Part shown: one piece after another, positions 1 to 50,753 of the stretch
Layout: every line of letters begins with the position of its first letter
Numbering within the stretch: position 1 is the stretch's first letter
Origin: an uncultured Planctomycetales bacterium
GTDB lineage: Bacteria > Omnitrophota > Gorgyraeia > Gygaellales > JAHJCI01
DNA length: 50,753 nt
Assembly: GCA_964592485.1 (NCBI GenBank)
Contig: CAZQEY010000010.1
Location: 1 to 50,753, forward strand
Direction: 5' to 3'
Made by a program: the position numbers and the translations under genes
Notes under the pieces: generated by a model
Databases searched by the model: none
What the model was told of the DNA's origin: nothing
What the model saw: only the letters and a program-made list of their open reading frames with translations

Positions 1-194
1 CTCGCCGCCTTCGCGTTCTCACCCGTAGGGTATTCCTTTAGATAGGCCTCCCAGGCTTCGATTGTGTTTTGGTTTCTCGCTGCCTGGTAATCCTCTTGTT
101 CGCCAGCTTGGAGCGACGATGAAAGCGCAAGCAATAGCAGGACCGAGAGGACCGCTGTGAGTGCCTTGCCGATGATGCACCTATCTGAATTCAT
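1..194 (-). CDS. Partial CDS (N-terminus only) of a secreted protein with a signal peptide; runs off the window edge
   Basis: ATG at complement 192-194 preceded by a GGAGGTG SD. N-terminus MNSDRCIIGKALTAVLSVLLLLALSSSLQAGE is a signal peptide. Locally higher GC than the neighbouring island. Confidence 0.45.
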   Translation of the reverse strand, partial: MNSDRCIIGKALTAVLSVLLLLALSSSLQAGEQEDYQAARNQNTIEAWEAYLKEYPTGENAKAA

Positions 195-386
195 GATTGC
201 ACCTCCTGACGTTTTCTTTTGGAAACATAACAATTAATAGACGAACTTCTCTTTTGTGTTACTTCATAAATTTAACCTCTTTTTGACCTCATTTAACCAC
301 TCCTTTGTGGTTTATGAGTAAATGGTACTCTCTTTGGTAGAAAAAGTTAATTTCAAATTCTTTTACATCAGATCGCATGTTGTATA

Positions 387-1643
387 CTATCTTAAACAAT
401 ATGGATCCATTCCATTAATTTTTCCTGTTTTAACCCAAGCAACCACCCAGCATCCACCCCAACATCCTTTACCATAATCTTTGCATGAATTACACTCATC
501 GGATTTACCAGCATATTTTACGTTCTTTAAGACTTCACTGTGAAGCCAAATGTCTAATAAACTATTTCCATGTGTTATAGTTCCAGCCAAGAATGTTTTT
601 TCTTTATCAGCTTCCTGGACAAAACCACAAGGATAAACCTCTCCTGTATGGGTAACATGCACCCCCCATAACGGTGCACCACATGAAACAGGTCTATGGA
701 GATCGTAAATTGGAACTTGTCGCCCTTCTTCAAATATATCAAAATTGAATGTAATTGGTACACCTGTTTTTTGCCTTAATCTTGTTGCATGTATAGTATA
801 CTCCCTAAGTTGTTCCTTTGAAGGAACTTCTTCCCAAAACTCTGATGCTTTCCCAATTGGCCTCAGTGGAATAGGTTGAAAACCAGCGGAATATTCTTGA
901 GCAAGACCTACTAAATGTTCGAGCTCTTTTGTATTGCACGAAGACCTGAATATGGTAGTACTTATCCTCGGGTTTAATCCATACTCAGATAGTTTAGCTA
1001 ATGTATCTACTGTTTCCTTATAAGTTTCCTTACCCCTAACAGATTCATGAAATTCAGGTGTTCCCTCTATGCTAATCTTTGTTTGTATAATATTATCATA
1101 ATTTGCTAACTCTTTTAGGAATTGTTCTTTTCTATCGATACAATGCCATACACCATTGGTGGAAAGTATAACTGCTAAACCAAGCTTCTTAGTTTTCTCA
1201 ATTACACCTAAAAGATCATAGCCCCTTATTCCTATCTCGCCACCAGTTAATTGTATTTGAAATGACCCAGCGTCAGCAATTTCTTGAAGTAAAAAATCTT
1301 CTGTTTCTTCTGGAGCAGGTTTAAATTCATCATGGAAATCTCGTGGGCCACAAAATTTACATGCTAAATTACATCTTGGTTCAATACCATAATAAATTCT
1401 TAAAGGTCTATTAAGGCAATTGGCTTCTTCATCAATTATATCAACTTTGGCACCTAAGGCGTTTCCCTTAAAAAATATATTTAATTCATTATACTTTCGA
1501 GATAGGCTTCTTAAGCCAGTTTTATAGTTGGCCTTAACAAAATCAATCTCTTCCCTAGATAGTAAGATTCTTCTCATTCTTCCTTTTTGATCTTGAGTTA
1601 TTAAACCATCAGGGTCTAGTCTGATTCTTTTTAAATTAGTCAT
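387..1643 (-). CDS. Radical SAM enzyme with a C-terminal SPASM domain and a ~85 aa N-terminal extension (possible RRE-like peptide-recognition domain)
   Basis: CNLACKFCG (CxxxCxxC) and a GGE motif. C-terminal Cys cluster C..C...GN..W...CNSCKDYGKGCWGGC is typical of SPASM. A 9 bp gap to the upstream rSAM implies an operon. Confidence 0.85.
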   Translation of the reverse strand: MTNLKRIRLDPDGLITQDQKGRMRRILLSREEIDFVKANYKTGLRSLSRKYNELNIFFKGNALGAKVDIIDEEANCLNRPLRIYYGIEPRCNLACKFCGPRDFHDEFKPAPEETEDFLLQEIADAGSFQIQLTGGEIGIRGYDLLGVIEKTKKLGLAVILSTNGVWHCIDRKEQFLKELANYDNIIQTKISIEGTPEFHESVRGKETYKETVDTLAKLSEYGLNPRISTTIFRSSCNTKELEHLVGLAQEYSAGFQPIPLRPIGKASEFWEEVPSKEQLREYTIHATRLRQKTGVPITFNFDIFEEGRQVPIYDLHRPVSCGAPLWGVHVTHTGEVYPCGFVQEADKEKTFLAGTITHGNSLLDIWLHSEVLKNVKYAGKSDECNSCKDYGKGCWGGCWVVAWVKTGKINGMDPYCLR

Positions 1644-1652
1644 TTCTTAACC

Positions 1653-2723
1653 CTATATAAATTGAAATCTATACCAATCGCTTTTGATAAAATCTATCAC
1701 TGGATTGTATCTTAACATTGGGCAATTTGGAACGCATGTTGCAGGATCAACAGCATCAAAAACCTCCTTATGACGTGGGGAATCCCAATGTCTAAAAAAG
1801 CCACCCTCATGTATATTTCCTAAAGAATGCTGTTTTTTTCTGTGTTCAAAAAAGGCGCAAACATATATTTCTCCATCCCAATCAACCACAGGATGCAAGA
1901 AAGTCATAAGACACTTCTGATATGTCCGCTTCCCTTTATATGTAGGAACAAGTTCAGCAACTAAAGGTTGATCTTTAACAGAATCGATTTGTTCCTGTAT
2001 CTTTTCTGTCAATTGATTGATTTCCTGATTTGGTAATATCAAGTTCATAGGATACCCTAAAAATTTAAATTGAAGGTAATCTGCCCTTAATTCAAGAGCT
2101 TCATTAATTGCTAATAGAGAATCTTCAGCATTTAACTTGGATATCAATGTCTTAAGACCAATTTTAGGTGTCTCATCAGCCATATCTACAAATTCGGAAA
2201 TGGATTGCTTTAAATTCTTATAACTAATCTCTTTTCTTCCATGGACTCTTTTATAAGTTTCATTAGTAAAAGCATCAACTGAGAATCTAATCCAATTACA
2301 ACATTGTATAGCTTTCTCTTTTAGCGTACTTGAATCAGTAAATCTGTAGCCATTTGTGATTAGACCGACACGAAATCCTCTTTGAATGAAATAATCAAAA
2401 ATTTGTTCAATTTGAGGATGCATTAATGGTTCTCCTCCGCCCGACAATTCAATAGCATGAATATTTCTCTGATAAAGTTCATCCAAAAGGTTCTCCAAAG
2501 CAGCTATATCCATATATGTTGAATTATCCCCACGATACTCTCTGGACCTGCAGTGGGGACATTCAAAATTACAAAAATTAGTGGGGAATATCTCAACAAC
2601 TTCAGGATCAGGAATTTCGTTCCTTAAGACCTGTAATACCTTCGGCCATGCTGAAATTAGTTGAATTACTGAACTATCATATTTACGATAAATTCCCTTT
2701 TCATCTTTCTTTTCATTCTTCAT
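1653..2723 (-). CDS. Radical SAM enzyme with a SPASM/twitch-like C-terminal Cys region
   Basis: FPTNFCNFECPHC (CxxxCxxC) and ELSGGGEPLMHP. C-terminal C...YVC...LGNIHEGGFFRHW...CVPNC. Confidence 0.8.
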   Translation of the reverse strand: MKNEKKDEKGIYRKYDSSVIQLISAWPKVLQVLRNEIPDPEVVEIFPTNFCNFECPHCRSREYRGDNSTYMDIAALENLLDELYQRNIHAIELSGGGEPLMHPQIEQIFDYFIQRGFRVGLITNGYRFTDSSTLKEKAIQCCNWIRFSVDAFTNETYKRVHGRKEISYKNLKQSISEFVDMADETPKIGLKTLISKLNAEDSLLAINEALELRADYLQFKFLGYPMNLILPNQEINQLTEKIQEQIDSVKDQPLVAELVPTYKGKRTYQKCLMTFLHPVVDWDGEIYVCAFFEHRKKQHSLGNIHEGGFFRHWDSPRHKEVFDAVDPATCVPNCPMLRYNPVIDFIKSDWYRFQFI

Positions 2724-2850
2724 AGTATCATCTATTGAGTTAAGATTTATAACAAAAAATGGCGTCAGCTTTTATTTCTTATTATGCTTATTTTCTCAAA
2801 ACCAGCCACTGATGGCTGATATCCCTTAATTTTAGGGTACGGTATTGCGT

Positions 2851-2905
2851 ATAACTTAAAATAACTGAATTGCTTCGTAATCCTCCTTCTAAAACAAAAA
2901 AGCAG
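2851..2905. repeat. Copy A of an intergenic repeat (ATAACTTAAAATA...TCCTCCTTCTAAAACAAAAAAGCAG), upstream of rSAM gene 2
   Basis: Near-identical to 3553-3646 but lacks the inner 10 bp inverted repeat and loop. On the minus strand it reads CTGCTTTTTTGTTTTAGAAGGAGGA. Confidence 0.7.
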
Positions 2906-3047
2906 AACCCTCTTTCATTATTATTGAGGAAATTAGCTAACGGGTTTAGGGATTTAAATAGAGATGGTGCTTAACGATGTACATGTTTATGAAGCCCGAA
3001 GGCACGAAGTCAGATACGCTCTGTTATGTGAAGTTGTCCATTCTCTC

Positions 3048-3506
3048 TTAGGTTGAACGACCAACCGAACAAAACGCCTTAACTCTCTTACTGTGAAAAT
3101 AAAAGAAGAATAATACAATTATCAGTGTTTGTACTGCTGTGTGAAACAACATTTCCGGGTTAATCGCCAAGGCTTGTATAGCCGAGGACAATATATTGAT
3201 TACCCATACGACGTGGATGGCTACCCATGCCCAGTACCGTCCATAACGTAGTCCAATGAGAATTGCGATTCCTGCCGTGTTGATCAAAAATGCCAAAATC
3301 GCGGCGGGATTTTGCCCGATTTGACCCAATGACGCTATAGCTAACAGAACCAATATAATGGGACCCAGCAATGTCACTACAGCAAGAAGCGTTGGGCGCA
3401 AACTCGCATTACACTTCGTACAGCGGAAAACACCGGGCTTGTTTGCCTCACCACACTTTGGGCACTTTACAATTATACTGTGCAAATCCACCTTCTCTTG
3501 TACCAT
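3048..3506 (-). CDS. Membrane protein with an N-terminal zinc-ribbon (CPKCG...CTKC) and ~4 TM helices
   Basis: Strong SD AAGGAGGTACAAAA before the ATG. CxxC...CxxC followed by hydrophobic segments. Confidence 0.6.
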   Translation of the reverse strand: MVQEKVDLHSIIVKCPKCGEANKPGVFRCTKCNASLRPTLLAVVTLLGPIILVLLAIASLGQIGQNPAAILAFLINTAGIAILIGLRYGRYWAWVAIHVVWVINILSSAIQALAINPEMLFHTAVQTLIIVLFFFYFHSKRVKAFCSVGRST

Positions 3507-3552
3507 TTTTGTACCTCCTTTCCTCGCTCCTCCAAGAAAAGAGCAATTTCAT

Positions 3553-3646
3553 ATAACTTAAAATATCCGAATTACTTCGTTTATGCCTCTACATTAGCAC
3601 ATTTTCCGAAGTAATTAATAATTCTCCTTCTAAAACAAAAAAGCAG
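3553..3646. repeat. Copy B of the intergenic repeat; contains a 10 bp perfect inverted repeat (AATTACTTCG/CGAAGTAATT, ~27 nt loop)
   Basis: The same 5' (ATAACTTAAAATA) and 3' (TCTCCTTCTAAAACAAAAAAGCAG) blocks as copy A. Lies between the stop of the 122-aa gene and the Zn-ribbon gene. Confidence 0.7.
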
Positions 3647-3654
3647 CCCCCGAC

Positions 3655-4023
3655 TTAGAGCGTTGCTTCTTTCACATTGCTATTTTTGTCTTTCAATAGC
3701 GTTAAAACTCTTAATGTAGTAATTAATACTGTAGTAAATATCAACATAGAACTCCAGAATAAATTTTTTAAATACATAAAGAATAAACCCCAGGAAGAAA
3801 AATAATGTAATAACATTTGGAAACCATTTAATTTTGTTGAGTGTGCTTGCATATATCTTATTGCTTCCCCATAAGGCATAGTTTCTATTTTAGCCCAATC
3901 TTCAGGAGTCATACCTTCTATGCTCGACCCATGGCCGAAAATAATGATAGATAAGATTGAATAAAAGAATGTTATAACTATGCTTATTAGTAGAATATTT
4001 AATAAAACCTTTCTTGGTATCAT
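3655..4023 (-). CDS. Small integral membrane protein (3-4 TM)
   Basis: SD AAAAAGGAGTGAGA before the ATG; hydrophobic composition. Confidence 0.5.
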   Translation of the reverse strand: MIPRKVLLNILLISIVITFFYSILSIIIFGHGSSIEGMTPEDWAKIETMPYGEAIRYMQAHSTKLNGFQMLLHYFSSWGLFFMYLKNLFWSSMLIFTTVLITTLRVLTLLKDKNSNVKEATL

Positions 4024-4076
4024 CTCTCACTCCTTTTTCTTAATTATATCACCGTAATCTCAAAATGGTAAGGAAT

Positions 4077-4175
4077 TTAAGGAAGAGAAGCCACCAACTC
4101 AAACTCAATGCCCTCAGGCGTATTGTGTACACATTGTAAGAGTATTATAGACGAAGGAGGCGATTTAATAGGCAT
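4077..4175 (-). CDS. Candidate 32-aa small ORF (MPIKSPPSSIILLQCVHNTPEGIEFELVASLP); possible small peptide or precursor, speculative
   Basis: AAAGGAGGG SD 7 nt upstream of the ATG. Same orientation as the island operon. The SD can pair with codons 5-7 (CCTCCTT) in a hairpin. Not in the ORF track (<60 aa). Confidence 0.25.
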   Translation of the reverse strand: MPIKSPPSSIILLQCVHNTPEGIEFELVASLP

Positions 4176-4287
4176 AAAAAATCCCTCCTTTCTACTTATG
4201 ATAGACGAGAAAGAAGGGTAAATCTAACTTAAGAAGTTATAGTTTATTTAGTAACAACTGGTTATAATACCACAGGGTGGCACCTTG

Positions 4288-4299
4288 AGGGACGTCCCT
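4288..4299. promoter_or_regulatory. Perfect 12 bp palindrome AGGGACGTCCCT in the leader region between the island genes
   Basis: Seen directly in the sequence. Sits ~110 nt upstream of the small ORF and downstream of the SPFH gene stop. Confidence 0.3.
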
Positions 4300-4340
4300 A
4301 GATTTAGGATTTAGATATAATTATTGTACTGGTCAGGTCG

Positions 4341-5369
4341 CTATCTCTTTATTCTTTCTATCTTAATTATTTCAAGACTAAGAAGATCGATACCAACCGT
4401 AGATAAATGTTGTTTAACTCGGCGTATTATTTCTTTCTTAAACTCATCAGATCGAGAATTTATCATTTCTTCATAAAGATAATTTTTTGCAACTGTCCTC
4501 TTTATAGCATCGGAAATCTGAAAATTCATCTCTGGTTCATAATTCCCATCAAGATCTTTAAATTTTTTATACATTTCCTGCAATCTGTCAACAATTAGTT
4601 GAAATTGAACTCTAACATAAATATTTACAGATTTTCCTTCTTTATCTATGCATCTTATAGGATCAGGGTCGCCCTGTAAAGGATTCATATTATAAGTAAG
4701 TATCTTTCCATTAGAAAATTTAACGTTATAAGGATAAGGTTTAACTTTTGCAGTTTCTTGGTTAACTTTTTGCCAAGCAGATATAACCTCTGGAATTCCT
4801 CCAATAAGATAGCATAAAATAGCCACTATGAATATGGTCATAATGACAATAATACCTGATTTAATCTTAGAAAATTCTGACAACACCCTAATTGCTAAAA
4901 TTAAAATTAATAACTGCCATATAATAAAAGTAATCATTGTATAAAAATAAACAGACTTATTTAATAAATGAGAAATGCCCAATATAAAAATAACAACATA
5001 AGCAAGTATACTAATAAGATAAGTAGAAAAATAGGCAACAAAAATACTTCGTAATGTACACCTATTTGAACTCCTTCTTAGAAAAAACCAAAATAAAAGA
5101 GGAATAAATAATAAGTTACCTACTCCCTGAATAATTATATCGGAATTAGTTTGCGTAAAAACATAAGGTATAAAAACTCTATATTTATGATTTATTAACA
5201 ACGTGAGTATGTAGCTTGCAAAAACACAAAAAACTCCAAATATGAATGGTATCTTATTATTTTTTACCGATTCAAAAAAATGCTTCGGCCTGAAGAATAA
5301 ATTTAATATATTTTCCACTGGCATCAACTCCTTAATAATTCGTGGAGAAGCCTTAATGAGATTAATCAT
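4341..5369 (-). CDS. Polytopic membrane protein (~6 TM) with a C-terminal SPFH/band-7-like domain
   Basis: C-terminal ...AIKRTVAKNYLYEEMINSRSDEFKKEIIRRVKQHLSTVGIDLLSLEIIKIE matches the SPFH consensus pattern. N-terminal two thirds are hydrophobic. Confidence 0.55.
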   Translation of the reverse strand: MINLIKASPRIIKELMPVENILNLFFRPKHFFESVKNNKIPFIFGVFCVFASYILTLLINHKYRVFIPYVFTQTNSDIIIQGVGNLLFIPLLFWFFLRRSSNRCTLRSIFVAYFSTYLISILAYVVIFILGISHLLNKSVYFYTMITFIIWQLLILILAIRVLSEFSKIKSGIIVIMTIFIVAILCYLIGGIPEVISAWQKVNQETAKVKPYPYNVKFSNGKILTYNMNPLQGDPDPIRCIDKEGKSVNIYVRVQFQLIVDRLQEMYKKFKDLDGNYEPEMNFQISDAIKRTVAKNYLYEEMINSRSDEFKKEIIRRVKQHLSTVGIDLLSLEIIKIERIKR

Positions 5370-5501
5370 CGCTTAACCAGACGTTTTAGTTAATTATAAC
5401 TCAATCAATAGGTGGCGCAACAAATATTCTACTTGGGCTTCTTGGACAATATTGACTCTTACAGGATTTCTTTTGGAAGGGATTTAATTAGAAAGGGTTA
5501 G

Positions 5502-6722
5502 CTAAAGCGTCTGGGAGTCCTGTTTGTTATGTTGGTTCTTCTGTATAAAATGGGGTAGAGTAAAGTAGAATTTACTGCCTACTCCTAATTCAGACTCGGC
5601 CCAAATTTCACCACCATGTTTTTCTATCAACCCCTTTGCAATAAAAAGCCCCAGACCCACTCCTTTTCTCACTCTGCCTGGTATTTTAGAAACATGGACA
5701 AACCTGTTAAACAATTTAGGTAAATCTTGTTTGGCTATTCCGATGCCTGTATCCATTACTCCTATTCTAATCTTGGTTTCCAAAACTTTGAGTTCTATCT
5801 TAATTCTCCCGTTCTCTTCAGTAAATTTTATAGCGTTGTTAATAAGAATTGAAAGAACTTGTTTTATTCTGGCGGCATCTATAGAAATATTGATTTGCTC
5901 TTTAGGCGGCCGATAGTCTAAAGCAAGACTTTTATCATGTGCCATTTTTTTAAAAAAGTCTGATGAATTTTGTACTAAATCATTAAGATTAACCCGAGAA
6001 TAATGCAATTTAAGCCTGTCACTTTCAATCCGGGATGTATCAAGCAGCTCCTCGACCACATCCTTCAGGCGCTCTATGTTATCCTCCGCTTTTATAAGGA
6101 GCTTTTTTTGTTTGTCATTAATCGCCCCGGGGATTTCATCAGAAATGAGCATAACTGCCTCTTTAATGATTGCCAGAGGAGTTCTCAGCTCATGCGAAAC
6201 AACCGAGATAAATTCGGTCTTCATCCTATTTACCTCTTCCAGCCCTTCTAACTTTTTCGCAATGCGTTCCTTTTCTTCTCTCAAACGCTCGAGTTGCATA
6301 CGGTGGGTGATATCTCTGGTGATACCCATTAAGCCTATAATCTTTCCTTCTTTATCATATCTAGGTATTTTAGTAGTAGTTACATAATTATCCACCCCAT
6401 CTGGCCGTGTAGCTCTTTCAATTTTGTCAATTATAGGTTTACCAGTCTTTAGCACATACATATCATCCTTAGCCATTATTTCAGCCCGTTTTTTTGGGAA
6501 AATATCAAAATCTGTTTTCCCCACAACCTCTTCGGGCTTAAGGCCTAAACCCCTTGCGTGGGCCTGATTTACCATAATGAGTCTTCCCTTTTTATCCTTG
6601 AAATAAATAACATCGGTAATATAGTTCATAAAATCGGATAAAAGCTTGTATTTATATGCCAAATCTTTGTAGTTAATTAACCTTTTTGCTTTCCTCTGGT
6701 TAATTTTTGTTTTCTTTTTCAT
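5502..6722 (-). CDS. Cytoplasmic PAS-domain sensor histidine kinase (HisKA + HATPase_c); no cognate response regulator in the window
   Basis: H-box SHELRTPL, N-box LINNAIKFT, G-boxes DTGIGI and GLGLFIAK. GAGGA SD. Confidence 0.85.
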   Translation of the reverse strand: MKKKTKINQRKAKRLINYKDLAYKYKLLSDFMNYITDVIYFKDKKGRLIMVNQAHARGLGLKPEEVVGKTDFDIFPKKRAEIMAKDDMYVLKTGKPIIDKIERATRPDGVDNYVTTTKIPRYDKEGKIIGLMGITRDITHRMQLERLREEKERIAKKLEGLEEVNRMKTEFISVVSHELRTPLAIIKEAVMLISDEIPGAINDKQKKLLIKAEDNIERLKDVVEELLDTSRIESDRLKLHYSRVNLNDLVQNSSDFFKKMAHDKSLALDYRPPKEQINISIDAARIKQVLSILINNAIKFTEENGRIKIELKVLETKIRIGVMDTGIGIAKQDLPKLFNRFVHVSKIPGRVRKGVGLGLFIAKGLIEKHGGEIWAESELGVGSKFYFTLPHFIQKNQHNKQDSQTL

Positions 6723-6764
6723 TTTTTCCTCTGTTTAGCCTGGGGCTACTATATTATTTAATCA

Positions 6765-7181
6765 TCATCTTTTTATAGCTAAGACCCATGAGCAACCTGT
6801 TTTAAAATAACCAAAGGGCAACAAGTCAATATAATCTACATAAATGCATGCCTCCAGCGCATTAACAATTTCTGCAGGCCCGGGCTTCTGATAAACTCGC
6901 GAACGCGGCTTGCCTATATGAAACGCAATAAATTTAGATACTGAGCCGGACCGAACAATCATCCATCCTATCCAATATTTTTGCCCATCAATCTGGACTT
7001 CTTTATATTCGTATCCCTTGCCCATTTTTTGCAATAAAGTACTGAAACCAGCATAGCCAAGCTCTTCAACCTCTTTTTCTAAAAGCGCATTTGCTGTTTC
7101 TGATTTGGTAAAATATTGGTAACCAATCCAAATTCCCCATACTAACAGAATTACCAAAATAATCCTATTTATAATTTTCAT
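6765..7181 (-). CDS. Hypothetical membrane-anchored protein (N-terminal TM)
   Basis: GGAGGAGACAT-ATG SD; N-terminal hydrophobic helix. Confidence 0.5.
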   Translation of the reverse strand: MKIINRIILVILLVWGIWIGYQYFTKSETANALLEKEVEELGYAGFSTLLQKMGKGYEYKEVQIDGQKYWIGWMIVRSGSVSKFIAFHIGKPRSRVYQKPGPAEIVNALEACIYVDYIDLLPFGYFKTGCSWVLAIKR

Positions 7182-7415
7182 ATGTCTCCTCCATGCTGAT
7201 ACTTATAATAATATCTTATCGTTAAAACCCCAGATAACTATAAATAAGCGCTATTGAATCTATGCCGCAAGATGTATACATTATTCGTTAGGAAAATTCT
7301 ACCGCTTCCAAACGATTTTTCAAGAAAAATAATGTAGGCTGAATAGTGCGGGACAATCTTCAATAGCCTTAAAAAATATAGACAGGAGGAACTAATTAAT
7401 ATAATATATTTAACT

Positions 7416-9035
7416 ATGGAAGATAAGGAAATGGAATTGATTAAATTAGCTGAAGATTATTTTGGATTTATGGCTTGCACCTATCCAGTGATGAGCCTGT
7501 CTGACGAATTCTATTTCTTCCCTCGCGCCAAGAAGGCAATTCAATATCTGGAGCGCCTAGACAGTCTGGATGAGGAAAAGATAAAACAGGATATCTCCTA
7601 CATTAAAACCCTTAAGCGAAGTTTAGAAAGATTGAATACAAAACATATGAGTCTAGAAGCGCAGATTGACCAACAGCTTCTTAAGGCGAGTATGGCCGGA
7701 TTCTTGCGAGAGTTTGAACAAATAAAAATCTGGCAAAGCGACCCTATTCTTTATCTTAAAATAACTGCCTTGGGGATAGAACAGATTGTGAACAAATTAT
7801 CGATGATAAAAACAGATATCCGGGAAGAACTCGCTTCCCGAATCAAGCAGATTCCCTCCCTTTTAAAAGAGGCAAGACAAAACTTAAAGAAAATCCCTCT
7901 TCTTTATCAAGAGACAGCAATTCAGATGGCTAAAGCAGGAACGGAGTATCTTGGAGGCTACTTCCCTTTATTTTTAAAAGCGAAATCCCTGGATACAAAA
8001 GGACTTAGAGTTTTGGCCAAAAGGGCTATTCAATCATTAGAAGATTTTAAAAAATTCTTAAAGCTAAAGCACGGCCATGATAAATTTATCAAGGATAGGA
8101 GTATCCTTGAAGATATAATCATCAACAGCTTCTCTTATAAGCGCGGGCTCTCGGAAATATTTGAAATCGCCTCGGATGAATACCAAAGAATAATAATCAA
8201 ATTAAAAAAGGTAGCCAAGCCTATCTCTCCTTCTAAAAGTTGGCAGGATATCCTATTGGGTTATAAATTAAAAGCACAAAATACACGGGAATTGCTAAAA
8301 ATCTATTCTGCGCAGATTATTAATCTAAAAGATTTTCTTGTAAAGAGTCAGCTCATCAGTATTCCAAGGATGCAGAATATCAAGGTCCTGCAGACCCCTG
8401 TTTATTTAGCGCCGATTAGGGCCTCAGCCTCCTACGCCTGCCCCTTGACCAGAAATCAGAAAGAATCAGCATTTTTTTATGTGAGCATTGATAGGGCTGG
8501 GGAGAATATCCATCAGGAATATATCTTTGTTACTGCCCATGAGACCTATCCCGGGCATCATTTACTTGATTCATTCAGGCGCAATATTAAAAGTCCCATC
8601 CGCCAACAGATTGAATCACCGCTCTTTTATGAAGGCTGGGCCTCCTATGCGGAAAGGTTAGTTGATGAATTTGGGTATCTAAATGAACCGGAGCAAAAGC
8701 TGGTTGGCTTAAGGAGACAGGCCTGGAGAGCAATAAGGGCAAAACTGGACGTGGGTATAAGGATAAATAAAATAAAAATCTCTGAGGCAGCAAGAGAATT
8801 ACGCCGACTGGGTTATGACTCATCCAGAGTCAAGGCAATGCTTAAACATTATGTGCTTACCTATGGGTATCAGTTATGTTATACTATTGGCAAATTTGAG
8901 ATTGAAAGATTAAAGAAAGAATTTGCTCCCCAAATGGGGATAAAAAATTTCCATAACTTCCTGCTTACCGGGGGGCAACTTCCCTTTGATTTAATTAAAA
9001 AGAGGATGGAGAAATTATGCCGGAAGAATTCTTAG
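7416..9035 (+). CDS. Putative zinc metallopeptidase, DUF885-like (HExxxxHH motif). The true start may be the ATG at 7431, which is SD-preceded.
   Basis: The HETYPGHH motif matches my recollection of the DUF885 HE[ST]xPGHH signature. No search was done. Confidence 0.5.
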   Translation: MEDKEMELIKLAEDYFGFMACTYPVMSLSDEFYFFPRAKKAIQYLERLDSLDEEKIKQDISYIKTLKRSLERLNTKHMSLEAQIDQQLLKASMAGFLREFEQIKIWQSDPILYLKITALGIEQIVNKLSMIKTDIREELASRIKQIPSLLKEARQNLKKIPLLYQETAIQMAKAGTEYLGGYFPLFLKAKSLDTKGLRVLAKRAIQSLEDFKKFLKLKHGHDKFIKDRSILEDIIINSFSYKRGLSEIFEIASDEYQRIIIKLKKVAKPISPSKSWQDILLGYKLKAQNTRELLKIYSAQIINLKDFLVKSQLISIPRMQNIKVLQTPVYLAPIRASASYACPLTRNQKESAFFYVSIDRAGENIHQEYIFVTAHETYPGHHLLDSFRRNIKSPIRQQIESPLFYEGWASYAERLVDEFGYLNEPEQKLVGLRRQAWRAIRAKLDVGIRINKIKISEAARELRRLGYDSSRVKAMLKHYVLTYGYQLCYTIGKFEIERLKKEFAPQMGIKNFHNFLLTGGQLPFDLIKKRMEKLCRKNS

Positions 9036-10396
9036 GATATCATTCGGAATGGAATATGGGTAGTCCCGGCGGGTGGGATTATCAAAGGATGGCGCAAGAA
9101 ATAGCCAGATTCTCCTGGGGCAAGATTAAAGAGCAATCTGGTATTGATATAGATTTAGATATTGACCATCCGATTCTTAATCCTCTGCCTGCATTCGCTG
9201 ATATGCTCCTTGAAGCACATAAGAGGGATTTCGGCAGGCAGAAGCCGTTTATTGCCCTGGTGGCTGAGGAAGAAACCCTCAAGAAGGTAGGCGAGAATAT
9301 CCACTTTATCCAATATCTAAATAACCTGCCTAATGTCTCTGCCTGTCTGGTCAGCCCGGACAAACTGGAGTTAAAAAATAAACGGGTTTTTGTGGGCAGA
9401 AACAGAATCACCTTAATCTTTCTGGATTTCAACAACAATGTGATTGTAAAATTAAAAAAGAAATACAATCTTCGCCCGCTCATTGAGGCAATAAAACAAG
9501 GAGCAGTCGTAAATCCGCGAGGAATGGAACCGGTTGGCGCAAAGGGGATATTTGAGGCAATAACCTCAGAATATAGAAACCTAATCAGCCAAACCACGCT
9601 TAAGAGAACTCCCTGGACAAGGCAGTTCTTCTCCCGCACAACCACCGGCCCGGAAGAAGAAAAAATCCCTGATTTAATTAAATGGGTAAAGGAAAACTGG
9701 GATAGAATTATCCTAAAACCAGTACATGGCTATTCCGGCAAAGGGATTATCATCGGCCATAAAGAACCTGATAGTGATAAATGCATACAACAGGCATTAA
9801 AAAGCGGCGATTATATCATCCAGCCCCTTATTCCGATGAACCTCTGGGCCGAAGAGTTTCCCTGGATTGATAAAGAAAATAAAAAGATATTCCTGAAATC
9901 CTGGCAAACTGACTTTCGCTGCTTCATTACTCCCCGAGGCCTGATTGGCTTTGTCACCCGATTTGGCGGCATACCTACCAATGTTGGCTCAGGCGGAGGA
10001 GTACAGAGCACAGCAATCTTACACTCTAAGATTTCGGTCAATGAGGCAATTGAAAGAATTAACGAAGCCATATTGAATTTGGGATTTGATTTTATTGCCC
10101 AACTCCAAGCAGAGATTGATAAAAAGTCTATCCGGATGGGAAATGTATATCTATTAGGCCCGATTATGTCCACGCTAAGGCCGAGGATAATTACCCCTAA
10201 GCATATCTTAGAGTTACAAACTTATGCCAAAAATCTCTGGGATGATGCAAGGAAATTAGAGAGGCTGTGGCAGGAGGGAAAGTTGACAAGATATGTTCAA
10301 ATAAGCAAAGAGGAAGAGGAAATTGCCCGCCTTGCTCCCTGGCAAGGAAATCCTGCCTTAATTGCCTCCGATGGTCTTTTCGGTTTCGAGAAATAA
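9017..10396 (+). CDS. ATP-grasp family ligase (nucleotide-binding ILKPVHGYSGKGIIIG mid-protein; possibly the circularly-permuted type)
   Basis: ATP-grasp K-P...G-S-G-K-G motif. Overlaps the upstream gene by 19 nt, implying an operon. Confidence 0.55.
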   Translation: MPEEFLGYHSEWNMGSPGGWDYQRMAQEIARFSWGKIKEQSGIDIDLDIDHPILNPLPAFADMLLEAHKRDFGRQKPFIALVAEEETLKKVGENIHFIQYLNNLPNVSACLVSPDKLELKNKRVFVGRNRITLIFLDFNNNVIVKLKKKYNLRPLIEAIKQGAVVNPRGMEPVGAKGIFEAITSEYRNLISQTTLKRTPWTRQFFSRTTTGPEEEKIPDLIKWVKENWDRIILKPVHGYSGKGIIIGHKEPDSDKCIQQALKSGDYIIQPLIPMNLWAEEFPWIDKENKKIFLKSWQTDFRCFITPRGLIGFVTRFGGIPTNVGSGGGVQSTAILHSKISVNEAIERINEAILNLGFDFIAQLQAEIDKKSIRMGNVYLLGPIMSTLRPRIITPKHILELQTYAKNLWDDARKLERLWQEGKLTRYVQISKEEEEIARLAPWQGNPALIASDGLFGFEK

Positions 10397-10436
10397 GGTA
10401 ACAGCAGGTAAAAGGGACCTCCCCATTTAGTATTCC

Positions 10437-11210
10437 ATGATTAGGGTAAAAAAGAACTGGTGGAAAGACTTTTTCAATAATATTTATTTAATTACTGATG
10501 CCCGCAGCGTAGGCGATGTTCATCTTACCTGCCGCGAGGTTGATTTATTAGAGAAGGTTTTGCGCTTGGATAAAACTGACCGCATCCTTGATTTATTTGG
10601 CGGGCAGGGGAGGCACTCAATAGAGCTGGCAAAACGCGGCTATCGAGATTTAACCGTGCTTGATTATTCTGATTATTTGATTAATTTAGGAAGGTGCTCA
10701 GCTAAAAAAGAGAATCTCAAGATAAATTTTTATCAGGGCGATGCACGTTCTACTAAACTTGCAAATAGTAATTATTCTGTTATTATCATAATGGCTAATT
10801 CCTTCGGTTATTTCACCAATGAAAGAGAAAATGAAAAAGTATTAAGAGAAGCACACCGGTTACTTAAAACCGGAGGCAGGTTGCTTCTGGATTTGATAAA
10901 TTCTGAACATGTTAAAAATACCCTCAAGCCCACTTCCTGGCATAGAATTGACAATGATATTGATGTGTTTCGAAAAAGAGAAATTAAAAATAACCTGGTT
11001 AAAACCAAGGAGACTGTAATCTCTCAGCGGAAGGGACTGATTAGGGATGGTAGTTATTGCGAGCGCATTTACACCAAAGCAAGAATCTGCCGATTACTTA
11101 AGAAGGTGGGTTTTAAAAATATTAACATAAAAAATAATCTTTCCCTCCATAAAGAAAATCAAGATTATGGTTTGCTTACCTCAAGGATGATTGTTACCGC
11201 AAATAAATGA
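10437..11210 (+). CDS. Class I SAM-dependent methyltransferase
   Basis: Motif I LDLFGGQGRHS; post-I D; motif LLKTGGRLLLD. Confidence 0.8.
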   Translation: MIRVKKNWWKDFFNNIYLITDARSVGDVHLTCREVDLLEKVLRLDKTDRILDLFGGQGRHSIELAKRGYRDLTVLDYSDYLINLGRCSAKKENLKINFYQGDARSTKLANSNYSVIIIMANSFGYFTNERENEKVLREAHRLLKTGGRLLLDLINSEHVKNTLKPTSWHRIDNDIDVFRKREIKNNLVKTKETVISQRKGLIRDGSYCERIYTKARICRLLKKVGFKNINIKNNLSLHKENQDYGLLTSRMIVTANK

Positions 11211-11287
11211 CCCCCCTATCCTTAATAAAGAAAACTAAAATTATGGTTTACTTACCTCAAGGATGATTGTTACCGCGAACAAATAAA
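11161..11287. repeat. Tandem duplication (~48 bp unit, 75 bp period) of the 3' end of the methyltransferase gene, including the stop codon
   Basis: AAGATTATGGTTTGCTTACCTCAAGGATGATTGTTACCGCAAATAAATGA and AAAATTATGGTTTACTTACCTCAAGGATGATTGTTACCGCGAACAAATAA. Confidence 0.9.
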
Positions 11288-11314
11288 AACTCCTATCTTA
11301 ACCTGAGATTTGTC

Positions 11315-12340
11315 TTAAGGACAGCTGATTTGAGCTAACTCTTCAACTGCTTTTTTAATCCGCAACATTCGTTCAGGGGAGGAAGGATGGGTAGAAAGGT
11401 AATTTCTAATCATTGACTGGGGAATCTCAATGGCAAACCTTTCCTGAAAATTTGCGCATACACAGGGGTCAAAACCAGCAAAATAGGTGAATCTCATGCC
11501 AAAATAATCTGCTTCCCTTTCCAGGTCTCGAGAATAACGTGCTTTAAATAAATCAGCGGTACGCATCACTAAATTACCGGTTCCTGGCGCAGCCTCATCG
11601 GCAATCAAGCCCAAGGGTATCCCGAATAAAAGTGATAAAAACGAGCTCAGCTGCGCCTTACTTACGTGGCCACGCACAAAATGCGCCAACTCATGACCCA
11701 GAACCGCAGCAATCTCATCATCTGATTTAGCAAAATTCAACAGGCCATAGGTAACATAAATCGCATTGCTACCAGCTGCCGCGTTAACCTCCTGGATATC
11801 AACCGTTATAATCGGCACATTTACGGGGATTGAACCGACAGTTAGAACAATCTCATCAGACACGCCTCGCCTTTGAATATGTAGTCTGATTGAATCTCCG
11901 ATATTTAATCTGCGGCGATATTGATTAAAATCACTGGTAGAAAAAAACCTATTGCCATCAATAGAAACCAAAATATCTCCTGGTACTATCCCCGCTGCCT
12001 TTGCCGGCGAACCATCAACCACAGCAATAACCGCCAGGCCCTTATCTACCTGAAGGTTATATAACTGCTTAAGATATTTATCCACTTCTGATACATATAT
12101 ACCCAAATAGGACTGAGGCTCTTTTGTGATTTTAACTTCTTCTTGGGGGATATGGGCAATCAGCTGATAGCCGATGTTATTAACCTTGGTTAATTGATTA
12201 AGCCGAAACCCCAAGGATTTGACCTTCAACTCCTCCTGCGCCCTTAAGATTTCCCCCTCTTCAACCGAGGGTCCGGTAATCGTAGCACAGCCGCTTAGGA
12301 AAAATAGGGCTAGAGTCAATAAAATTACATACCGCATCAT
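11315..12340 (-). CDS. Lipoprotein with a PDZ domain and an M48-family Zn-metallopeptidase domain
   Basis: Lipobox LSGC; PDZ GDILVSIDG; HELAHFVRGH (HExxH). The start is placed at MMRYVIL; the ORF-track start is a TTG. Confidence 0.75.
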   Translation of the reverse strand: MMRYVILLTLALFFLSGCATITGPSVEEGEILRAQEELKVKSLGFRLNQLTKVNNIGYQLIAHIPQEEVKITKEPQSYLGIYVSEVDKYLKQLYNLQVDKGLAVIAVVDGSPAKAAGIVPGDILVSIDGNRFFSTSDFNQYRRRLNIGDSIRLHIQRRGVSDEIVLTVGSIPVNVPIITVDIQEVNAAAGSNAIYVTYGLLNFAKSDDEIAAVLGHELAHFVRGHVSKAQLSSFLSLLFGIPLGLIADEAAPGTGNLVMRTADLFKARYSRDLEREADYFGMRFTYFAGFDPCVCANFQERFAIEIPQSMIRNYLSTHPSSPERMLRIKKAVEELAQISCP

Positions 12341-12582
12341 TGTTTTTGTTTTCTCTTTTCGTAATAGCAAAGTAGAATGGCCAATAATATCGAAGGAGGT
12401 AATATAACAGTCAAGGCAAACCCCTTCCCCATCCTCATACTAAATATAACCAAGCCGAGAAATACCATAAACCAGAGAAGTTTTCTTAAGATATGTAATT
12501 TAAACCCGTCACAAAAACAAAATCCCACGAATGAAGCAAATAAGCTCAGGGTTAACCACTGCCAGAAGATTGTATTACCCAT
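12337..12582 (-). CDS. Possible small membrane protein (81 aa, 3 hydrophobic segments)
   Basis: ORF fills the gap between folE and the M48 gene. ATGA-type overlap with the downstream start. No functional motif. Confidence 0.35.
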   Translation of the reverse strand: MGNTIFWQWLTLSLFASFVGFCFCDGFKLHILRKLLWFMVFLGLVIFSMRMGKGFALTVILPPSILLAILLCYYEKRKQKQ

Positions 12583-12583
12583 T

Positions 12584-13144
12584 TTATTTGCCCCCTATTA
12601 GCGCTAAGGTCTCGGCACGCGTCTTCTCGTTCTCTTTAAAAATCCCGCGCACAGCTGAGGTTACTGTCATAATGCCAGGTTTTTTTATCCCCCTGAAAGA
12701 CATACACAAATGTTCTGCCTCGATTACTACCATAACCCCCCGTGGTTTAAGTTTTTTCATAATAATCTCGGCAACCTGAGTGGTGAGCCTCTCTTGAACC
12801 TGAGGTCTCCTAGATAGCGTGTCAACAACGCGTGCTAATTTGCTCAAGCCAGTAACCCTTCCTCCCTTAGGAACATAAGCAATATGGGCACGGCCGACAA
12901 AAGGGATAAGATGATGCTCACAGACCGAGTAGAGTGGTATTCCTCTAAGCAGAATTATCTCATCATGTTTCTGCTCAAGGATTACGTCGAGTTCCTTTTC
13001 CGGATCCCGACTGACTCCCCCGAATATCTCTTCATACATTTCAGCAACTCGCCGCGGCGTGTCCCTCAAGTCTCTCTTCGTGGGGTCCTCGCCAATTGCA
13101 ACCAAGATATCTCTTATTGCCTTTTCTATTTTTTTCTTATCCAT
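12584..13144 (-). CDS. folE: GTP cyclohydrolase I
   Basis: [21 protein letters not shown] signature; 186 aa; AAAGGAG SD. Confidence 0.95.
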
Positions 13145-13213
13145 CCCCCCTCGCTCCTTTCAGTCGCTCAGGAGAAACCAGAGAACAAAATACAGATTTT
13201 CTGGTTTCTTTAA

Positions 13214-14656
13214 TTATTTACCTATACAAAATTCACTGAAGATTCTATCCAACAGTCCATCGGAAAAACGCCCACCCAAAATCTCATCTAAAAAACCAAT
13301 TGCCTCTTGGAGGTCCTGGGCGATGAACTCAAAAGGTAAATTCGCATTAGCTGATTTTCTCGCCCGCATAATTGATTTCTTTACCTTTCTAAGTTGCTGA
13401 ATATGCCTTAGATTAGTCACCCATACCGGAGTGTCTGATTTAATTTTACCACTAAATACAAATTGGGCAATTGCTTCTTCCAGCAGGTCGATATTTTTTT
13501 GTTTTTTTGCCGAGACCTGAACAACCTGCGGGAAGCGTTGAGCAATTTTATCGTACTCGATATTCTGCTTCAGGTCTATCTTGTTAATTAAAGCGATAGT
13601 CGGTTTGGAGTTAATCTTGCGCATTAAGACCCTATCTTCATACGATAAATCCCTGCTGCCGTCAAAAACAAGTAAGACCAAATTCGCCTCTCGGATATAG
13701 CGCTGGCTGCGGGAAACTGCCTTTTGTTCGATTAAATCGCCTGGTTCGATTATTCCGGCAGTATCAACAATCCTTATCGGAATGCCCCTAATATCTAAAA
13801 TGTCCTCAATTGTATCGCGGGTGGTCCCCGCAATCGGAGTAACGATTGAACGTTCACATTTTAATAATGCATTTAAAAGCGAGGATTTTCCGACATTGGG
13901 CCTGCCGCAAATAACCACCTTTATGCCTTCACGAAAAACCCTGCCCCTTTTTGAATTCTCCAAGAGAAATTCTAATTGATGATTTATTCGGTCTATACTT
14001 ATAGTGATATTCTTGATATCCACTGCTTCCAAGCCCTCATCGGGAAAATCAATATTTGCCTCCAAGATGGTAAGTAGTTCTAATAATTTATCTCTTAACT
14101 GATTCAACCTTTTTGAGAAATCCCCCTTCAATTGCTCAACGCTTGCCCTTAAGGCAGTATCCGTTTTTGCCCTAATAATATCTAATACTGCCTCAGCCTG
14201 GGTAAGGTCAATCCGACCATTTAAAAAGGCGCGCTTAGTAAATTCTCCCGGATTACTCAAGCGGGCGCCTAAACTTAAAACTAATTCCAGAGTTTTTCTT
14301 AAAGGGATAATCCCCCCGTGACAGTTAATCTCCACAATATCTTCGCGTGTATAACTTTTAGGCCTACGCATCACTGTCAGTATAACCTCATCAACAATAT
14401 CTGATTTTTGTCCGCCTTCATTTAATTTCGGCGAACAACCCGCCGAAGTCTTGACGAAGGCGGGTTGATTTTTCACAATCCATCCGTAATGAGTCGTATA
14501 GGTTTTAAAATTGGAAGGCTTTTGACCATCCTTGGAAACAAAGATCTTATCCGCAATAGTTATTGCCTTACTCCCGCTAATTCTCACAATACCAATGCCT
14601 GACTCACCAACCGGAGTGGAAATTGCCGCAATCGTATCATTTAGATTAAAATTCAT
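13214..14656 (-). CDS. mnmE: tRNA modification GTPase MnmE (TrmE) carrying a ~20 aa in-frame insertion
   Basis: GRPNVGKSSLLNAL, DTAG and C-terminal CIGK. The insertion PAFVKTSAGCSPKLNEGGQKS is encoded by a palindromic element. Confidence 0.95.
   Translation of the reverse strand: MNFNLNDTIAAISTPVGESGIGIVRISGSKAITIADKIFVSKDGQKPSNFKTYTTHYGWIVKNQPAFVKTSAGCSPKLNEGGQKSDIVDEVILTVMRRPKSYTREDIVEINCHGGIIPLRKTLELVLSLGARLSNPGEFTKRAFLNGRIDLTQAEAVLDIIRAKTDTALRASVEQLKGDFSKRLNQLRDKLLELLTILEANIDFPDEGLEAVDIKNITISIDRINHQLEFLLENSKRGRVFREGIKVVICGRPNVGKSSLLNALLKCERSIVTPIAGTTRDTIEDILDIRGIPIRIVDTAGIIEPGDLIEQKAVSRSQRYIREANLVLLVFDGSRDLSYEDRVLMRKINSKPTIALINKIDLKQNIEYDKIAQRFPQVVQVSAKKQKNIDLLEEAIAQFVFSGKIKSDTPVWVTNLRHIQQLRKVKKSIMRARKSANANLPFEFIAQDLQEAIGFLDEILGGRFSDGLLDRIFSEFCIGK
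14412..14464. repeat. GC-rich nested palindromic element inserted in-frame in mnmE
   Basis: Outer arms CCGCCTTC/GAAGGCGG. Inner hairpin TTCGGCG-aacaacc-CGCCGAA. No counterpart in E. coli MnmE. Confidence 0.7.
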
Positions 14657-14662
14657 CCTCTT

Positions 14663-16120
14663 TTAAGGGACACTCTTTGAGCCAATCGGGAAGGTGTCCC
14701 TACTCCTCAAGAGAAAATCCCTTGCCTCACCTACCAGAAATAAAGAACCGGTAACTAAAATTAAATCCTCGGGATTTGCTTTTTTGACGGCTAATTCTAT
14801 GGCCTCCTTTACCTTTCTAGTCTTATTTATGTGGGAACTGTTAACTGCGAGTTGTAAACTAACAGCCTGTTCAATCATATCCACGCCCCCTGCCCGGGGA
14901 TTATCTGCCTGAGTCAAGATAAGTTCATTACTCATCGGGACAAGCACCCGACAGATTCCCTTTATATCCTTATCCTGAGAAATGCCCAGAACCAAGATTA
15001 TGCGCTTATCAGGGAAGTTCGTAACAACTGTCTGCTGAAGCGCCTGGGCAGAAGCAACATTCTGCGCCCCGTCGAGAACTATCGAGGGCCTCTCTGAAAT
15101 AATCTCGAATCTACCCGGCCAAATAGTATTATATAACCCGGCTCTTATGAGTTCAAGATTCGCCCTTAATTGATAAAATCTGATTAAAACTAAAATGACC
15201 GCTACTGCCAGAGTAGCATTGACTACTTGATGCCTTCCTAACAATCTTATCCTTAAATCCACCCATTTACCTAAGGCTCCATTTATATTAAAACATTGCT
15301 GATTTCGTCCGCAATCCTTTGTCTGGAAAATTATATCCTTCCCAAGTTCATATAAAATTGCATTCTGCTTTCTGCATCTATCTCTGATTATTTCCATAAC
15401 TTCTTCATTCTGTGGCGCACTGATAACTACCAACGGCAGGTTGTCAACCGCCAACTGCGAACTATTCTTTATAATTCCTGCTTTCTCTCGAGCAATCTCA
15501 CTCAGGGTCTCACCCAACAGTCTTGTATGCTCATAACTTATTGGGGTTATTGCTGCAATTAAGGGATTAACTATATTGGTTGCATCCAGTCTTCCGCCCA
15601 GGCCTGTCTCTAATATAGCAAAATCTATCCTTTCCTGTCTAAAATATTTAAAAGCCAAGGTAGTATATACCTCAAAGAAGGAAAGTGCACCATATCTTGA
15701 CTGAGAATTATATTCCTCAATGTAGGGTCTTAGCTCCTCTACCAAATCTATTAATTCTCTTTCGGAGATCAAGCCTTCAAACTCAATTCTTGATTCTTGA
15801 TTCCTGTTTCCTGTTTCTCGCTGTCCTTGGCGAGGATTTAATATACGAATCCTCTCTCTAAAATCCGATAAATGCGGTGAAGTGTAGAGACCAACTTTGG
15901 AGCCAGCCTCACGCAATATATAGGCAATAAATGCCGAGGTCGAACCTTTACCTTTGGTCCCGGCAATATGAATGAATCTTAAATCGTCCTGGGGATTATT
16001 TAGTATCTTAAGGAATGCCTCTATCCGTTCTAATTTAAAGGATTGCCCATAAGGGTATTGGGAAATTTTTTCATAGTCAATAAATGAATTAAGATATTTA
16101 ATTGCTTCCGGGTAGGTCAT
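14663..16120 (-). CDS. folC: Folylpolyglutamate synthase / dihydrofolate synthase (Mur ligase family)
   Basis: HIAGTKGKGST P-loop. Start taken at MTYPEAIKYL, because the ORF-track start is a TTG inside a hairpin. Contains an in-frame low-complexity insertion (RQGQRETGNRNQES). Confidence 0.9.
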   Translation of the reverse strand: MTYPEAIKYLNSFIDYEKISQYPYGQSFKLERIEAFLKILNNPQDDLRFIHIAGTKGKGSTSAFIAYILREAGSKVGLYTSPHLSDFRERIRILNPRQGQRETGNRNQESRIEFEGLISERELIDLVEELRPYIEEYNSQSRYGALSFFEVYTTLAFKYFRQERIDFAILETGLGGRLDATNIVNPLIAAITPISYEHTRLLGETLSEIAREKAGIIKNSSQLAVDNLPLVVISAPQNEEVMEIIRDRCRKQNAILYELGKDIIFQTKDCGRNQQCFNINGALGKWVDLRIRLLGRHQVVNATLAVAVILVLIRFYQLRANLELIRAGLYNTIWPGRFEIISERPSIVLDGAQNVASAQALQQTVVTNFPDKRIILVLGISQDKDIKGICRVLVPMSNELILTQADNPRAGGVDMIEQAVSLQLAVNSSHINKTRKVKEAIELAVKKANPEDLILVTGSLFLVGEARDFLLRSRDTFPIGSKSVP

Positions 16121-16160
16121 ATTCGTTATTGCGTTCTTGCGTCCTTCGATAAACTCAGGA

Positions 16161-16192
16161 CGCAATCCTGAACTTGTTGAAGGATTGCGTTA
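16161..16192 (-). promoter_or_regulatory. 10 bp perfect inverted repeat hairpin between purH and folC (ACGCAATCCT...AGGATTGCGT), followed by a direct repeat AACGCTATAAC x2
   Basis: Seen in the sequence. No U-run follows, so it is not a classical terminator. Confidence 0.4.
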
Positions 16193-16228
16193 TTGCGTCA
16201 AACGCTATAACCCAATAACGCTATAACG

Positions 16229-17788
16229 TTAATGTTTGAAGTGTCTCCTGCCGGTGGTAACCATAGCAATATTATATTTATTGCAGGCCTTGATGATTTC
16301 CTCGTCGGAGATTGAGCCGCCGGGTTGGATTATTGCCTTCACACCTGCGCGCGCCGCCTGAATAACCGCATCGGCTTTGGGGAAAAAGGCATCTGAGGCA
16401 AGACAGGAGTTAGAGCTAAGCTTTCCTGCTTTTCTTTTGGCAATAATGACTGAATCTACGCGGGACATCTGGCCTGCTCCGATGCCTACGGTTTTAGTCC
16501 CCCGGACAAGAACGATGGCATTGGATTTGACGTGCTTGACTACCTTCCAGGCAAAGATAAGGCTATCCAGCTGATTACGGGTTGGCTTTTTCTTGGTTAC
16601 AACCTTAAGATTATTTATCTCATCCAATTCTATATCTTTATCCTGAATTAATAACCCTCCGCTTATCCTCTTGAGGTCAAATTCATTAAGCTTTTCTAAA
16701 TCCATTAATTCCAATAAACGCAGATTCTTCTTTTGCTTAAGTAGATTTAACGCATCCTGTTGGAATCCGGGGGCGATGATACACTCTATAAACCCGCTGC
16801 GCAGGATTAGGCTCGCTGTTTTTGAATTTACCTTTCTATTTAAACCTACAATACTACCAAAGGCAGAGAGGCTATCGCACTTCCAGGCATTCAGGAAAGC
16901 TTGTTCCAAGGATTTATCCTCGGCTGCGCCGCAGGGATTATTGTGTTTGGTAACTACTGCTGCAGGCTGTTTAAACTCAATTACCAATTCCCAAGTGCTG
17001 TTCAGGTCTAGGATATTATTAAAAGAAAGCTCCTTACCGTGAAGCTGTCTTAGATTAATCAAGCCTTGCCTTGCCTGCTTTTGTTTATAAAAAGCTGCCC
17101 CCTGATGGGAGTTTTCTCCATAACGCAATTCTTGAAGTTTACTAAATGCCAGATTTAATTCCTGAGGAAATTCCGCCCTTTGCCCCTTGATTTCTTGTTT
17201 TTTGCTGCTCAAATAATCATAAATCGCTGCGTCATAATGCGCAGTTAAGTTGAATACCTCAACCGCTAAACGCTTGGCTGTCTGAGTGCTTATTGCTCCT
17301 TTATTCTGACTGAGTTCTTCCAATATCGATTTATACTGATTGGAGCTGGATACAACTACCACTGACTGGTGGTTTTTGGCTGCCGAACGCAACATTGACG
17401 GTCCGCCAATATCAATATTCTCAATTGCCTCTTCTTCGGCTACGCCCGGTTTGGCAACTGTCTTCTCAAACGGATAGAGGTTTACTACTACCATATCAAT
17501 CAGGCCAATTCCGTGTCTTTCTAATGTCTGCATATGTCCGGGATTATCTCGCAAGGCAAGAAGCCCTGCATGAATCTTGGGATGCAAGGTTTTTACTCTC
17601 CCATCCAGCATCTCAGGGAAACCGGTATAATTAGAAACATCAATTACCGGGATATTATTTTCTTTTAATAATTTCGCTGTGCCGCCAGTAGAAAGAATCT
17701 CTACACCAAATTTAGACAAACTGCTGGCAAAATCAACAATCCCTGTCTTATCAGATACACTAATTAAAGCACGCTTAATTACAATCAT
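16229..17788 (-). CDS. purH: Bifunctional AICAR transformylase / IMP cyclohydrolase
   Basis: N-terminal [10 protein letters not shown]; 519 aa; AGGAGG SD. Confidence 0.95.
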
Positions 17789-17865
17789 TCTAAAGCCTCC
17801 TATTTTTTATGAATTAATATATGTCTGAGGACACCCTCCCGATTGGTTCAAAGGATGTCCCTTGA

Positions 17866-17896
17866 TTGGCAAAAAGTCTGCCTGCCGGCAGGCAGG
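17866..17896 (-). terminator. Rho-independent terminator after the ychF-like gene (palindrome CTGCCTGCCGGCAGGCAG, then ACUUUUUGCC on the minus strand)
   Basis: GC-rich perfect palindrome followed by a U-run on the transcribed strand. Flanked by a direct repeat GGATGTCCCT x2. Confidence 0.6.
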
Positions 17897-17907
17897 GATG
17901 TCCCTAT

Positions 17908-18612
17908 TTATTTATTAAAGCGGAATTTGATTAAATCACCGTCCTGGACAATATAATCCTTACCCTCTATGCGCTGATGGTTATTTGCCCGCGCCTGATT
18001 TATGCCCCCGTCATTAGTCAAATCATTAAAGCTGATTACCTCGGCACGGATAAAGCCCTTTTGGATATCGGAATGGACTAAACCAGAGGCCTGCCAACAA
18101 CTCATCCCCTGTTTAATCGGCCAAGCACGGGCATCCTTCTCATTAGCAGTAAAAAATGAAATGTAGCCGAATAAGGTATAGGCTGGATGTAAAATCTTAT
18201 GCCTATCCTCCAAATCAGCCGGCTCAGCCAAGAAGACCGGCCGGAAAGTCAATAAGGAATATCCTGAGGCAATCCTATTTTCTTCCTCGGACAGTTGTAA
18301 CTCAAAGATAAAACCCTCCTTCTCTAATTGCTCCTTTAATTTCTTCAACAAACTTCTCTCATCATCCTCCTGGACATTAGTCAGCCTCTTCTCAATAAAT
18401 TCCATATCAGTAAGAATTAAATCAATGCGTTTTTCCTTCAGCGTGATTATGCCGTCGCATTCCCTAAGCCTCTGACGGTCAGTAATAATTTCTACCTCGA
18501 TATAGGTCTTCTTGGCGGAATTAGCCATCTGTTTTACTGTATCCAGACGCTTATCAATGATGTTTTCCTTGCCGGAAGAAAAATTATTACATTCAAAAAT
18601 GCCGATTTTCAT
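17908..18612 (-). CDS. YchF-like protein retaining only the C-terminal YchF/TGS region; G domain degenerate or deleted
   Basis: C-terminus aligns with the E. coli YchF C-terminus (KGFIRAEVISFNDL..., EGKDYIVQDGDLIKFRFN). P-loop position reads ECNNFSSGKEN. 234 aa versus ~363 aa. Confidence 0.7.
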   Translation of the reverse strand: MKIGIFECNNFSSGKENIIDKRLDTVKQMANSAKKTYIEVEIITDRQRLRECDGIITLKEKRIDLILTDMEFIEKRLTNVQEDDERSLLKKLKEQLEKEGFIFELQLSEEENRIASGYSLLTFRPVFLAEPADLEDRHKILHPAYTLFGYISFFTANEKDARAWPIKQGMSCWQASGLVHSDIQKGFIRAEVISFNDLTNDGGINQARANNHQRIEGKDYIVQDGDLIKFRFNK

Positions 18613-18669
18613 ACTACAACGCCTTTCTCTATAAAGGTGCTCAATTGAAAACTAAGATTTATAACCGGA

Positions 18670-20619
18670 TTAGGTCTGTTCTGCTTTTTTTTGTGCCTGG
18701 TACCTGCTGATAATCTCATTGGCTATTTTGGCAGGAACCTGTTCATAGTGGGAAAATTTCATTGTGTAGCTACCGCGACCACCGGTAATTGAACGCAGGT
18801 CATTGGCGTAGGTAAATATCTGAGCAAGGGGAACCTGGGCTTTTACTACCTGGTTTTTTCCTTTTACCTCCATTCCCATTACTCGTCCGCGGCGGGAATT
18901 AAGGTCGCCGGAGATTTGGCCTAAATATTCCTCAGGAATGAATACCTCTACATCCATTATTGGCTCAAGAAGGACCGGGCCGGCCTCCAGCACCGCCTTT
19001 CTTAAAGCCATCGAGCCGGCAATCTGAAAAGCCATATCTGAAGAATCTACCTCGTGGTAAGAGCCGTCATAAAGCTTAACCTGTATATCAACTAACTGGC
19101 ATCCGGCTAAAACCCCTTCAGACATTGCCTGCCTTACTCCCTTTTCTACAGAGGGAATAAAGTTGCGCGGTATAGCTCCGCCGACAATCTTATCCACAAA
19201 CTCAAATTCCTTACCTCGCTCAAGAGGACTTACCTCAATCCAGCAGTCACCGTATTGACCACGGCCACCTGATTGACGCTTGTATTTACCCTGGACACTA
19301 GCGGTCTTGGTGATTGTTTCTTTATAGGCAACCTTGGGTGTGCCTAAATCAACCTGAACATTAAATCTTTTTTTTAACCGATTAATCATTACATCTAAAT
19401 GCTGGTCTCCCATCCCGGAAATAATCAGTTCCCTGGTCTGCTGGTCGCGCGATACCTTAAAGGTAAGATCCTCAGCCACGAGCTTAGCCAATGCCTGGGA
19501 AATCTTTTCCTCGTCCTGGCGCGAATGTGGCTTTACTGAAGCAGAGATCATTGTCTCGGGGAAATCTATGGATTTAAAGATTACCGGATGTTTCGCTTCA
19601 GCCAACGAGTCTTGTGTCTTGGTCTGTTTTAACTTCGGTATTGCCACTATATCTCCGCAAACAGCTTGCTCTACAGGCCTTTGCTCCTTTCCCTGAACTA
19701 TATAAATCTGCGTAAAACGCTCTGTTATTTTCTGAGTAGCATTATAGAAGCTGCTACCAGTTGAGAGTTTACCAGAAAAAACACGCAATAAACTTAATTG
19801 ACCGACATAAGGGTCAAAGATGCTCTTAAAGACAAAGGCAGAAAATGGCGCATCGGCACTGAACTTAATCTCCCCCTCAACCTCTAAAGGTGTCCTTTGC
19901 TCAGGCGAAGCCAAACAGTCCTTAATAGCCTTTAGCAACTCCTTGATGCCTGCGTCTTGAGCGGCCGAGCCTGAGATTATAGGAAAGATTTTTGCCTCAA
20001 CTACTGCCCGGCCCAAACCAGAAGCCACCTCCTGAGGGTTTAGTTTTCCTTCGGCAAGATATTTCTCCAGGAGCTTATCATCGGCCTCAGCGACTAATTC
20101 GATTAATTCCTCAGAATTCTGCTGGCCCAAAAGAACTGCCTTTTTGGACAGTGCTGATTTTATGTCCGCAACTGCTTTATCAACATCGGCCCCCTCTTTA
20201 TCGGTCTTATTGATAAAGATAATCCGCGGGAGTCTTAATTCTTCTAAAAGGGCCCAGGCTTTTTCTGTGCCCACTTCAACCCCAGCTGTTGCATCAACCA
20301 CAAGAATAGCATTATCAACTGCACGGATTCCCGAGACGACCTCACCAAAGAAATCGGCATAGCCAGGGGTATCGATTATCTGGATATTTATACCCTCATA
20401 ATCGCAATAAAGCAAACTGGAATTGATTGAGTGCCTCTTTTCAATCTCATCCCAGCTATAATCACTTACAGTATTGCCCTCCGTAATGCTGCCCTTGCGG
20501 CTAGTGGCACCGCAGGTAAAAAGCAAACACTCGGAAAGCAAGGTCTTTCCCGACTGGGCATGACCAAGGAGAATAATTGTTCGTTTATCCTGAACAGGCA
20601 TTTTAACCGTTTGTCCCAT
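18670..20619 (-). CDS. EF-G-like translational GTPase paralog; G3 motif is DTPGY (catalytic His replaced by Tyr)
   Basis: G1 GHAQSGKT, G3 DTPGYADF (canonical DTPGHVDF), G4 NKTD. EF-G domains II-V are recognisable. 649 aa. Confidence 0.85.
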   Translation of the reverse strand: MGQTVKMPVQDKRTIILLGHAQSGKTLLSECLLFTCGATSRKGSITEGNTVSDYSWDEIEKRHSINSSLLYCDYEGINIQIIDTPGYADFFGEVVSGIRAVDNAILVVDATAGVEVGTEKAWALLEELRLPRIIFINKTDKEGADVDKAVADIKSALSKKAVLLGQQNSEELIELVAEADDKLLEKYLAEGKLNPQEVASGLGRAVVEAKIFPIISGSAAQDAGIKELLKAIKDCLASPEQRTPLEVEGEIKFSADAPFSAFVFKSIFDPYVGQLSLLRVFSGKLSTGSSFYNATQKITERFTQIYIVQGKEQRPVEQAVCGDIVAIPKLKQTKTQDSLAEAKHPVIFKSIDFPETMISASVKPHSRQDEEKISQALAKLVAEDLTFKVSRDQQTRELIISGMGDQHLDVMINRLKKRFNVQVDLGTPKVAYKETITKTASVQGKYKRQSGGRGQYGDCWIEVSPLERGKEFEFVDKIVGGAIPRNFIPSVEKGVRQAMSEGVLAGCQLVDIQVKLYDGSYHEVDSSDMAFQIAGSMALRKAVLEAGPVLLEPIMDVEVFIPEEYLGQISGDLNSRRGRVMGMEVKGKNQVVKAQVPLAQIFTYANDLRSITGGRGSYTMKFSHYEQVPAKIANEIISRYQAQKKAEQT

Positions 20620-20817
20620 TAGAAATATTTATTCTGTCTTTTGGCAGAATGGTTTTTTTAAACAGCATTTATTCTGGGAACAAAATACTCTAGAGATAAA
20701 GGATAGATTATTATGGTATGAAATATTATACGAAGGAAGGTGGGGTGCGTCAAGAAAAATTCATCTCAAGCTTATATTATTTGTAACCAACCGTTGTAGT
20801 ATTTTTACAATTGATAA

Positions 20818-21840
20818 CTAAAATCTATATTTCACAACTGCGGAAGCTATCCAAAAGCAGGAAGTTATTCTATCGTCTACATCAGAAGTTACGCCGACAT
20901 AGGGGCCTGCGTAATAGGATTGGTGCTGGGTGCCGTCCGTATCAATATCCGTGAATTCGCCGCTTATTTGCAGTACCCAGTTAGGCAGGAATTGCCAATT
21001 AGCATCTACATTGACAATATAGGCATCTCCATCGCAGTCTCCCTCAGAAAGTTTATATCTTAAAATATGGTCGTCTCTATCTTCGGCATTAGCCGAAGGA
21101 CTATAGCCAAATCTCAAATTCAACTGAAATTTATCCCCGAATAAGACATTGGTATTGAAACCAAAATAGGGAATCTTGTATTCTACCTCATAATCAAGTG
21201 TATTGCCCGTAACATATGTGGTGTAATCGCCGGCATACGGACCATAACCGACCTGATTCGTATCGCTAATCTCGTATTCAAATTTTTGATACCTGTATCC
21301 TACCATCGGGCCGATACTTATATTCTCGGCAGGATAAAAACTAAACACATAGTTTATGTCAATTATATCAACATCCGCATCTGCTTCTGATTCCGAATAA
21401 ATATCCAACCCGGGGTGAGTGGTGCCGTAATAGTAAATGTCATAAGCATCATTCAACCAGTCAGAATCTTTCATTTCTCCTGCGTCATTAGTAATATCGG
21501 TAAACCACCCTAAAGTTAATCTGGCCCTGTCTTGCTTTTCATTATAGGGATTTTTATAAGCTAAGGCTGCCTCAACGCCTAATAAAAAATTATCTAAAGG
21601 AAACTCTAACTCGCTCTCTCCTTCATAAATGACAGCTTCAGTAAAATTTATATGGTAGGTTGTATCTCCTCTGATATACCCTGTCTGCAATCCCAAGGTA
21701 GCGCGCATATTCCCCATCCAGTCTAATTCTTCTTCGGTGAAGATATTTCGCAAATCTGCAAAAAGAGAACTCTCTTGAGCAAATAAAAGAGTAGGAAAAA
21801 TTAGAAACAAACCAAGAATACAGATTACTTTAGACCTCAT
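20818..21840 (-). CDS. Outer-membrane beta-barrel protein
   Basis: Signal peptide MRSKVICILGLFLIFPTLLFAQ. Rich in alternating Y/G/T/D. C-terminal ...VKYRF with a terminal Phe. Confidence 0.6.
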   Translation of the reverse strand: MRSKVICILGLFLIFPTLLFAQESSLFADLRNIFTEEELDWMGNMRATLGLQTGYIRGDTTYHINFTEAVIYEGESELEFPLDNFLLGVEAALAYKNPYNEKQDRARLTLGWFTDITNDAGEMKDSDWLNDAYDIYYYGTTHPGLDIYSESEADADVDIIDINYVFSFYPAENISIGPMVGYRYQKFEYEISDTNQVGYGPYAGDYTTYVTGNTLDYEVEYKIPYFGFNTNVLFGDKFQLNLRFGYSPSANAEDRDDHILRYKLSEGDCDGDAYIVNVDANWQFLPNWVLQISGEFTDIDTDGTQHQSYYAGPYVGVTSDVDDRITSCFWIASAVVKYRF

Positions 21841-21854
21841 TTTATTCTCTCTAC

Positions 21855-23036
21855 CTATTCTAAATATGTATAGATTTTGCCGCGGAAATTTCGCAGGACG
21901 TATTTGCCCTTTGCCTGAGACAGGAGGTAATTCGGCCCAACGGGAATCTTTCCCCCTCCACCCGGGCCATCAATCACATAGATAGGGACTGCGTATCCTG
22001 AGGTATGTCCGCGCAGTTTCTCAATAATATTTATCCCTGCGGCAACTGGTGTACGGAAGTGCTGGGTTCCTTTCACCGGGTCACACTGATAGATATAGTA
22101 GGGACGAACGCGTATCTTTAAGAGTTCGTGCATAAGTTTTTTCATAATAAAAGGCCGGTCATTTATCCCTTTTAGAAGTACAGTCTGACTTCCTAAAGGA
22201 AAACCATTATCAGTAAACATATCGCAGGCAATCCGGCAACGCTTGGTAATCTCTTTGGGATGGTTAAAATGAATGCTTATCCAGATTGGGCTATACTTCT
22301 TCAGCATCAAAATTAAGCCTTCGGTTATCCGCTGAGGCAGGGTTACTGGAAGGCGGGTGCCAATCCTTAAAAACTCCACATGAGAAATGCTACGGATCTT
22401 CTTGATTAATTCCTCTAAAACATTATCCTTAAGCATTAAAGGGTCCCCGCCGGAAATTAGCACATCGCGAATCTTACGATTAGCTTTTATGTATTCAATA
22501 GCCTCATTACAGTTATTATTAGCATTTGTTCTTTTATTCTCACCTACCAGCCTTCTTCTTGTGCAGTGACGACAATACATTGCGCACTGCTCAGTAGCCA
22601 GAAGAAGTACACGGTCAGGATAGCGGTGAACAAGATGAGGCGCAGGAGAATCACGGTCTTCTGCGCAAGGGTCGACCATCTCATGCGGACCAATCTGTGA
22701 CTCGTAGATAGTAGGAACGGACTGGCGCCTAATTGGACAGCGAGCATCTTCAGGGTCGATAAGGGTGAGCCAGTAAGGAGTAATTGCCATGCACATCCTG
22801 CCACGAGCCTTCTTTATCCCTTCTGTCTCTTCGGGGGTAAGTTTTATAATCTGACTTAGTTGTTCAATGGTTGTAATTCGATTCTTTGCCTGCCAATGCC
22901 AATCCTCCCAATCTAAGGGATTGACATCCTTAAACAATCCTATCTGCTGATAATCTAACTGCGCCCTTCTTCTTATTGAAACTACTGGCGCAGTAAGCAC
23001 ACTCCCCGGCATCTTTTGAGTCTGGACTTCCATCAT
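21855..23036 (-). CDS. kamA: Lysine 2,3-aminomutase family radical SAM enzyme (KamA/AblA-like; EpmB not excluded)
   Basis: CAMYCRHCTRRR cluster typical of the KamA family; 393 aa. Confidence 0.8.
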   Translation of the reverse strand: MMEVQTQKMPGSVLTAPVVSIRRRAQLDYQQIGLFKDVNPLDWEDWHWQAKNRITTIEQLSQIIKLTPEETEGIKKARGRMCMAITPYWLTLIDPEDARCPIRRQSVPTIYESQIGPHEMVDPCAEDRDSPAPHLVHRYPDRVLLLATEQCAMYCRHCTRRRLVGENKRTNANNNCNEAIEYIKANRKIRDVLISGGDPLMLKDNVLEELIKKIRSISHVEFLRIGTRLPVTLPQRITEGLILMLKKYSPIWISIHFNHPKEITKRCRIACDMFTDNGFPLGSQTVLLKGINDRPFIMKKLMHELLKIRVRPYYIYQCDPVKGTQHFRTPVAAGINIIEKLRGHTSGYAVPIYVIDGPGGGGKIPVGPNYLLSQAKGKYVLRNFRGKIYTYLE

Positions 23037-23119
23037 AGATATAGCCTGCTATTTTTAAAACACCTCACAGTAAATTATCCAACTTCTCAAGCTAAATGAA
23101 CTCTTGAGAAAATCACAAA

Positions 23120-24109
23120 TTACAGGTTATAACGCTTAAATGCGCTCTGTAATATCTTATCAAGCATCTGGGGATAACTGATGCCTAAAACCTTAGGAAT
23201 CAGCATAAATACATCCTCAGTAGCCAAACAAGGCAAAGGGTTAAGCTCTAAGACATAAGGGTTATCCTGTTCGTCCACGCGAAAATCCACCCTGCCAAAA
23301 TCAAGACAGTCAACTGCCTGGTAAGCACGAAGCGCTATCTGTTTAAGTTTATCCTCCAATTCTTTGCTGATTGGAGCAGGGCAAATGTATTCTAATGCGG
23401 GTGAGGTAATATGTGCAAAGGTATAAAATTTCTCTCCCAAATCCAACTGGCCTTCAATTTTTACCTGCACGGGAGGAAACGCCTCAGGGGCATCATTTCC
23501 CACAATTGCCACAGTAAATTCCTTCCCCTTGACAAACTCCTCTACTAATGCGGGCTGTCGATAGGTAGTGATTATATAATCGACCCTCTTAATTAAATCT
23601 CGGTGATTATGTATCCGCGCATTTTCATCAATACCCTTGGAAGAGCCTTCAAAGCGAGGCTTCACCATAAGGGGAAATTTAAAATGATTGGTATTAATTA
23701 AAGAATCTGTCCGCTTAACCTCAATAAATTTAGGCGTAGGAATCCCCTCAGCAAGAAATACCTTTTTAGCCATTAGTTTATCCAGTGTAAGCGCCTGAGT
23801 TAAGCCGTCTGAACCAACAAAAGGAATACCCTTCATCTCCAGAATAACCGGAACCTGTGATTCACGATTTCTCCCACTTAAGCCTTCTGAGATATTAAAG
23901 ACGATATCCACACCTAGATTCACCAGATTGTCAAGGAGTAAAGAGACATTGCCAATTCTTTTCACCCGATACCCCAGGGATTCGATTGCCTGGGTAATCA
24001 GGTCTATCGTAGCCGGGTGGTCAAACTCAGCATTAGCATCGTCTGGATCGTCTTCTTTTAACTGATAATCGGTCTTTAAATCGTAGGTTAATCCAATAGT
24101 CTTGCTCAT
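23120..24109 (-). CDS. D-alanine--D-alanine ligase-like ATP-grasp ligase
   Basis: ATP-grasp fold motifs: ...MVKPRFEGSSKGI..., ...ELNPLP.... Immediately downstream of kamA. Confidence 0.6.
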   Translation of the reverse strand: MSKTIGLTYDLKTDYQLKEDDPDDANAEFDHPATIDLITQAIESLGYRVKRIGNVSLLLDNLVNLGVDIVFNISEGLSGRNRESQVPVILEMKGIPFVGSDGLTQALTLDKLMAKKVFLAEGIPTPKFIEVKRTDSLINTNHFKFPLMVKPRFEGSSKGIDENARIHNHRDLIKRVDYIITTYRQPALVEEFVKGKEFTVAIVGNDAPEAFPPVQVKIEGQLDLGEKFYTFAHITSPALEYICPAPISKELEDKLKQIALRAYQAVDCLDFGRVDFRVDEQDNPYVLELNPLPCLATEDVFMLIPKVLGISYPQMLDKILQSAFKRYNL

Positions 24110-24366
24110 ATAGAAAAAAAGGGATAGTCGCTCTATCCCTTAACTTTAATTCTCCTGGTTTTTCTCAATTTTATTTTCCTTTTCTCAAGAAGATTTATTT
24201 CGCCAAGGTTTTTTAAAAAACCTCGTCGATATCTTCGAGAGTTTTATTCCTCCTTAAAAATTTTTAGAATTTTTTATTCTTATTTAATTTTTATCACAAA
24301 AAAATATATTGTCAAGAAAAATTTATAAAATTTTTCAAAATCTGCAATAAAAATAAAAAGATTTGA

Positions 24367-25116
24367 TTAAAAAATATCCTCAACCAGTTCAATCTCACCC
24401 CAACTTGCGAGATTATTGCCCAAGATTATTACTACGCCTGATACTCCCATAATATTTCTGGCAAACTCAATTGCTTTATTAAAATCATTTTTTGATTTAA
24501 CTAAATTGCAGGTTGCCGTAGCCACAGCATCAGCTAAGGCAGCATCTTTAGCTATAATTACCACGCTATCCGCATTGCCAAAGCTTAACGAATGCCCAAA
24601 GGTAGCCGAAGAGGTGCAAATCCCACAAGGAGTCTGGGATGGCCTAATCAATAAGGTTAGCTTGTCAGAGAATTTTGAATCTCCTGCAAAGATTAAAACC
24701 TTGCGATTCTTTCTCTGTCTGGTTAGAAAAATGTCACCACCATTTTCAATGATTAGTTCGTTATATCCTTTGTTTAATAAATCCTCGGCGAGCAGCTGGG
24801 CGATACTTCCGGCGACTGCCGCCATTGGACCAACATTGGTGAGCTTGCCGGCCTGTGACATTCGTTTAATTATCAAAGGAGAATCTAACTCTACATTTAT
24901 TGGTTTAAGAGATGCGAGAAAAGACCTATCCTTTGCAATATAGTTCTTGATATCCTGACGGTAATTTAAAATCTGCTGTTTCAGCCATGTTTTATTCGGG
25001 GTTTTATCGCTGAGAATCTCCAAGTCTGTTTCCTCAACAGAGATATGAGTTCTAATGAGATCGCCTGCTTTTATTCCTCGACGATAAAAGCGTTTTTGAT
25101 AACTATCTTGTTTCAT
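24367..25116 (-). CDS. Hypothetical protein (possibly UPF0280/ApbE-like)
   Basis: No diagnostic motif recognised. GPMAAVAGSIA and CGIC segments. Downstream of hypE. Confidence 0.4.
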   Translation of the reverse strand: MKQDSYQKRFYRRGIKAGDLIRTHISVEETDLEILSDKTPNKTWLKQQILNYRQDIKNYIAKDRSFLASLKPINVELDSPLIIKRMSQAGKLTNVGPMAAVAGSIAQLLAEDLLNKGYNELIIENGGDIFLTRQRKNRKVLIFAGDSKFSDKLTLLIRPSQTPCGICTSSATFGHSLSFGNADSVVIIAKDAALADAVATATCNLVKSKNDFNKAIEFARNIMGVSGVVIILGNNLASWGEIELVEDIF

Positions 25117-25227
25117 TGTTTAAACCTAAACCAGAACCGGTGTCCCACCGCGCAGGTGGGGCGGGAATGTAGCATCGTAGACGGGATGGGAAAGGGATAG
25201 ATTTGAGCAATATGATAATATAATAAT

Positions 25228-26346
25228 TTAACAAATACGAGGCAAGGGTTCAGAGGTCAACATATCAAGGATGCGGTCTGTACCCAATGTGGTTTTAAGC
25301 AACACCATACCCCGAGGCTTAGAGACTATCCTGCCTATAATTCGGGCAAATCTTCCGAGCTTCTGCCGCTTAAGATATTTTAAGACACTGTCCGCCGAAT
25401 CAGATTTAACTACCAGAACTGCCTTTCCTTCATTAGCAATGTATAAAGGGTCAATCCCCAATAATTCACTCGCTGCCTTTATCCGACTGGCAATGGGAAT
25501 CTTTGCCTCGTGGACAACAATGCCCAAATTAGCGGCCCGGGCAATTTCATTCAAGGTTGTCGCCAATCCTCCGCGGGTAGGGTCGCGCATAAATTTTATC
25601 CCGCACCTTCTTGCCTTACTGCTATTTTTCCCTCGAGAAGGTGCGGGATTTATTGCCTCATCTTTTAATAAGGGAATCAACAGCTTATCCAGGCTAGCGC
25701 AATCGCTCTTAATATTTAGACCAAAATCCATTCCCTTGCGCTGGGTTAATATGCTTAATCCGTGTTCAGCAATCCTTCCTGTGATGATAATCTTGTCGCC
25801 GACTTCGATATTTTTTATTTTAAAATCCCTGATAACCCTGCCTATACCTGTAGTATTGATAAACAACTTATCGCAGGCTCCCCTCTCTACCACCTTTATA
25901 TCGCCGGTAATAACCTTAACCTGAGAACTCTTAGAGGCAGAAGAGATGGCATTAACCACGCGCTCTAATAATGAATAATCCAGCCCCTCCTCAATAATTA
26001 AGGCCAGGGACAGATAAAGGGGCAAGGCGCCAGAAACTACCAGATCATTTATCGTGCCAGAAACAGCAAGTTTACCAATATCCCCACCGAGGAAAAATAG
26101 GGGATGGACTACAAAGGAATCGGTAGTAAATGCTATTGCCTTATCCCAAACCTTTGGATATCTATAGAGGACTCCGCCACGTGGAAGGGTGAGAGAATTA
26201 TCTTTAAAGTCAATAACTGCGCTATCAGTTAATTTATTTAGCAGCGAATTACTGAATTTGGGCAGGATTAGATCTCTGATTAAATTATGCGTTAACTGAC
26301 CACCGCTTCCATGAGCTAATAGAATCTTCGAATTTTGTTTTATCAT
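25228..26346 (-). CDS. hypE: Hydrogenase maturation protein HypE (carbamoyl dehydratase), with a 17-codon in-frame insertion
   Basis: N-terminal LAHGSGGQL and C-terminal LPRIC. 372 aa versus ~336 aa. The insertion SAPSRGKNSSKARRCG sits where E. coli HypE has no counterpart. Confidence 0.9.
   Translation of the reverse strand: MIKQNSKILLAHGSGGQLTHNLIRDLILPKFSNSLLNKLTDSAVIDFKDNSLTLPRGGVLYRYPKVWDKAIAFTTDSFVVHPLFFLGGDIGKLAVSGTINDLVVSGALPLYLSLALIIEEGLDYSLLERVVNAISSASKSSQVKVITGDIKVVERGACDKLFINTTGIGRVIRDFKIKNIEVGDKIIITGRIAEHGLSILTQRKGMDFGLNIKSDCASLDKLLIPLLKDEAINPAPSRGKNSSKARRCGIKFMRDPTRGGLATTLNEIARAANLGIVVHEAKIPIASRIKAASELLGIDPLYIANEGKAVLVVKSDSADSVLKYLKRQKLGRFARIIGRIVSKPRGMVLLKTTLGTDRILDMLTSEPLPRIC
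25599..25649. repeat. 51 bp palindromic element (ATCCCGCACCTTCT...AGAAGGTGCGGGAT) inserted in-frame within hypE
   Basis: 14 bp perfect arms with a 23 nt loop. Length is divisible by 3. Same core as the elements at 32420, 35554 and 49829. Confidence 0.8.
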
Positions 26347-26372
26347 TTTTAATGTCGCACTTTCAATTACGA

Positions 26373-26410
26373 GTATCTAGTTATCTAGTATCGAGTATCC
26401 AGTATCAATT
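26373..26410. repeat. Tandem heptamers (TATCNAG x5) in the leader immediately upstream of hypE
   Basis: GAGTATCTAG TTATCTAG TATCGAG TATCCAG TATCAAT. Confidence 0.6.
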
Positions 26411-26444
26411 ATAAAACTTTGTGTCCTTAACTTAGCCAGAATAA

Positions 26445-27452
26445 TCAATTACCTTTGTCCTTCGGCTTCTTAAAAAGGTCTAAGAATCTATCTTCGTATT
26501 CCTTATAAATACTCCACTTATCCAATTCTTGCTTTAATTCATTTGCTTTGCTGATATCCTTTTTGGCTAACTCAAAGAACTTCTCAATCTTTTCTTTTAC
26601 TGAACGGGGCAGGCGGGTTAATTGGGTTAAGGACTTCTTTATCTTTTCAATTTCTATATCACTAATCGGACCCAATCCGCCCGCGCCAGGCAGACCGATA
26701 CCTTCCTTAAGATAATCGACGAGTTTATTAATCTCCCCTTCAATAAACTGGGCCTGGTTTTTTAAATCATTTAAATCCAGGGATAGATTTAAAATCTTTT
26801 TTAATCTTTCTAATATTGCGAATACTGCTTTGGGATTCTCAATTTGAATCGTATATATGGGAATCTCACCCAGAAGGCAGAACCCAGAAAAGCCCTTTTT
26901 TTTGGCCAATCCCAAGAATAAACCATTCATCCCGCTAATCTCTCCTTCACTCATCATCTTAAGATCATAACTCTGCAGAAGCTTAAACAATTCTTTATTG
27001 GTAGCGGTAAGCCAAACACCTGGTTGCTGGATATGGTCGATTGGTACAGGCATTGCCGCAAAACTGACAACCAATTTAACCTTATATAAACGCGCTACCT
27101 CCAAAATATCATCTACATAATCAGCTGCTCTGGATAAATCAGGCTGAGTATTGCTAAGGAAGATTATTAAATCATTGACCATTGTTCTTGGGCCGATTTT
27201 TGTATCGGGATTCCTCCAATAATAAAAATAATTTTGCGGTAATTCTTTGCTACTTAATATTCCGTTCTTTATAATACTTGATGTCGGATAGAAGTAATCA
27301 GTGCTAGTCAAATAAGCAAATTTCTCTGATTTTAATTTCTCTACCAGATAACTTGCGCTTCTTAAAGCGACCTCGCCCATCCCCGGCCAGGCAACAATAA
27401 GAATTGGATTTAAAAGATGCGGCTTTTTAAAATACTTAATACTTTTCTGCAT
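26445..27452 (-). CDS. PAC2-family (proteasome assembly chaperone-like) protein with a C-terminal coiled coil
   Basis: N-terminal ILIVAWPGMGEVALRSASYLVEKL resembles the PAC2 G-rich motif. GGGAGGA SD. Confidence 0.55.
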   Translation of the reverse strand: MQKSIKYFKKPHLLNPILIVAWPGMGEVALRSASYLVEKLKSEKFAYLTSTDYFYPTSSIIKNGILSSKELPQNYFYYWRNPDTKIGPRTMVNDLIIFLSNTQPDLSRAADYVDDILEVARLYKVKLVVSFAAMPVPIDHIQQPGVWLTATNKELFKLLQSYDLKMMSEGEISGMNGLFLGLAKKKGFSGFCLLGEIPIYTIQIENPKAVFAILERLKKILNLSLDLNDLKNQAQFIEGEINKLVDYLKEGIGLPGAGGLGPISDIEIEKIKKSLTQLTRLPRSVKEKIEKFFELAKKDISKANELKQELDKWSIYKEYEDRFLDLFKKPKDKGN

Positions 27453-27478
27453 AGGTTCCTCCCATTAATTGAACTCCG

Positions 27479-28627
27479 TTAAAGAGAATTCTCTAACGGC
27501 CTGAATCTAAAGTTTTTAAGAAACCCCTCCAGCACCTTAGCGCCCTTATAAAGATAATCGATCTTGATATACTCATTGCTGCTATGCGCACAACCTGAAC
27601 AGCTAAATCCGGTAGCAACTGCAGGAATATTCTTGTTTTGGAAAAAGGTAATTACCGTTGCCCCCTCACAGCCGGCTATCCTTGGCTTTGCTTTTAAAAA
27701 ACTATGCATTGCCTTTTTTAAATACTCCACCAAGGGATGACGGCAATCAATCTGCGTTGGTGGCTGGACTGCTTCAATCTCGATTTTAAATCTCCTGGCA
27801 TAACCCTTGATAATCTTTCTTATATCCTGAATAATCTTGGAAGCAGACATCCCGGGCAAGAATCTTAAATCTAACTCAAACTCACACCAATCAGCAACAA
27901 CATTAACCTTATCTCCGCCGGATATCTTGCCAATATTTATTGTCGGCGGGCGAAGATAGGGATTCTTTTTATAAATAAACTTGTGCGACTTTATTTCTGA
28001 TAAAGCTTTTAACGCCGCATCAATGGCATTTATTCCCTGCCAGGGATAGGCTCCGTGGGCAGACTTTCCTTTAATCTTTACCTTAAGATGAATTAAGCCT
28101 TTTTGCACAACTACAATCTTAAATTCATCTGCATCTAGAATCAGGCCAGCCTGCGGTTTTAATATTCCCTTATCAAGCAGAGGAATAAGGCCGAGGCTTG
28201 AACCGGTCTCTTCATCAGCCGTAGCAGCAAGAATTAAATTATAATCCAAGATGTGTCTTTGTTCAACAAGGCTCTTGATTACCTCTAAGAGCAGTGCCAG
28301 ATTTCCTTTATCATCTGAAGCGCCCCGGCCATAGATACGACCATGCTGCAGCACTGCCCTGAAAGGCGGAAACCTCCAATTATTGCCTGCCGGAACAGTA
28401 TCCAGATGGGGACTTACCAAGAGATTACAATGCCTATTCCTTCCCTTTAAGGTCGCTACCACATTGCTGCGATTCTTTTTAAACTCATAGATTTTTGGCT
28501 TAAGCCCTAGATTCTCTAAATACCTTTTTACAAAACAGGCAATTCGGTATTCATTTCCTGGCGGATTCTCCGAAGGGATACGGATTAACTGCTGTGTTAA
28601 TTTAATCAAATGCTTTTTATCAATCAT
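27479..28627 (-). CDS. M20-family metallohydrolase (ArgE/DapE-like)
   Basis: HLDTVP and GASDDKG motifs. Start overlaps the upstream stop (ATGA). Confidence 0.85.
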   Translation of the reverse strand: MIDKKHLIKLTQQLIRIPSENPPGNEYRIACFVKRYLENLGLKPKIYEFKKNRSNVVATLKGRNRHCNLLVSPHLDTVPAGNNWRFPPFRAVLQHGRIYGRGASDDKGNLALLLEVIKSLVEQRHILDYNLILAATADEETGSSLGLIPLLDKGILKPQAGLILDADEFKIVVVQKGLIHLKVKIKGKSAHGAYPWQGINAIDAALKALSEIKSHKFIYKKNPYLRPPTINIGKISGGDKVNVVADWCEFELDLRFLPGMSASKIIQDIRKIIKGYARRFKIEIEAVQPPTQIDCRHPLVEYLKKAMHSFLKAKPRIAGCEGATVITFFQNKNIPAVATGFSCSGCAHSSNEYIKIDYLYKGAKVLEGFLKNFRFRPLENSL

Positions 28628-31044
28628 TTCTGCTGAAAAATCATCCTTTCCTTAATCTGAGTTGATATGCCCTCAATAAAGGTTTTAAATTTTAAATATT
28701 CCGAAAGCGCAACATATCTTTTTTTTATCTGGGTTCTCTGTTTAAAGCGAAGATGACCATCTTCAAAGTGGTATTCAACACTTAAATCTAACCAAGGATT
28801 GCTTTCCTGAAAATCAGCCGGTAAATACTTTAACTTAACCCCTCGCGGTAAAACCACATCCAACTCAGCCTCCCGAATACTTGGCATTCCTAAATCAATA
28901 GGATATCGCCGCGATTGTTTTGCAATCACTGAAGTATCCAAAAGCGCCAATTGAGGAAATATCCTTAGATTACCGGCCTTAGTCCAATATTCTCGACCAG
29001 AGAAAGAATAATTCAAGATTACATTCTTATTGAGGTCATCTAAATTCTGGATATCATATTTTATTAACCGGGCAGCGGTGGATACCCCTTGGATTGCCTG
29101 CTTGAGGCTTTCGGAGATTGCCTCTTCGGTAGAGTACTTAAGCCAGAGACGCTGACCCGCATCATATAACCCTGTGGTAGCAACCATCTTTTCTGCCTCG
29201 ATTGTTCCATCAGGACTAATCTCCATTTTAAGAATCTGCCTTAGACTATTATGCTGAGCAGAATAGACAGGCGTTGTTTCAATTTGATAACCAGTATCGG
29301 TAAGGATAAAAATCCTTCTTTGCTGGTCATCGGCCGGCAAATTTCCAAAAGAACAGGTTGAGCAGGTAGGGTCAAGAAAGACCAAATCCTCATCTAACTT
29401 GACTACGGCAATACAATGATTAAAATTAACCGAAGGGAAATCTTCTTCTAAGTCAAGATAATCATCCGTGCCGATTAATACCGGGTAGCTCTCAAGGCCA
29501 ATTTCGCGTAACATTGCAACCAGAAGTATCGCCTGGTCCTTGCAATCGCCATATTTATTAAAAAAGATATCAATTGCTTTATGCGGCTCATACCCCGCCT
29601 GACCATATTCTACGGCAACATAGCGGATATCCTCGGCGCTGAAGTTATAGATTGCTCGCGCCTTATCCAGAATTGTTTCCTTATCCTGGGTTAAATCCTT
29701 GACCTTCTGTTTTATTGCTTGATTTACCTGAATTTTATCTTTGGCTAAATTCCACCACCAGTCATAAATCTCCTGCCAGGAATCAAAGGTAGAAATAAGA
29801 ATAATCGGATTAATCTTTGAATTCGAAGGCATATTTGCCTCAGGAATGATTGCCGGGATATCCTTAAATTCCCAAAGATATTCCTTGTATTCTGAATATT
29901 CTTTTACCACCGGCTCTAACTCTGCCTGGAATTTATTGTAATCTGAATTAAAGATTTTGTAGTGCAGTGGTTTTTCTGCCGGAATAACAAACTTAAAGTT
30001 AGCCTGAATAACCGGCTCGAGTTCCTGCAAATGATAAGAAATAACAAGATCGTCTTCATTAATCAATTGATTGCGATAAATTTTGTATTTATATTCGATA
30101 ATACAACCATGGGTAATCTCAGGGAACGAGATTATCCGTGCCCTGGCATTGCTATAAAGGGGAAAATTTAAATATTTAGAAACATCGCGTATATGGCGGC
30201 TACCCACAGGAACAACCACACCATCCGGCAGAATAGTACGCGCATATTCTAACTCTACCTTTTCATAGGTAGAATCATAACTAATCACAATTTCAGAGAA
30301 ATCCTGTTTACCCCGTTCATTTAAAATCTTAATAAGGAGATGTTCGGAAAAGACAGCCGAATTTTGCAGACTGAGTTCGACCTCTTCATCACAAAACAAG
30401 ATTAACGCTCCGGCATTAGGGTATTTTTCCGGCAGAGGAGCAGCTTTAATTATCTCCTGCAGGCTGGGTGATAAATCCTCTAAACGTAAATTCTCCCCTA
30501 ATCGGGTAATTAACTGGATTCGGTTCTGGGCGCGAGTTCTAAATAGCCCCTCATTAATCTGGCGATAAATATCCAAGGCCTGGTCATAGAGATTGAGCTT
30601 TTCGCAAACCTCTCCGTGATAATACAGAGCTTCACTGTCCGGATTATCTATCTTCTTGAATGCATCCCTTGCCTCGGTAAAATTATTAGTCTTATATAAA
30701 GCAAGGGCACGGTATTTTTTTGCCTCGGGGAGAGTTGTCTCTGATAGGTATTGGCTGGCTAATTCATATTCGGCCTGCTGATAATAAAGCAGGCCCAATT
30801 CGAAATAAGCTTGGTCTAAATCCTTGCCTTGGGCAATCAAGTCCTCGTATTTAGCAATGGCACGTTGGTAATAAGCCCGTGATTGCTTAGTATAATCCCG
30901 CGCTTCATCAAGTTTGCTCTTTTGAGTACAACCAGTTGAAAAATTCAAAATACAAAAAGCAAATATTAAAATGATAGACTGGAATTCAAAATTCTTTAAA
31001 AGATTTTTGATTTTTGATTTTCTATTTATATTTATAATACGCAT
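28624..31044 (-). CDS. Secreted or lipoprotein with N-terminal TPR repeats, a DUF3857-like region and a transglutaminase-like cysteine protease core
   Basis: YGDCKDQAILLVAMLREIGL is a TGase-like Cys motif. Start placed at MRIININ (AAGGAG SD); the ORF-track start lies inside hypD. Signal peptide ILIFAFCILNFSTGC. Confidence 0.7.
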   Translation of the reverse strand: MRIININRKSKIKNLLKNFEFQSIILIFAFCILNFSTGCTQKSKLDEARDYTKQSRAYYQRAIAKYEDLIAQGKDLDQAYFELGLLYYQQAEYELASQYLSETTLPEAKKYRALALYKTNNFTEARDAFKKIDNPDSEALYYHGEVCEKLNLYDQALDIYRQINEGLFRTRAQNRIQLITRLGENLRLEDLSPSLQEIIKAAPLPEKYPNAGALILFCDEEVELSLQNSAVFSEHLLIKILNERGKQDFSEIVISYDSTYEKVELEYARTILPDGVVVPVGSRHIRDVSKYLNFPLYSNARARIISFPEITHGCIIEYKYKIYRNQLINEDDLVISYHLQELEPVIQANFKFVIPAEKPLHYKIFNSDYNKFQAELEPVVKEYSEYKEYLWEFKDIPAIIPEANMPSNSKINPIILISTFDSWQEIYDWWWNLAKDKIQVNQAIKQKVKDLTQDKETILDKARAIYNFSAEDIRYVAVEYGQAGYEPHKAIDIFFNKYGDCKDQAILLVAMLREIGLESYPVLIGTDDYLDLEEDFPSVNFNHCIAVVKLDEDLVFLDPTCSTCSFGNLPADDQQRRIFILTDTGYQIETTPVYSAQHNSLRQILKMEISPDGTIEAEKMVATTGLYDAGQRLWLKYSTEEAISESLKQAIQGVSTAARLIKYDIQNLDDLNKNVILNYSFSGREYWTKAGNLRIFPQLALLDTSVIAKQSRRYPIDLGMPSIREAELDVVLPRGVKLKYLPADFQESNPWLDLSVEYHFEDGHLRFKQRTQIKKRYVALSEYLKFKTFIEGISTQIKERMIFQQK

Positions 31045-32161
31045 TACAGGCTCCTTCGCTAGAAACCATGCAGGGACCATAAGGATTTGCAGGGGAACAA
31101 ATCTTGCGAAATAAGGAGCACTCGGGAGGCTGAATTATTCCCTTCAGCACTTCCTTGCAGCGGCATTTCTCAAGTTTTTTGTTTGGTATTTCATATTTTC
31201 CCGTCTTTACATTTCTTGCTATAGCGGGATTCCGCTTGAAACGGGAAATATTAGGAAACACTATTCTTTTGGTCTCGAAACTTGAGAATGCATCCTTTAA
31301 CTCCAATCCACTTTGAGGAATTTCACCGAGTCCCCGCCAGGTAGCATTATCAGTCTTAAAAACCTTGAATATTTCTGCCTTTGCCTTTAGATTTCCCTCC
31401 TTTTTTACCACCCGTATATACTGATTTTCCACGCACGGTTTGTTCTGAATAACTTGACGAAGCAGGAAATAAATCCCCTCCAAGATATCCAAGGGTTCAA
31501 ATCCAGCCACACAGCAGGCAATCTTGTATTTTTTAGGAATAAACTCATATGCCTGGCTGCCGATGATTGTTGAGACATGTCCGGGACAGAGAAATCCGTC
31601 AATCTTAACTTGTCGGTCAAAAACCAATGCCTCCATTGCTGGAGGGATAAGTTTTAAGGCAGAAAAAAAAGAGAGATTGTTTAATCTTTCTTTTTTAGCT
31701 GCCTGCAGCGTAAGAGCTAAGGTCGAGGCAGTAGTCTCAAAGCCTACCGCCAGAAAGATTATCAACTTTTTTGGATTTTTTCTTGCTATACTCAGACTAT
31801 CCCAAGCAGAATAAACAACACGGACATCGCTACCCTCGGCCCTTTTCCTCTCAAGACTCGTGTTTGTCCCTGGTACCCGTAACATATCTCCAAAACTTAA
31901 GATGATTATATCCTTAAACTCGCTTAATTGGATTGCTTTATCAATATAATCCTGGTCAGACACACAAACCGGACACCCGGGCCCGGCAATCAAGTGTAGA
32001 TTCTTGGGAATTAACCTGTCTAAGCCAAAGCGGTGAAAACACTGAGTATGGGTACCGCAAACCTCCATCAGACGAATTGTGGTCTTCGGTATAATCTCAA
32101 ATATTTTCTGAGAAATCCGCTTGATAAGCTCTTTGTTGCGGAACTCATCAATAAATTTCAT
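31022..32161 (-). CDS. hypD: Hydrogenase maturation protein HypD
   Basis: MKFIDEFR N-terminus, MEVCGTHT, GPGCPVCV. Start placed at the ATG; the ORF track uses a TTG. Confidence 0.9.
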   Translation of the reverse strand: MKFIDEFRNKELIKRISQKIFEIIPKTTIRLMEVCGTHTQCFHRFGLDRLIPKNLHLIAGPGCPVCVSDQDYIDKAIQLSEFKDIIILSFGDMLRVPGTNTSLERKRAEGSDVRVVYSAWDSLSIARKNPKKLIIFLAVGFETTASTLALTLQAAKKERLNNLSFFSALKLIPPAMEALVFDRQVKIDGFLCPGHVSTIIGSQAYEFIPKKYKIACCVAGFEPLDILEGIYFLLRQVIQNKPCVENQYIRVVKKEGNLKAKAEIFKVFKTDNATWRGLGEIPQSGLELKDAFSSFETKRIVFPNISRFKRNPAIARNVKTGKYEIPNKKLEKCRCKEVLKGIIQPPECSLFRKICSPANPYGPCMVSSEGACNAYYKYK

Positions 32162-32366
32162 CTTCCCCTTCAAGCAATTGCAATGTCTGACGAGCAGCCT
32201 CCGGATTAACTATCTCTATGGCAAAACCTGCATGAACAATAACATAATCGCCCGGCTTTACCAAAGGCACCATTTGAACATTTACCTGACGCCTTAGCCC
32301 GCCGGTCTTAACCCAGGCAAATTGACCTTCTATCCTAGTAACCCTCATCGGTATTCCTAAACACAC
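32148..32366 (-). CDS. hypC: Hydrogenase maturation chaperone HypC, GTG start giving (M)CLGIPMRV
   Basis: Obligatory Met-Cys N-terminus found only with a GTG start, which is preceded by GGAAG. 72 aa. Overlaps hypD. Confidence 0.75.
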   Translation of the reverse strand: MCLGIPMRVTRIEGQFAWVKTGGLRRQVNVQMVPLVKPGDYVIVHAGFAIEIVNPEAARQTLQLLEGEDEIY

Positions 32367-32381
32367 CTGATATCTTCCTTC

Positions 32382-32522
32382 TTCAATTCGCCCGCCAAAG
32401 TTCTGTGGCGGGCGAATTGAACCCCGCACCTTTTTCCTACGAAGCAACTCTGCACAGTAGAAAGGTGCGGGGTTAATTCCGACTTACAACTTATGTCCTT
32501 TGAATAAACTCAGGACATAAGT
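32382..32522 (-). promoter_or_regulatory. Three consecutive strong hairpins in the hypC leader: a 15 bp TTCAATTCGCCCGCC hairpin, a 14 bp AACCCCGCACCTTT hairpin and an 11 bp ACTTATGTCCT hairpin
   Basis: Perfect inverted repeats at 32382-32421, 32420-32474 and 32489-32522. Confidence 0.7.
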
Positions 32523-32603
32523 TGTGTCGTCATTAAAATTCTATCATATCTGTCTTAAATTATCCAGAAAAGATTGCTTTTGCTTTGCTTGGCTTGAATC
32601 TGG

Positions 32604-33794
32604 TTAATGGGTCCAAGAGGCAACCGCTGCCTGCCCTAGACTGATGCTTATATCCGAGCAAGGCAGCATCTTATGAGTTAAAATATGAAATCCCGCTTTT
32701 TCTAATAAACCCAAACTTAACTTAAGTAGAATCTTATTCTGGAATACTCCGCCGGTTAAAATAACAGTATTAATCCGGGTGCCGCCTCTTATTCTCAGGC
32801 AGGTCTTTCTAATCATATCGGCAACAGTCAGATGAAAACAAGCAGCAATCTCTTCCTTACTGCAGTCATTTTTCAAATCAGCAATAATCTCCCTAAGGGT
32901 CAAAACCGGATCGATGACAAAAACCTGCCCAATCTTTTTAATCGCAAACTGATAACTTCTCGGCTGAGATTTATAACCAGAAGCGAGCCTTTCTAAATTT
33001 ATCGCTGCCTCAGCCTCGAATCCAACCCGGTAAATCTCTAAGACCAGGCAAGCAATAGCATCAAAGAGCCGACCAATGCTTGAGGCGGGAGGTGAATTAA
33101 AATTCTGCCTCCACATCTTTTCTAGGATAATCCAATTTTTTTTATTTATCCGTTTGAGAAAATCCAAATCTAAATCTAAAAAATTATTTCCAAAAGCCAG
33201 ACAAAGCCAAGCCGAAGCTACTCTCCAAGGTTCATAAATCGCTTTCTTGCCTCCTAAGAGAGGGATATATCTTAAGTGGGCTGCCCGTTTGAAATCCCGA
33301 TAATCAGCAACTAAGAATTCTGCGCCCCAGAGTGTTGAATCACTTCCAAAACCAGTGCCATCAAAGGCAACACCAATAACCCTTTGATTGCTAAGTTTAT
33401 TCTCAAGCATACAAGAAGCAATGTGGGCATGGTGATGTTGAACAGGAATAAGTCTTGGCCCATCAGAAATTTTTGCTCTGCATTTTGCTAAAGCACTATT
33501 TCTAGCGGAATTTATATTTTTTACTTTTTGCAAGTCGAGGATATATTTCGTCGAGAAATATCCCGGATGTTTGTCATAGGCAATAATCCTGGGTGACAGA
33601 CCAAAGCGTTGGGGAATTAAACTTATTCTCCTTTGAAATTTTTTAAAATTATCCGGTATCTCTAAATCGTTGATTACTTCGTTGATAAAAGCAGATCTAC
33701 GGTAAGCAAAGCAAAGGCTATTCTTTATATCTGCTCCCACTGCCAGTATTGGCTTCTTAATTTTAAAGGGTAAATCTATTTCTGACCAAGACAC
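32604..33794 (-). CDS. hypF: HypF-like carbamoyltransferase, Kae1/YgjD-like C-terminal domain only. No acylphosphatase, Zn-finger or YrdC domains in this ORF.
   Basis: PILAVGADIKNSLCF and QHHHAHIASC match HypF C-domain motifs. GTG start. 396 aa versus ~750 aa for full HypF. Confidence 0.65.
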   Translation of the reverse strand: MSWSEIDLPFKIKKPILAVGADIKNSLCFAYRRSAFINEVINDLEIPDNFKKFQRRISLIPQRFGLSPRIIAYDKHPGYFSTKYILDLQKVKNINSARNSALAKCRAKISDGPRLIPVQHHHAHIASCMLENKLSNQRVIGVAFDGTGFGSDSTLWGAEFLVADYRDFKRAAHLRYIPLLGGKKAIYEPWRVASAWLCLAFGNNFLDLDLDFLKRINKKNWIILEKMWRQNFNSPPASSIGRLFDAIACLVLEIYRVGFEAEAAINLERLASGYKSQPRSYQFAIKKIGQVFVIDPVLTLREIIADLKNDCSKEEIAACFHLTVADMIRKTCLRIRGGTRINTVILTGGVFQNKILLKLSLGLLEKAGFHILTHKMLPCSDISISLGQAAVASWTH

Positions 33795-34690
33795 TTGTCT
33801 TCTCCTATTTCTAAATTTAATATATTGTCAATCCTAAAGGTTCTTTCCTGCCTTCTCAAATTACAAAACCCTACGAGGTAAACCCCTTTAGAGACATCAT
33901 ACTCTTTTTCTGTTGCCCTATAGTCTCTAATGGCGCCCCCTTTCTGAATTATTGCCTTAGGTATAACCTCCCGTTCGGTAAGCTTGGCGCCAGCTCCGGA
34001 GAGATACCTTATCTTAAGACTTACTCCTAAATCCAAAGCTCGTTGAATTTGGGCAATCTTAGCGCTATTTATATTATCTAACAATTGTGAGTTTAAACCA
34101 AAAAGGCTAACAAATTGCTCAAAATCAACGACTCCTTTCCCAATAAGGGTGGAATTCAGACGATTAAAAACCTCCGCAGCTAACTGGGCGTCAGAAAGCG
34201 CACGATGCTTCTGGAGACTGTCTATGCCGAGTGTCTTGGCTACAAATCCGAGCGAATAGCTCCCTAAACCGGGCAACATCCTCTTTGCCATAATCAAAAT
34301 ATCCACTATCTGTAATCGCTCAGGAAGCCGGCAGTTGATTAAGTTTGACTCTGAAGATAAAAAGGCAAAATCAAATGGGGCGTTATAAGCAGCGAGGCAG
34401 GATTCAGAGATAAAATCCAAGAATGAAGGCATTACCTCGGAAATATCAGGAGCATCTTTAAGCATCTCCGGAGTAATCTGATTGACTACGAACGCAGCGG
34501 GAGAAATTCTTCTTTCTCCCGGATTTACCAGAGACTGAAATACCTCTAATCTCTGCTTATGCTTGTGCTTGTGCTTGTGCCTTAATCTAACTGCAGCAAT
34601 CTCAACAATACGGTCACCCGATTCTGGAGTAAGACCAGTGGTTTCCAAATCAAAGACACTGAATTCTATCTCGTTGATATTTTTAAGCAT
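33776..34690 (-). CDS. DnaQ-like DEDDh 3'-5' exonuclease fused to a C-terminal WYL-like domain; contains an (HK)4 repeat
   Basis: Exo I FDLETTGL and Exo III H...D. C-terminal YLVGFCNLRRQERTFRIDNI is WYL-like. Start taken at MLKNINEI. Confidence 0.65.
   Translation of the reverse strand: MLKNINEIEFSVFDLETTGLTPESGDRIVEIAAVRLRHKHKHKHKQRLEVFQSLVNPGERRISPAAFVVNQITPEMLKDAPDISEVMPSFLDFISESCLAAYNAPFDFAFLSSESNLINCRLPERLQIVDILIMAKRMLPGLGSYSLGFVAKTLGIDSLQKHRALSDAQLAAEVFNRLNSTLIGKGVVDFEQFVSLFGLNSQLLDNINSAKIAQIQRALDLGVSLKIRYLSGAGAKLTEREVIPKAIIQKGGAIRDYRATEKEYDVSKGVYLVGFCNLRRQERTFRIDNILNLEIGEDKCLGQK
34555..34578. repeat. Hexanucleotide microsatellite (GCTTGT)4 encoding HKHKHKHK inside the exonuclease-WYL gene
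   Basis: gcttatgcttgtgcttgtgcttgt. Confidence 0.8.
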
Positions 34691-34808
34691 AGGCACAATT
34701 TTGTCTCTTAATAATATAATCCAGATAATTACATGTAGAATTGGGAGAAATTTACCCCATTAGAAAGAAAGCATAATTCCAGAGATAGATGCAACTTTCT
34801 AACGGCGT

Positions 34809-35537
34809 TTACCTTCCTACAGAAAGGCGAGCTGCCAAAAATGAAGGCAAGCCACAAGCCAAAATCTTTTCCTGAGCAGATTTGATATCATAGCCTACCC
34901 TCTTAATCAATACCTCTTTTCTTTCAATATCGTAGATACAGAAGCTGGCCTTATTGTCGCCGTCCCGGGGCTGACCGACACTGCCTACATTAACAATATA
35001 TCGGTAGCCTTCTTGGAGTTTGAATCTTGTCTCTCTTTGAAAATCAATTCTTCCATCCTTATCTTGGATAAAAACGCCGCCTACGTGGGTGTGCCCAACA
35101 AAACAGATTGATTTATTCATCAATCTAAAAGTTTGTGCGGCTTCAGAAATATCGGTTATATAATGAAACTCCTGTGGTGAATTTAAACTACCGTGCACCA
35201 AGGTGAAATCCTCATTTTCATAAATAAACCTCAATGATGCCAAAAAATTATGATTGGTCAAATCCATTTTCCTCTGCGTCCAGATAACCGCCTGTTTTGC
35301 CCAATCATTGAAATACTCTAAAGAAAATAAACCAGCCACTGCCCAATCGTGATTTCCTGCGATAATCATCTGGGCAATATCCTTGACTATCTGGATACAC
35401 TCAACAGGGTTAGCCCCATAGCCGACTAAATCCCCAAGGCACAAATACATATCAATCTTTTCGGATTCATATGCCTTGATTACTGCCTCCAATGCCTCTA
35501 AATTGGAATGTATATCCGAGAAAATCCCGTAACGCAT
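34809..35537 (-). CDS. Calcineurin-like metallophosphoesterase
   Basis: GIFSDIHSN, LCLGDLVGYG, GNHD. Confidence 0.8.
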   Translation of the reverse strand: MRYGIFSDIHSNLEALEAVIKAYESEKIDMYLCLGDLVGYGANPVECIQIVKDIAQMIIAGNHDWAVAGLFSLEYFNDWAKQAVIWTQRKMDLTNHNFLASLRFIYENEDFTLVHGSLNSPQEFHYITDISEAAQTFRLMNKSICFVGHTHVGGVFIQDKDGRIDFQRETRFKLQEGYRYIVNVGSVGQPRDGDNKASFCIYDIERKEVLIKRVGYDIKSAQEKILACGLPSFLAARLSVGR

Positions 35538-35553
35538 AAGACAACAGACAATT

Positions 35554-35632
35554 CGCCCCGCACCTTTTCTTTATTCTTCTGGTTTTTATTTACAAATTTA
35601 ACTATATTTGAACATCAAGAAGGTGCGGGGCG
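35554..35632. repeat. Palindromic element copy (CGCCCCGCACCTT...AAGGTGCGGGGCG, ~53 nt loop) between acyP and the phosphoesterase gene
   Basis: 13 bp arms with compensatory flanking CG. Starts 2 nt after the acyP stop. Confidence 0.75.
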
Positions 35633-35633
35633 A

Positions 35634-35906
35634 TTAAAATCTTATTCCAAAATCTCTAAATTCTCCAGTTGGCTCCTGCCATTGAATATCTGCAGCCTGA
35701 ATGTAACTGCGAAAATATTGCTCAATGCGAGAAAGAAAATCCTTTAATACCGACTCCTCTGCCTCGGCAACCAACTCAACTTGACCACCGCGCAGGTTCC
35801 TTACCCAACCAGTAACTCTTGAATCCCGGGCCAAATCTTCAGTAGTAAAGCGAAAACCAACTCCCTGAACCCTACCTGAATAAAATACATGAATGCGTCT
35901 TAACAT
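35634..35906 (-). CDS. acyP: Acylphosphatase (stand-alone)
   Basis: GRVQGVGFR and GWVRNLRGGQVE signatures; 90 aa. Confidence 0.85.
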   Translation of the reverse strand: MLRRIHVFYSGRVQGVGFRFTTEDLARDSRVTGWVRNLRGGQVELVAEAEESVLKDFLSRIEQYFRSYIQAADIQWQEPTGEFRDFGIRF

Positions 35907-35914
35907 AATTAAAA

Positions 35915-35999
35915 TGGTGCGCGGGAGGAGATTTGAACTCCTACGGGTTGCCCCACTACCCCCTCAAAGTAGCGTGTCTGCCAGTTCCACCACCCGCGC
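35915..35999 (-). tRNA. tRNA-Leu (anticodon GAG), class II with a long variable arm, CCA encoded
   Basis: Hand-folded. 7 bp acceptor GCGCGGG/CCCGCGC. Anticodon loop UUGAGGG with U33. T-loop TTCAAAT. D-arm GGAACUGGCAGAC is Leu-like. Confidence 0.8.
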
Positions 36000-36008
36000 A
36001 AATTATCA

Positions 36009-36080
36009 CTGCCCCGTCTGGACTCGAACCAGAATACCAAGATCCAGAGTCTTGTGTCCTACCGATTAGACGACAGGGCA
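36009..36080 (-). tRNA. tRNA-Gln (anticodon CUG), U1-A72, G73 discriminator, CCA not encoded
   Basis: Hand-folded. Acceptor UGCCCUG/CGGGGCA. U8. Anticodon loop CUCUGGA. T-arm UCUGG-UUCGAGU-CCAGA. Confidence 0.7.
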
Positions 36081-36085
36081 AATCT

Positions 36086-36259
36086 TACCAGAGATTTTCG
36101 CGTATCCACTCATCTATCTTCTGAGCGCTTTGCCAATCCTTAGCAAATCCCTCTGCCCCACCCCTCGCTGCCCCCTTAAGCGTCTCACAGCCGCTAATAA
36201 TCATCACCAGGAGACACAATCCGCAGATTGTTAAAGCCAAAGTCGAGCGGAAATGCATG
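36086..36259 (-). CDS. Unannotated 57-aa small lipoprotein ORF (MHFRSTLALTICGLCLLVMIISGC...)
   Basis: AAGGGGGG SD 5 nt before the ATG. Lipobox IISGC. Fills the gap between the gltX stop and tRNA-Gln. Not in the ORF track (<60 aa). Confidence 0.45.
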
Positions 36260-36260
36260 G

Positions 36261-37574
36261 CTACCCCCCTTTTTTAATCCATCTGCTTAACCTTGCCTTG
36301 GTTATCTGTTTGCCTAGACAGAATATTACGTCAAACAGACCCGGCCCAATAGTCTTGCCGGTTAAGGCAACCCTTAAGGGATGAATTAATTGTCGCGAAT
36401 TCATGTTAAGCTCCTTTACCAAATCCCTGAATGTTTTCTCGATACCAACTACCGTAAACGACTCTAATCTTTGCAATCTCTCTATAAATAGACTAAATTC
36501 CCTTGATAAGTCCTGGCTTAAAAATTTGTCTTTTAGACTTTCCCCTATCTCAATCTCATCCAGGAAGAAAAAGTCCGCCCAATCTAAAAAATCCTCCAAT
36601 GTATTAATCCGGCCCTGATATAATTTCACCACTCCCGCTAACCTCTGCTTAGATAAACAGTAACTTTCTGCCTGAGGAAATCTCTTCTTAATCATGGGAA
36701 TGAGCAAATCAATAAGCCTCTCCGCAGAAGTGTTTTTGATATATTGATTGTTAATCCAATTAAGTTTATCCCGATCAAAAATTGCTGCAGTCTTATTTAT
36801 ATTGCTGATATCAAAAATTTTTATTGCTTCCTGAATATCAACAATCTCACGATTCTCTCCGGGTGACCAACTAAGAAGTAAAAGATAATTGACTAACGCC
36901 TCCGGTAAAAAACCGAGTTGGTGATATTCGCTAATCGCGGTTGCGCCGGTTCGCTTGGAAAGCCTGGAGCCGTTTTTGCCTAAGATTAAGGGAAGATGAG
37001 CAAATATAGGTATATTGTATCCCAGTGCTTGATATAAAAGAACCTGTTTGGGCGTATTGGAAATATGGTCATCCCCCCTGATTACATGAGAAACCTCCAT
37101 TGTAGCATCATCTACCACGCAGGCAAAATTATAGGTAGGCATACCATCGGATTTAATCAGCACCTGGTCTTTAATTGTGCTTGCGTCAAACTCAATCTCT
37201 CCGTGGATTAAATCATTTATCTTAACCTCACCCGGGTTAATTTTAAAGATAATTGCCTCTTGCTTATGGTTTTTGTCTTGGGTCTTATCAAAATATGCCT
37301 TCCCCTGATTTAGCAGTTTCTGGGCATGCTCTCTATAAATATCCAAACGCTTGCTTTGGTAATATATCTGGTCCCAATTAAATCCCAGCCAAGTAAGGCT
37401 CTGTAAAATCTCATCCAGGTATTCCTTCTTTGAGCGCTCCTGGTCAGTATCCTCAATCCTCAATACGAGCTGGCCCTTGTTTGCTTTAGCATAAAGCCAG
37501 TTAAACAAAGCGGTGCGCGCTCCGCCGATATGTAAATTCCCTGTTGGTGAAGGCGCGAATCTGACCTTTATCAT
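36261..37574 (-). CDS. gltX: Glutamyl-tRNA synthetase
   Basis: RFAPSPTGNLHIGGARTAL (HIGH) and KLSKR (KMSKS). Confidence 0.9.
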   Translation of the reverse strand: MIKVRFAPSPTGNLHIGGARTALFNWLYAKANKGQLVLRIEDTDQERSKKEYLDEILQSLTWLGFNWDQIYYQSKRLDIYREHAQKLLNQGKAYFDKTQDKNHKQEAIIFKINPGEVKINDLIHGEIEFDASTIKDQVLIKSDGMPTYNFACVVDDATMEVSHVIRGDDHISNTPKQVLLYQALGYNIPIFAHLPLILGKNGSRLSKRTGATAISEYHQLGFLPEALVNYLLLLSWSPGENREIVDIQEAIKIFDISNINKTAAIFDRDKLNWINNQYIKNTSAERLIDLLIPMIKKRFPQAESYCLSKQRLAGVVKLYQGRINTLEDFLDWADFFFLDEIEIGESLKDKFLSQDLSREFSLFIERLQRLESFTVVGIEKTFRDLVKELNMNSRQLIHPLRVALTGKTIGPGLFDVIFCLGKQITKARLSRWIKKGG

Positions 37575-38116
37575 CTTGCCAGCTTTATTCCCTTCTCTAT
37601 TGCTCGTTTATTAATTTCAATCAAGCCCTTTTTATCTGCCGGAGCAATATCCTCTATTGCAGAAAAAACAATTTGTTTATTAAGAATCTTCCGTTTTGCG
37701 ATATAGCCACCCAGAGCAACCATATTCGCAACCCTTATATTGCCCAACTCTACAGCAGCTTCAGTAAAAGGCAAAAATACTTGTTTGTTGCTCGACGCCC
37801 TATGTCCTGTCTTATCAGTATTTACCAAAGAACTATTAACCAATAACAAGCCTTTTTTGTTTATTCTCTGATTGAATTTAGAAAAAGACAAATCATTCAT
37901 AATTATTATTGTATCTGCTTTATCAATATAAGGAGAGGGAATATCGCCGGACGAAAGTTTTACCATACAATAAGCAGCCCCGCCCCTTACCTCCGCACCA
38001 TAGGTGGGAAACCAGGTTACATTCATCCCCTTGCCTAAAGCAGCTGCGGCAATCACCTTGCCTAGTAGCATTATCCCCTGACCGCCACTGCCCGCAACTA
38101 TAATCTGCTCAAGCAT
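37571..38116 (-). CDS. 2-oxoacid:ferredoxin oxidoreductase gamma subunit
   Basis: VAGSGGQG motif. ATGA overlap with gltX. Confidence 0.85.
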   Translation of the reverse strand: MLEQIIVAGSGGQGIMLLGKVIAAAALGKGMNVTWFPTYGAEVRGGAAYCMVKLSSGDIPSPYIDKADTIIIMNDLSFSKFNQRINKKGLLLVNSSLVNTDKTGHRASSNKQVFLPFTEAAVELGNIRVANMVALGGYIAKRKILNKQIVFSAIEDIAPADKKGLIEINKRAIEKGIKLAR

Positions 38117-38844
38117 TATTTAATTCTCCCAAGGGGAAACTCTTTGCTCATTACATCGCGAATCCAATCCATTGCCTTCTTTGGCGGCATCTGCCAGTAT
38201 GTGGGGCAAGGAGAAAGTACCTCAACCAAAGAAAAACCCAGATTATCAACCTGATTAACCAATGCCTGTCTTATTGATTTTTTTGCCCGGATTACTTCCT
38301 GGGGGGAATAGACCGAAACCCGCTCCACATACTTTACTGCCGGCAATTGAGCCAGTAATTCAGAAATCTTCAAAGGATAACCGCTAATCTTTACATCGCG
38401 ACCCCAAGGGGTAGTGGCTGTTTTCTGGCCCAATAGTGTGGTAGGCGCCATCTGCCCGCCAGTCATTCCGTAAACAGCATTATTGATAAATATTGCGGTT
38501 AAATTCTCTCCCCGGTTTGCAGTATGAATTGTCTCTGCTGTTCCGATTGCCGCTAAATCTCCATCTCCTTGATAGGTAAAAACGACATTTTCTGGCCTCA
38601 CCCTCTTTATTCCCGTTGCTACTGCCAGGGCCCGGCCATGAGCTGCTTCACAACAATCAAAATCCCAATAATCGTAAGCAATTACCGCGCAGCCTACGGG
38701 TGCCACCGCTATTGTCTTCTCCCTTATCTCTAACTCATCAATAACCTCGGCAACCAGACGATGAACAATACCATGACCGCAACCTGCGCAATAGTGTGTT
38801 GCTACCTTACGCAAAGATTCAGGATGACTAAATATTTTCTTCAT
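38116..38844 (-). CDS. 2-oxoacid:ferredoxin oxidoreductase beta subunit (TPP-binding)
   Basis: CAGCGHG and GDGD motifs. Confidence 0.9.
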   Translation of the reverse strand: MKKIFSHPESLRKVATHYCAGCGHGIVHRLVAEVIDELEIREKTIAVAPVGCAVIAYDYWDFDCCEAAHGRALAVATGIKRVRPENVVFTYQGDGDLAAIGTAETIHTANRGENLTAIFINNAVYGMTGGQMAPTTLLGQKTATTPWGRDVKISGYPLKISELLAQLPAVKYVERVSVYSPQEVIRAKKSIRQALVNQVDNLGFSLVEVLSPCPTYWQMPPKKAMDWIRDVMSKEFPLGRIK

Positions 38845-38914
38845 ATTATTGTTATGTCCGTTTGGTCTGTTATGTCTGTTTAGTCCGTTAACAGAGCTAA
38901 CGGAATTAACGGAC
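38845..38914 (-). promoter_or_regulatory. Intercistronic hairpin/repeat region between the alpha and beta subunit genes (GTCCGTTAA...TTAACGGAC; repeated YTAACGG motifs)
   Basis: 9 bp inverted repeat abutting the alpha-subunit stop. Direct repeats TTATGTCCGTTT/TTATGTCTGTTT. Confidence 0.5.
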
Positions 38915-39997
38915 CTAACGGGCTAAATGATTTATCTTACTTATTATCTCTTGTTCCGACGGTATTCCTCCGCCAGCACGGCCAAAGAATTCCACTGGAG
39001 CTTTTCCTCCCACAGCTAACTTTACATCTTCAAGCATCTGACCATAAGACATCTCAGTCACTACATAACGGATTTTTTTTGAGGGATTATGATCAAATGC
39101 CTTCTGAGGGAACGGCCAGAGGCTGATTGGTTGAATAAGCCCGATTCTCATATTCTGTTTTCTCAATCTGTTTACCACATTTTGGGCAATTCTTGCCATC
39201 GTTCCATAAGCAACCAAGACAATCCGGGCATCATCCAGAAATAAACTCCTCCAGCGCTGCTGCTGACTTTGCATCTTTTGATATTTCTTCTGCAAACCCT
39301 TATTAGCCTCTTCCAGTGCCCCCTCGGGTAAATAGAGCGACTTTATAACATTGGGCTTGCGATTCCTGCAGCCAGTCAACGCCCATTTCTTAATTGAGAG
39401 TTCACGGTCGACGGTTGACGGATTTTTTCTGTGAACTGTGGAGTGTGAACTGTGAACTAAAAGGGGTTCCATCATCTGTCCAAGCATCCCATCACCTAGA
39501 ACGATCACTGGATTCCTGTATTGCCAAGCCAGCTTGAATGCCAATAGCATCAAATCAAATGCCTCCTGAACCGAAGAAGGAGCAAGAACAATACAGCGAT
39601 AATCTCCATGCCCTCCGCCTTTGGTTGCCTGAAAATAATCTGATTGCGATGGAGCGATATTGCCCAGGCCTGGACCGCCGCGCATAATATTAACAATTAC
39701 GGCAGGAAGCTCGCATCCAGCTAGATAAGAAATCCCCTCCTGCTTGAGGCTGATTCCCGGGCTGGAAGAAGAGGTCATTGCCAGCGCGCCGGCAGCGGCG
39801 GCGCCAAAAACCATATTTATTGCGGCTAATTCTGATTCTGCCTGAATAAAGATACGATTCTCCTCAATCATTCTTTTTGCCATATAAGCAGTGAGTTCAT
39901 TCTGAGGAGTAATTGGATATCCAGCATAGAAGGCGCAATCTGCCTGAATCGCTCCTTCACCAATTGCCTCATTACCCGTCATTAATATTTTTTTCAT
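38915..39997 (-). CDS. 2-oxoacid:ferredoxin oxidoreductase alpha subunit, with a repeat-encoded in-frame insertion
   Basis: Alpha-subunit N-terminus MTGNEAIGEGAIQA. Insertion HSSHSTVHRKNPSTVDR is encoded by TGTGAACT repeats at 39398-39459. Confidence 0.9.
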   Translation of the reverse strand: MKKILMTGNEAIGEGAIQADCAFYAGYPITPQNELTAYMAKRMIEENRIFIQAESELAAINMVFGAAAAGALAMTSSSSPGISLKQEGISYLAGCELPAVIVNIMRGGPGLGNIAPSQSDYFQATKGGGHGDYRCIVLAPSSVQEAFDLMLLAFKLAWQYRNPVIVLGDGMLGQMMEPLLVHSSHSTVHRKNPSTVDRELSIKKWALTGCRNRKPNVIKSLYLPEGALEEANKGLQKKYQKMQSQQQRWRSLFLDDARIVLVAYGTMARIAQNVVNRLRKQNMRIGLIQPISLWPFPQKAFDHNPSKKIRYVVTEMSYGQMLEDVKLAVGGKAPVEFFGRAGGGIPSEQEIISKINHLAR

Positions 39998-40200
39998 TTA
40001 AAGACCTCAATACAACAATCCGGACAAATTAGCGCACATTGCAAACAACCCAGGCATTCTTGATTATTATCAATAAATTTAACCGGCTTTACCCCGCGGG
40101 AATTCAAGCTGTTATCCAATTTTATCAAACCGCGGGGACAAAAACTAATACAGAGCAAACACCCCTTGCATTTTTCTCGGTCAATAGTTATTCTGGGCAT
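39994..40200 (-). CDS. 2-oxoacid:ferredoxin oxidoreductase delta subunit (2x[4Fe-4S] ferredoxin)
   Basis: Two CxxCxxCxxxCP motifs. Confidence 0.85.
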   Translation of the reverse strand: MPRITIDREKCKGCLLCISFCPRGLIKLDNSLNSRGVKPVKFIDNNQECLGCLQCALICPDCCIEVFK

Positions 40201-42017
40201 GCCTTTATCCTTTCGGCAATACCCTTAGACGTTAATCCGTAATTCTCTAATAATATATCTCGACTACCATGAGGAATAAACTCATCAGGCAATCCCAGCC
40301 GATAAACCGGCCTACCCAAAACCTCCTGCACTGCTGAACCGAATCCGCCACTGGCTATTCCTTCCTCAACAGTAAAAATAATCTTTGTTTTTATGTTATT
40401 TAATAAATCTGCATCCAAAGGCTTAAGAAAGCGGGAATTAATCACTGAGCAAGAAACCCCTTCCTTTTCTAATAAATCCGCTGCCTCCAGGCTGGACAGA
40501 ACCATAGAACCTAAAGCAACTAAACTCACGTCCTTGCCCTCTTTTAAAACCTCTGCCTTACCTAATTGTAAGGGGCTGGCAGCCGGGCCGGCAGACAACA
40601 GGCAATCGGATTTTGGATACCTTATTGCCACCGGCTTATTCAGATTCAAAGCAAACTCAAGCATCTCTTCTAATTCCCGACCATCCTTCGGAGCCATTGT
40701 CACCAAATTAGGGACACTCCTTAGATAAACAAGGTCAAATACGCCTTGATGGGTTACTCCGTCTGCACCGACAATCCCCGCGCGGTCAATTGCTAAAACC
40801 AGACCTAAATTCTGCAGAGCCACCCCTTCAATAATCTGGTCATAAGCCCGCTGGAGAAATGTAGAATAGATTGCTACTACTGGTTTAAGCCCGCCGTGGG
40901 CAAGTCCTATAGCAAAACAGACTGCATGCGACTCTGCGATACCCACATCAAAAAATCTGTCAGGATAAGCATCGCGGAATTTGTCTAAACCTGTGCCTTC
41001 GGGCATAGCGGCAGTAATTGCTACAACACGGGGATTATCCTTGGCTAACTCAACTAATTTATCACTGAAAATCCCTGTATAGGTTTTGACACCAGAATCT
41101 TTCCTGCGGGCTTGACCAGTAGGAATATCAAAAGGAACCGCGCTGTGAAATCTTATTGGCTGCTCCTCTGCTGGAGAATATCCTTTGCCTTTAACAGTTA
41201 CCAGGTGTAACAGGCGCGGGCCAGAAAGTTTAAGGATATTCTTTAAGGCCGGGATAAGTGTCTCAAGGTTATGGCCATCTAAGGGCCCAAAATAACGGAA
41301 TCCTAGTTCCTCAAAGAACATGCCCGGCACAAATAAACCCTTAATTGCCTCTTCAAACTTATCCACTATCTTTAAAATGCGCTGACCCCGAGGAATGCGT
41401 GTCTTTAGTAGATTATCTACTGCATTACGAAAACGGTTATATATCGGCAGCGAAATAATCTTATTAAGATACTTACTCAACGCCCCGGCGTTGGGGGCGA
41501 TGCTCAGTTCGTTTGTATTTAAAATCACCAACAGATTGCATTTCAGCTGTCCGACATTATTCAGACCCTCAAAACAAAGTCCGTTGCTTAAAGAGCCGTC
41601 GCCAATTACGGCAACTGTTTCAACCTGGGGATTGCCTACTGCTAACCCCAGGGCAAGAGATATCGCTGTACCGCTATGCCCGGTAACAAAGACATCGTAG
41701 GCTGACTCTTCAGGATTAGGAAATCCGCTTAAACCCCCGTATTGGCGCAGCGAGGAAAATTGTTTATTTCTGCCGGTTAAGATTTTATGAGTATAAGATT
41801 GGTGACCCACATCCCAAACAATCTTATCTTCAGGCATATTCAAACAATAATGCAAAGCCAGGGTTAATTCTACTACGCCGAGGCTGGAAGCAAGATGTCC
41901 TCCGGTTGAAGCCACCACTTCAATAATGCGTAGACGAACCTCCTCAGCGAGTCTAGAAAGCTGACTGACCTTTAACCTTTTTAGATCCTGGGGCGAATCA
42001 ATCTTTTCCAAATACAT
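40188..42017 (-). CDS. dxs: 1-deoxy-D-xylulose-5-phosphate synthase
   Basis: GHSGTAIS and GDGSLSNG TPP motifs; 609 aa. Confidence 0.95.
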   Translation of the reverse strand: MYLEKIDSPQDLKRLKVSQLSRLAEEVRLRIIEVVASTGGHLASSLGVVELTLALHYCLNMPEDKIVWDVGHQSYTHKILTGRNKQFSSLRQYGGLSGFPNPEESAYDVFVTGHSGTAISLALGLAVGNPQVETVAVIGDGSLSNGLCFEGLNNVGQLKCNLLVILNTNELSIAPNAGALSKYLNKIISLPIYNRFRNAVDNLLKTRIPRGQRILKIVDKFEEAIKGLFVPGMFFEELGFRYFGPLDGHNLETLIPALKNILKLSGPRLLHLVTVKGKGYSPAEEQPIRFHSAVPFDIPTGQARRKDSGVKTYTGIFSDKLVELAKDNPRVVAITAAMPEGTGLDKFRDAYPDRFFDVGIAESHAVCFAIGLAHGGLKPVVAIYSTFLQRAYDQIIEGVALQNLGLVLAIDRAGIVGADGVTHQGVFDLVYLRSVPNLVTMAPKDGRELEEMLEFALNLNKPVAIRYPKSDCLLSAGPAASPLQLGKAEVLKEGKDVSLVALGSMVLSSLEAADLLEKEGVSCSVINSRFLKPLDADLLNNIKTKIIFTVEEGIASGGFGSAVQEVLGRPVYRLGLPDEFIPHGSRDILLENYGLTSKGIAERIKACPE

Positions 42018-42189
42018 AATCTTGATGTTTTACTTTCACCTTTAGTCGCTTTTGAACGAGACTTGCTAAGTGAAGTTCATCTTTAATTCGTCAACTTGAG
42101 AAGTAGTATAGTATAACTTGAGATTATTTTTAACATGACTGCCACTATTAATTTTCTGACTTTCTTCAACTTAACGGATTCAATACAAA

Positions 42190-42380
42190 GTTCACTTAGT
42201 AAGCTAAGCTTATATCCAGCTGAAGGCTGGAGTAAAACATTAATCTCTACTAAATCTTTGGGAGAATCAATCTTTTCCAGATACATAATTTTGTAAGCTA
42301 AGCTTTTATCCAGCGGAAGGCTGGAGCAAAACATTAATCTCTACTAAATTCTTGGGAGAATTAATCTTTTCCGGATATAT
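42190..42380. repeat. Tandem ~93 bp duplication that includes the dxs translation start (MYLEKIDSP) and an upstream CCAGC-TGAAG-GCTGG hairpin
   Basis: Units at 42200-42290 and 42293-42380 plus the native copy at 41990-42020. Creates the artefactual 83-aa ORF 42083-42334. Confidence 0.85.
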
Positions 42381-42615
42381 CTTGATTTTCCTCTTCGGGC
42401 TGGAATTCCTCAGTAATCTCGATTCCTTGTTTTTTTACCAATTTCTCTACTCTTGCCTTTGCCTCTCTTAACATTTTGGAGCAATTCCTGGATAATTCAA
42501 TGCCCTCCTCATATTTCTTAAGTGCTTCATCGAGTGAAAGATTGCCTTCCTCTAAATCCTTAACTATCCTTTCCAATTTTTTTAAAGATTTCTCAAAATC
42601 TATTGTCTTTGACAT
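42361..42615 (-). CDS. xseB: Exodeoxyribonuclease VII small subunit
   Basis: LSLDEALKKYEEGIELSRNC; GGAGGT SD. Confidence 0.9.
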   Translation of the reverse strand: MSKTIDFEKSLKKLERIVKDLEEGNLSLDEALKKYEEGIELSRNCSKMLREAKARVEKLVKKQGIEITEEFQPEEENQDISGKD

Positions 42616-42674
42616 AGGATTTTACCTCCAGTTTATTTTTTACCATAAAGGCTCAAAGTCACAGAGTTTTTTAA

Positions 42675-42790
42675 GAAAACTTTGTAACCACAGATAAACA
42701 CAGGTAAACACTGTTAAATTTTCATAATAAAAATACGAAAGTCTTTTTCTTTCTTCTGTGTTCATCTGTGGTTTATGCTTTCTTATGCTT
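42675..42790. mobile_element. MITE-like element copy 1 with terminal inverted repeats (AACCACAGATAAACAC...GTGTTCATCTGTGGTT), between xseA and xseB
   Basis: Ends are conserved with copy 2 (46289-46405); the internal sequence differs. An extra partial end CCTCTGTGGTT lies at 42827-42842. Confidence 0.7.
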
Positions 42791-42847
42791 TAAGATTTTC
42801 TTTTTCTCTGTGTCCCCTACGTCTCCGTACCTCTGTGGTTTTTTCTT

Positions 42848-44152
42848 CTAAGAATCTATCTGAGTCACTTCAGATTGAAAACTGCCTTTGGCTAATTTTG
42901 TATTTACTCGATCACCCTTTTTAAGGGAACTGGCCTTTAGAATAATCTTGCCATCTATGCTCGTAGTTAAACTGAAGCCGCGAGATAAAATCGCCAGCGG
43001 ATTAAGTGCCTGATATTTTCCGATGACCGCAGCCAGCCTCTGCTCAGTTAAATGAATAAGATGCTGAATTACTAGAGACGCGGAGTGCGTCAAGCTATCG
43101 GTATCCTGCTGAAATTCCTCAATCTTCTGTAATGGATGCTTAAACGCGGGGCTGGTAGAAAGCAGATTGAATCTTTGTTTTAAATCATTGCTTTTTTCTC
43201 TGATTAAGTTAACCAGCAATAACTGGCTCTGCTCCAATAGCTTTAGTATCTCGTTCTTCTTGTTCACAAATAATTTGGCTGCCGCTGTGGGAGTCTCCAC
43301 ACGCAAATCAGCAACTAAATCAGCGATGGTAGTATCGACCTCATGACCTACCGCAGATATAACTGGAATCTTAGAATTAAATATTGCCCGGGCAACAATC
43401 TCTTCATTAAACGCCCAGAGGTCTTCAAGACTGCCGCCCCCTCGGCCAATAATCAAAACATCAACCTGAGAATATTCGTTAAATTCGGCGATGCCTAAAG
43501 CAATATCATATTTCGCCTGTTCACCTTGCACAACCGTTGGCCGCACAACAATGCGTAAGAATTTCACCTCCCTATTTAGGATTTTAAGAATATCCTCGAC
43601 TGCCGCACCGGTTGCTGAGGTAATGATGCCTACGGAAAATGGCATCAGGGGTATGGGTTTTTTACGGGCCACATCGAATAATCCCTCTTTGAATAATTTA
43701 TCTTTGAGTTGCTCAAATGCCAATTGCAAAGAACCAATTCCCTTAGGCTCAATCTTCTCAATGACTACCTGATACTGCCCGCGTTTTCCGTATACAGTAA
43801 TGCGTCCAAAACAAATTACCTTTAACCCATCTTCTAATTTAAATTTTAAAGTCTGATTCACATTCTTAAATAAACAAGCATTAATTATCGCATTTTCATC
43901 TTTGAGGGAAAAATACATATGGCCGGACAAATGATGGGTAAAGTTGGAAATCTCCGCCTCCAGCCAAATTGAAGAAAGGTTATTCTCCAGGATTAATTTT
44001 ATATCCTGGGTTAACTCACTTACCGTATAGATATGTTGAGTCGAATATTTATCTCGCACCTTCCCTTGTAACGGGGCCGCCCGGGAAGATAGAGAAATGC
44101 GGGATTTATCATCTAATTGGGATTGTTTATTTAAATTGATTCGCGTAGGCAT
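42848..44152 (-). CDS. xseA: Exodeoxyribonuclease VII large subunit
   Basis: OB-fold N-terminus IYTVSELT...; length and architecture typical. Confidence 0.9.
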   Translation of the reverse strand: MPTRINLNKQSQLDDKSRISLSSRAAPLQGKVRDKYSTQHIYTVSELTQDIKLILENNLSSIWLEAEISNFTHHLSGHMYFSLKDENAIINACLFKNVNQTLKFKLEDGLKVICFGRITVYGKRGQYQVVIEKIEPKGIGSLQLAFEQLKDKLFKEGLFDVARKKPIPLMPFSVGIITSATGAAVEDILKILNREVKFLRIVVRPTVVQGEQAKYDIALGIAEFNEYSQVDVLIIGRGGGSLEDLWAFNEEIVARAIFNSKIPVISAVGHEVDTTIADLVADLRVETPTAAAKLFVNKKNEILKLLEQSQLLLVNLIREKSNDLKQRFNLLSTSPAFKHPLQKIEEFQQDTDSLTHSASLVIQHLIHLTEQRLAAVIGKYQALNPLAILSRGFSLTTSIDGKIILKASSLKKGDRVNTKLAKGSFQSEVTQIDS

Positions 44153-44478
44153 TCCTGAACAACATTCTCAATTCTTGAGCGGTCGGGTTCTTGGATATCG
44201 ATAAATTCGATTCCCGTATCAAAATTACCCCCTCTTCGAAGCGCCCAAGCAATCCTCCCATTACACTCTATAGGAACTCCTCCATCCTTTAAATAAAGAA
44301 GAATCTCCACAGGACAAGACTGAGGCAATGCCTTGGATAGAACTACGCAAATTCCTCCTGCACCTATATTTTCGGTATGAGTAGAGAAAACATGTTTTAA
44401 ATCACTTCTTAAAACAACAACCTTGCATGGATAATCTGCGCGCGGAAACCGGCGCCTATTAATGCTATTCCGCCTCAT
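44131..44478 (-). CDS. PilZ-domain (c-di-GMP binding) protein
   Basis: RRFPRADYP (RxxxR) and NIGAGGICV (D/NxSxGG-like). Start at MRRNSI, which has an AAGGAG SD. Confidence 0.65.
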   Translation of the reverse strand: MRRNSINRRRFPRADYPCKVVVLRSDLKHVFSTHTENIGAGGICVVLSKALPQSCPVEILLYLKDGGVPIECNGRIAWALRRGGNFDTGIEFIDIQEPDRSRIENVVQECLRESI

Positions 44479-46390
44479 CTTGCCCTGCTCCTTTCTTCTG
44501 GCCTTCATTAGGTTTTTCCCCTATCGGCTCTTCAGGCTTAATCGGGGTTACTTGCTCCGCCTCTTCAACCTCCACAGAGACTTCTGGTTTTTTATCCATC
44601 ACAATCAAGACCACTGAATACGGCTCCAAAATTAAGGTCTCCTTATAGGTAGTAACATCCTTAATCTCTTTTTCTTCTCGCGGCATAAATGCGCAATCCA
44701 ATCGGCAGGATTTATCTACGATATATTTTTTATAGATATAATCATCCTTAAGATTGGTCAAATTTAAATTTATATTCTGAGACTGGGTAATCAAGGATTT
44801 CGCCATTTTATTTAAAGTAATTGCCTCTTCAATCTTTGCCTTTATCCTTTTGTCTAAGCGCAAGGTTTTTAGAGGAATCTCTGAATTTTTAATCCTCTCC
44901 CATTTATCGGAATGTATTAAATTTACCAATATTCTTGCCAATCTGGGGTGCAATTCAGCCAGATGTCGAGAAAGATAATCCCTGGCAAGCCTGGGGTCAA
45001 TATATTTGAACAAAAATAAGGCGAGGCCTGTTTCTGTCTTGGTGGCAATTATGCCGACAAATTCATCATCCAGGCGCGAGGCAATAAACATCTCGCTACC
45101 CAGCATATTGAGCATACTAATTACATTAAACATCGATTTTGCTCCGCCGGTGTATTTGACATGCTCCGACTCAAACCAGAATAAGCCGACATTTCGATTT
45201 ACCCCTTGTTTATTATTTTTAAAATCCTCCAGGCAAAAGAATATTTGATAATCAATGCCTGACTTTAGCATATTCCTTATCCGGCTGGGGATAAAGCTGG
45301 CAGCGACATAAGACTCCCAGCCTCGCTTGGGTTCAAAGTTTAACCCCGTATCGTAGTTCCATTCACTAATAATTAGAGGTATAGTTGAGTCTAGGCCAAA
45401 ATACGAAAGCCATTCGCGAATAAGTTTTGGAACTATATTTTTATAACAGGTAATTTCACTTTCGGCCAATGGGTCGCTGGTATAGGCATGCCAGCTAATA
45501 AAGTCCAGAGGAAGTCCCTGTTGAGAACAGAAGCGAATAAATTCGTAGATAAGGCTTTCTTCGGGATAGAAAACGGTATTGCCTTCCAAATTCTGGAACC
45601 ACCATGTTACTGCCGGGCCGCCGATGCGAATGTCACGGTTAGTCTCTTTTTCTAATTCCTTTACGCTCTGGGCTACTGCTTGATAAATATTGAGATATTC
45701 TTTTTTCTGCCCTAAAAAGAAATCGTCCGAATCCGGAGCGTTCCATATCTCGTACCAGATATCATAACCCTTCTCGCAACTCAAATAGCGGATAATATGC
45801 TTAACCAGCTCCTTGAACGCGCCGATATCCCAGGGGGAACTTTTCTTATCCAAGACCTTACCTAAGCCCGGAGGCATACCATACAAATTCAAAAGAATGA
45901 TTCCTCCAGCCGAATTTATATTTTTAATCACTGTCGAATAGTTTTCCAGAAATTCGGCCTGCATCTCTTTATCCTTAGCCAGTTGGATAAACTCCCAAAG
46001 GTCAAACTGTAAATGAAAAATACCTCCGCTCAAATCAAGACGTTCGTTGAGTTGGGCTAATACTTCGGGCGCAGCCAAGTTCTGCGGCCAGGTCGGCTGA
46101 TAATGAAACCCCCGGCCGCTTAAATCTATGCCTGGCTTTCTAAGAAGATTCGGCGTTGGTTTTGTCTTACCGGTTATATCCAAGTTGAAATCGATATCGT
46201 TACCTTGAGCGAAAGTAAAATCGCCTATAAAATTCAAAATGCAAAATGCAAATATAAGAATAAAAAAACAAAATCCAGATATTTTTAAAAAATCTTTGCA
46301 ACCACAGATAAACACGGGTAAACACTGCTTAGCATAGAGAATGCTATAAATACCGACCGCTTTTCTCCTCTTGTGTTTATCTGTGTTCAT
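44465..46390 (-). CDS. Secreted TIM-barrel glycoside-hydrolase-like protein with an acidic low-complexity C-terminal tail. The N-terminal ~35 codons, including the ATG, are supplied by MITE-like copy 2.
   Basis: IWYEIWNAPD resembles the GH5/GH39 NEP motif region. Signal peptide ILIFAFCILNFIGDFTFAQ. Start uncertain. Confidence 0.55.
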   Translation of the reverse strand: MNTDKHKRRKAVGIYSILYAKQCLPVFICGCKDFLKISGFCFFILIFAFCILNFIGDFTFAQGNDIDFNLDITGKTKPTPNLLRKPGIDLSGRGFHYQPTWPQNLAAPEVLAQLNERLDLSGGIFHLQFDLWEFIQLAKDKEMQAEFLENYSTVIKNINSAGGIILLNLYGMPPGLGKVLDKKSSPWDIGAFKELVKHIIRYLSCEKGYDIWYEIWNAPDSDDFFLGQKKEYLNIYQAVAQSVKELEKETNRDIRIGGPAVTWWFQNLEGNTVFYPEESLIYEFIRFCSQQGLPLDFISWHAYTSDPLAESEITCYKNIVPKLIREWLSYFGLDSTIPLIISEWNYDTGLNFEPKRGWESYVAASFIPSRIRNMLKSGIDYQIFFCLEDFKNNKQGVNRNVGLFWFESEHVKYTGGAKSMFNVISMLNMLGSEMFIASRLDDEFVGIIATKTETGLALFLFKYIDPRLARDYLSRHLAELHPRLARILVNLIHSDKWERIKNSEIPLKTLRLDKRIKAKIEEAITLNKMAKSLITQSQNINLNLTNLKDDYIYKKYIVDKSCRLDCAFMPREEKEIKDVTTYKETLILEPYSVVLIVMDKKPEVSVEVEEAEQVTPIKPEEPIGEKPNEGQKKGAGQDEAE

Positions 46391-46405
46391 CTGTGGTTTA
46401 TGCTT
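46289..46405. mobile_element. MITE-like element copy 2 (same termini as copy 1), overlapping the 5' end of the GH-like ORF
   Basis: AACCACAGATAAACACGGGTAAACACTG...GTGTTTATCTGTGTTCATCTGTGGTTTATGC. Confidence 0.7.
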
Positions 46406-46429
46406 TTAATTGGAACCTTGATATACGAA

Positions 46430-47203
46430 TTAAATCTTCCTCTGAAGTCTCGTAATCGACCTTGCCTTTCCCGTATTCTCATCAATATCCAAAACTACGC
46501 CTTGTAACTGCGAGTCTTCGGAAGCCACCTCAAAACGATGGTCAACCTGCGTGATAAACCTTGTCAAAACATCTTCGATATTGCGACCGATAACTGAACG
46601 CTGAGGCCCAGTCATGCCCACATCAGTGATGTAGGCGGTGCCTTGGGGAAGAATCTTTTCATCAGCAGTCTGGATATGCGTATGCGTACCTAACACTGCA
46701 CTGACTAATCCGTCTAAATACCAACCCATTGCTACCTTTTCAGAGGTTGCCTCGGCATGAAAATCAACAATGATGACTTTACATCCGGCTTTATCGATTT
46801 CTTCCTTAACCACGCGAAAGGGGCATTCCCTTGCTTCCATAAAAACACGGCCTAAGATATTGATTAGAACAAGGGGGCTTTTAGTCTTGGTAATAAATTG
46901 CCCCGAACCTCTGCCTGGACTGGCCAAGGGAAAATTTGCGGGCCTAAGAAGCCTTGGCTCTTCATTAATTGTTGAGAGTATCTCTCTTTTTTTAAAAATA
47001 TGGTCTCCCGAGGTAAATGCATCTATTCCGAAACTTGCGAGTTCATAAGCTACCGGGGGAGTAACACCTGAACCTCCGGCAGCATTCTCTACGTTAGCAA
47101 TAACAAAATCAAGCGCAAATTCCTTTTTTAAGTCTGGCAGCAGAACTTTGACTGTTTCTCTGCCTGGCCTGCCGACGATATCACCTATAAATAATATATT
47201 CAT
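46430..47203 (-). CDS. ymdB: YmdB-like metallophosphoesterase
   Basis: MNILFIGDIVGRPGR N-terminus; 257 aa. Confidence 0.85.
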   Translation of the reverse strand: MNILFIGDIVGRPGRETVKVLLPDLKKEFALDFVIANVENAAGGSGVTPPVAYELASFGIDAFTSGDHIFKKREILSTINEEPRLLRPANFPLASPGRGSGQFITKTKSPLVLINILGRVFMEARECPFRVVKEEIDKAGCKVIIVDFHAEATSEKVAMGWYLDGLVSAVLGTHTHIQTADEKILPQGTAYITDVGMTGPQRSVIGRNIEDVLTRFITQVDHRFEVASEDSQLQGVVLDIDENTGKARSITRLQRKI

Positions 47204-47331
47204 CTTTTCGTAACTCGTAATTAAAAACTCTAATCAGTAAATTGTAAATAGTAATTTTTAAAAATGGGTTGTGAATTGCGAATCAATTACTAGTTACGAG
47301 TTACTAACGTACTAGTTACTATTCTTTATTA

Positions 47332-48885
47332 TTATTTTGCGTATTCAATCGCTCTAATTTCGCGAATTACAGTAACTTTAATTTGTCCAGGATATTCTAA
47401 GCCTTCTTCAATCTTCTTTTTTATATCTCGTGCCAGATTCACTGCTTCGTTATCGGAGATCCTTTGTGGTTCGACAATAACACGGATTTCGCGGCCGGCT
47501 TGAATCGCATAGGTCTTCTCCACTCCTTTAAAAGGGTTAGCAATCGCTTCTAATTTTTCCAATCTTTTTATATACGCCTCTAAGGTTTCTTTTCTTGCTC
47601 CTGGCCGAGCTGCACTTATTGCATCGGCAGCAACTGCCAGAATCGCATAAACTGTTAAGGGAGTTTGTTCCTCGTGATGTGACTCAATGGCATGAATAAC
47701 CTCAGCGGACTCTCCGTATTTCTTTGCCAAGCTCGCTCCGATACGGGCGTGGGTCCCTTCCTGTTGCTGATCAACTGCTTTGCCGATATCATGCAATAGC
47801 CCGATGCGCCGGGCTAAACGCCAATCAGCACCTAATTCCGAAGCCATCATCCCTAAAAAATAGGCTACTTCTATGGAGTGCTGGAGTGCATTCTGGCCAA
47901 AACTGGTACGGAAATTCAGCCGACCCAGGAGCCTGATCAATTCCGGACGTAATCCTTCAACGCCCAATTCGAAACAGGCAGCTTCGCCCTTTTGTTGAAT
48001 CTGCTCCTCCAAATCCTTGCGTGTCTTTGTTACCACCTCTTCTATGCGGGCGGGATGGATACGGCCGTCGCTAATCAGTTTTTCTAAGGATATACGCGCC
48101 ACCTCTCGTCTTATCGGATCAAAACTAGAGAGGATAACGCTTTCGGGAGTATCGTCAATAATCACATCAACACCGGTAACCATCTCCAAGGCGCGGATGT
48201 TCCTGCCCTCACGACCTATAACTCTACCCTTCATCTCATCATTAGGCAGATTAACCACGCTAACCGTTGTCTCCGCAGCATATTCTGCCGCATACCTTTG
48301 AATAGCCAAACTTATAATATCAGTAGCCATCTTATTAGACTGAGCGCGCAGTTCTTCTTCCTGTTTTCTAATCAAATTAGCCTTCTCCGCATTAAGTTCA
48401 TCGCTTATTCGCGCCAGAAGAATCTTTTTTGCCTCATCAGGAGACAAAGAGGATATTTTCTGAAGGCGTTCCTTCTCTTCAGCAATAAGATTAAAGAGTT
48501 GATTCTCTTTGACTTTTAGACTTTCCTCTTGACGACTAAAAGCTGTTGCCTTTGATTCAAGGTCCTTTTCCTTTTTCTCCAGTAATTCCAGACGTCGGTC
48601 AAGATTTATCTCTCTCTGGGCGAATTTCTTCTCTAACTCAGTCAATTCCTGACCGCGCTGCTTTGTCTCATTCTCAAAATCCTGGCGCAGGCGAAACATC
48701 AAATCCTTCGCCTCCAGCTCTATTTCTCGACGCCGGTCTTGAATCTCCTTATCTGCCTTCTCCAAAATAAACTGTGCTTTAGCTTCAGCGTCCTGAATCT
48801 TTCTCTCGGCAAGGTATCTTCTTAATAAGTAACCTCCGCTTAAGCCGACAGCCGCCGTAATAATCAATAGGATTGTAGTCAACAT
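47332..48885 (-). CDS. rny: Ribonuclease Y (N-terminal TM, coiled coil, KH, HD)
   Basis: [17 protein letters not shown]; HD LLHDIGK. Start placed at MLTTILLII with an AGGAGG SD; the ORF-track start is a TTG. Confidence 0.9.
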
Positions 48886-49057
48886 TTTATCAAAACCTCC
48901 TTTCCTTATTATAAACTGAGATTGAATTTTAAGCAAGCCCCGTTAGGAATTTTTATTTGACGTATTAGCAAGCAGTATTTCTAACGGGAGTCTAGTTATA
49001 ACTTTTTATTAACCTTTGGAATTCAGTTGAAACAATAAAGAGGAGATCTTTGTCCAA

Positions 49058-49285
49058 GCTTTAGCCTCAGCTAAAGTCAGGTATTGTTTCGGGCTGAACT
49101 TCGATTGAGACTAAACTTTGATCAAAGGCTTTGCTCAAACTCCAGCCTCAGCTAAAGCGCTGCTTTAAGCTTAAACTTCAGTCAAGACTAAACTTTGATC
49201 AAAGGCTTTGCTCAAACTTTAACCTCAGCTAAAGTAAAATATTGTTTTAGGCTGAACTTTGGTTGAGGCTAAACTTTGATCAAAG
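49058..49285. repeat. About 3 tandem copies of a 68-83 bp unit, each containing palindromes CTTTAGCCTCAGCTAAAG and CTTTGATCAAAG, in the long rny leader
   Basis: CTTTGATCAAAG at 49116, 49193 and 49274. CCTCAGCTAAAG occurs three times. Confidence 0.8.
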
Positions 49286-49287
49286 AA

Positions 49288-49854
49288 TTAAGCGGAGAGG
49301 ACTTTATCTACTGGCATATCAATTTGCTCGACGGGTAAGTGCGGCAAGATTTGGAAGTCAAAGGCCAAACCAATGGAATGCGTACGTTGGGGTAACCCTT
49401 TTAGGAAGCGGTCATAATACCCTTTACCTCGCCCCAGGCGATTCCCTTTCTTATCAAACGCAAGGGCGGGCACAATCACCAAATCCAATTCATCAACAGA
49501 CAAATCAATCTTAGTTTGGGGTTCCAATGTTTGGTATGGCCCTTTATCTAATTTGCTATCTTCCATCAAAATACATGGCTTCAAGGCCTTCTGTTTAGTA
49601 TCGCATACAGGAACAAAAATCTCTTTACTAAGGCCCCTTGCCTTATTAATCATGCTTTCTGTGTTTACCTCTCCGTCAAAAGCTAGATAAAACATTATCC
49701 TCTCTGCTTTAATAAATTCCTCCTGTTTTAAAAGTTTCTCTTCAATCAGCTTGCTTTTTTGCTTACGCTCCTGCTCCGTTTGTTGTTTTAATCTATTTAT
49801 CAATATATTACGTAATTGCCTCTTTGTCAACCCCGCACCTTTTTGAAAATTCAT
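49288..49854 (-). CDS. 5-formyltetrahydrofolate cyclo-ligase
   Basis: GRGKGYYDR motif; 188 aa. Confidence 0.85.
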   Translation of the reverse strand: MNFQKGAGLTKRQLRNILINRLKQQTEQERKQKSKLIEEKLLKQEEFIKAERIMFYLAFDGEVNTESMINKARGLSKEIFVPVCDTKQKALKPCILMEDSKLDKGPYQTLEPQTKIDLSVDELDLVIVPALAFDKKGNRLGRGKGYYDRFLKGLPQRTHSIGLAFDFQILPHLPVEQIDMPVDKVLSA

Positions 49855-49952
49855 TTTTTAATTATTGTCTTGAACCCGCCCTCTTAAAAGGTACGGAATG
49901 AATATTACCCAAAATCCACCAATAATATTTTAATACGTAAAAGGTGCGGGGT
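49829..49952. repeat. Palindromic element copy (AACCCCGCACCTTTT...AAAAGGTGCGGGGT, ~95 nt loop) spanning the 5-FCL start codon
   Basis: Left arm lies within codons 5-9 (KGAGL). Right arm is 15 nt after the upstream gene stop. Confidence 0.75.
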
Positions 49953-49966
49953 CAAGTTTTCGCTCA

Positions 49967-50620
49967 TTACTTTACTAAAATCTTGCTACGCGGCCGGGTA
50001 GTCTTCTTAAAATCTCTCGGTGCTTTTATCTTCTTAAACTCAGCGAGCTGTTTTTGCTTTTCCAGTTCCTGATAAATCAAAACCCAGGCACAGTCCTTAT
50101 CCTTATCCACCTCACATTTGCCCTTATCCATTCCGCCGCAGGGACCATTCAGCAGCCCTTTGGCGCAGAGGGTAAGGGGGCAGATACCGGCAGTTACTCC
50201 TAAAACACACTCCCCACAGGCAGAGCATTTCTCGTATAGATTTCCCTTGGCATCAACAACTCCTAAAAACTCCGTATTGCAAGCCGGTAAAACCACCAAC
50301 CCTAAGCGGTCATTTGCCTTGACTGATTGTACCCCCAGTCCACAGGCAAGAATCAAAATCGCCTGGCTTTCTCTTAATGCCTTCATATTCTTGGCTAATT
50401 CTGTCTTTACCTGAGCAGCAATACAGGGCGCCTGAGGAATAGTAAAGCCGGTAACTACCTTACCATTTTCCTCTAAGGCCTTTTTCATCGTGGCGACCTC
50501 GGCCTCTCCTCCGGTCTTACAAACTGTAGCGCACTCCCCACAGCCAACCAGAAAGACCTTATCGTATCCTTTTAAGCTATCAATTATCTCCTGAATCGGT
50601 TTTTGCTCTGTAATAATCAT
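49967..50620 (-). CDS. MetV-like Cys-rich Fe-S protein (methylene-THF reductase C-terminal-like domain)
   Basis: Multiple Cys clusters (GCGECA, CSACGEC, NGPCGG). AAGGAGA SD. Confidence 0.6.
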   Translation of the reverse strand: MIITEQKPIQEIIDSLKGYDKVFLVGCGECATVCKTGGEAEVATMKKALEENGKVVTGFTIPQAPCIAAQVKTELAKNMKALRESQAILILACGLGVQSVKANDRLGLVVLPACNTEFLGVVDAKGNLYEKCSACGECVLGVTAGICPLTLCAKGLLNGPCGGMDKGKCEVDKDKDCAWVLIYQELEKQKQLAEFKKIKAPRDFKKTTRPRSKILVK

Positions 50621-50753
50621 CTTATTCTCCTTAATTTATTATTTTACTACTAAATGGAGAGTTGGACAATGAGAATTTAGCCTATAAATGAACCTGGTGC
50701 TTTTTGAGCGAATGTCGATTTTAGCCAAAGCAGCTTGAGCAACGAGGGAATCC

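Follow-up and report, generated by a model that had tools for sequence, protein, structure and literature searches.

Probable [NiFe]-hydrogenase maturation genes with a short, Kae1-only HypF dispersed in a conserved housekeeping gene array of Omnitrophota

The 50,753-nucleotide stretch of DNA analysed here (the window) carries on its minus strand homologues of the hydrogenase maturation genes hypF, hypC, hypD and hypE, interleaved with genes for a transglutaminase-core protein (TGase), an M20-family deacylase and a PAC2-family protein. This arrangement raises the question, posed in the initial annotation, of whether the machinery that makes the cyanide ligands of [NiFe]-hydrogenases is split in an unusual way, or whether the Hyp-like proteins serve a different metallocentre together with their neighbours. 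We consider it likely, at a probability of roughly three in four, that these genes are ordinary ones for [NiFe]-hydrogenase maturation, scattered through a conserved housekeeping array, and that the short HypF belongs to the type of Cupriavidus necator HypF1.

Table 1. Features of the hyp-containing region, in window coordinates.
Feature	Position	Strand	Remarks
Stand-alone acylphosphatase	35634..35906	-	Pfam Acylphosphatase, 75 bits
DEDD exonuclease + WYL domain	33776..34696	-	backbone gene; domain profile matches
Short hypF	32604..33794	-	396 aa, GTG start; Pfam HypF_C + HypF_C_2 only
hypF-hypC spacer	32367..32603	-	promoter-like site and three hairpins
Promoter-like site	32566-32538		in hypF-hypC spacer
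Hairpin arms	32486-32525, 32413-32481, 32382-32421		in hypF-hypC spacer
hypC	32148..32366	-	72 aa, GTG start; HupF_HypC 89.7 bits, TIGR00074 73.4 bits
hypD	31022..32173	-	TIGR00075, 444 bits
TPR + DUF3857 + transglutaminase-core lipoprotein, predicted (TGase)	28624..31044	-	Pfam; backbone gene
M20 ArgE/DapE-family deacylase	27479..28627	-	TIGR01910, 261 bits; backbone gene
PAC2-family protein	26445..27452	-	PF09754, 126.6 bits; backbone gene
hypE	25228..26346	-	372 aa; TIGR02124, 400 bits; AIRS + AIRS_C; C-terminal PRIC
Palindromic insertion	25600-25647		in frame in hypE
UPF0280/ApbE-like protein	24367..25116	-	NF003323, 274.9 bits; backbone gene
Terminator-like hairpin	24141-24119		after UPF0280 gene

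Matches to domain and family profiles, together with the coordinates of the open reading frames, bore out the minus-strand order and domain content first proposed (Table 1); the last gene of the array is present as listed, but its label 'hypothetical' is replaced by UPF0280/ApbE-like. The overlapping stops and starts from which co-translation had been proposed are found at the hypC/hypD, hypD/TGase (23 nt) and TGase/M20 (4 nt) junctions but not at M20/PAC2, PAC2/hypE and hypE/UPF0280, which are separated by gaps of 26, 98 and 111 nt, respectively. At the upstream end, the stop of the exonuclease gene overlaps the start of hypF by 19 nt in another frame, and in the whole window 11 of the 43 same-strand junctions overlap. 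Because unrelated pairs in the window overlap too (GltX with a 2-oxoacid oxidoreductase gamma subunit, XseA with PilZ, hypF with the exonuclease), overlap is uninformative here with respect to shared function. Hydrogenase structural genes had been reported missing, in agreement with which no hydrogenase subunit, HypA or HypB was detected among window ORFs of at least 110 aa, and motif scans of the window were likewise empty.

HypC, HypD, HypE and the short HypF all match their family models and have their motifs intact. The hypC ORF of 99 aa as listed is too long; the true start is the GTG at 32366, preceded by a GAAGGAAG ribosome-binding site, from which the sequence reads MCLGIPMRV with the essential N-terminal Cys2 (MC...P) present. 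For hypD, comparison with relatives points to ATG 32161 as the likely start. HypD contains the motifs CGxH (C39, G40, H42), GPGCPVC (64-70), GFETT (144-148) and PxHVS (197-201) and the C-terminal cysteines C337, C339, C352, C359, C368 and C376, all of which are invariant in comparison with three relatives and C. necator HypD; near residue 319 the protein is extended by a lineage-specific insertion of 17 aa. The C-terminal cysteine cluster of HypD serves a [4Fe-4S] centre. HypE ends in ...EPLPRIC, the terminal PRIC being common to the HypE proteins of the related locus L003 and of C. necator.

The proposal that HypF is reduced to its Kae1-like domain was confirmed, the only Pfam matches being to HypF_C (90 bits) and HypF_C_2 (245 bits). 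The protein matches positions 382-739 of the 741 in TIGR00143 with 239.7 bits, against a cut-off of 466 bits, and aligns with residues 394-746 of the 761-aa HypF structure 3VTH (E = 2e-68). No PF00708 acylphosphatase domain was found in it by Pfam, and the zf-HYPF zinc fingers and YrdC-like domain are absent both from the protein and, as had been claimed, from the whole window, where a search profile derived from the N-terminal halves of 68 full-length HypFs matched only the stand-alone acylphosphatase and detected neither YrdC nor zinc finger. The catalytic motifs of the short protein are intact: in an alignment of 117 short forms, identity reaches at least 97% in 72 columns, and the window residues in conserved columns include Q119-H120-H121-H122-x-H124, D145-G-T-G, G348-G-V-F-Q-N and D381. 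A lineage-specific insertion of ∼20 aa occupies residues 91-110. The short HypFs constitute a real and large family: the best 120 clusters at 90% identity are all 255-417 aa long, 116 falling within 360-420 aa and the shortest being partial sequences, and have no Pfam domains besides the two Kae1-like ones; those of their members that carry a taxon name are Omnitrophota. Short forms account for about one-third of the best 150 HypF representatives at 50% identity; the five intermediate-size HypFs checked were all contig-edge fragments, and each of nine short representatives tested begins at the HypF_C start. In the window and about 40 related loci the short hypF gene lies directly upstream of hypC-hypD.

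With the canonical four-domain HypF (E. coli; Caldanaerobacter subterraneus, 3VTH; Thermococcus kodakarensis, 4G9I) the window protein has in common the Kae1-like domain and its conserved metal- and nucleotide-binding motifs, but it is without the acylphosphatase, zinc-finger and YrdC-like domains, which leaves it one active site out of three and no internal channel (PMC6022934). HypF normally needs both the acylphosphatase and YrdC-like sites as well as the channel, because carbamate and carbamoyl-AMP are labile (PMC6022934), a point against the reading preferred here. The Kae1-only truncation is of a known type, with a precedent in C. necator H16 HypF1 (megaplasmid pHG1, WP_011153939.1, 394 aa), which has the same Pfam architecture, aligns end to end with the window protein (HypF1 residues 14-373 with window residues 15-393, 31% identity), itself keeps the HxxxH, DGTG, GG.F.N and Asp motifs and is likewise followed directly by hypC and hypD. 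The two differ in context: the pHG1 order is hypA1-B1-F1-C-D-E, adjoining membrane-bound hydrogenase genes, so that HypF1 lies within a hydrogenase cluster beside hypA and hypB, whereas the window hyp genes are far from hydrogenase genes and separated by unrelated genes; furthermore, HypF1 coexists with full-length HypFs in an aerobic host. Published results on the function of HypF1 in HypE carbamoylation and hydrogenase maturation are mixed (PMC5350229; PMC9100943), and it also counts against the preferred reading that the one short HypF studied showed no activity in a hypF mutant of E. coli (PMC5350229) and was apparently inactive under anaerobic conditions (PMC9100943).

The three hairpins noted between hypF and hypC are real, the spacer RNA folding at -102 kcal/mol compared with -55 +/- 4.4 in shuffles (z = -10.7). 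In most relatives this spacer is only 0-6 nt. The three-hairpin module, which matches no Rfam family, is common to the window and L003 with 80-84% nucleotide identity, not below that of the flanking genes, and is also found in L009, in another lineage. Its middle hairpin is a member of a dispersed palindromic repeat family that occurs four times in 50 kb, once within hypE. Short, GC-rich, dispersed intergenic palindromes that are sometimes clustered are known as the REP/BIME elements of enterobacteria and the Rickettsia palindromic elements, the latter also sitting in frame inside coding genes. The window palindromes resemble them in being dispersed, with one in frame in hypE, but have no sequence relationship to them, and unlike them the three-hairpin cluster is kept in a relative at coding-like conservation; no transposase was seen associated with the window palindromes.

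What the neighbouring genes mean can be judged from a comparison of 80 related metagenome loci, in which a backbone of exonuclease, TGase, M20, PAC2 and UPF0280 genes persists with or without hyp genes. Among loci where both hyp slots (hypF-C-D; hypE) are visible, both are occupied in 27 and both empty in 5 (four plus L071), and there are no mixed cases. The hyp-less loci (L022, L035, L057, L068 and L071) are found at at least five places within the hyp-containing clade of the TGase tree and keep TGase, M20, PAC2 and UPF0280 in order, with UPF0280 directly after PAC2/HAD and with the exonuclease upstream as in hyp-containing loci; their ORFs abut cleanly, and no hyp remnants were detected there even at E<=10. 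The question of whether TGase-M20-PAC2 co-occur with hyp genes in relatives thus receives a divided answer, the order being conserved but also kept where hyp genes are lacking. The same interleaving is seen in many relatives, even where protein identity is as low as about 45-50%, and the genes inserted between its members (GH76-like, HhH-GPD glycosylase, HAD, PilZ) vary from one relative to another. In other lineages, short hypF-hypC-hypD-x-hypE are contiguous (L097) or hypFCD are followed by unrelated genes (L089). In all TGase homologues the N-terminus is hydrophobic and ends in xGC, and a triad of Cys (GDCKD), His (NHCIA) and Asp (FLD) is conserved; the protein is a predicted exported lipoprotein, and its conserved lipoprotein-type N-terminus indicates that it should therefore act outside the cytoplasm. 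The 23-nt hypD/TGase overlap is kept in L002-L004 and could hint at coupled expression, a point against the reading preferred here. Hyp, TGase, M20 and PAC2 genes are not lost together as one module; presence and absence of the hyp genes vary jointly only among themselves. What is conserved in the interleaving is thus synteny passed down by descent, not a working unit: the two hyp slots lie in an old and conserved housekeeping array with all genes in one direction, of which the exonuclease, TGase lipoprotein, M20, PAC2, HAD and UPF0280 genes are neighbours by descent and not partners of Hyp.

These observations leave scarcely any room for the suggestion that Hyp-like proteins, TGase/TPR, M20 and PAC2 form one new system maturing a metallocentre other than that of [NiFe]-hydrogenase, to which the recurring order, the conserved hypD/TGase overlap and the lack of hydrogenase genes in the window would lend themselves. 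The partners persist in the same order in at least five loci without hyp genes, the TGase is expected outside the cytoplasm, unrelated genes interrupt the supposed system in different relatives, hypFCD(E) occur elsewhere without these neighbours, overlaps of unrelated genes are common in this genome, and the Hyp proteins retain every motif of the canonical chemistry. It is also very unlikely that the hydrogenase has been lost and its maturation genes are now decaying: the four reading frames are intact with all catalytic motifs kept, and the clean losses in relatives, which could be taken as a sign of decay, have left no pseudogene remnants. The lineage-specific insertions in window hypF, hypD and hypE, one of them a palindromic repeat, could be read in the same way, yet they are in frame within variable loops and similar ones occur in other window genes, such as the exonuclease.

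Two further alternatives concern HypF itself. The acylphosphatase described as lying some 2 kb away is indeed encoded separately, 1.84 kb upstream of hypF, and its position in the window and in the two closest relatives, L003 and L006, would fit a split HypF in which it hydrolyses carbamoyl phosphate in trans while a YrdC/TsaC-type enzyme encoded elsewhere makes carbamoyl-AMP. A possible model for feeding a Kae1-only HypF in this way is tRNA t6A synthesis, in which the labile carbamoyl-adenylate-type intermediate is produced by a YrdC-type enzyme (TsaC/Sua5) and transferred by another protein, of Kae1 type (TsaD/Kae1), although the substrate is threonylcarbamoyl-AMP and the acceptor tRNA A37; the truncated HypF1, too, has been proposed to need ready-made carbamoyl adenylate (PMC9100943). 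The split is nonetheless unlikely, as carbamoyl-AMP is labile and normally channelled within HypF (PMC6022934), the HypF N-terminal-half profile detected no YrdC-like or zinc-finger gene in 1.35 Mb of related loci and no partner gene near hypF, and no acylphosphatase was found within 10 kb of the roughly 45 other hyp-containing loci. The acylphosphatase also fits generic models better (75 bits on the Pfam model versus only 40.7 bits on the HypF N-terminal half; no match to TIGR00143 at E<0.01) and is probably unrelated to HypF. The machinery is unusual in that HypF consists of the Kae1-like domain only and the hyp genes stand in two slots, but a true split is not borne out, the truncation being of the C. 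necator HypF1 type and the acylphosphatase linked only in the closest relatives. A second, full-length HypF encoded elsewhere might instead do the work, leaving the short copy auxiliary or redundant, as in C. necator, where HypF1 coexists with full-length copies and is by itself inactive in E. coli (PMC5350229). We regard this as rather unlikely, given that in Omnitrophota it is the short form that immediately precedes hypC-hypD, usually by only 0-6 nt, that its catalytic residues are strongly conserved and that the closest full-length HypFs, judging by the minority with taxon names, belong to Sumerlaeota and Elusimicrobiota and none to Omnitrophota.

The window comes from a Candidatus Omnitrophota bacterium, in which, on the reading we favour, HypC, HypD, HypE and the short HypF build the Fe(CN)2CO part of the [NiFe] active site. 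Following the established Hyp pathway, the Kae1-like HypF would move a carbamoyl group onto the C-terminal cysteine of HypE (PRIC), HypE with ATP would dehydrate it to thiocyanate, and the cyanide would be handed to iron held by the HypC-HypD complex. The finished group would then pass to a large subunit encoded elsewhere, most likely belonging to a membrane-bound enzyme of group 4 (Mrp/Mbh-type), and a HycI-type protease would then process it. Counting against this reading, neither the window nor the 10 kb around any related hyp locus contains a hydrogenase subunit, hypA, hypB or hycI, and for the window's own genome the target is therefore inferred. Reported for Omnitrophota genomes are [NiFe]-hydrogenases of groups 3b, 3d and 4g, or sets made up of [FeFe] enzymes only (PMC8542988; PMC10066038), and group-4 enzymes are common in the phylum. 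The best 120 homologues found with an Omnitrophica group-4 large subunit as query share at least 80% identity with it, every phylum-named one among them being Omnitrophica/Omnitrophota, and the nickel-binding motifs RICGICSTSH and DPCYCCTER are both kept in 119 of 119 full-length matches. One such subunit, P0428, belongs to an operon that includes Mrp-like subunits and a HycI protease and very probably lies with the hyp-containing locus L013 on the same 295-kb contig, Ga0315279_10000037 (JGI), a link based on exact agreement in length (295,182 bp) and not on a reading of the contig. Of the two features expected in the initial annotation if the hyp genes were ordinary, an [NiFe]-hydrogenase operon elsewhere is thus found in Omnitrophota, whereas a lack of conserved interleaving is not, the order being conserved as synteny.

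Tight packing, overlaps and conserved order in Omnitrophota arrays do not, then, imply common function, and the hyp genes are best seen as an accessory module that comes and goes within a stable housekeeping array. Since the short HypFs do not reach the cut-off of the curated HypF model (239.7 versus 466 bits), automated surveys may overlook hypF in these genomes. Kae1-only HypF has usually been regarded as an oddity of C. necator; it now appears as a large family and as the hypCD-linked form across the sampled Omnitrophota, and the source of carbamoyl-AMP for such a protein therefore becomes a real and now testable question. It is conceivable, if doubtful, that these bacteria, which are strict anaerobes, have no HypF other than the Kae1-only protein. 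Were this so, the cyanide ligands of [NiFe]-hydrogenases would be made phylum-wide without the acylphosphatase and YrdC-like sites or the internal channel demanded by the textbook mechanism, which would call either for carbamoyl-AMP supplied in trans from an unknown source or for a route that starts directly with carbamoyl phosphate.

The region between positions 24367 and 35906 lies within a long run of minus-strand genes, the identities of which were assigned by Pfam and NCBIfam scans (see table). These scans bore out the gene order and content given in the initial annotation, including the reduction of HypF to its Kae1-like domain and the separate acylphosphatase; hypC truly starts at the GTG listed, the mechanical ORF having begun too far upstream, at a TTG. 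The window yielded neither a hydrogenase subunit nor HypA, HypB, a YrdC-like module or a HypF zinc finger, in keeping with the claimed absence of hydrogenase structural genes and of the YrdC and zinc-finger modules. The remaining window genes are housekeeping genes (EF-G, PurH, MnmE, GTP cyclohydrolase I, GltX, 2-oxoacid:ferredoxin oxidoreductase, DXS, XseA/B, RNase Y and others).

Genes of the hyp region in transcription order, followed by the copies of the palindromic repeat
Feature	Position	Strand	Basis or context
acylphosphatase	35634-35906	-	Pfam/NCBIfam
metallophosphoesterase	34809-35537	-	Pfam/NCBIfam
DEDD exonuclease with WYL domain	33776-34696	-	Pfam/NCBIfam
short HypF, 396 aa, two Kae1-like HypF domains only	32604-33794	-	Pfam/NCBIfam
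hypC	start GTG 32366	-	Pfam/NCBIfam; N-terminus MCLGIP
hypD	31022-32173	-	Pfam/NCBIfam
TPR/DUF3857/transglutaminase protein (TGase), 806 aa	28624-31044	-	Pfam/NCBIfam
M20 ArgE/DapE-family deacylase	27479-28627	-	Pfam/NCBIfam
PAC2-family protein	26445-27452	-	Pfam/NCBIfam
hypE	25228-26346	-	Pfam/NCBIfam
UPF0280/ApbE-like protein	24367-25116	-	Pfam/NCBIfam
palindrome copy	32423-32471		hypF-hypC spacer, middle hairpin
palindrome copy	35557-35629		between acylphosphatase and phosphoesterase genes
palindrome copy	49832-49950
palindrome copy	25600-25647		in frame in hypE; encodes part of ...PAPSRGKNSSKARRCGIK...

Exact look-ups of four homologues revealed the same gene order in contigs whose HypF is just 49-64% identical, namely the exonuclease gene, sometimes PabB-like and aminotransferase genes, short hypF, hypC, hypD and the TGase gene, then a variable insert (encoding a GH76-like, HhH-GPD glycosylase, hypothetical or PilZ protein), M20, PAC2, sometimes HAD, and hypE. 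A scan of metagenome contigs with an alignment of TGase, which occupies the middle of the block, yielded 80 loci, in which gene presence was scored by tblastn with the window proteins. In 27 of them both slots can be seen and are occupied, hypD preceding TGase and hypE following PAC2 or HAD, whereas in five others (L022, L035, L057, L068 and effectively L071) the backbone is intact and hypF, hypC, hypD and hypE are all absent; no locus has one hyp slot filled and the other empty. At face value the 27/0/0/5 table has a Fisher probability of about 5e-6, although relatedness among the loci, two pairs of which are near-duplicates, makes this figure overstate independence. Even at E<=10 no remnant of a hyp gene is seen in the hyp-less loci, their ORFs abut cleanly (in L057 the exonuclease gene overlaps that of TGase by 4 nt), and they sit at no fewer than five separate places inside the hyp-containing clade of a neighbour-joining TGase tree that carries no support values. 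Since the hyp genes are present or absent together and the backbone is kept without them, the four behave as one accessory module in two slots of an older conserved array, whose genes for TGase, M20, PAC2 and UPF0280 are independent of them. Other arrangements occur in distant lineages, where short hypF-hypC-hypD precedes genes for an AsnC regulator and others (L089 and L090) or one small gene and then hypE (L097), and in a 65%-identical relative (L006), in which short hypF is followed by a PilZ gene and a radical-SAM gene.

The interleaving had been taken to mean either that the Hyp-like proteins service a different metallocentre together with the protease, peptidase and chaperone-like products, or that the CN-ligand machinery is split in an unusual way. 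The former is rejected, as the backbone persists in hyp-less loci. All TGase homologues also combine an intact Cys-His-Asp triad with a hydrophobic N-terminus ending in xGC; this lipoprotein-type signal suggests an extracytoplasmic site of action for TGase, and Hyp proteins do not work there. The latter, taken as an unusual organisation of the CN-ligand machinery, holds only insofar as HypF is of a known truncated type and the hyp genes occupy two slots. Overlapping stops and starts, from which co-translation had been proposed, do exist at hypC/hypD, hypD/TGase and TGase/M20, but the other junctions between hypC and the UPF0280 gene have gaps of 26-111 nt. Overlaps are found at 11 of the 43 same-strand junctions in the window, and gene overlap is no evidence of coupling here because clearly unrelated pairs overlap too (GltX/oxidoreductase subunit, ferredoxin subunit/DXS, XseA/PilZ and exonuclease/hypF).

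The 237-nt hypF-hypC spacer (32367-32603) is filled, as first described, by three strong hairpins, and contains a predicted promoter-like site at 32566-32538. The termini of the middle hairpin, CCCGCACCTT...AAGGTGCGGG, belong to a palindrome family with four copies in 50 kb, the 13-mer of which has five matches at <=1 mismatch against 0.03 expected, and which resembles REP or Rickettsia palindromic elements. Orthologous or similar palindromes are present in L003, L009, L015 (inside the TGase gene) and L017. The three-hairpin spacer is 80-84% identical in nucleotide sequence between the window and L003 (11132-11367), where the flanking genes are 73-80% identical, and a similar module with changed stem sequences lies at the same junction in L009 (8424-8618), a member of a different sub-lineage; in most relatives the spacer is just 0-6 nt. 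A known RNA family was considered for the three hairpins and set aside, there being no Rfam match at gathering scores and only chance-level matches at E<=1. We read the spacer as a probable group of clustered REP-like palindromes, which may have acquired a secondary function in stabilising the transcript or as an internal promoter; a leader, a promoter and a selfish element are candidate roles.

Several window proteins carry lineage-specific in-frame insertions relative to their homologues, including HypF (∼20 aa; 33455-33535), HypD (17 aa; 31165-31222) and the exonuclease, in which the insertion is a His-Lys repeat with an HKHKHKHK run (about 34555-34585); among the insertions, that in hypE alone is clearly the palindrome. 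HypE, compared across the window, L003 and C. necator sequences, ends in a shared PRIC. The PAC2 (proteasome-assembly-chaperone-like) protein has a coiled-coil C-terminal tail, and its gene adjoins that of the M20 deacylase in about 45 loci of this Omnitrophota lineage. Downstream of the block (21855-24109), a lysine-2,3-aminomutase-like radical-SAM gene stands beside one D-Ala-D-Ala-ligase-like ATP-grasp gene, a pairing that is kept in relatives, several of which (L013, L014, L043 and L063) have two ATP-grasp genes. Elsewhere in the window, a pair of small ORFs (3048-3506, with a DUF7577 match, and 3655-4023) is followed downstream by two adjacent radical-SAM/SPASM genes (387-1643 and 1653-2723), with which they could form a peptide-modification cluster (387-4023). 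The 830-nt gap between xseA and dxs (42018-42847) contains xseB (42361-42615) and internally repeated sequence, in which two segments of ∼70-90 nt repeat at about 91% identity; an ORF at 42083-42334 includes MYLEKIDSPKDL, a copy of the dxs 5′ end.

Genome surveys attribute to Omnitrophota bins [NiFe]-hydrogenases of groups 3b, 3d or 4g, or else [FeFe] enzymes alone, with a single hydrogenase in each Ace Lake bin of one survey (PMC8542988; PMC10066038). This varied content fits the patchy presence of the hyp genes. One genome tabulated in an Omnitrophota survey has hypA, C, D, E and F together with Mrp subunits. A group-4 large subunit from a non-Omnitrophota locus with full-length HypF was used as a first query; its homologues included one Omnitrophica sequence, and none of their contigs gave a useful size match to the contig of a hyp-containing locus, one of 24,139 bp being equal to the contig of hyp-less L080. 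With that Omnitrophica subunit as second query, at least 120 proteins were >=80% identical, all phylum-named ones being Omnitrophica/Omnitrophota, and both nickel-binding cysteine motifs and the C-terminal extension are kept in all 119 full-length matches. The longest contig of one such homologue, P0428, measures 295,182 bp, the exact size of JGI contig Ga0315279_10000037, which carries hyp-containing L013; the P0428 operon, read on another contig with the same protein, encodes NuoH-like, small, large and Mrp-type antiporter subunits and a HycI endopeptidase. On account of this size match and operon content, a membrane-bound [NiFe]-hydrogenase is very probably encoded on the same chromosome in at least one of the relatives that share this hyp arrangement. 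In the Omnitrophota group-4 operon of L093 (5805-18667), a PhoU-like gene separates the large-subunit gene from those of the Mrp-type antiporter, with two NfnAB/sulfide-dehydrogenase-like genes upstream and a HycI protease gene downstream.

Canonical HypF comprises four domains and three active sites, between which a channel runs on account of the lability of carbamate and carbamoyl-AMP (PMC6022934). The window protein aligns to residues 394-746 of the 761 in the full-length HypF structure 3VTH. All of its best 120 clusters at 90% identity have Kae1-like domains only and range from 255 to 417 aa (116 at 360-420 aa, the shortest being partial sequences), and their taxon-named members are Candidatus Omnitrophota. 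Among the best 150 matches in a search of 1.84 billion 50%-identity representatives, about one third are short and the rest full length (750-800 aa); each of the nine short representatives tested starts where the HypF_C model starts. Across 117 short HypFs, 72 positions are >=97% identical, including the QHHHAH metal motif, DGTG, GGVFQN and the C-terminal Asp. Family size, uniform start and motif conservation argue that the truncation is a stable, selected form rather than an assembly artefact. Intermediate proteins (440-620 aa) were ruled out as YrdC plus Kae1 forms, the five checked being fragments cut at contig ends. The only exact match to the window HypF is on a 3-kb read-assembly contig, and a genome-collection scan with the short HypF gave two loci, one from Omnitrophota and one from Calditrichaceae with full-length HypF.

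The window HypF belongs to the known truncated HypF1 type. In Cupriavidus necator H16, the hypA1-B1-F1-C-D-E operon of megaplasmid pHG1 includes a gene annotated hypF, whose 394-aa product has exactly the same two domains and aligns with the window protein end to end at 31% identity. HypF1 was termed 'an unusually truncated version' and was inactive in an Escherichia coli hypF mutant (PMC5350229); a literature search on short HypFs found nothing besides it. A quick tree built by neighbour joining from the Kae1-like domain places most of the genuine short forms together, with HypF1 at the base, although this tree is not relied on because its internal branches are short and support values are absent. 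Another hyp set of pHG1 (65138-72271), in which a SIS-domain gene separates hypC from hypD, shows that even a model organism can have non-hyp genes within a hyp cluster.

As a general explanation, a detached HypF module in the form of the acylphosphatase was rejected: among the loci compared, its proximity to hypF is confined to the window, L003 and L006, and the protein reaches 75 bits with the general Pfam model, the HypF model giving no match at E<0.01. The best reading is an ordinary acylphosphatase that stands alone. When 1.35 Mb of related loci and the window were scanned with a profile built on the N-terminal halves of 68 full-length HypFs, nothing besides this protein was detected. In the sampled Omnitrophota loci, the HypF associated with hypCD is the Kae1-only one; what interest remains is biochemical and concerns where such a protein would obtain carbamoyl-AMP and a possible full-length HypF elsewhere in these genomes.

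Follow-up and report, generated by a model that had tools for sequence, protein, structure and literature searches.

Palindromic repeats that colonise genes in frame have been described above all in Rickettsia, and in few other bacteria, Coxiella being one. The Rickettsia palindromic elements (RPEs) are short, non-coding, dispersed palindromic repeats that lie in frame in genes, including those of conserved enzymes; they appear in the protein as additional surface segments and degenerate where they sit. They are about 100–150 bp in length, are not known outside Rickettsia and are not known to have clear terminal inverted repeats (TIRs) or target-site duplications (for reviews, see PMC2229807 and PMC10969869). 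Bacterial MITEs, including the QMITEs of Coxiella and the Correia elements of Neisseria, have TIRs, a short target-site duplication, no coding capacity and many dispersed copies; their transcripts form hairpins, and they occasionally reside in frame in genes. MITEs located in ORFs are reported for Coxiella (PMC5896051). REPs and REPINs, the repeats of the RAYT system, are GC-rich imperfect palindromes of small size, present in high copy number mostly at gene ends. REPs are extragenic by definition and have no target duplications, and insertions of both REP and IS200/IS605 elements make no flanking direct repeats. A conserved GTAG or CGTC tag is reported for REPs (PMC3733652).

In this study, a palindrome inside a hypE gene was analysed in a 50,753-nt stretch of contig CAZQEY010000010.1, referred to here as the window. 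The window has approximately 40% GC and a housekeeping gene content, and the nearest relatives of its proteins were found in Candidatus Omnitrophota MAGs. The hypE gene (25228..26346, minus strand) is an intact ORF of 372 aa with two element copies inside. Its product scored 400 bits against TIGR02124 (cut-off, 251.6), the model of HypE, the hydrogenase maturation carbamoyl dehydratase. The top PDB sequence matches were the HypE structures 2z1t and 2z1e, both full-length, and a Foldseek search with the AlphaFold2 model of the protein matched 2z1u/2z1t with a target-normalised TM of 0.92. The protein has the PurM-like two-domain fold and keeps the invariant HypE residues and the C-terminal PRIC, its sequence ending in ...EPLPRIC. 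The same 372-aa HypE is encoded by an independent Logan assembly (L150), which rules out an assembly artefact. The original prediction had correctly noted that this HypE is longer than usual (372 vs approximately 336 aa) and attributed 17 of the extra residues to the palindrome; the excess is made up of two inserts, one of 18 aa and one of about 19 aa, the latter having been overlooked.

The first of these inserts, here called site 2, contains a palindrome with arms of 14 nt (ATCCCGCACCTTCT and AGAAGGTGCGGGAT, at 25598-25611 and 25636-25649) that are 100% complementary and separated by 24 nt. The predicted palindrome and its perfect arms are thus real and located where they had been placed, with a length of 52 bp (25598-25649) instead of the 51 bp first given. 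The window contains six perfect inverted repeats that have arms of 14 nt or longer and fall within 120 nt, a class for which Markov-1 simulations predicted 0.035. Folded as RNA, the segment had an energy of -25.5 kcal/mol (z = -3.9). The peptide encoded by the insert, INPAPSRGKNSSKARRCGIKF, agrees with the earlier description.

The junctions were defined by comparison with the DNA of eight orthologous hypE genes. Orthologues with an empty site (P0005 and P0003) read GCAATAAAATTTATG, encoded by GCA ATA AAA TTT ATG, while the filled site of the window reads GCA ATA AA/T CCC GCA CCT TCT ...24 nt... AGA AGG TGC GGG A/TA AAA TTT ATG, with the slashes marking the junctions. Relative to the empty sites, 54 bp or 18 codons have been gained, so that the predicted in-frame insertion holds and the predicted 17 residues do not. 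A 17-residue gap was also obtained at site 2 in the HMMER alignment to 2z1t, and this is explained by a neighbouring offset of 1 residue. The 54 bp consist of a 50-bp element and a 4-bp target duplication. The element (25599..25648) comprises TCCCGCACCTTCT, the 24-nt loop and AGAAGGTGCGGGA, and encodes NPAPSRGKNSSKARRCG(I). The left copy of the target-site duplication (25595..25598) is TTTA on the plus strand and TAAA in gene orientation, as seen by comparing the empty site GCAATAAAATTT of P0005/P0003 with the filled GCAATAAA/T...A/TAAAATTT; the right copy (25649..25652), likewise TTTA on the plus strand, was recognised by the same comparison.

Comparison with the 120 closest HypE homologues showed that the site 2 insert is missing in 111 and the second insert, at site 1, in at least 106. 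All carriers were among the approximately 30 closest sequences and belong to Omnitrophota; in a neighbour-joining tree, which is not robust and whose internal branches are short, they were mixed with sequences whose site is empty. The presence/absence polymorphism proposed at the outset was therefore observed, and the segment was not seen to be shared by unrelated taxa lacking palindromic DNA. Two forms of the element occupy the identical nucleotide position at site 2. The long form is intact in P0001 and P0002, and a decayed insert resembling it is present in P0007. The short form of 26 bp, ATCCCGCCCCTG-CGCR-CAGGGGCGGGAT, is intact in P0004, P0006 and P0025 and has decayed arms in P0008. The short form is a dispersed element in its own right: a metagenome scan detected it at 19 loci, and at 9 of these a TAAA, TTTA or TTAA duplication was perfect.

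The site 1 insert in the window (26144..26197, minus strand; residues about 49-68) is a decayed copy, TTCTCTCACCCTT...AAAGGTTTGGGA, of about 19 aa, in which folding has been lost (z = +0.3). At the same site, an intact family hairpin was found in P0008 and semi-intact arms in P0003, and the site was empty in P0006 and most homologues; different subfamilies occur here in different sister lineages. The two HypE loops may be permissive sites in which elements have settled time and again; another possibility is an exchange of copies through conversion between members of the family. Polymorphism between sister genomes was found for hypE, for hypD and for a gene encoding a DUF3857 protein.

A structure model of the window HypE was built with AlphaFold2 from a 120-sequence alignment (mean pLDDT 87.9, pTM 0.88). 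In this model, extended internal low-confidence coil was predicted only at the two inserts. Means of 10-residue blocks ranged from 47 to 73 across residues 31-70 and from 60 to 69 across residues 231-250, and pLDDT fell below 50 at residues 51-53, 55-61 and 241-245. The only other low stretch was formed by the C-terminal 12 or so residues, the remainder being above 90. The model thus supports the earlier suggestion that the insertion maps to a surface loop.

The palindrome in hypE is not alone in the window. The arm core CCCGCACCTT gave 11 matches with at most one mismatch, against 1.75 expected, and those outside hypE site 2 formed four further intact inverted pairs with loops of 17 to 95 nt. 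Overall, 4-5 intact and at least 3 decayed copies are present in 50.7 kb, with family arms of YCCCGCACCTT/AAGGTGCGGGR. The intact copies outside hypE folded well below their shuffles (z from -3.8 to -6.7). Copy B (32413..32481, core 32421-32473), recognised by its arms and its fold (z = -4.5), lies between hypF(C) and hypC, and L003 has an orthologous copy between the same flanking sequences (2012-2059). Copy C (35553..35633, arm pair 35555-35631), also intergenic, has the strongest fold (z = -6.7) and is situated 16 bp upstream of the start of a metallophosphoesterase gene. Copy D (49830..49952; z = -3.8) is an intact composite in which a third, degenerate arm (49886-49899) accompanies the outer arms; it is located between an MTHFR-C-like gene and a 5-FTHF cyclo-ligase gene and is flanked by TCAA on both sides.

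Decayed copies were found in other genes of the window. One lies in the N-terminal extension at the 5′ end of xseA (44051..44110, minus strand) and was recognised by internal homology, its interior being homologous to the hypE site 1 copy of the sister genome P0002. Another is probable in hypD (31198..31247, minus strand), where 16 aa (SRFKRNPAIARNVKTG) are added, with arms TTCCCGT...ACGGGAA and flanks AATAT/AATAT; the orthologues in the sister genomes L003 and L004 do not have this insert. Several other candidates were discarded. The segments 37979-38050 and 46902-46942 appear to be chance matches, an apparent arm at position 11055 of L003 consists of the codons for the HypE C-terminal PLPRIC, and a 19-aa insertion in hypF(C) (about 33447-33521) resembles the family too weakly to be counted as a copy.

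GTDB representative genomes were scanned with the pattern CCCGCACCTT-N8-38-AAGGTGCGGG, and at least 115 hairpin loci were obtained. The element family that had been proposed from one locus was thereby substantiated, the same arms recurring elsewhere in the window and at over 100 public loci, among which target-site duplications occur. Across copies, the TIR consensus is (A)YCCCGCACCTTT / AAAGGTGCGGGR(T) and the loop is variable. In 123 unique public hairpins, the flanks conformed to T-N-N-A-Y / element / R-T-N-N-A. A perfect 4-bp direct repeat was present just outside the Y...R in 28 of the 123, compared to 3.0 expected (maximum of 8 in 500 permutations), and the inner dinucleotide was directly repeated in 47, compared to 10.5 expected. 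The 4-bp repeats are mostly TNNA, and NN varies (TC, TT, AA, GA, CG, CA and others), indicating a duplication and not a fixed motif; a 4-bp TNNA duplication is indistinguishable from a 2-bp duplication with A...T inside the inverted repeat. Only about one-fourth to one-third of copies retain a perfect duplication.

Among the matches listed, perfect repeats were found in Omnitrophota (9/30), Patescibacteria (9/31), Planctomycetota-labelled MAGs (4/12) and unclassified MAGs (5/9), and the duplication signal was confined to these groups. NCBI labels of some MAGs may be imprecise; the Patescibacteria hits came from many independent studies and classes. No duplication signal was detected in actinobacterial and other hits or in viral contigs (6 hits, none with a target duplication), and a BLAST search of PLSDB plasmids with copy B as the query gave no match. 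Hits with an 8-nt loop in Arthrobacter, other Actinobacteria and some Proteobacteria were not counted as family members, being orthologous hairpins that resemble terminators and have no duplications. Nested insertions were observed in L003, one nested copy having a 3-5-bp repeat.

Copies in frame were found in genes other than hypE. Those in MoaA, a LMW phosphatase, IspE and a radical-SAM enzyme have host domains confirmed by Pfam. The MoaA copy lies between the radical-SAM and C-terminal domains, the IspE copy between the GHMP N and C domains, and the LMW phosphatase domain is split in two by its insert. Short-form copies are in frame in RsfS, KsgA/RsmA, Obg and another HypE, and L133 has a probable one in a fifth protein. 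In a sister genome, a copy occupies the N-terminal signal-peptide region of a DUF3857 lipoprotein, the window orthologue of which has no copy. None of the six reading frames of the arms has a stop codon; one arm reads PAP, PHL or RTF and the other KVR, RCG or GAG. Across the family, element length plus duplication was distributed over the three residue classes modulo 3 as 28/33/25, with no bias to multiples of 3. A design of the element for ORF compatibility was therefore rejected; the in-frame copies are survivors of selection, and their frame is not a built-in property.

Compared with the systems described above, the family is like RPEs in being short, non-coding, palindromic and dispersed, in lying in frame in genes, including those of conserved enzymes, and in decaying in place; judging from the reading frames, copies in ORFs would likewise be translated as extra segments. 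The behaviour foreseen in the original prediction, palindromic elements colonising coding sequence as tolerated loops, is thus supported, the likeness to RPEs being behavioural only. The family differs from RPEs in its size of 26 to about 120 bp, its TIRs of 12-14 bp and its short target duplications, and in its hosts, which are Omnitrophota, Patescibacteria and Planctomycetota-labelled MAGs. The hypE copy itself, in an Omnitrophota MAG and 50-52 bp long, falls outside the RPEs by host and by length. Set apart by host, length and TIR/TSD architecture, the family is presumably also unrelated to RPEs in sequence, and it is not an RPE.

The features of bacterial MITEs are present: TIRs, a target-site duplication, small, non-coding, multi-copy and dispersed units, and presence/absence polymorphism. 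The family differs from known bacterial MITEs in its much smaller size (down to 26 bp), its highly variable loop and the distribution of its arms, which span several phyla and not one genus; no cognate insertion sequence was found in the window or the fetched loci. It is alike REPs and REPINs in size, its short forms being within 20-40 bp, in its GC-rich imperfect palindromes and in its high copy number mostly at gene ends, and unlike them in its T-NN-A duplication, enriched at the flanks, its frequent intragenic copies, its missing tag and the absence of a RAYT from the window. An intrinsic terminator was rejected for the hypE copy, which lies in the middle of an ORF, has the AT-rich part of its stem facing the loop and is not followed by a T-run. 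The ends of IS5 (GGAAGGTGCG...) resemble the arms in inverted orientation relative to the element tips, and the resemblance was regarded as coincidence. CC ends and a 4-5-bp duplication are features of IS1380/piggyBac-like elements and may offer a lead. An Rfam scan of the whole window at gathering thresholds returned two tRNAs only, a permissive Rfam scan of copies B and C gave chance-level hits only, and searches of the searchable full-text literature, with the arm sequences and with MITE combined with the phyla concerned, returned nothing relevant. The elements therefore apparently constitute an undescribed MITE-like hairpin family that colonises ORFs and is RPE-like in behaviour.

Because the palindrome belongs to a repeat family, is bounded by a target duplication, is present in some orthologues and absent from others and lies in a loop, and because many other core genes hold in-frame copies, we consider it highly probable (roughly 85%) that the hypE palindrome is a copy of a dispersed, non-coding, hairpin-forming, MITE-like mobile family, tolerated in frame in a loop of HypE. 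The element would have entered a TAAA site in the loop between the helix at residues 220-228 and the strand at 250-254, and duplication of the target on entry would have given 50 + 4 = 54 bp, a gain of 18 codons. The insertion would be tolerated because its length is a multiple of three, its arms are free of stop codons in six frames and the surface loop is variable and disordered; the HypE bearing it is presumably still functional. Out-of-frame or otherwise placed insertions would presumably be purged by selection, which would explain why, in sister lineages, different subfamilies have repeatedly settled in the same two loops of HypE. Mobilisation would occur in trans, probably by a transposase cutting short staggers at T-NN-A targets. 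Neither the window nor approximately 1 Mb of fetched loci yielded an autonomous element in which these ends enclose a transposase gene, and domains of transposases, RAYTs or integrases were absent from all of the roughly 41 window ORFs. In the fetched loci, arm pairs at distances of 0.4-4 kb were considered as autonomous elements and rejected, since all combine separate hairpins and solo arms are mostly chance matches.

The arms are conserved to a degree that needs consideration. Between P0001 and P0002, two 15-nt arm segments are identical at 30 of 30 positions, compared with 16 of 24 in the loop, 80.6% over the hypE genes and 68% at third codon positions. Almost no differences separate the short forms of P0006 and P0025, whose genes share just 69% identity overall and 48% at third positions, and in the orthologous intergenic copy of L003 the arms are retained while the loop drifts. 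Conservation of the arms beyond that of the loop and synonymous sites hints, on the sequences compared, at something beyond neutral junk; it could reflect selection on the hairpin, correction of quasi-palindromes, conversion among copies or independent insertion at a hotspot. The palindrome might thus be an exapted functional hairpin, acting in mRNA or DNA on stability, processing or translation, or a selected peptide loop, kept by selection whatever its mobile origin, and the folding of intact copies far below shuffles would fit such a role. We regard this as rather unlikely. The arms are decayed in P0007, in P0008 and in the hypE site 1, xseA and hypD copies while the genes remain intact, which argues against a general need for the hairpin, and copies occur in unrelated genes and at intergenic positions with no common context. 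Conservation would also be mimicked by independent insertion of identical members into one hotspot, and template-switch correction of quasi-palindromes and gene conversion, both established mechanisms, can maintain arm symmetry without selection.

Another explanation is movement of a single-stranded hairpin by an HUH/Y1 enzyme of the REP/RAYT or IS200/IS605 type, in place of a DDE transposase that works on inverted repeats in double-stranded DNA. At 26-50 bp, the elements are very small and within the size range of REPs, the hairpin is their conserved feature while the loop varies, and the window and the fetched loci yielded no transposase whose inverted repeats match. Variable flanking direct repeats are nevertheless strongly enriched, and positions -5 to -1 before the palindrome read T-N-N-A-Y in place of a fixed GTAG or CGTC. 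With many copies intragenic and no Y1 transposase gene among the window ORFs, we consider this mechanism improbable. An ordinary indel-born, lineage-specific extension of the HypE loop with coincidental palindromy, for which one could cite the variable length of HypE loops (that of T. kodakarensis is longer here than that of D. vulgaris), is already effectively refuted by the rarity of perfect 14-nt inverted repeats expected by chance, the identical arms at intergenic sites, the target duplication bounding the insert and the many homologues without it.

The smallest dispersed form is 26 bp, and a unit of this size does not easily fit the two-end synapsis of a classical DDE transposase, which speaks against the preferred reading of a MITE-like family. 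It is tentatively possible that the family represents a distinct class of ultra-small transposable hairpin between REPs and MITEs, with 26-bp units, 2-4 bp T-NN-A duplications and the same arms of about 12 bp in at least three phyla (Omnitrophota, Patescibacteria and Planctomycetota-labelled MAGs) made up largely of ultra-small or groundwater bacteria, mobilised by an undescribed enzyme or mechanism, the arms being maintained by selection or concerted evolution while loops of core proteins (HypD/E, RsfS, KsgA, Obg, MoaA and IspE) are remodelled.

The family spreads through genomes of Omnitrophota and related ultra-small bacteria and survives in essential genes when it lies in frame in a tolerant surface loop. 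What stands out is the 26-bp minimal unit, the identical arms in several phyla and the repeated colonisation of the same protein loops. In-frame colonisation of the kind best known from Rickettsia thus takes place at scale in Omnitrophota, Patescibacteria and relatives, lineages known almost only from metagenomes. It accounts for odd insertions of 10-20 residues in conserved enzymes of these lineages, with consequences for annotation, alignment, phylogenomic markers and structure prediction. The motif YCCCGCACCTT...AAGGTGCGGGR provides a simple tag with which copies can be masked or traced, and the element shows where proteins such as HypE have permissive loops. The identical arms across phyla, together with the 26-bp unit, raise the question of which enzyme moves the element and of exchange between co-occurring ultra-small bacteria.

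The hypF homologue is short, at 375–396 aa in the window (32604–33794) and in the sister-genome loci L003 (769–1899) and L004 (1453–2580), and its matches were confined to the Kae1-like C-terminal domains of HypF; no acylphosphatase, zinc-finger or YrdC part was found in its ORF. Compared with L003 and L004, the window copy carries 19 additional amino acids (NSARNSALAKCRAKISDGP; 33447–33521), a window-specific insertion with weak similarity to the hairpin family found in hypE. Genes unrelated to hyp, encoding a DUF3857/transglutaminase lipoprotein, an M20 peptidase and a PAC2-family protein, lie between hypD and hypE of the window, and no hydrogenase structural gene was present within the window.

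In-frame insertions were also observed in the sister genomes. L004 (GCA_043819655.1) had two that are palindromic and lineage-specific: one of 25 aa in the PAC2 gene (8919–9995), and one of 8 aa, GCGCCTGCC-tctgc-GGCAGGCG, in a lysine-aminomutase-like gene (radical-SAM/LAM; 13087–14286). Both belong to sequence types other than the hypE hairpin family. Relative to its window orthologue, the DUF3857/transglutaminase lipoprotein of L001 (563–3118), from the genome encoding the HypE homologue P0002, has 2 N-terminal insertions; one is a family hairpin (711–759, SRTF...KGAG), and the other is a basic 22-aa segment immediately upstream of the lipobox.

Palindromes were found in non-coding DNA as well. 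In the hypF-hypC spacer of the window, copy B, the intact intergenic copy of the family, has a perfect hairpin on each side (32382–32421 and 32486–32525), with arms of 14–19 nt; the hairpin at 32486–32525 is kept in L003. Downstream of hypE, an AbpE-like gene follows in the window, L002, L004, L005 and L006 and is absent in L003, where its place is taken by approximately 600 bp of AT-rich non-coding DNA (11068–11674) that begins with nested family hairpins, one inside the loop of another. A second palindromic repeat family in the window, AACCACAGATAAACAC(R)GGTAAACACTG ... CTGTGTTCATCTGTGGTTTATGCTTT, is unrelated to the hypE hairpin family and has two intergenic copies (42686–42773 and 46300–46398) with arms of 18–26 nt. 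Between the rny and 5-FTHF cyclo-ligase genes, a further repeat, TTGAGACTAAACTTTGATCAAAGGCTTTGCTCAA, occurs in 3 copies about 80 bp apart (49105–49285), every one of them palindromic within itself.

Among the public loci matching the family arms, two groups may be look-alikes. A MAG labeled 'uncultured Gammaproteobacteria' (CAZXUX01) had the same 10-nt arms at 6 or more loci (L024, L025, L075, L087, L089 and L115), none of which showed a perfect 4-bp target duplication. Four of the six (L024, L025, L089 and L115) have a common loop, TTTCAGCCGACAAAGTCAA or its complement, and apparently sit within a larger repeat; the CAZXUX01 hairpins may be a different element reusing the same stem. The second group comprised 28–29 bp hairpins, GGCGGCCCCGCACCTT-N8/9-AAGGTGCGGGGCCGCC, from several species of Arthrobacter/Pseudarthrobacter (L013, L019, L023, L070, L085, L088, L099 and L101). 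Their similarity suggests that they may represent one orthologous locus, and in appearance they resemble a conserved terminator sharing the 10-nt core by chance.

Follow-up and report, generated by a model that had tools for sequence, protein, structure and literature searches.

An A/T-rich, partly palindromic repeat family in the predicted signal-peptide regions of unrelated Omnitrophota genes

Results

Two unrelated genes with the same DNA in their leaders

The window, by which we mean the whole stretch of 50,753 nucleotides that was analysed, carries two minus-strand genes that encode proteins unrelated by their Pfam matches and that have the same DNA in their leaders, as an initial annotation had claimed. 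We refer to this DNA as the module. The features are as follows, with slashes marking predicted cleavage sites and the basis of each assignment in brackets:

28624..31044, minus strand: gene 1, a predicted TPR + DUF3857 + transglutaminase-core lipoprotein of 806 aa (Pfam matches)
30928..31044, minus strand: predicted signal-peptide coding region of gene 1, from M1 to the lipobox Cys39, MRIININRKSKIKNLLKNFEFQSIILIFAFCILNFSTG/C (translation, direct reading)
31002..31023, minus strand: A-rich heptamer tract AGAAAATCAAAAATCAAAAATC, which encodes RKSKIKN; what remains of the module's left arm in gene 1 (sequence)
30940..30966, minus strand: 27-nt core ATATTTGCTTTTTGTATTTTGAATTTT (IFAFCILNF), made up of the gene 1 module's T-rich heptamers (sequence comparison, family profile)
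44465..about 46315 or 46390, minus strand: gene 2, a GH39-like protein (Pfam match)
46208..46296, minus strand: right half that gene 2 retains of the module, with the c-region to the likely SPase I site, FTFA/QG (profile, translation, orthologue)
46229..46255, minus strand: 27-nt core ATATTTGCATTTTGCATTTTGAATTTT in gene 2 (sequence comparison)
46276..46406, no strand: MITE copy 2, repeat unit with shared flanks; inverted-repeat element 46300-46398 (repeat comparison, DNA fold z -6.1)
42662..42781, no strand: MITE copy 1, unit with flanks; element 42686-42773 (repeat comparison, fold z -6.5)

The ATG of gene 1, at 31044, is the same in an independent gene call; GAAGGAG lies 6 nt 5' of it, and the start of the gene overlaps the hypD stop codon (31022-31024). 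Read from the sequence, the leader has a positively charged n-region, with R2, R8, K9, K11, K13 and K17 N-terminal of the hydrophobic part, a run of 13 hydrophobic residues and a candidate lipobox, FSTGC. The hydrophobic part reads SIILIFAFCILNF and is followed by S-T-G-C, with S at position -3 as against L/V/I in the lipobox pattern [LVI][ASTVI][GAS]C. The leaders of orthologues end in L[ST]GC. With its Cys at residue 39 the leader is unusually long, and its FSTG/C lipobox would imply processing by Lgt and LspA. The family profile described below covers 30940-30996 (E 1.1e-6). Three 7-nt units of the AAAAATC type are found in the leader; the A-rich tract is identical to that of the orthologue at locus L144 and is weakly complementary to the T-arm (z 3.6).

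Taxonomy was read from named homologues of the window proteins, and the orthologues of gene 1 belong to the Omnitrophota without exception. Many of them, at 50-77% identity, retain a leader of this type. The orthologues differ widely in n-region length, and several have charged residues inside the presumed h-region (LIFEFCIF, LIFDICIL). Between gene 1 and L144, nucleotide identity is 0.73 in the leader and 0.58 in the mature part. Since conserved windows of the mature part reach 0.80, the conservation of the leader is within their range.

The start of gene 2 has two candidates, GTG 46315, inside the arm of MITE copy 2, and ATG 46390, inside the MITE itself. Neither is preceded by a Shine-Dalgarno sequence, no ATG lies between the MITE and the h-region, and the product read from either start corresponded to no recorded protein in our look-ups. 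The envelope of the family profile in gene 2 spans 46229-46296 (E 4.2e-7). The core is identical to those at loci L010, L023, L055 and L059 and equals the family consensus in other MAGs. An orthologue of gene 2, P0128, whose leader reads ...FCIVILIFDIWILNFSGTLSFA/QG, has an intact module without the MITE, and its ATG lies 4 nt past the ymdB stop codon. The AXA-like TFA/QG site of gene 2 is predicted to be a substrate of signal peptidase I.

The likeness of the two copies exceeds chance and is probably not recent

The leader peptides, ...KSKIKNLLKNFEFQSIILIFAFCILNFSTGC in gene 1 and ...CKDFLKISGFCFFILIFAFCILNFIGDFTFAQG in gene 2, have ILIFAFCILNF in common. Between the cores at 30940-30966 and 46229-46255, 25 of the 27 nucleotides are equal, and the two differences, GCT/GCA and TGT/TGC, are both synonymous. 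Outside the core a weaker similarity extends over about 55-85 nt: the ungapped leaders are 71% identical over 85 nt, and an anchored 81-nt segment gives 65% identity. Thus, the near-identity over about 70 bp that had been proposed holds for the core and is overstated for the rest. That the shared DNA encodes the signal peptides of both proteins, also part of that proposal, is supported by their predicted leaders.

A chance resemblance of two hydrophobic leaders would be helped by their T-rich h-regions and by a genome of 41% GC. However, the best of 300 codon-preserving shuffles of both leader regions reached 21/27, which places the similarity beyond codon bias; no match to the shared core arose in 100 dinucleotide shuffles, and a binomial estimate that allows for the base composition of the h-region is at most 5e-4. 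We rejected chance and codon bias as the source of the core match and assign this explanation a negligible probability. The fallback named in the initial annotation, that hydrophobic codon bias is all there is and that the module is absent elsewhere, fails on the shuffles and also on the copies found at 138 public loci.

A recent recombination or gene conversion within this genome, copying the leader between genes 1 and 2, had been suggested as well. It would fit the sharp 27-nt block with much weaker similarity on its flanks. However, each window copy is closer to copies from other metagenomes (73-74% identity, each compared with L059) than the two are to each other (65%), which argues against recent shuffling inside this genome. 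Moreover, the gene 2 core is the consensus of other MAGs, and both host-gene lineages already have module-type leaders in other Omnitrophota. A transfer from gene 1 to gene 2 was rejected on these grounds, and we consider any recent exchange between the two genes very unlikely. A search with the family profile detected no third copy of the module in the window.

The module belongs to a widespread repeat family

Further copies, for which the initial annotation had advised a search, were sought with a back-translation pattern for IFAFCI(L/F)NF, and 35 genome loci and 103 metagenome loci were recovered (taxon names follow the MAG records). The pattern makes this sample ascertainment-biased, and some matches are unrelated coding sequence on the opposite strand (L033, L035 and L036). 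Viral contigs gave no matches to the pattern, and a protein word search with the 43-aa leader gave none either, such a leader probably being outside the index. Among 128 distinct matches, TGC was used in 113 and TGT in 15, GCA occurred in 82, and two exact 27-mers recurred 22 and 19 times. A conserved right half of about 55 nt is common to coding copies in Omnitrophota and to non-coding copies in Patescibacteria and Aminicenantia. With two copies in the window and 138 public loci, the family consists of dispersed copies that are alike at the DNA level and lie in coding as well as non-coding DNA; several contigs carry two copies no more than a few kb apart.

A full copy is an imperfect palindrome of about 60-110 nt. 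Its left arm is composed of A-rich heptamers (AAAATGC, AAAAATC, AAAATTC), often opens with ATGCAAAA, and encodes the Lys-rich n-region, often with the ATG; its right arm is composed of the complementary T-rich heptamers (GCATTTT, GATTTTT, GAATTTT) and encodes the h-region. The 7-nt units are in tandem in both halves of the leader, with up to four or five in copies other than that of gene 1. A significant inverted partner was found upstream in about 34 of some 125 copies, and some non-coding copies fold as long hairpins of -37 to -64 kcal/mol. The window copies form no long hairpin (-17 and -18 kcal/mol; inverted-partner z of 3.6 for gene 1 and 0.7 for gene 2). The score of arm complementarity was 42.0 within copies, a value reached by 10 of 5000 permutations, and 39.3 between copies; this small excess provides little evidence of selection on pairing.

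In NCBIfam and Pfam scans of five module leaders nothing scored above any cut-off, the curated signal-peptide motif families included, and Rfam, searched with the window and 37 loci, had no family over the module at gathering score. Elsewhere in the loci, Rfam matched rRNA, tRNA, tmRNA, RNase P, riboswitches and a group I intron. Promoter and terminator scans around both window copies gave sites no commoner than in shuffled sequences. In the literature we found no paper with the exact sequence of the module, and searches for work on signal peptides of Omnitrophota and on repeats in coding DNA yielded analogies only. We conclude that the module represents a family of widespread A/T-rich, partly palindromic repeats that was previously undescribed; its build of heptamers and palindromic arms and its spread over several phyla had gone unnoticed in the initial annotation.

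Copies occupy coding, non-coding and rRNA positions and are patchy among orthologues

About 25 copies are in frame with a long ORF and form its N-terminal end; they head at least 13 unrelated, typically exported protein families, mostly in Omnitrophota. The hosts comprise a LysM-M23 peptidase, an amidase, HlyD-type proteins and lipoproteins, a solute-binding protein (SBP), ApbE, BamA/Omp85, CtaG, ATP synthase b, an NHL repeat protein, Memo-AMMECR1, DUF3568 and a PSD3 cytochrome, together with the DUF3857-transglutaminase (gene 1) and GH39 (gene 2) proteins of the window. Nearly all coding copies are read in one and the same frame, which points to selection at the protein level. The export of several host families (BamA, ApbE, SBP, HlyD, M23), together with the n/h/c anatomy of the leaders, suggests that the module functions as a signal peptide.

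Non-coding hairpin copies were found in several phyla, some of them inside rRNA genes, for 23S rRNA (L002/L070) and for 16S rRNA (L037, L104). The possibility that non-coding copies belong to 5' untranslated regions, just upstream of a ribosome-binding site, was dropped, as only 7 of 57 were so placed. In contigs of 53-66% GC the module stands out as an island of 23-37% GC. At locus L137, on a contig of 66% GC, the leader is such an island and the ATG lies within the hairpin stem. Orthologues of the L137 protein carry the module at 87-99% identity and a normal GC-rich leader at 79-81%, and the syntenic locus L141 is without the module. Presence is likewise patchy among the orthologues of gene 1 and of gene 2, and locus L023 has kept the DNA of the n-region with no in-frame start codon. 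The idea of a signal-peptide cassette thus stands over evolutionary time, with the module present or absent in close orthologues of three families, and falls as a recent exchange between the two window genes. Among orthologues we found no target-site duplication and no clean empty site, the flanks being too diverged to set the borders of an insertion. The distribution suggests that the module may spread as a repeat element.

The window MITE is a separate element

A MITE copy does lie directly upstream of the gene 2 module, as had been noted, and a second copy is present in the window. The ends of the element are AACCACAGATRAACACAG. Copy 2 stands where the module's ATG and A-arm are found in the gene 2 orthologue. 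Copy 1 sits between xseA and xseB; it is followed by the xseB ribosome-binding site, and no ILIFAFCILNF core adjoins it.

The repeat unit of the MITE extends 24 nt past the inverted repeat (46276-46299 compared with 42662-42685, with 88% identity over 52 nt). This flank reaches into the gene 2 module at its upstream edge and is similar to the central part of other module copies, as would be expected if the module were the end of the MITE or had been brought in by it. However, MITE copy 1 has no core, the gene 1 core has no MITE, the gene 2 orthologue has the full module without the MITE, and more than 100 other module copies have no such MITE adjoining. The suggestion that the module is part of the adjacent mobile repeat is thus largely refuted, and an origin from the MITE is highly improbable. 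We conclude that the MITE is an element separate from the module and that in gene 2 it has taken the place of the module's 5' half.

Discussion

We think it reasonably probable that both window sequences are copies of one dispersed palindromic repeat, which has been tolerated or co-opted as a Sec signal peptide. In either orientation the module would offer a start codon, a Lys-rich n-region and a hydrophobic h-region, which together make up the first two-thirds of such a peptide, and the element would read alike both ways because Lys, Asn and Gln codons are the reverse complements of Phe, Ile and Leu codons. The cleavage region would be provided by the host gene, as a lipobox (FSTG/C) in gene 1 and as an AXA-like site (TFA/QG) in gene 2. 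Copies may persist where they are harmless or useful, namely in intergenic DNA and variable rRNA helices, and at the 5' ends of exported-protein genes when they are in frame. The gene 1 copy would then be one whose left arm has degraded and whose right arm is intact, and the gene 2 copy a right half only, since the MITE replaced its ATG and A-arm. More tentatively, the module could be a cross-phylum palindromic cassette that spreads horizontally and gives a start codon and a working Sec signal peptide, in either orientation, to any ORF behind it; we regard this wider reading as less likely than not.

The same leaders could also represent a lineage-typical signal peptide, comparable to the YSIRK motif, maintained by protein-level selection and vertical descent, with the likeness at the DNA level due to AT-rich codons and heptamer slippage and with no repeat element at all. 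The nearly uniform frame of the coding copies is in line with this, as are the recurrence of the leader type in many orthologues of gene 1 and in P0128, hosts that are genuinely exported families, and two core differences that are both synonymous. However, the same DNA lies outside any ORF and in rRNA genes, and as an AT island in GC-rich hosts it runs contrary to their codon usage. TGC is preferred to TGT among codons that otherwise end in T, charged residues are tolerated in the h-region, L023 keeps n-region DNA with no start in frame, and no curated model covers the leader. Together these points make descent without a repeat element unlikely, and we still give it some weight. Another explanation, compatible with the repeat that we favour, is that the heptamers act as contingency repeats, slippage by 7 nt shifting the frame and toggling export or expression. 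Tandem units whose length is not a multiple of three do occur in both halves of the leader, the n-region varies in length among orthologues, L023 has no in-frame start, and the opa genes offer a precedent (PMC3960869). Against it, the tracts are short (2-5 units) and imperfect, and copies in non-coding DNA and in rRNA genes have no frame to switch; we hold such a role to be improbable.

Among the known systems close to the repeat that we favour are the Rickettsia palindromic elements (RPEs; Ogata et al. 2000, cited in PMC2759123), which reportedly are short palindromes present in non-coding DNA, RNA genes and, in frame, protein-coding genes. Like the module, RPEs have coding, non-coding and RNA-gene copies, are patchy among orthologues, and are tolerated as the encoded peptide does little harm. 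The two are unrelated in sequence, however; RPEs insert within mature proteins of one genus, whereas the module lies at the very 5' end, supplies a start codon and a predicted signal peptide, is built of A/T heptamers and occurs in several phyla. A MITE-like intergenic repeat of Yersinia also contributes, when translated, to a predicted signal peptide (YPO1552), but this is one anecdotal locus and part of a leader, whereas the module heads at least 13 families with ATG, n-region and h-region. PARCELs share with the module coding DNA of dyad symmetry, a punctate spread over distant taxa and a link to membrane-targeted proteins. They are, however, tandem arrays of 25-residue amphipathic repeats inside ORFs, whereas the module is a single N-terminal unit that is itself the predicted targeting signal.

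Known phase-variable tracts are longer than the 2-5 units of the module. The leader peptides of Neisseria opa genes contain phase-variable CTCTT coding repeats (PMC3960869). As in the module, these are short tandem repeats whose unit length is not divisible by three, in the leader-coding region and encoding its hydrophobic part; the opa tracts are long and perfect and their phase variation is proven, whereas those of the module are short and imperfect candidates. A stereotyped leader on many unrelated exported proteins of a lineage recalls the YSIRK and KxYKxGKxW motifs. Those motifs are defined at the protein level, have curated TIGRFAM/NCBIfam models and, to our knowledge, no non-coding copies, whereas the module matches no NCBIfam or Pfam model and is also present as non-coding hairpins. 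Finally, the copies at L002/L070, L037 and L104 are AT-rich stem-loops within rRNA genes and in this resemble intervening sequences or expansion hairpins; we know of no case that connects intervening sequences of bacterial rRNA genes with DNA encoding signal peptides.

The usual view is that signal peptides evolve in situ through point mutation. Here, one stretch of DNA heads many unrelated exported proteins, in genomes that differ widely in base composition, and has non-coding hairpin copies as well. Should the module be a spreading element, it would represent a simple mechanism by which proteins become exported and secretomes are remodelled in little-known phyla, among them Omnitrophota, Patescibacteria and Acidobacteriota, as well as a natural compact export tag. 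Were the cross-phylum cassette to hold true, bacteria would have a general route to gain, replace or extend secretion signals, rRNA helices would have been colonised by the same element, and the AT-rich leader islands in high-GC genes of Acidobacteriota would be accounted for. For annotation, gene callers mis-start or truncate genes that bear the module, as seen in several orthologues and in gene 2, and low-complexity masking conceals module leaders in homology searches.

Two leaders in the window share a conserved core

The module is an A/T-rich, partly palindromic repeat that encodes leaders of the ILIFAFCILNF type; we call its 27-nt T-rich part the core. One copy lies in the leader region of each of two genes:

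28624-31044, minus strand: gene 1, 806 aa, with TPR, DUF3857 and transglutaminase-core domains (domain search)
44465 to about 46315/46390, minus strand: gene 2, GH39-like (domain search)
30940-30966 (gene 1) and 46229-46255 (gene 2), minus strand: the shared 27-nt core, with 25 of 27 bases matching

Gene 1 starts at ATG 31044, behind a GAAGGAG Shine-Dalgarno sequence and overlapping the hypD stop, as an independent gene call also has it; every named homologue of its protein is from Candidatus Omnitrophota. Both core mismatches (gene 1/gene 2: GCT/GCA and TGT/TGC) are synonymous, and the core product, IFAFCILNF, lies within an 11-residue run, ILIFAFCILNF, common to the two proteins. The initial annotation had described near-identical DNA of about 70 bp. 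The similarity holds for the core, but not over that length, as likeness drops outside it to 71% over 85 nt ungapped and 65% over 81 nt anchored on the core. It exceeds what codon bias produces, since 300 codon-preserving shuffles of both leaders reached 21/27 at most. No core-type match arose in 100 dinucleotide shuffles, and the chance of such a core for all leader pairs in the window is at most 5e-4 (binomial, T-rich h-region composition). A family profile scan found no third copy in the window, where two more exported proteins (a lipoprotein, 11315-12370, and the protein at 20818-21840) have ordinary leaders.

The module belongs to a dispersed family

The initial annotation had raised the prospect of copies elsewhere. 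To search public contigs, IFAFCI(L/F)NF was back-translated to a degenerate DNA pattern with synonymous positions left free. We found 35 loci in one-genome-per-species contigs and 103 in JGI metagenome contigs (L handles below denote such loci), numbers that show the existence of the family and not its abundance, because some matches are unrelated coding sequence on the other strand (e.g. L033, L035, L036) and the third heptamer is also fixed by the pattern. Viral contigs scanned with the same pattern gave no match. Among 128 distinct matches, cysteine was encoded by TGC in 113 and TGT in 15, GCA was used in 82, ATT, TTT and AAT predominated, and two exact 27-mers recurred 22 and 19 times. Alignment at the core revealed a shared right half of about 55 nt (consensus AAAATTTTGRATTTTGCATTGTCATTTTGATATTTGCATTTTGCATTTTGAATTTT), present both in coding copies of Omnitrophota MAGs (L010, L023, L055, L059, L080) and in non-coding copies (L007, L116, L002, L006) of MAGs labelled Patescibacteria, Saccharibacteria and Aminicenantia.

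Over the anchored 81 nt, L059 is 73% identical to gene 1 and 74% to gene 2, and gene 2 is 73% identical to L023; the gene 2 core is exactly that of L010, L023, L055 and L059. Each window copy is thus closer to foreign copies than to its partner. This makes recent swapping of the leader between gene 1 and gene 2, the shuffling first proposed, unlikely; judged by sequence, they are independent members of the family.

Anatomy and folding

The DNA is built from heptamers, (AAAAATC)n reading K-N-Q-K-S-K-I and (ATTTTGC)n reading I-F-A-F-C-I-L, and the codons for FCILNF are the reverse complement of those for KIQNAK. In a full copy, an A-rich arm on the left and a T-rich one on the right flank a variable centre, forming an imperfect palindrome. 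As ATGCAAAA is complementary to TTTTGCAT, the left arm often bears the start codon. A significant inverted partner upstream (z >5) was found in about 34 of ~125 copies.

Predicted folds of module copies (kcal/mol)
L002, inside a 23S rRNA gene: -64
L064, non-coding: -46
L021, non-coding: -42.5
L107, coding: -39
L137, coding, ATG in the stem: -37
L023, coding: -37
Window gene 1 copy, coding: -17
Window gene 2 copy, coding: -18

Neither window copy is a good palindrome: gene 1 has a left-arm remnant, AGAAAATCAAAAATCAAAAATC, at 31002-31023 (inverted-partner z 3.6), and no left arm was found in the gene 2 copy (z 0.7). Left arms paired nearly as well with the right arms of other copies as with their own (39.3 vs 42.0; the observed value was reached in 10 of 5000 permutations). 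This indicates that the symmetry is a property of the family consensus; we do not put it forward as a sign that pairing is selected. Overall, the module is consistent with a dispersed A/T-heptamer repeat that is partly palindromic.

Coding copies and their hosts

About 25 copies form the in-frame N-terminal part of an ORF that is 80 codons or longer, and nearly all of them use one and the same reading frame. The typical leader reads MQKSKIKNQK...KIKNFEFCIVILIFAFCILNF, followed by [ILMF]-G-C or A-x-A.

Mature parts of module-headed proteins (domain search)
L023, L089: LysM and M23 peptidase
L055: Amidase_3 (L019 has Cu_amine_oxidN1 alone, a domain also present in L055)
L034, L080: HlyD-type membrane-fusion proteins
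L074: solute-binding protein
L119: ApbE
L133: BamA/Omp85
L107: CtaG
L048: ATP synthase subunit b
L118: NHL propeller
L045, L058: Memo-AMMECR1
L050: DUF3568
L137: PSD3 cytochrome
Window genes 1 and 2: DUF3857-transglutaminase and GH39-like

The majority of these families are known as exported proteins or lipoproteins. Together with the n/h/c anatomy of the leaders, this suggests that the coding copies are putative Sec signal peptides. In the ATP synthase subunit b of L048 (625-1173), the module forms an extra N-terminal hydrophobic segment before the normal membrane helix.

Non-coding and rRNA copies

Many copies are flanked on both sides by in-frame stops. One (L002/L070) sits within a 23S rRNA gene, and 16S rRNA genes contain the L037 copy and a second L104 copy. 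A tmRNA gene directly precedes the L019 copy, a tRNA gene adjoins that of L028, and several contigs (L128, L011, L046, L047, L116) carry two copies a few kb apart. Of 57 non-coding copies, just 7 precede a ribosome-binding site and start, so that no constant placement with respect to genes emerged. In L037 (1511-1815), a group I intron neighbours a 16S rRNA gene that also contains a hairpin copy of the module.

Presence and absence among orthologues

In the Vicinamibacterales-type cytochrome family of L137, the leader is an island of 23-37% GC on a 66% GC contig. Orthologues at 87-99% identity have the module (MQNSKFKMQKTKFKIQIAIFAFCILNFALITAFTAAQ), those at 79-81% have an ordinary leader (MSSRATRPALAIALAGVLIASMTGVFTASQAP), and more distant ones have variant or GC-enriched versions. 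In L137 and L140 the module comes after a shared upstream gene end (…WAYLSPDA, stop); the syntenic DNA of L141 has this gene end without the module, confirming patchy presence in this family. A palindrome rich in GC, GACGAACCGCGG...CCGCGGTTCGTC, occupies the equivalent intergenic position of L141 (1330-1470; Acidobacteriota-type contig).

Gene 1 orthologues at only 52-54% identity retain a nearly identical leader (e.g. protein P0034, ...KKSKIKNQKSKLQFKIQNFKFWIVILIFAFCILNFLCGC); nearer ones (74-77%) differ in their heptamers, as in IFIFHFSFYILHF and LLPFTFYLLPF, and some leaders are plain or have further inserts. Between gene 1 and the P0034 locus (L144), nucleotide identity is 73% in the leader and 58% in the mature part (up to 0.80 in its best windows), and identical residues use identical codons at 0.75 and 0.47, respectively. 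The gene 2 orthologue P0128 (73% identity) begins MQKS...CFCIVILIFDIWILNFSGTLSFA, then QG; plain leaders are found in other orthologues. Comparison of orthologous loci revealed no clean empty site or target duplication, and no transposase came to light. Secondary inserts inside the leader elsewhere (L019, L089, P0002, P0008, P0006, P0015) suggest that this region is permissive for insertions. The gene 1 orthologues P0006, P0015 and P0010 carry a different palindrome there, ...SPQSLVHS...STIDYRLWT..., in which the codons of one half would be the reverse complement of those of the other, and further leader-region inserts occur in P0002, P0008, P0037 and P0064.

The MITE beside gene 2

A separate inverted-repeat element, the MITE, has ends AACCACAGATRAACACAG and two copies, both hairpins (z about -6):

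42686-42773: MITE copy 1
46300-46398: MITE copy 2, directly upstream of the gene 2 module

Its repeat unit reaches 8 nt past one end and 24 nt past the other; the longer extension, 46276-46299, runs into the gene 2 module at its upstream edge. The orthologous locus L143 lacks the MITE: 4 nt after the ymdB stop come ATGCAGAAATC... and an entire module. In the window the stretch equivalent to the module start is occupied by the MITE, and gene 2 has thus lost the module ATG and A-arm. Its only in-frame starts, GTG 46315 and ATG 46390, lie within the MITE; neither is preceded by a Shine-Dalgarno sequence, and database look-ups found neither product on record.

Origin of the module and known systems

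When translated, the module resembles the first part of a signal peptide, with a Lys-rich stretch ahead of a hydrophobic one, so that in-frame copies where genes for exported proteins begin may be tolerated or useful; other copies persist in intergenic DNA and rRNA helices. The analysis shows that the copies form one family, that they are alike at the DNA level, and that their contexts are varied and their distribution patchy, whereas the export function and the spread as an element are inferred. The main rival is a leader conserved purely at the protein level. It accounts for the single reading frame and for vertical persistence, but not for copies in non-coding DNA and rRNA genes, for AT islands within GC-rich hosts or for the fixed synonymous choices. 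Slippage at the heptamers could also add phase variation, by analogy with opa leaders (PMC3960869).

The closest analogies to the module include Rickettsia palindromic elements, Delihas's RU-2 repeat, which is part of one predicted signal peptide (PMC2759123), PARCELs (PMC2996958), opa coding repeats, conserved leader motifs such as YSIRK, and rRNA intervening sequences, but by sequence or defining features it falls outside them all. No Pfam, NCBIfam or Rfam model matches it, and no paper in the library searched describes it. We rate it as an in-frame palindromic repeat co-opted as coding sequence.

Other repeats in the window

2844-2910 and 3546-3651: repeated segment of ~40-100 bp, 82-86% identity, downstream of two small membrane-protein genes
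11144-11284: 76-bp segment duplicated in tandem (88% identity) where a methyltransferase-like gene (10437-11210) has its 3' end
25622-25648, 32413-32481, 35604-35630, 49925-49951: recurrent CCCCGCACCTT...AAGGTGCGGGG motif with a hairpin after genes, probably the genome's intrinsic terminators
33776-34696: exonuclease-like protein with an HKHKHKHK run, a short coding simple-sequence repeat
42196-42380, between xseB and dxs: two tandem 94-bp units, the first overlapping the xseB 3' end, each containing a small hairpin and a decayed version of the 5' end of dxs (ATGTATCTGGAAAAGATTGATTCTCCC = MYLEKIDSP)
49048-49285: tandem array of about three ~77-80-bp units, each with the palindrome CTTTGATCAAAG, upstream of the RNase Y gene

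Follow-up and report, generated by a model that had tools for sequence, protein, structure and literature searches.

GC-rich palindromes of an Omnitrophota contig as probable non-autonomous copies of a small element carrying a GIY-YIG nuclease gene

Introduction

What are the GC-rich palindromes that recur in this stretch of DNA, one of them in a row of three hairpins ahead of hypC, and what could have placed them there? The window, by which we mean the whole stretch analysed, is a complete 50,753-nt contig of an Omnitrophota MAG, and the closest HypE homologues with a source name come from Candidatus Omnitrophota MAGs. Nearly all of its genes lie on the minus strand, and its 45 ORFs gave only housekeeping functions in Pfam: the hyp genes hypF (only the Kae1-like half), hypC, hypD and hypE, together with mnmE, a fusA-like gene, purH, gltX, por subunits, dxs, xseAB, rny, ymdB and a 5-formyl-THF cyclo-ligase gene. 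An earlier note on this DNA had proposed two identities for the palindromes, a REP/RPE-like selfish family and a family of structured RNA elements, and had named a RAYT (tnpA-REP) homologue as the enzyme to look for. It had also called the genome AT-rich, which is true only in moderation (41% GC).

Results

Four clean hairpins and their relatives

The palindrome family is real: CCCGCACC occurs eight times in the window, as four inverted pairs, against an expectation of 0.54, and none of 100 shuffles reached eight. With up to two mismatches, the 12-mer CCCCGCACCTTT has 16 matches in the window (3.3 expected), and its perfect matches are all those of the four pairs. All four pairs form clean hairpins, their arms being YCCCGCACCTT(T)/(A)AAGGTGCGGGR, and the window has variant or decayed relatives of them as well. 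The perfect-arm pairs span 25598-25649, 32420-32474, 35553-35633 and 49830-49952, with loops of 24, 27, 53 and 95 nt, respectively; the arms are complementary and the loops free, as had been claimed, with perfect 14-nt arms enclosing loops of about 23-95 nt whose sequences are unrelated to each other. As single-stranded DNA, copies 1 to 4 fold much more stably than shuffled sequences (z = −7.3, −7.9, −6.6 and −3.3). The arm pair of the family can be written CCCCGCACCTTT..AAAGGTGCGGGG or CGAATTGAACCCCGCACCTTT..AAAGGTGCGGGGTTAATTCG, and its proposed terminal inverted repeats are YCCCGCACCTTT and AAAGGTGCGGGR. The features of the window are as follows.

14412-14467: variant hairpin in mnmE, outer arms CCGCCTTC/GAAGGCGG, inner stem CAACCCGCC/GGCGGGTTG
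25599-25648: copy 1, an element of 50 nt in hypE (minus strand), arms ATCCCGCACCTTCT/AGAAGGTGCGGGAT, TTTA repeats at 25595-25598 and 25649-25652
26148-26195: decayed copy in hypE (aa 48-68), 3' arm remnant AAGGTTTGGGAT in the window and AAGGTGTGGGATAAA in the relative L120
32382-32421: variant GC-rich hairpin, TTCAATTCGCCCGCCA/TGGCGGGCGAATTGAA (the CGCCCGCC hairpin), 16-nt arms, z = −8.9
32422-32472: copy 2 (32418-32476 with flanks) in the hypF-hypC spacer, flanks TGAA and TTAA
32486-32527: AT-rich hairpin, ACAACTTATGTCCT/AGGACATAAGTTGT, 14 bp, z = −6.3, outside the palindrome family
32538-32566: promoter-like site on the minus strand, TGGATA-17 nt-TG-TAGAAT, a consensus match only, upstream of the three hairpins
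35556-35630: copy 3 (35552-35634 with flanks), arms TCGCCCCGCACCTT/AAGGTGCGGGGCGA, 53-nt loop
40092-40137: GC-rich hairpin in the por-dxs spacer, CCCCGCGG/CCGCGGGG, 30-nt loop, z = −2.4
49831-49951: copy 4, 121 nt, perfect TCAA direct repeat at 49827-49830 and 49952-49955
49871-49902: decayed copy inside the copy 4 loop and part of the copy 4 fold, recognized by inspection, TGAA-C-CCGCCCTCTT..AAGGTACGG-A-ATGAA

The description of the palindromes as extragenic fits the spacer copies and fails for two others, the one at 25599-25649, which is in frame in hypE, and the one at 14412-14464, in mnmE. The latter had been taken for a more divergent copy of the same family; its arms (CCCGCCTTC/GAAGGCGG) differ, so that it is a variant with another core. 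Copy 3 sits between the stop codon of an acylphosphatase gene (35634-35636) and the start of a metallophosphoesterase gene (35537), without a clean direct repeat, and on the minus strand the arm of copy 4 is followed directly by the TTG start of the 5-formyl-THF cyclo-ligase ORF (180 codons). The hairpin in the por-dxs spacer is at most a possible distant relative of the family.

An empty site in hypE

Copy 1 keeps the reading frame of hypE (25228-26346, minus strand), and its translation is INPAPSRGKNSSKARRCG. Aligned with solved structures (PDB 2z1t), the HypE of the window has 17 extra residues, INPAPSRGKNSSKARRC, precisely at the palindrome, an insert that amounts to 18 codons against an orthologue; of 16 close homologues, five carry an insert here (8-18 residues) and 11 have none. 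The empty site of a relative (L120) reads GCA ATA AGA TTC ATG, and the filled site, found in the window and in L119, reads GCA ATA AAT CCC GCA CCT ... AGG TGC GGG ATA AAA TTT ATG; the difference is 54 nt, that is, the 50-nt element and a repeated TAAA, a duplication of 4 nt. By this comparison of aligned sites, the window hairpins are shown to be insertions with target duplication. In a further genome, L121, this site holds a version cut down to 26 nt, with a compensatory change in the arms (CCCGCCCCT/AGGGGCGGG). Another copy, near the start of a DUF3857 gene (L118), lies among sequences too diverged for filled and empty sites to be told apart. Because an independent assembly in Logan contains a 2.6-kb contig that is identical across the hypE region, copy 1 included, this copy is not an assembly artefact.

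HypE has taken up such an element before: the arm remnants in the loop of aa 48-68 (AAGGTGTGGGATAAA, AAGGTTTGGGAT) indicate an older, decayed copy that is now a variable protein loop. The variant hairpin of mnmE is likewise in frame and gives MnmE an insert of about 19 aa, NQPAFVKTSAGCSPKLNEGG. Rickettsia RPEs land in frame inside protein-coding genes and produce extra peptide segments, and the presence of palindromic repeats in frame in the genes of HypE and MnmE is a clear likeness; the RPE-like behaviour suspected in the earlier note is borne out by the hypE copy. RPEs differ in being 100-150 bp long and restricted to one genus, whereas the family here extends across several phyla, and we know of no enzyme encoded by RPE-1.

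Spread across phyla

Copies elsewhere had been predicted, and they exist: a scan of one genome per species (596 Gb) with CCCGCACCTT-N24-54-AAGGTGCGGG, a pattern that admits loops of 24-54 nt only, found at least 116 stretches with the same arms, against a chance expectation that we estimate at about 17, given that volume of sequence, 31 gap lengths and 20 fixed bases. By organism label, the matches listed comprise 45 from Omnitrophota, 28 from Patescibacteria/CPR, 20 from Planctomycetota, 10 from unclassified 'bacterium' entries and 13 others; these 13, several of them in high-GC genomes, look like the chance fraction. Among the same matches, several 8-kb blocks hold two or three copies. The arms are conserved across phyla and the loops are free. 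Copies occur in both orientations; some lie within coding sequence, others within RNase P RNA or around a tRNA. The RNase P RNA gene in question, from a CPR genome and with four inserts, is not called by Rfam at the gathering score, and the copies in it have no direct repeat. A literature search by arm sequence returned nothing relevant. With arms kept complementary, loops free and very many copies outside the window, the reading as a REP/RPE-like selfish palindrome family stands.

Direct repeats at the closing bases

Next to both closing bases, 53 of the 131 listed copies have an identical, perfect 4-mer in direct orientation. In other registers, 0-2 copies have identical 4-mers; flanks paired across copies agree in 8.2 cases on average and in 17 at most; and perfect inverted flanks occur in only three listed copies. 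A slightly differing count gives 55 perfect direct repeats, most often TGAA/TTCA (29), TAAA/TTTA (14) and TCAA/TTGA (6). The closing Y-R pair (n = 133) is C-G in 65 copies, T-A in 35 and T-G in 15. In the window, the flanks are TTTA/TTTA for copy 1, TCAA/TCAA for copy 4 and TGAA/TTAA for copy 2, and copy 3 has none. Judged from these counts, the direct flanks are a per-insertion duplication of a TNAA target, and about 60% of the listed copies are without a perfect direct repeat.

Placement at stop/start junctions of genes

For 40 of the 132 listed copies, the 3' arm is followed after 0-1 nt by the start of an ORF of 100 codons or more, whereas the frequency of start codons would give about 3 by chance; in 14 of these 40, the TGA of the 5' flank is in addition the stop of an upstream ORF, again of 100 codons or more. 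The simplest reading of these positions is that junction copies are insertions into ATGA stop/start overlaps: the duplicated TGAA would keep the stop codon of the upstream gene, and the A or G with which the element ends would complete a new ATG or GTG. The 3' arm places an SD-like AAGGTG 4 nt before the start codon and supplies the first base of the new start, which may be ATG, GTG or TTG.

A mini-ORF, MNPAPS...EGAG*, is opened by the 5' ATG, and its stop overlaps the downstream start as ATGA or GTGA. Its frame is somewhat more frequent than expected (21 of 44) and in most cases open, with internal stops in several copies, and we speculate that it may preserve translational coupling. We rejected the mini-ORF as a real gene on account of the weak frame bias and these internal stops; moreover, if TGAA is duplicated at an ATGA junction, the start/stop context of the mini-ORF follows automatically.

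A full-length form with a GIY-YIG nuclease gene

The family has a full-length form of about 300 bp, in which the same arms surround one gene for a single-domain GIY-YIG nuclease of about 82-102 aa. Two long-range arm pairs, of 337 nt (L065) and 298 nt (L100), enclose ORFs of 102 and 85 aa, respectively, which match PF01541 with E = 1.5e-16 and 7e-16. Across the fetched loci, about 0.9 Mb in total, long-range arm pairs enclosed no ORF of transposase size, and the only ORFs that they did enclose were GIY-YIG ORFs. PF01541 covers essentially the whole protein, and the residues Y5, Y16, R26, H30 and E62 are invariant, with a spacing that matches Y6, Y17 and E64 of SsnA (PMC11893778). The nearest solved relatives are UPF0213 proteins (1ZG2 = BH0048, E = 1.8e-15, 60 bits) and SLX1, by family profile; a literature search for YhbQ/UPF0213 was uninformative. 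Against the profile, a large proteobacterial-type GIY-YIG family, possibly that of SsnA, scored a median of 68 bits.

A metagenome search with the GIY-YIG protein yielded 600 candidate stretches, of which 438 were confirmed; 80 loci were kept. Of 77 ORFs, 62 lie between inverted repeats that match exactly over 12 nt or more, as against 1 of 274 control positions displaced by 0.7-1.5 kb. The arm is exactly ACCCCGCACCTTT in the nine closest homologues, and remoter proteins carry other arms, for example ACCCCCACACCAA, GCCCCTCACTTGGAAAGAAT and ACCCAGCACCACTTTT, about 35 types and always complementary. Such covariation of arm and protein is what a cognate pair of enzyme and site predicts; the GIY-YIG gene is tied to the palindromes both physically and by co-evolution.

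Full-length copies have direct-repeat flanks and occur in either orientation relative to the ORF. One locus (L155) holds two 313-nt full-length copies, 98% identical and 1 kb apart. Beyond the arms their identity ends abruptly; TATGA flanks each of them, and a gene start follows. Another full-length copy (L205) lies between mlaF and mlaD, and the outer flank CGAATTnA-CCCCGC...GCGGGG-TTnAATTCG is common to that copy, to copy 2 of the window and to many Omnitrophota copies. None of the GIY-YIG-bearing copies came from contigs labelled Omnitrophota, and Pfam detected no GIY-YIG gene among the 45 ORFs of the window; its copies are therefore passive. The RAYT/tnpA-REP enzyme anticipated in the earlier note was likewise absent from these 45 ORFs, as was any other transposase, and in its place full-length copies contain the GIY-YIG gene; the GTAG tag is absent as well.

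The hypC leader

The three tandem hairpins reported ahead of hypC are confirmed by sequence and folding: they are adjacent and all lie within the 240-nt hypF-hypC spacer. An outer inverted repeat, CGAATTGAA/TTAATTCCG, lengthens the stem of copy 2 to 32413-32481. The hairpin at 32382-32421 abuts copy 2, just upstream of the hypC RBS and GTG start, and is possibly a member of a sister arm family.

In the orthologous spacer of L121, copy 2 is present, its arms and the upstream promoter-like block being almost invariant and the loops diverged; the AT-rich hairpin has arms that are 100% conserved and a different loop, and the place of the 32382-32421 hairpin is taken by a hairpin of different sequence. 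As coding DNA of the window and of L121 is 70-83% identical, with proteins about 75% identical, copy 2 and its neighbours are better conserved than the coding DNA around them. Since the promoter-like block is conserved in L121 and lies upstream of the hairpins, the three hairpins are probably in the 5' leader of hypC; copy 2 is probably transcribed there, in a leader that we estimate at about 170 nt from the promoter-like site to the GTG start. The conservation of the copy 2 region points to host-level selection at that site and not to pure parasitism, and copy 2 may have taken on a function in the hypC leader. The three hairpins together may by now be of use to the host, mRNA stability being one possibility. 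An intrinsic terminator was considered and rejected: the T and A runs are inside the stem, not after it, and a scan gave no terminator-like site. Rfam found only two tRNAs in the window at the gathering score, and only spurious matches, far below the gathering threshold, when run on the hypF-hypC spacer with an E-value threshold. For the family as a whole, selfish DNA that is tolerated in spacers and within genes is the best reading, in preference to a dedicated regulator of hyp genes.

Discussion

We propose that the hairpins are probably non-autonomous, MITE- or REP-like copies (50-120 bp) of the ~300-bp GIY-YIG element. In such a scheme, the two arms would pair into a GC-rich stem when the DNA is single-stranded; the nuclease would recognize this stem by sequence and shape and cut at its foot, as SsnA does on NTS hairpins; and host functions would complete the move to a TNAA site and leave the 4-bp duplication behind. 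Copies would survive where they are harmless: in spacers, at ATGA junctions, in surface loops of proteins when in frame (hypE, mnmE) and in helices of structured RNAs. We infer that the nuclease mobilizes the hairpins, acting on stems in single-stranded or cruciform DNA in the manner of SsnA, with host repair completing the insertion, and that the genome of the window has, or once had, such a nuclease.

As a kind, this REP/MITE-like mobile family would, on its sequence features, best be filed with the Ssn/SRM systems, and not with RAYT-driven repeats or primarily with RNA regulators. Ssn proteins (cd10448), single-domain GIY-YIG proteins of about 94 aa, bind the NTS/SRM hairpin repeats that flank their gene and cut just upstream of them, on single-stranded DNA only; protein and repeat co-vary; and the authors call the NTS-ssnA-NTS arrangement IS-like and leave its mobility as a hypothesis (PMC11893778, Chenal et al. 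2025). The NTS/SRM repeats in turn belong to the CGTC-tagged REPs, which include Neisseria dRS3 and Rickettsia RPE-4 and RPE-6, and for which no transposase was then known (PMC3733652, Di Nocera et al. 2013). The family described here resembles Ssn/SRM in its single-domain GIY-YIG protein of about 90 aa, in a gene bracketed by GC-rich, hairpin-forming repeats with a CCCGC/GCGGG core, in the dispersal of the repeat through the genome in many copies and in the co-variation of repeat and protein. By analogy with SsnA, its nuclease would bind and cut the hairpin as single-stranded DNA only. A search of the literature for later papers on Ssn found none.

The two systems differ in architecture: ssnA has an entire small hairpin on either side (stem of 7-9 bp, loop of 4-5 nt, CGTC tag), whereas here two half-sites flank the gene, which lies inside one long hairpin. 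Our stems are 12-20 bp and our loops 20-120 nt long, and the SRM pattern allows at most 5 variable bases between the stem halves. On inspection, the window copies depart from this pattern (HGTCWY N0-2 YYVSBRH N0-5 WNVSBRG N0-2 RNCYNB) in their loops of 24-95 nt and in a tag that is RTNAA instead of HGTCWY; the stem cores CCCGCAC and TGCGGGG fit YYVSBRH and WNVSBRG. The copies here also carry 4-bp TNAA duplications, unlike what is described for SRM/NTS, and their hosts, Omnitrophota, CPR and Planctomycetota, are phyla that PMC11893778 does not mention. With CGTC-REPs the family shares short GC-rich palindromes made directional by an unpaired tag on one side, and a GTCAAC-CCCGC subfamily resembles CGTCATTCCCGC of the CGTC-tagged REPs; the latter have fixed 8-9-bp stems and 4-5-nt loops (PMC3733652), are mostly alphaproteobacterial and, in the section consulted, come with no mention of a duplication. 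Beyond what is recorded for Ssn, our family adds signs of mobility at the sequence level, namely a site that a relative keeps empty, target duplications specific to the copy, and near-identical copies bounded precisely by the arms; it places the gene inside one hairpin, in largely uncultured, small-genome phyla; and it offers many new nuclease-hairpin specificity pairs.

MITEs such as the Correia elements of Neisseria provide a second point of comparison. Terminal inverted repeats with a short target duplication, many short non-autonomous copies for each autonomous one, a longer coding partner with the same ends, and insertion next to genes, with effects on expression in Correia-type elements, are all likenesses. 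Known MITE parents encode DDE transposases of about 1 kb or more, whereas here the only partner is the 300-bp GIY-YIG element and no DDE-type transposase was among the enclosed ORFs. The likeness to REP/REPIN-RAYT systems consists in abundant extragenic palindromes and in repeats that also border the gene of the cognate enzyme. That enzyme, RAYT, is of the HUH tyrosine type, and its REPs carry a GTAG tag and make no target duplication; what we find here is a GIY-YIG gene together with flanks that are TGAA, TAAA or TCAA repeats particular to each copy. Integron attC sites, IS5 ends and uptake sequences were also considered and dropped on grounds of sequence or orientation, from their generally known features.

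Four other explanations have to be weighed. The hairpins could be host-kept sites of a domesticated nuclease of the Ssn/NTS type that restricts or modulates incoming single-stranded DNA (natural transformation), as in Neisseria, with no active transposition. The documented Ssn/NTS biology (PMC11893778), the conservation of arms across phyla over free loops and the retention of copy 2 between two genomes at about 75% protein identity agree with this; however, the per-copy target duplications, the hypE empty site, near-identical full-length copies at different sites, and copies nested in one another or lodged in coding sequence and RNA genes all indicate insertion activity, and we regard the explanation as unlikely. 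A domesticated role of this sort is itself compatible with a mobile origin. It is rather improbable that the family is a MITE of a DDE-type IS, with the transposase elsewhere in the genome and the GIY-YIG gene a passenger or a secondary invader of the loop: terminal inverted repeats with a 4-bp duplication are typical DDE signatures, and strand transfer by GIY-YIG enzymes is not known to us, but the arms of the fetched loci enclosed GIY-YIG genes and nothing of transposase size, and a passenger would not lead to arms that co-vary with its protein over about 35 types.

To mobilization by a RAYT, an HUH tyrosine transposase, we give next to no credence: the palindromes are indeed GC-rich, abundant, mostly between genes and sometimes clustered, as REPs and REPINs are, but the conserved GTAG tag gives way to TNAA direct repeats, no Y1/HUH protein was found among the ORFs of the window, the genes between the arms are GIY-YIG genes, and mechanisms of the IS200/RAYT type leave no target duplication. 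Very improbable, too, is that the hairpins are functional RNA or translation elements that spread by usefulness, whether by sequestering the SD-like AAGGTG, by stabilizing or processing polycistronic mRNA or through a coupled mini-ORF. The 3' arm 4 nt before a start codon in 40 of the 132 listed copies, the over-represented and mostly open mini-ORF frame (21 of 44), the three hairpins of the hypC leader, which follow a conserved promoter-like site, and the lack of a terminator-like tail could be cited in its favour; yet copies lie in both orientations and also within coding sequence, within RNase P RNA and around a tRNA, Rfam has no matching family, so modest a frame bias can arise from shared ancestry, and the start/stop context is automatic once TGAA is duplicated at ATGA junctions. 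The alternative in the earlier note, a family of structured RNA elements, is for the same reasons (copies in coding sequence, in either orientation and with target duplications, and no Rfam match) unlikely to be the primary identity of the palindromes.

If the hairpins are copies of the GIY-YIG element, a bolder extension of this reading suggests itself, which we put forward only tentatively: the element could be an unclassified kind of prokaryotic transposon, the smallest autonomous one, driven by a single-domain GIY-YIG protein and not by a DDE, HUH, serine, tyrosine or Cas1 enzyme, making TNAA duplications, distributed over Omnitrophota, CPR/Patescibacteria and Planctomycetota, and having ends that have evolved to be harmless. 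As part of the same tentative reading, these ends would rebuild stop, SD and start at ATGA junctions, form peptide loops and substitute for helices of RNase P RNA. Two points weigh against GIY-YIG transposition: the enzymes of this group are hydrolytic nucleases for which we know of no strand-transfer activity, and duplications of 4 bp are classically left by DDE transposases.

The copies illustrate how an insertion can be neutral: stop, SD and start are rebuilt at a gene junction, a protein takes up an in-frame loop, and an RNA takes up a helix. Such repeats would also distort gene calling, by way of false N-terminal extensions, mini-ORFs and a missed RNase P RNA gene.

Full-length elements and their architecture

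The metagenomic locus L155 carries two full-length GIY-YIG elements, at positions 77-389 and 1034-1346, separated by 1 kb. They are 98% identical, and their sequence identity stops precisely at the arms; each is flanked by TATGA, with the ATG start of a gene coming next in each case. In a gammaproteobacterial MAG, a GIY-YIG ORF lies between the arms of a different inverted repeat, CCCCGTTAGAG/CTCTAACGGGG (L106:4990-5260); the direct repeat TATGA flanks this ORF as well, and the same arms are present in two further loci (L200 and L201). The architecture of a GIY-YIG ORF within arms thus reaches beyond the CCCGCACC family.

Element copies and RNA genes

The helices of an RNase P RNA gene of CPR (L144:760-1600) hold four element copies, the first of which contains a complete GIY-YIG ORF. 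The gene was identified by GAGGAAAGTCCGG close to its 5' end and ACAGAATCCGGCTTATCGG close to its 3' end; it received no Rfam call at the gathering score, and the copies within it lack the TNAA duplication (the 4-nt direct repeat found at many element copies). The junctions in L130, L159 and L185 belong to the same observation. At L110:7416-7516, a tRNA-Arg(GCG) gene takes the place of the loop between the two arms of the element; the enclosing arms would give the tRNA precursor a long 5'/3' duplex.

The hyp genes and the probable hypC leader

Features of the hyp region of the window:

32538-32566, minus strand: promoter-like TGGATA-17-TG-TAGAAT, conserved in L121
32604-33794: HypF, Kae1-like C-terminal half only, 396 aa (Pfam scan)
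35634-35906: stand-alone acylphosphatase ORF, 1.8 kb upstream of HypF

The Pfam scan found neither a zinc-finger nor a YrdC domain in the window HypF. The interval between the acylphosphatase ORF and HypF carries an RNase T/WYL gene and a metallophosphoesterase gene. In L121, a relative with an orthologous hyp region, this RNase T/WYL gene is also present, and after it comes a HypF C-terminal half of 376 aa; the locus ends short of the acylphosphatase. The promoter-like sequence is positioned upstream of the three adjacent hairpins of the hypF-hypC spacer and of hypC. Downstream of hypE in L121, five arm-like half-sites are clustered (11141-11265), which may represent a nested or rearranged element group; the counterpart position in the window is occupied by an AbpE-like gene.

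Other features of the window

The catalytic-domain model of class I synthetases matched GltX (36261-37574) as two stretches, which may be a sign of another in-protein insertion. A second palindromic family, unrelated to the element, is built from AACCACAGATRAACAC (6 matches vs. 0.03 expected) and contains internal 10-nt repeats (42686-42773 and 46300-46398). The 350-nt spacer that precedes rny holds three copies of a ~23-nt repeat, TTGAGRCTAAACTTTGATCAAAG (49105-49285), each containing the palindrome CTTTGATCAAAG; these copies could constitute an operator-like array.

Follow-up and report, generated by a model that had tools for sequence, protein, structure and literature searches.

Dxs, 1-deoxy-D-xylulose-5-phosphate synthase, is the first, or entry, enzyme of the MEP isoprenoid pathway, and in E. 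coli K-12 its gene belongs to a contiguous xseB-ispA-dxs operon. The sampled Omnitrophota resemble this operon in having xseB and dxs in the same orientation and in one cluster, but they differ from it in that ispA is absent and xseB is joined directly to dxs. The attachment (att) sites of prophages and islands duplicate gene ends, for instance those of e14 and phage 21 in the 3' end of the E. coli icd gene. There, as in front of the dxs gene described here, gene-end direct repeats flank an insert, the gene is left intact, and the differences between the copies are mostly synonymous. On the contrary, our locus involves a 5' end and a two-gene overlap, its insert of ~0.3 kb carries no integrase, and no other instance of this insert is known. 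Tandem duplications produced by slippage or unequal crossing-over offer another likeness, i.e., two head-to-tail 94-nt units, 90% identical and without indels. Here, however, a third copy lies 174 nt of unrelated sequence away and shares only 43 nt, so that a single slippage event does not account for all of it. A segment of the insert (U, see below) recalls MITEs and REP-like intergenic hairpin elements by its small size, its AT-rich, non-coding sequence, and its inverted arms; moreover, a neighboring spacer contains a dispersed hairpin element, R. U differs from them in that we found neither further copies of it nor a short target-site duplication. Finally, overlapping gene pairs can be coupled by termination-reinitiation (PMC6728339, PMC10666635), and this coupling is reportedly nearly abolished at an intergenic distance of ~20 nt (PMC10666635). 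The relatives of our organism are comparable to such pairs, with xseB/dxs overlaps of 11 or 20 nt or gaps of 0-10 nt, whereas in our genome the two genes are 343 nt apart, a separation at which coupling reportedly fails.

We analyzed a stretch of 50.7 kb, hereafter the window, from a Candidatus Omnitrophota MAG. Between xseB and dxs, the window carries three copies (A, B, and C) of a block that we call J (junction block), together with two further segments, X and U. The features are as follows, in the reading direction of the genes:

Positions 42848-44152, minus strand: xseA.
Positions 42361-42615, minus strand: xseB, the exonuclease VII small subunit, 84 aa (Pfam PF02609, E=5e-20; from the ORF list and the junction alignment).
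Positions 42345-42387, minus strand: copy A of J, 70% identical to the dxs start.
Positions 42290-42383, minus strand: tandem unit A, 94 nt, made of J_A and X_A (period 94 in Tandem Repeats Finder; 90% identical to unit B).
Positions 42309-42325, minus strand: hairpin in X_A, UCCAGC CUUCC GCUGGA (-12.7 kcal/mol in its 36-nt context, z=-4.2).
Positions 42251-42293, minus strand: copy B of J, 43 nt, 86% identical to the dxs start.
Positions 42196-42289, minus strand: tandem unit B, 94 nt, made of J_B (ATG at 42284-42286 intact) and X_B, head to tail with unit A.
Positions 42215-42231, minus strand: hairpin in X_B, UCCAGC CUUCA GCUGGA (-11 kcal/mol, z=-2.95).
Positions 42083-42334, minus strand: orphan ORF of 83 aa (67 aa from the MYLEK ATG at 42286), Dxs-like at residues 17-33 only.
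Positions 42025-42198, minus strand: segment U, unique and AT-rich (~31% GC in the GC profile), the new leader upstream of dxs.
Positions 41982-42024, minus strand: copy C of J, comprising the working start of dxs (ATG at 42015-42017) and the 7 nt in front of it.
Positions 40188-42017, minus strand: dxs, 609 aa, full length (PF13292, PF02779, PF02780).

The encoded Dxs is 84% identical to its nearest homologue over 100% coverage. In front of the gene, Tandem Repeats Finder detects an array at 42199-42377 (period 94, 1.9 copies, 91% matches, no indels), whose score of 309 is by far the top among the 43 rows obtained for the window. A repeat search aligns 42196-42286 with 42290-42380 (91-nt copies, 90% identical), and in a BLAST of the window against itself, A matches B with an E-value of 1.3e-28 and B matches C with one of 6.7e-07. 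Copy B carries ATGTATCTGGAAAAGATTGATTC, while the dxs start reads ATGTATTTGGAAAAGATTGATTC and copy A reads ATATATCCGGAAAAGATTAATTC. An earlier note on this DNA had described a duplicated dxs initiation region with a unit of ~93 bp present two to three times; this description holds, in the form of two 94-nt units plus a third, 43-nt copy, with J present at all three positions listed above.

The same note had allowed for an assembly artefact, in which a single copy would have been falsely expanded. The source is a short-read metagenome assembly, which speaks for such an artefact, but an assembler could hardly mistake copies as diverged as these for one another. Indeed, the longest exact runs that they share are of 22 nt (A-B), 16 nt (B-C), and 10 nt (A-C), and none of the 25-mers or 31-mers of 41900-42500 recurs anywhere in the window. 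Since the copies share no k-mer of at least 23 nt, each of them, and each novel junction as well, needs its own supporting reads. Moreover, a Logan assembly of 1684 nt (L001, run SRR14802574) spans xseB, the 83-aa ORF, and the dxs start, and gives the same sequence: it aligns with the window without gaps and is identical across all three copies, all 10 mismatches being located far inside dxs. L001 is the same strain's copy of the locus, and the two assemblies possibly derive from one sample; our sample of the structure is one strain, seen in the window and in L001. Judged from these comparisons, an assembly artefact is very unlikely, and the dxs-start repeat is genuine genomic sequence.

The Dxs sequences closest to ours (84-56% identity) belong to Omnitrophota or to MAGs mislabelled 'Planctomycetales'. 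We compared 14 xseB-bearing Omnitrophota loci (L002-L009, L013, L014, and L082-L085), the Dxs of which are 56-84% identical to ours. In 14 out of 14, xseB directly abuts or overlaps dxs: the overlap is of 11 nt in L002, L003, L005, and L083 and of 20 nt in L004, and the other nine loci show a gap of 0-10 nt (1 nt in L082, L084, and L085). The 20-nt overlap of L004 is the one preserved in copy A. None of these 14 loci carries the dxs-start repeat or any insertion at the junction, and no second copy of a locus's own dxs start was found among the 84 dxs loci examined. Likewise, we found no closer relative with an intermediate state, the clusters of XseB, of Dxs, and of the 83-aa ORF each containing this sequence only, with the next Dxs at 84%. 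Since no second dxs start occurs in the 84 loci and the protein clusters hold only this organism, the insertion is, as far as these loci and clusters tell, specific to this species-level lineage.

The comparison also bears on ispA. In 18 non-Omnitrophota loci, ispA lies directly upstream of dxs; this and the E. coli operon speak for the scar left by deletion or rearrangement of ispA that had been proposed. However, an IspA-like gene is found within ~5 kb of dxs in none of the 17 Omnitrophota loci (0/17), nor anywhere in the whole 50.7-kb window; xseB and dxs are joined without any repeat in 14 loci, and the insert has no similarity to IspA. Thus, ispA is indeed missing here, as had been noticed, but a local rearrangement removing it does not fit relatives that are also devoid of it. 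The absence of ispA from all 17 loci indicates that it is old and clade-wide and that the repeat is a later, separate event, so that a scar of ispA deletion is extremely unlikely. In the three others of these 17 loci, which are more distant (L010-L012, Dxs 55-57% identical), xseA and xseB are both absent, and a PilZ gene stands directly before dxs, in the order RNase Y - YmdB - PilZ - dxs. From this gene order, the xseAB pair appears to be a variable cassette in a conserved neighborhood.

Copy A encodes the final 7 codons of xseB and its stop codon, in agreement with the initial view of a degenerate copy forming the 3' end of this gene. The stop codon TAA (42361-42363) falls on +18..+20 of the former dxs frame, the same position as the TAA of L004, and the former dxs ATG is now ATA (42378-42380). 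Copy A reads ...GAGGAAAATCAAG|ATATATCCGGAAAAGATTAATTC, its counterpart in the relatives being ...GAGGAAAATYARG|ATGTATCTKGARAAGATTAATTC, and it aligns gaplessly with the junctions of the relatives, from the xseB 3' end into dxs-like sequence. In an nhmmer search with a profile of these junctions, copy A is matched contiguously, from xseB into the dxs-like part, ending at ~+55; in copy B, the match is confined to the stretch between a point just ahead of the ATG and ~+43. This gapless alignment, along with a TAA placed as in L004, identifies copy A as the original xseB/dxs junction, whose ATG has become ATA.

Copies B and C share the 7-nt upstream flank CAA(A/G)ATT and 31 of their first 36 coding nt, and over these 36 nt J_B is identical to the dxs start of L084 at 33 positions. 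At +7 and +24, copies A and B agree with the relatives and copy C differs, both changes being synonymous. B and C otherwise differ at a third synonymous site and in one codon, K or Q, which is variable among the relatives too. Polarized by the relatives at +7 and +24, these changes support a copy B that has barely changed and a copy C that has evolved as a functional coding sequence. Copy A is the most changed of the three; its stop has been kept in the xseB frame, with TAA where B and C read TGA. The ATT before the ATG and the G at +19 are present in B and C and absent from A and from all relatives, and X is common to A and B.

X consists of the ~50 nt that follow J and contains the hairpin. 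The homology of copies A and B to dxs fades between ~+38 and +55: identity is 86% over the first 36 coding nt, then ~40%, and X compared in register with dxs +37..+97 has 24 identical positions out of 61, vs. 15.8 expected (p about 0.02). The drop is sharp, yet the residual ~40% is slightly above chance, so that the breakpoint and the origin of X are only partly clear; on the other hand, the first 36 nt of B are nearly intact, which argues against X being decayed dxs. U holds an imperfect inverted repeat, with 38-nt arms at 42062-42099 and 42166-42203 that are 76% matched and fold with z-scores of -1.4 and -2.1. We also considered, and rejected, U and the 83-aa ORF as decayed dxs: the in-register identity of U is 27%, i.e., chance, and nhmmer with the relatives' profile finds nothing in U, while BLASTP matches the ORF at residues 17-33 only and local DNA alignment past +40 stays at the level of shuffled sequences. 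Outside L001, which is the same locus, neither X nor U was found elsewhere in the window or in the collected loci; two scans of JGI metagenomes for X and U gave 0 hits, and IMG/VR gave 0 hits for X. The 54 single IMG/VR hits to a U-arm pattern with 14 specified bases correspond to chance, none of them extending beyond 17-25 nt.

The 83-aa ORF begins with MFCSSLPLDKSLAYKI (MFCSS...). A repeat copy is fused there to unrelated sequence, as had been recognized, although MYLEKIDSP is not where the ORF starts: MYLEK appears only at residue 17, with its ATG at 42284-42286. The ORF belongs to no Pfam family, and its sole match among 5.8 billion proteins is itself, which fits the earlier description of an artefactual ORF, a by-product of the repeat. 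As for the hairpins, the motif CCAGC-N5-GCTGG occurs in the window in the two units only, against 0.02 matches expected by chance, and X_A and X_B differ in it at one base, located in the loop. According to our calculation, the chance that 11 mismatches in 94 nt all miss the 12 stem bases is ~0.2, and hence the intact stems are not evidence of selection. When read on the minus strand, each unit has its hairpin downstream of its ATG, and the hairpin nearest to the real dxs ATG is ~200 nt upstream of it. The hairpin had been placed upstream of the start and described as containing the RBS; in fact, it follows the ATG within the unit, the real dxs ATG has no hairpin nearby, and there is no Shine-Dalgarno-like (SD-like) sequence inside the X hairpins. 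They do not resemble intrinsic terminators either: after the 6-bp stem comes AUAUAAGC or AUAAAAGC, with no U tract, and a terminator scan returned 0 terminators.

In the predicted fold, the intact ATG of copy B is unpaired, and the dxs ATG (copy C) lies in an unpaired A/U-rich stretch; the whole 361-nt leader folds somewhat better than shuffled sequences (z=-2.3). Rfam, searched over the whole window at the gathering threshold and over 41900-42900 at E<=10, gives nothing at the repeat, the best score being 15.9 bits vs. a gathering score of 88. The promoter scan stays at chance level (3 promoter-like hits vs. 2.5 expected). An SD-like motif precedes only 17 of the 43 ORFs of the window, and its absence before dxs is thus uninformative. 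With coupling nearly lost at ~20 nt and a gap of 343 nt here, the ancestral termination-reinitiation coupling of dxs to xseB was likely lost, and dxs would now initiate alone, from a leader predicted to be unstructured and A/U-rich.

Relative to the ancestral junction, the net gain is 363 nt (94 + 269), which leaves 343 nt between xseB and dxs. We favor the reading that this structure is a lineage-specific insertion and duplication scar at an ancestrally overlapping xseB/dxs junction, ordinary in kind, which we hold to be probable. In the ancestor, as in the relatives living today, the xseB stop was located at or within the first dxs codons, the two genes sharing the junction block J. A first step would have placed ~215-230 nt of AT-rich, non-coding DNA (X and U) in the junction and duplicated J (~-7..+38) on both sides, the upstream J copy keeping the xseB tail and stop and the downstream one keeping the dxs start. 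In a second step, the 94-nt J+X segment would have been duplicated in tandem, giving copies A and B. A third step would be one of divergence: copy A, fused to xseB, would have lost its ATG and kept the xseB-frame stop; copy B, nearly unchanged, would open a meaningless ORF; and copy C would have remained the working dxs start. We infer that the events took place in this order, i.e., J around the insert, then the tandem duplication, then divergence. This two-step history requires that copy A subsequently lost 3 nt (an in-frame deletion) and changed TGA into TAA; either this took place, or the ATT and G shared by B and C reflect recombination of the J copies with each other.

The main rival, which we consider unlikely, takes the same repeats for the remnant of a site-specific integrative element, or for a miniature one, with the xseB/dxs junction as its attachment site. 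In that case, J_A would correspond to attL, J_B to an internal attP-like site, and J_C to attR, with X+U as either the residue of the element or a non-autonomous element mobilisable in cis. Direct repeats of ~45 nt that flank an insert and rebuild both gene ends are a classic att signature. Copy B, moreover, is mosaic in structure: upstream, it has the 7-nt flank and ATT of C, and downstream, the X of A. If the J copies recombined, this C-type left flank and A-type right flank would resemble an internal att site. J_B also resembles the start of dxs in L084 (33/36) more than the resident one (31/36), and where it differs from C, the change is synonymous or swaps K and Q, a natural variant, which would suit descent from a functional dxs allele. 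However, duplication in situ with purifying selection on copy C gives the same pattern, and no integrase was found among the 25 window ORFs scanned against Pfam, the insert itself containing no ORF of a Pfam family. The insert is only ~0.3 kb, the gene order on both sides is that of the relatives, with syntenic housekeeping genes as neighbors, X and U are absent from the JGI metagenomes, IMG/VR, and the collected loci, and no relative has an insertion here. A narrower version, in which J is the att site of a miniature non-autonomous element that carries surrogate xseB 3' and dxs 5' ends and a leader whose decoy start and hairpins set Dxs translation, appears improbable to a degree that makes it little more than a suggestion. 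About as improbable is a MITE-like insertion, in which U, with or without X, would be a small non-autonomous transposable element with terminal inverted repeats. The AT-rich, non-coding character of U and its 38-nt imperfect inverted arms near the ends fit this, as does the presence in the same operon of another lineage-specific hairpin element, R, which occupies the xseA-xseB spacer and has a second copy 3.6 kb away. Against it, no search returned a second copy of U or X, no short target-site duplication adjoins the arms, whose flanking bases differ, the arms are only 76% complementary with a modest fold z-score, and the sequences of U and R are unrelated. Target duplications of 45 nt are, moreover, not known from any transposase.

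Selection for a function could also have shaped the region: the copy B start, as a decoy or an upstream ORF, and the X hairpins would form a functional dxs leader tuning Dxs translation or mRNA stability. We regard this as rather improbable. In its favor, the ATG of copy B is intact and its first 12 Dxs codons have hardly changed, neither unit has a broken hairpin stem, the one differing base being in the loop, copy A has lost the ATG that adjoined the ancestral SD-like GAGGA in xseB, and the 361-nt leader has the fold z-score given above. On the other hand, there is no conservation beyond one strain and no Rfam match, no SD precedes copy B, no terminator/antiterminator pair is present, stems are expected to stay intact by chance at the ~0.2 computed above, and 14 relatives do without such a leader. 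The 83-aa ORF ends 65 nt before the dxs ATG and is thus not coupled to it. Nor does the region look like a leader-peptide attenuator, with an orphan ORF, no terminator called, and no coupling to the dxs start. We infer that the repeat has no dedicated function.

The spacer on the other side of xseB also departs from the relatives. Between xseA and xseB, 232 nt are found here vs. 22-54 nt in L084 and L085, and the spacer is filled by the hairpin element R, which is present at 42654-42781 and at 46269-46406 on the minus strand (~75% identical over 139 nt), the second copy standing at the ymdB/GH39 boundary. The R core, AAAGCATAAACCACAGATGAACACAG...CTGTGTTTATCTGTGGTT, forms an 18-bp stem, and the region 42640-42800 (minus strand) that contains R folds at -45.5 kcal/mol (z=-6.1); R has no Rfam match. 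A relationship between U and R was considered and discarded, as they share no sequence. The 18-mer of the R core, AACCACAGATGAACACAG, which is a repeated decamer (ACAGATGAAC/ACAGATAAAC), has exact matches in 11 IMG/VR contigs (L141-L151; e.g., L147 at 13385-13494, L146, and L145). It is present in multiple copies in several of them, L147 having an inverted pair, and in L144, L149, and L150 it is found in sense orientation ~55-105 nt upstream of a candidate ORF start. We regard it as a candidate promoter, leader, or protein-binding motif of wide distribution; nothing relevant to it came out of a literature search. The listed ATG (MNTDKHK...) of the GH39-family ORF at 44465-46390 lies inside the R motif at 46371-46391, and the other R copy likewise contains the start of a 41-aa ORF (MNTEERK..., 42640-42765); hence, the start codon of the GH39 gene may be mis-assigned.

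Other boundaries in the window also carry lineage-specific repeats. A 76-nt tandem duplication at 11144-11284 (88-90% identity) is a second duplicated gene end: a SAM-methyltransferase ORF (10437-11210) ends, stop codon included, within its first copy. At 49048-49285, in the spacer between the genes for 5-formyltetrahydrofolate cyclo-ligase and RNase Y, a unit of ~80 nt is repeated in tandem about three times (73-89% identity), with many internal palindromes (CTTTGATCAAAG). BLAST of the window against itself further reveals palindromes and short dispersed repeats at 32382-32421, 32473-32536, and 24197-24232, at 3546-3646 vs. 2844-2905, and at 46229-46298 vs. 30940-31009. The only Rfam matches at the gathering threshold in the window are two adjacent tRNA genes (35918-36080, minus strand). 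Judging from the window, small duplications and insertions seem to arise commonly at the gene boundaries of this genome, and these other boundary duplications fit the ordinary origin that we propose for the dxs-start repeat.

For annotation, the 83-aa ORF at 42083-42334 should not be annotated as a gene, the C-terminus of XseB is to be read as the old overlap with dxs, and the missing ispA is a trait of the clade; beyond this, the locus has little import. If the leader were regulatory, it would bear on the control of Dxs. At an overlapping gene junction, a DNA insertion is possible only if the overlap is duplicated, and this locus is a tidy example of it. Of its two spare start codons, one was lost and one was kept.
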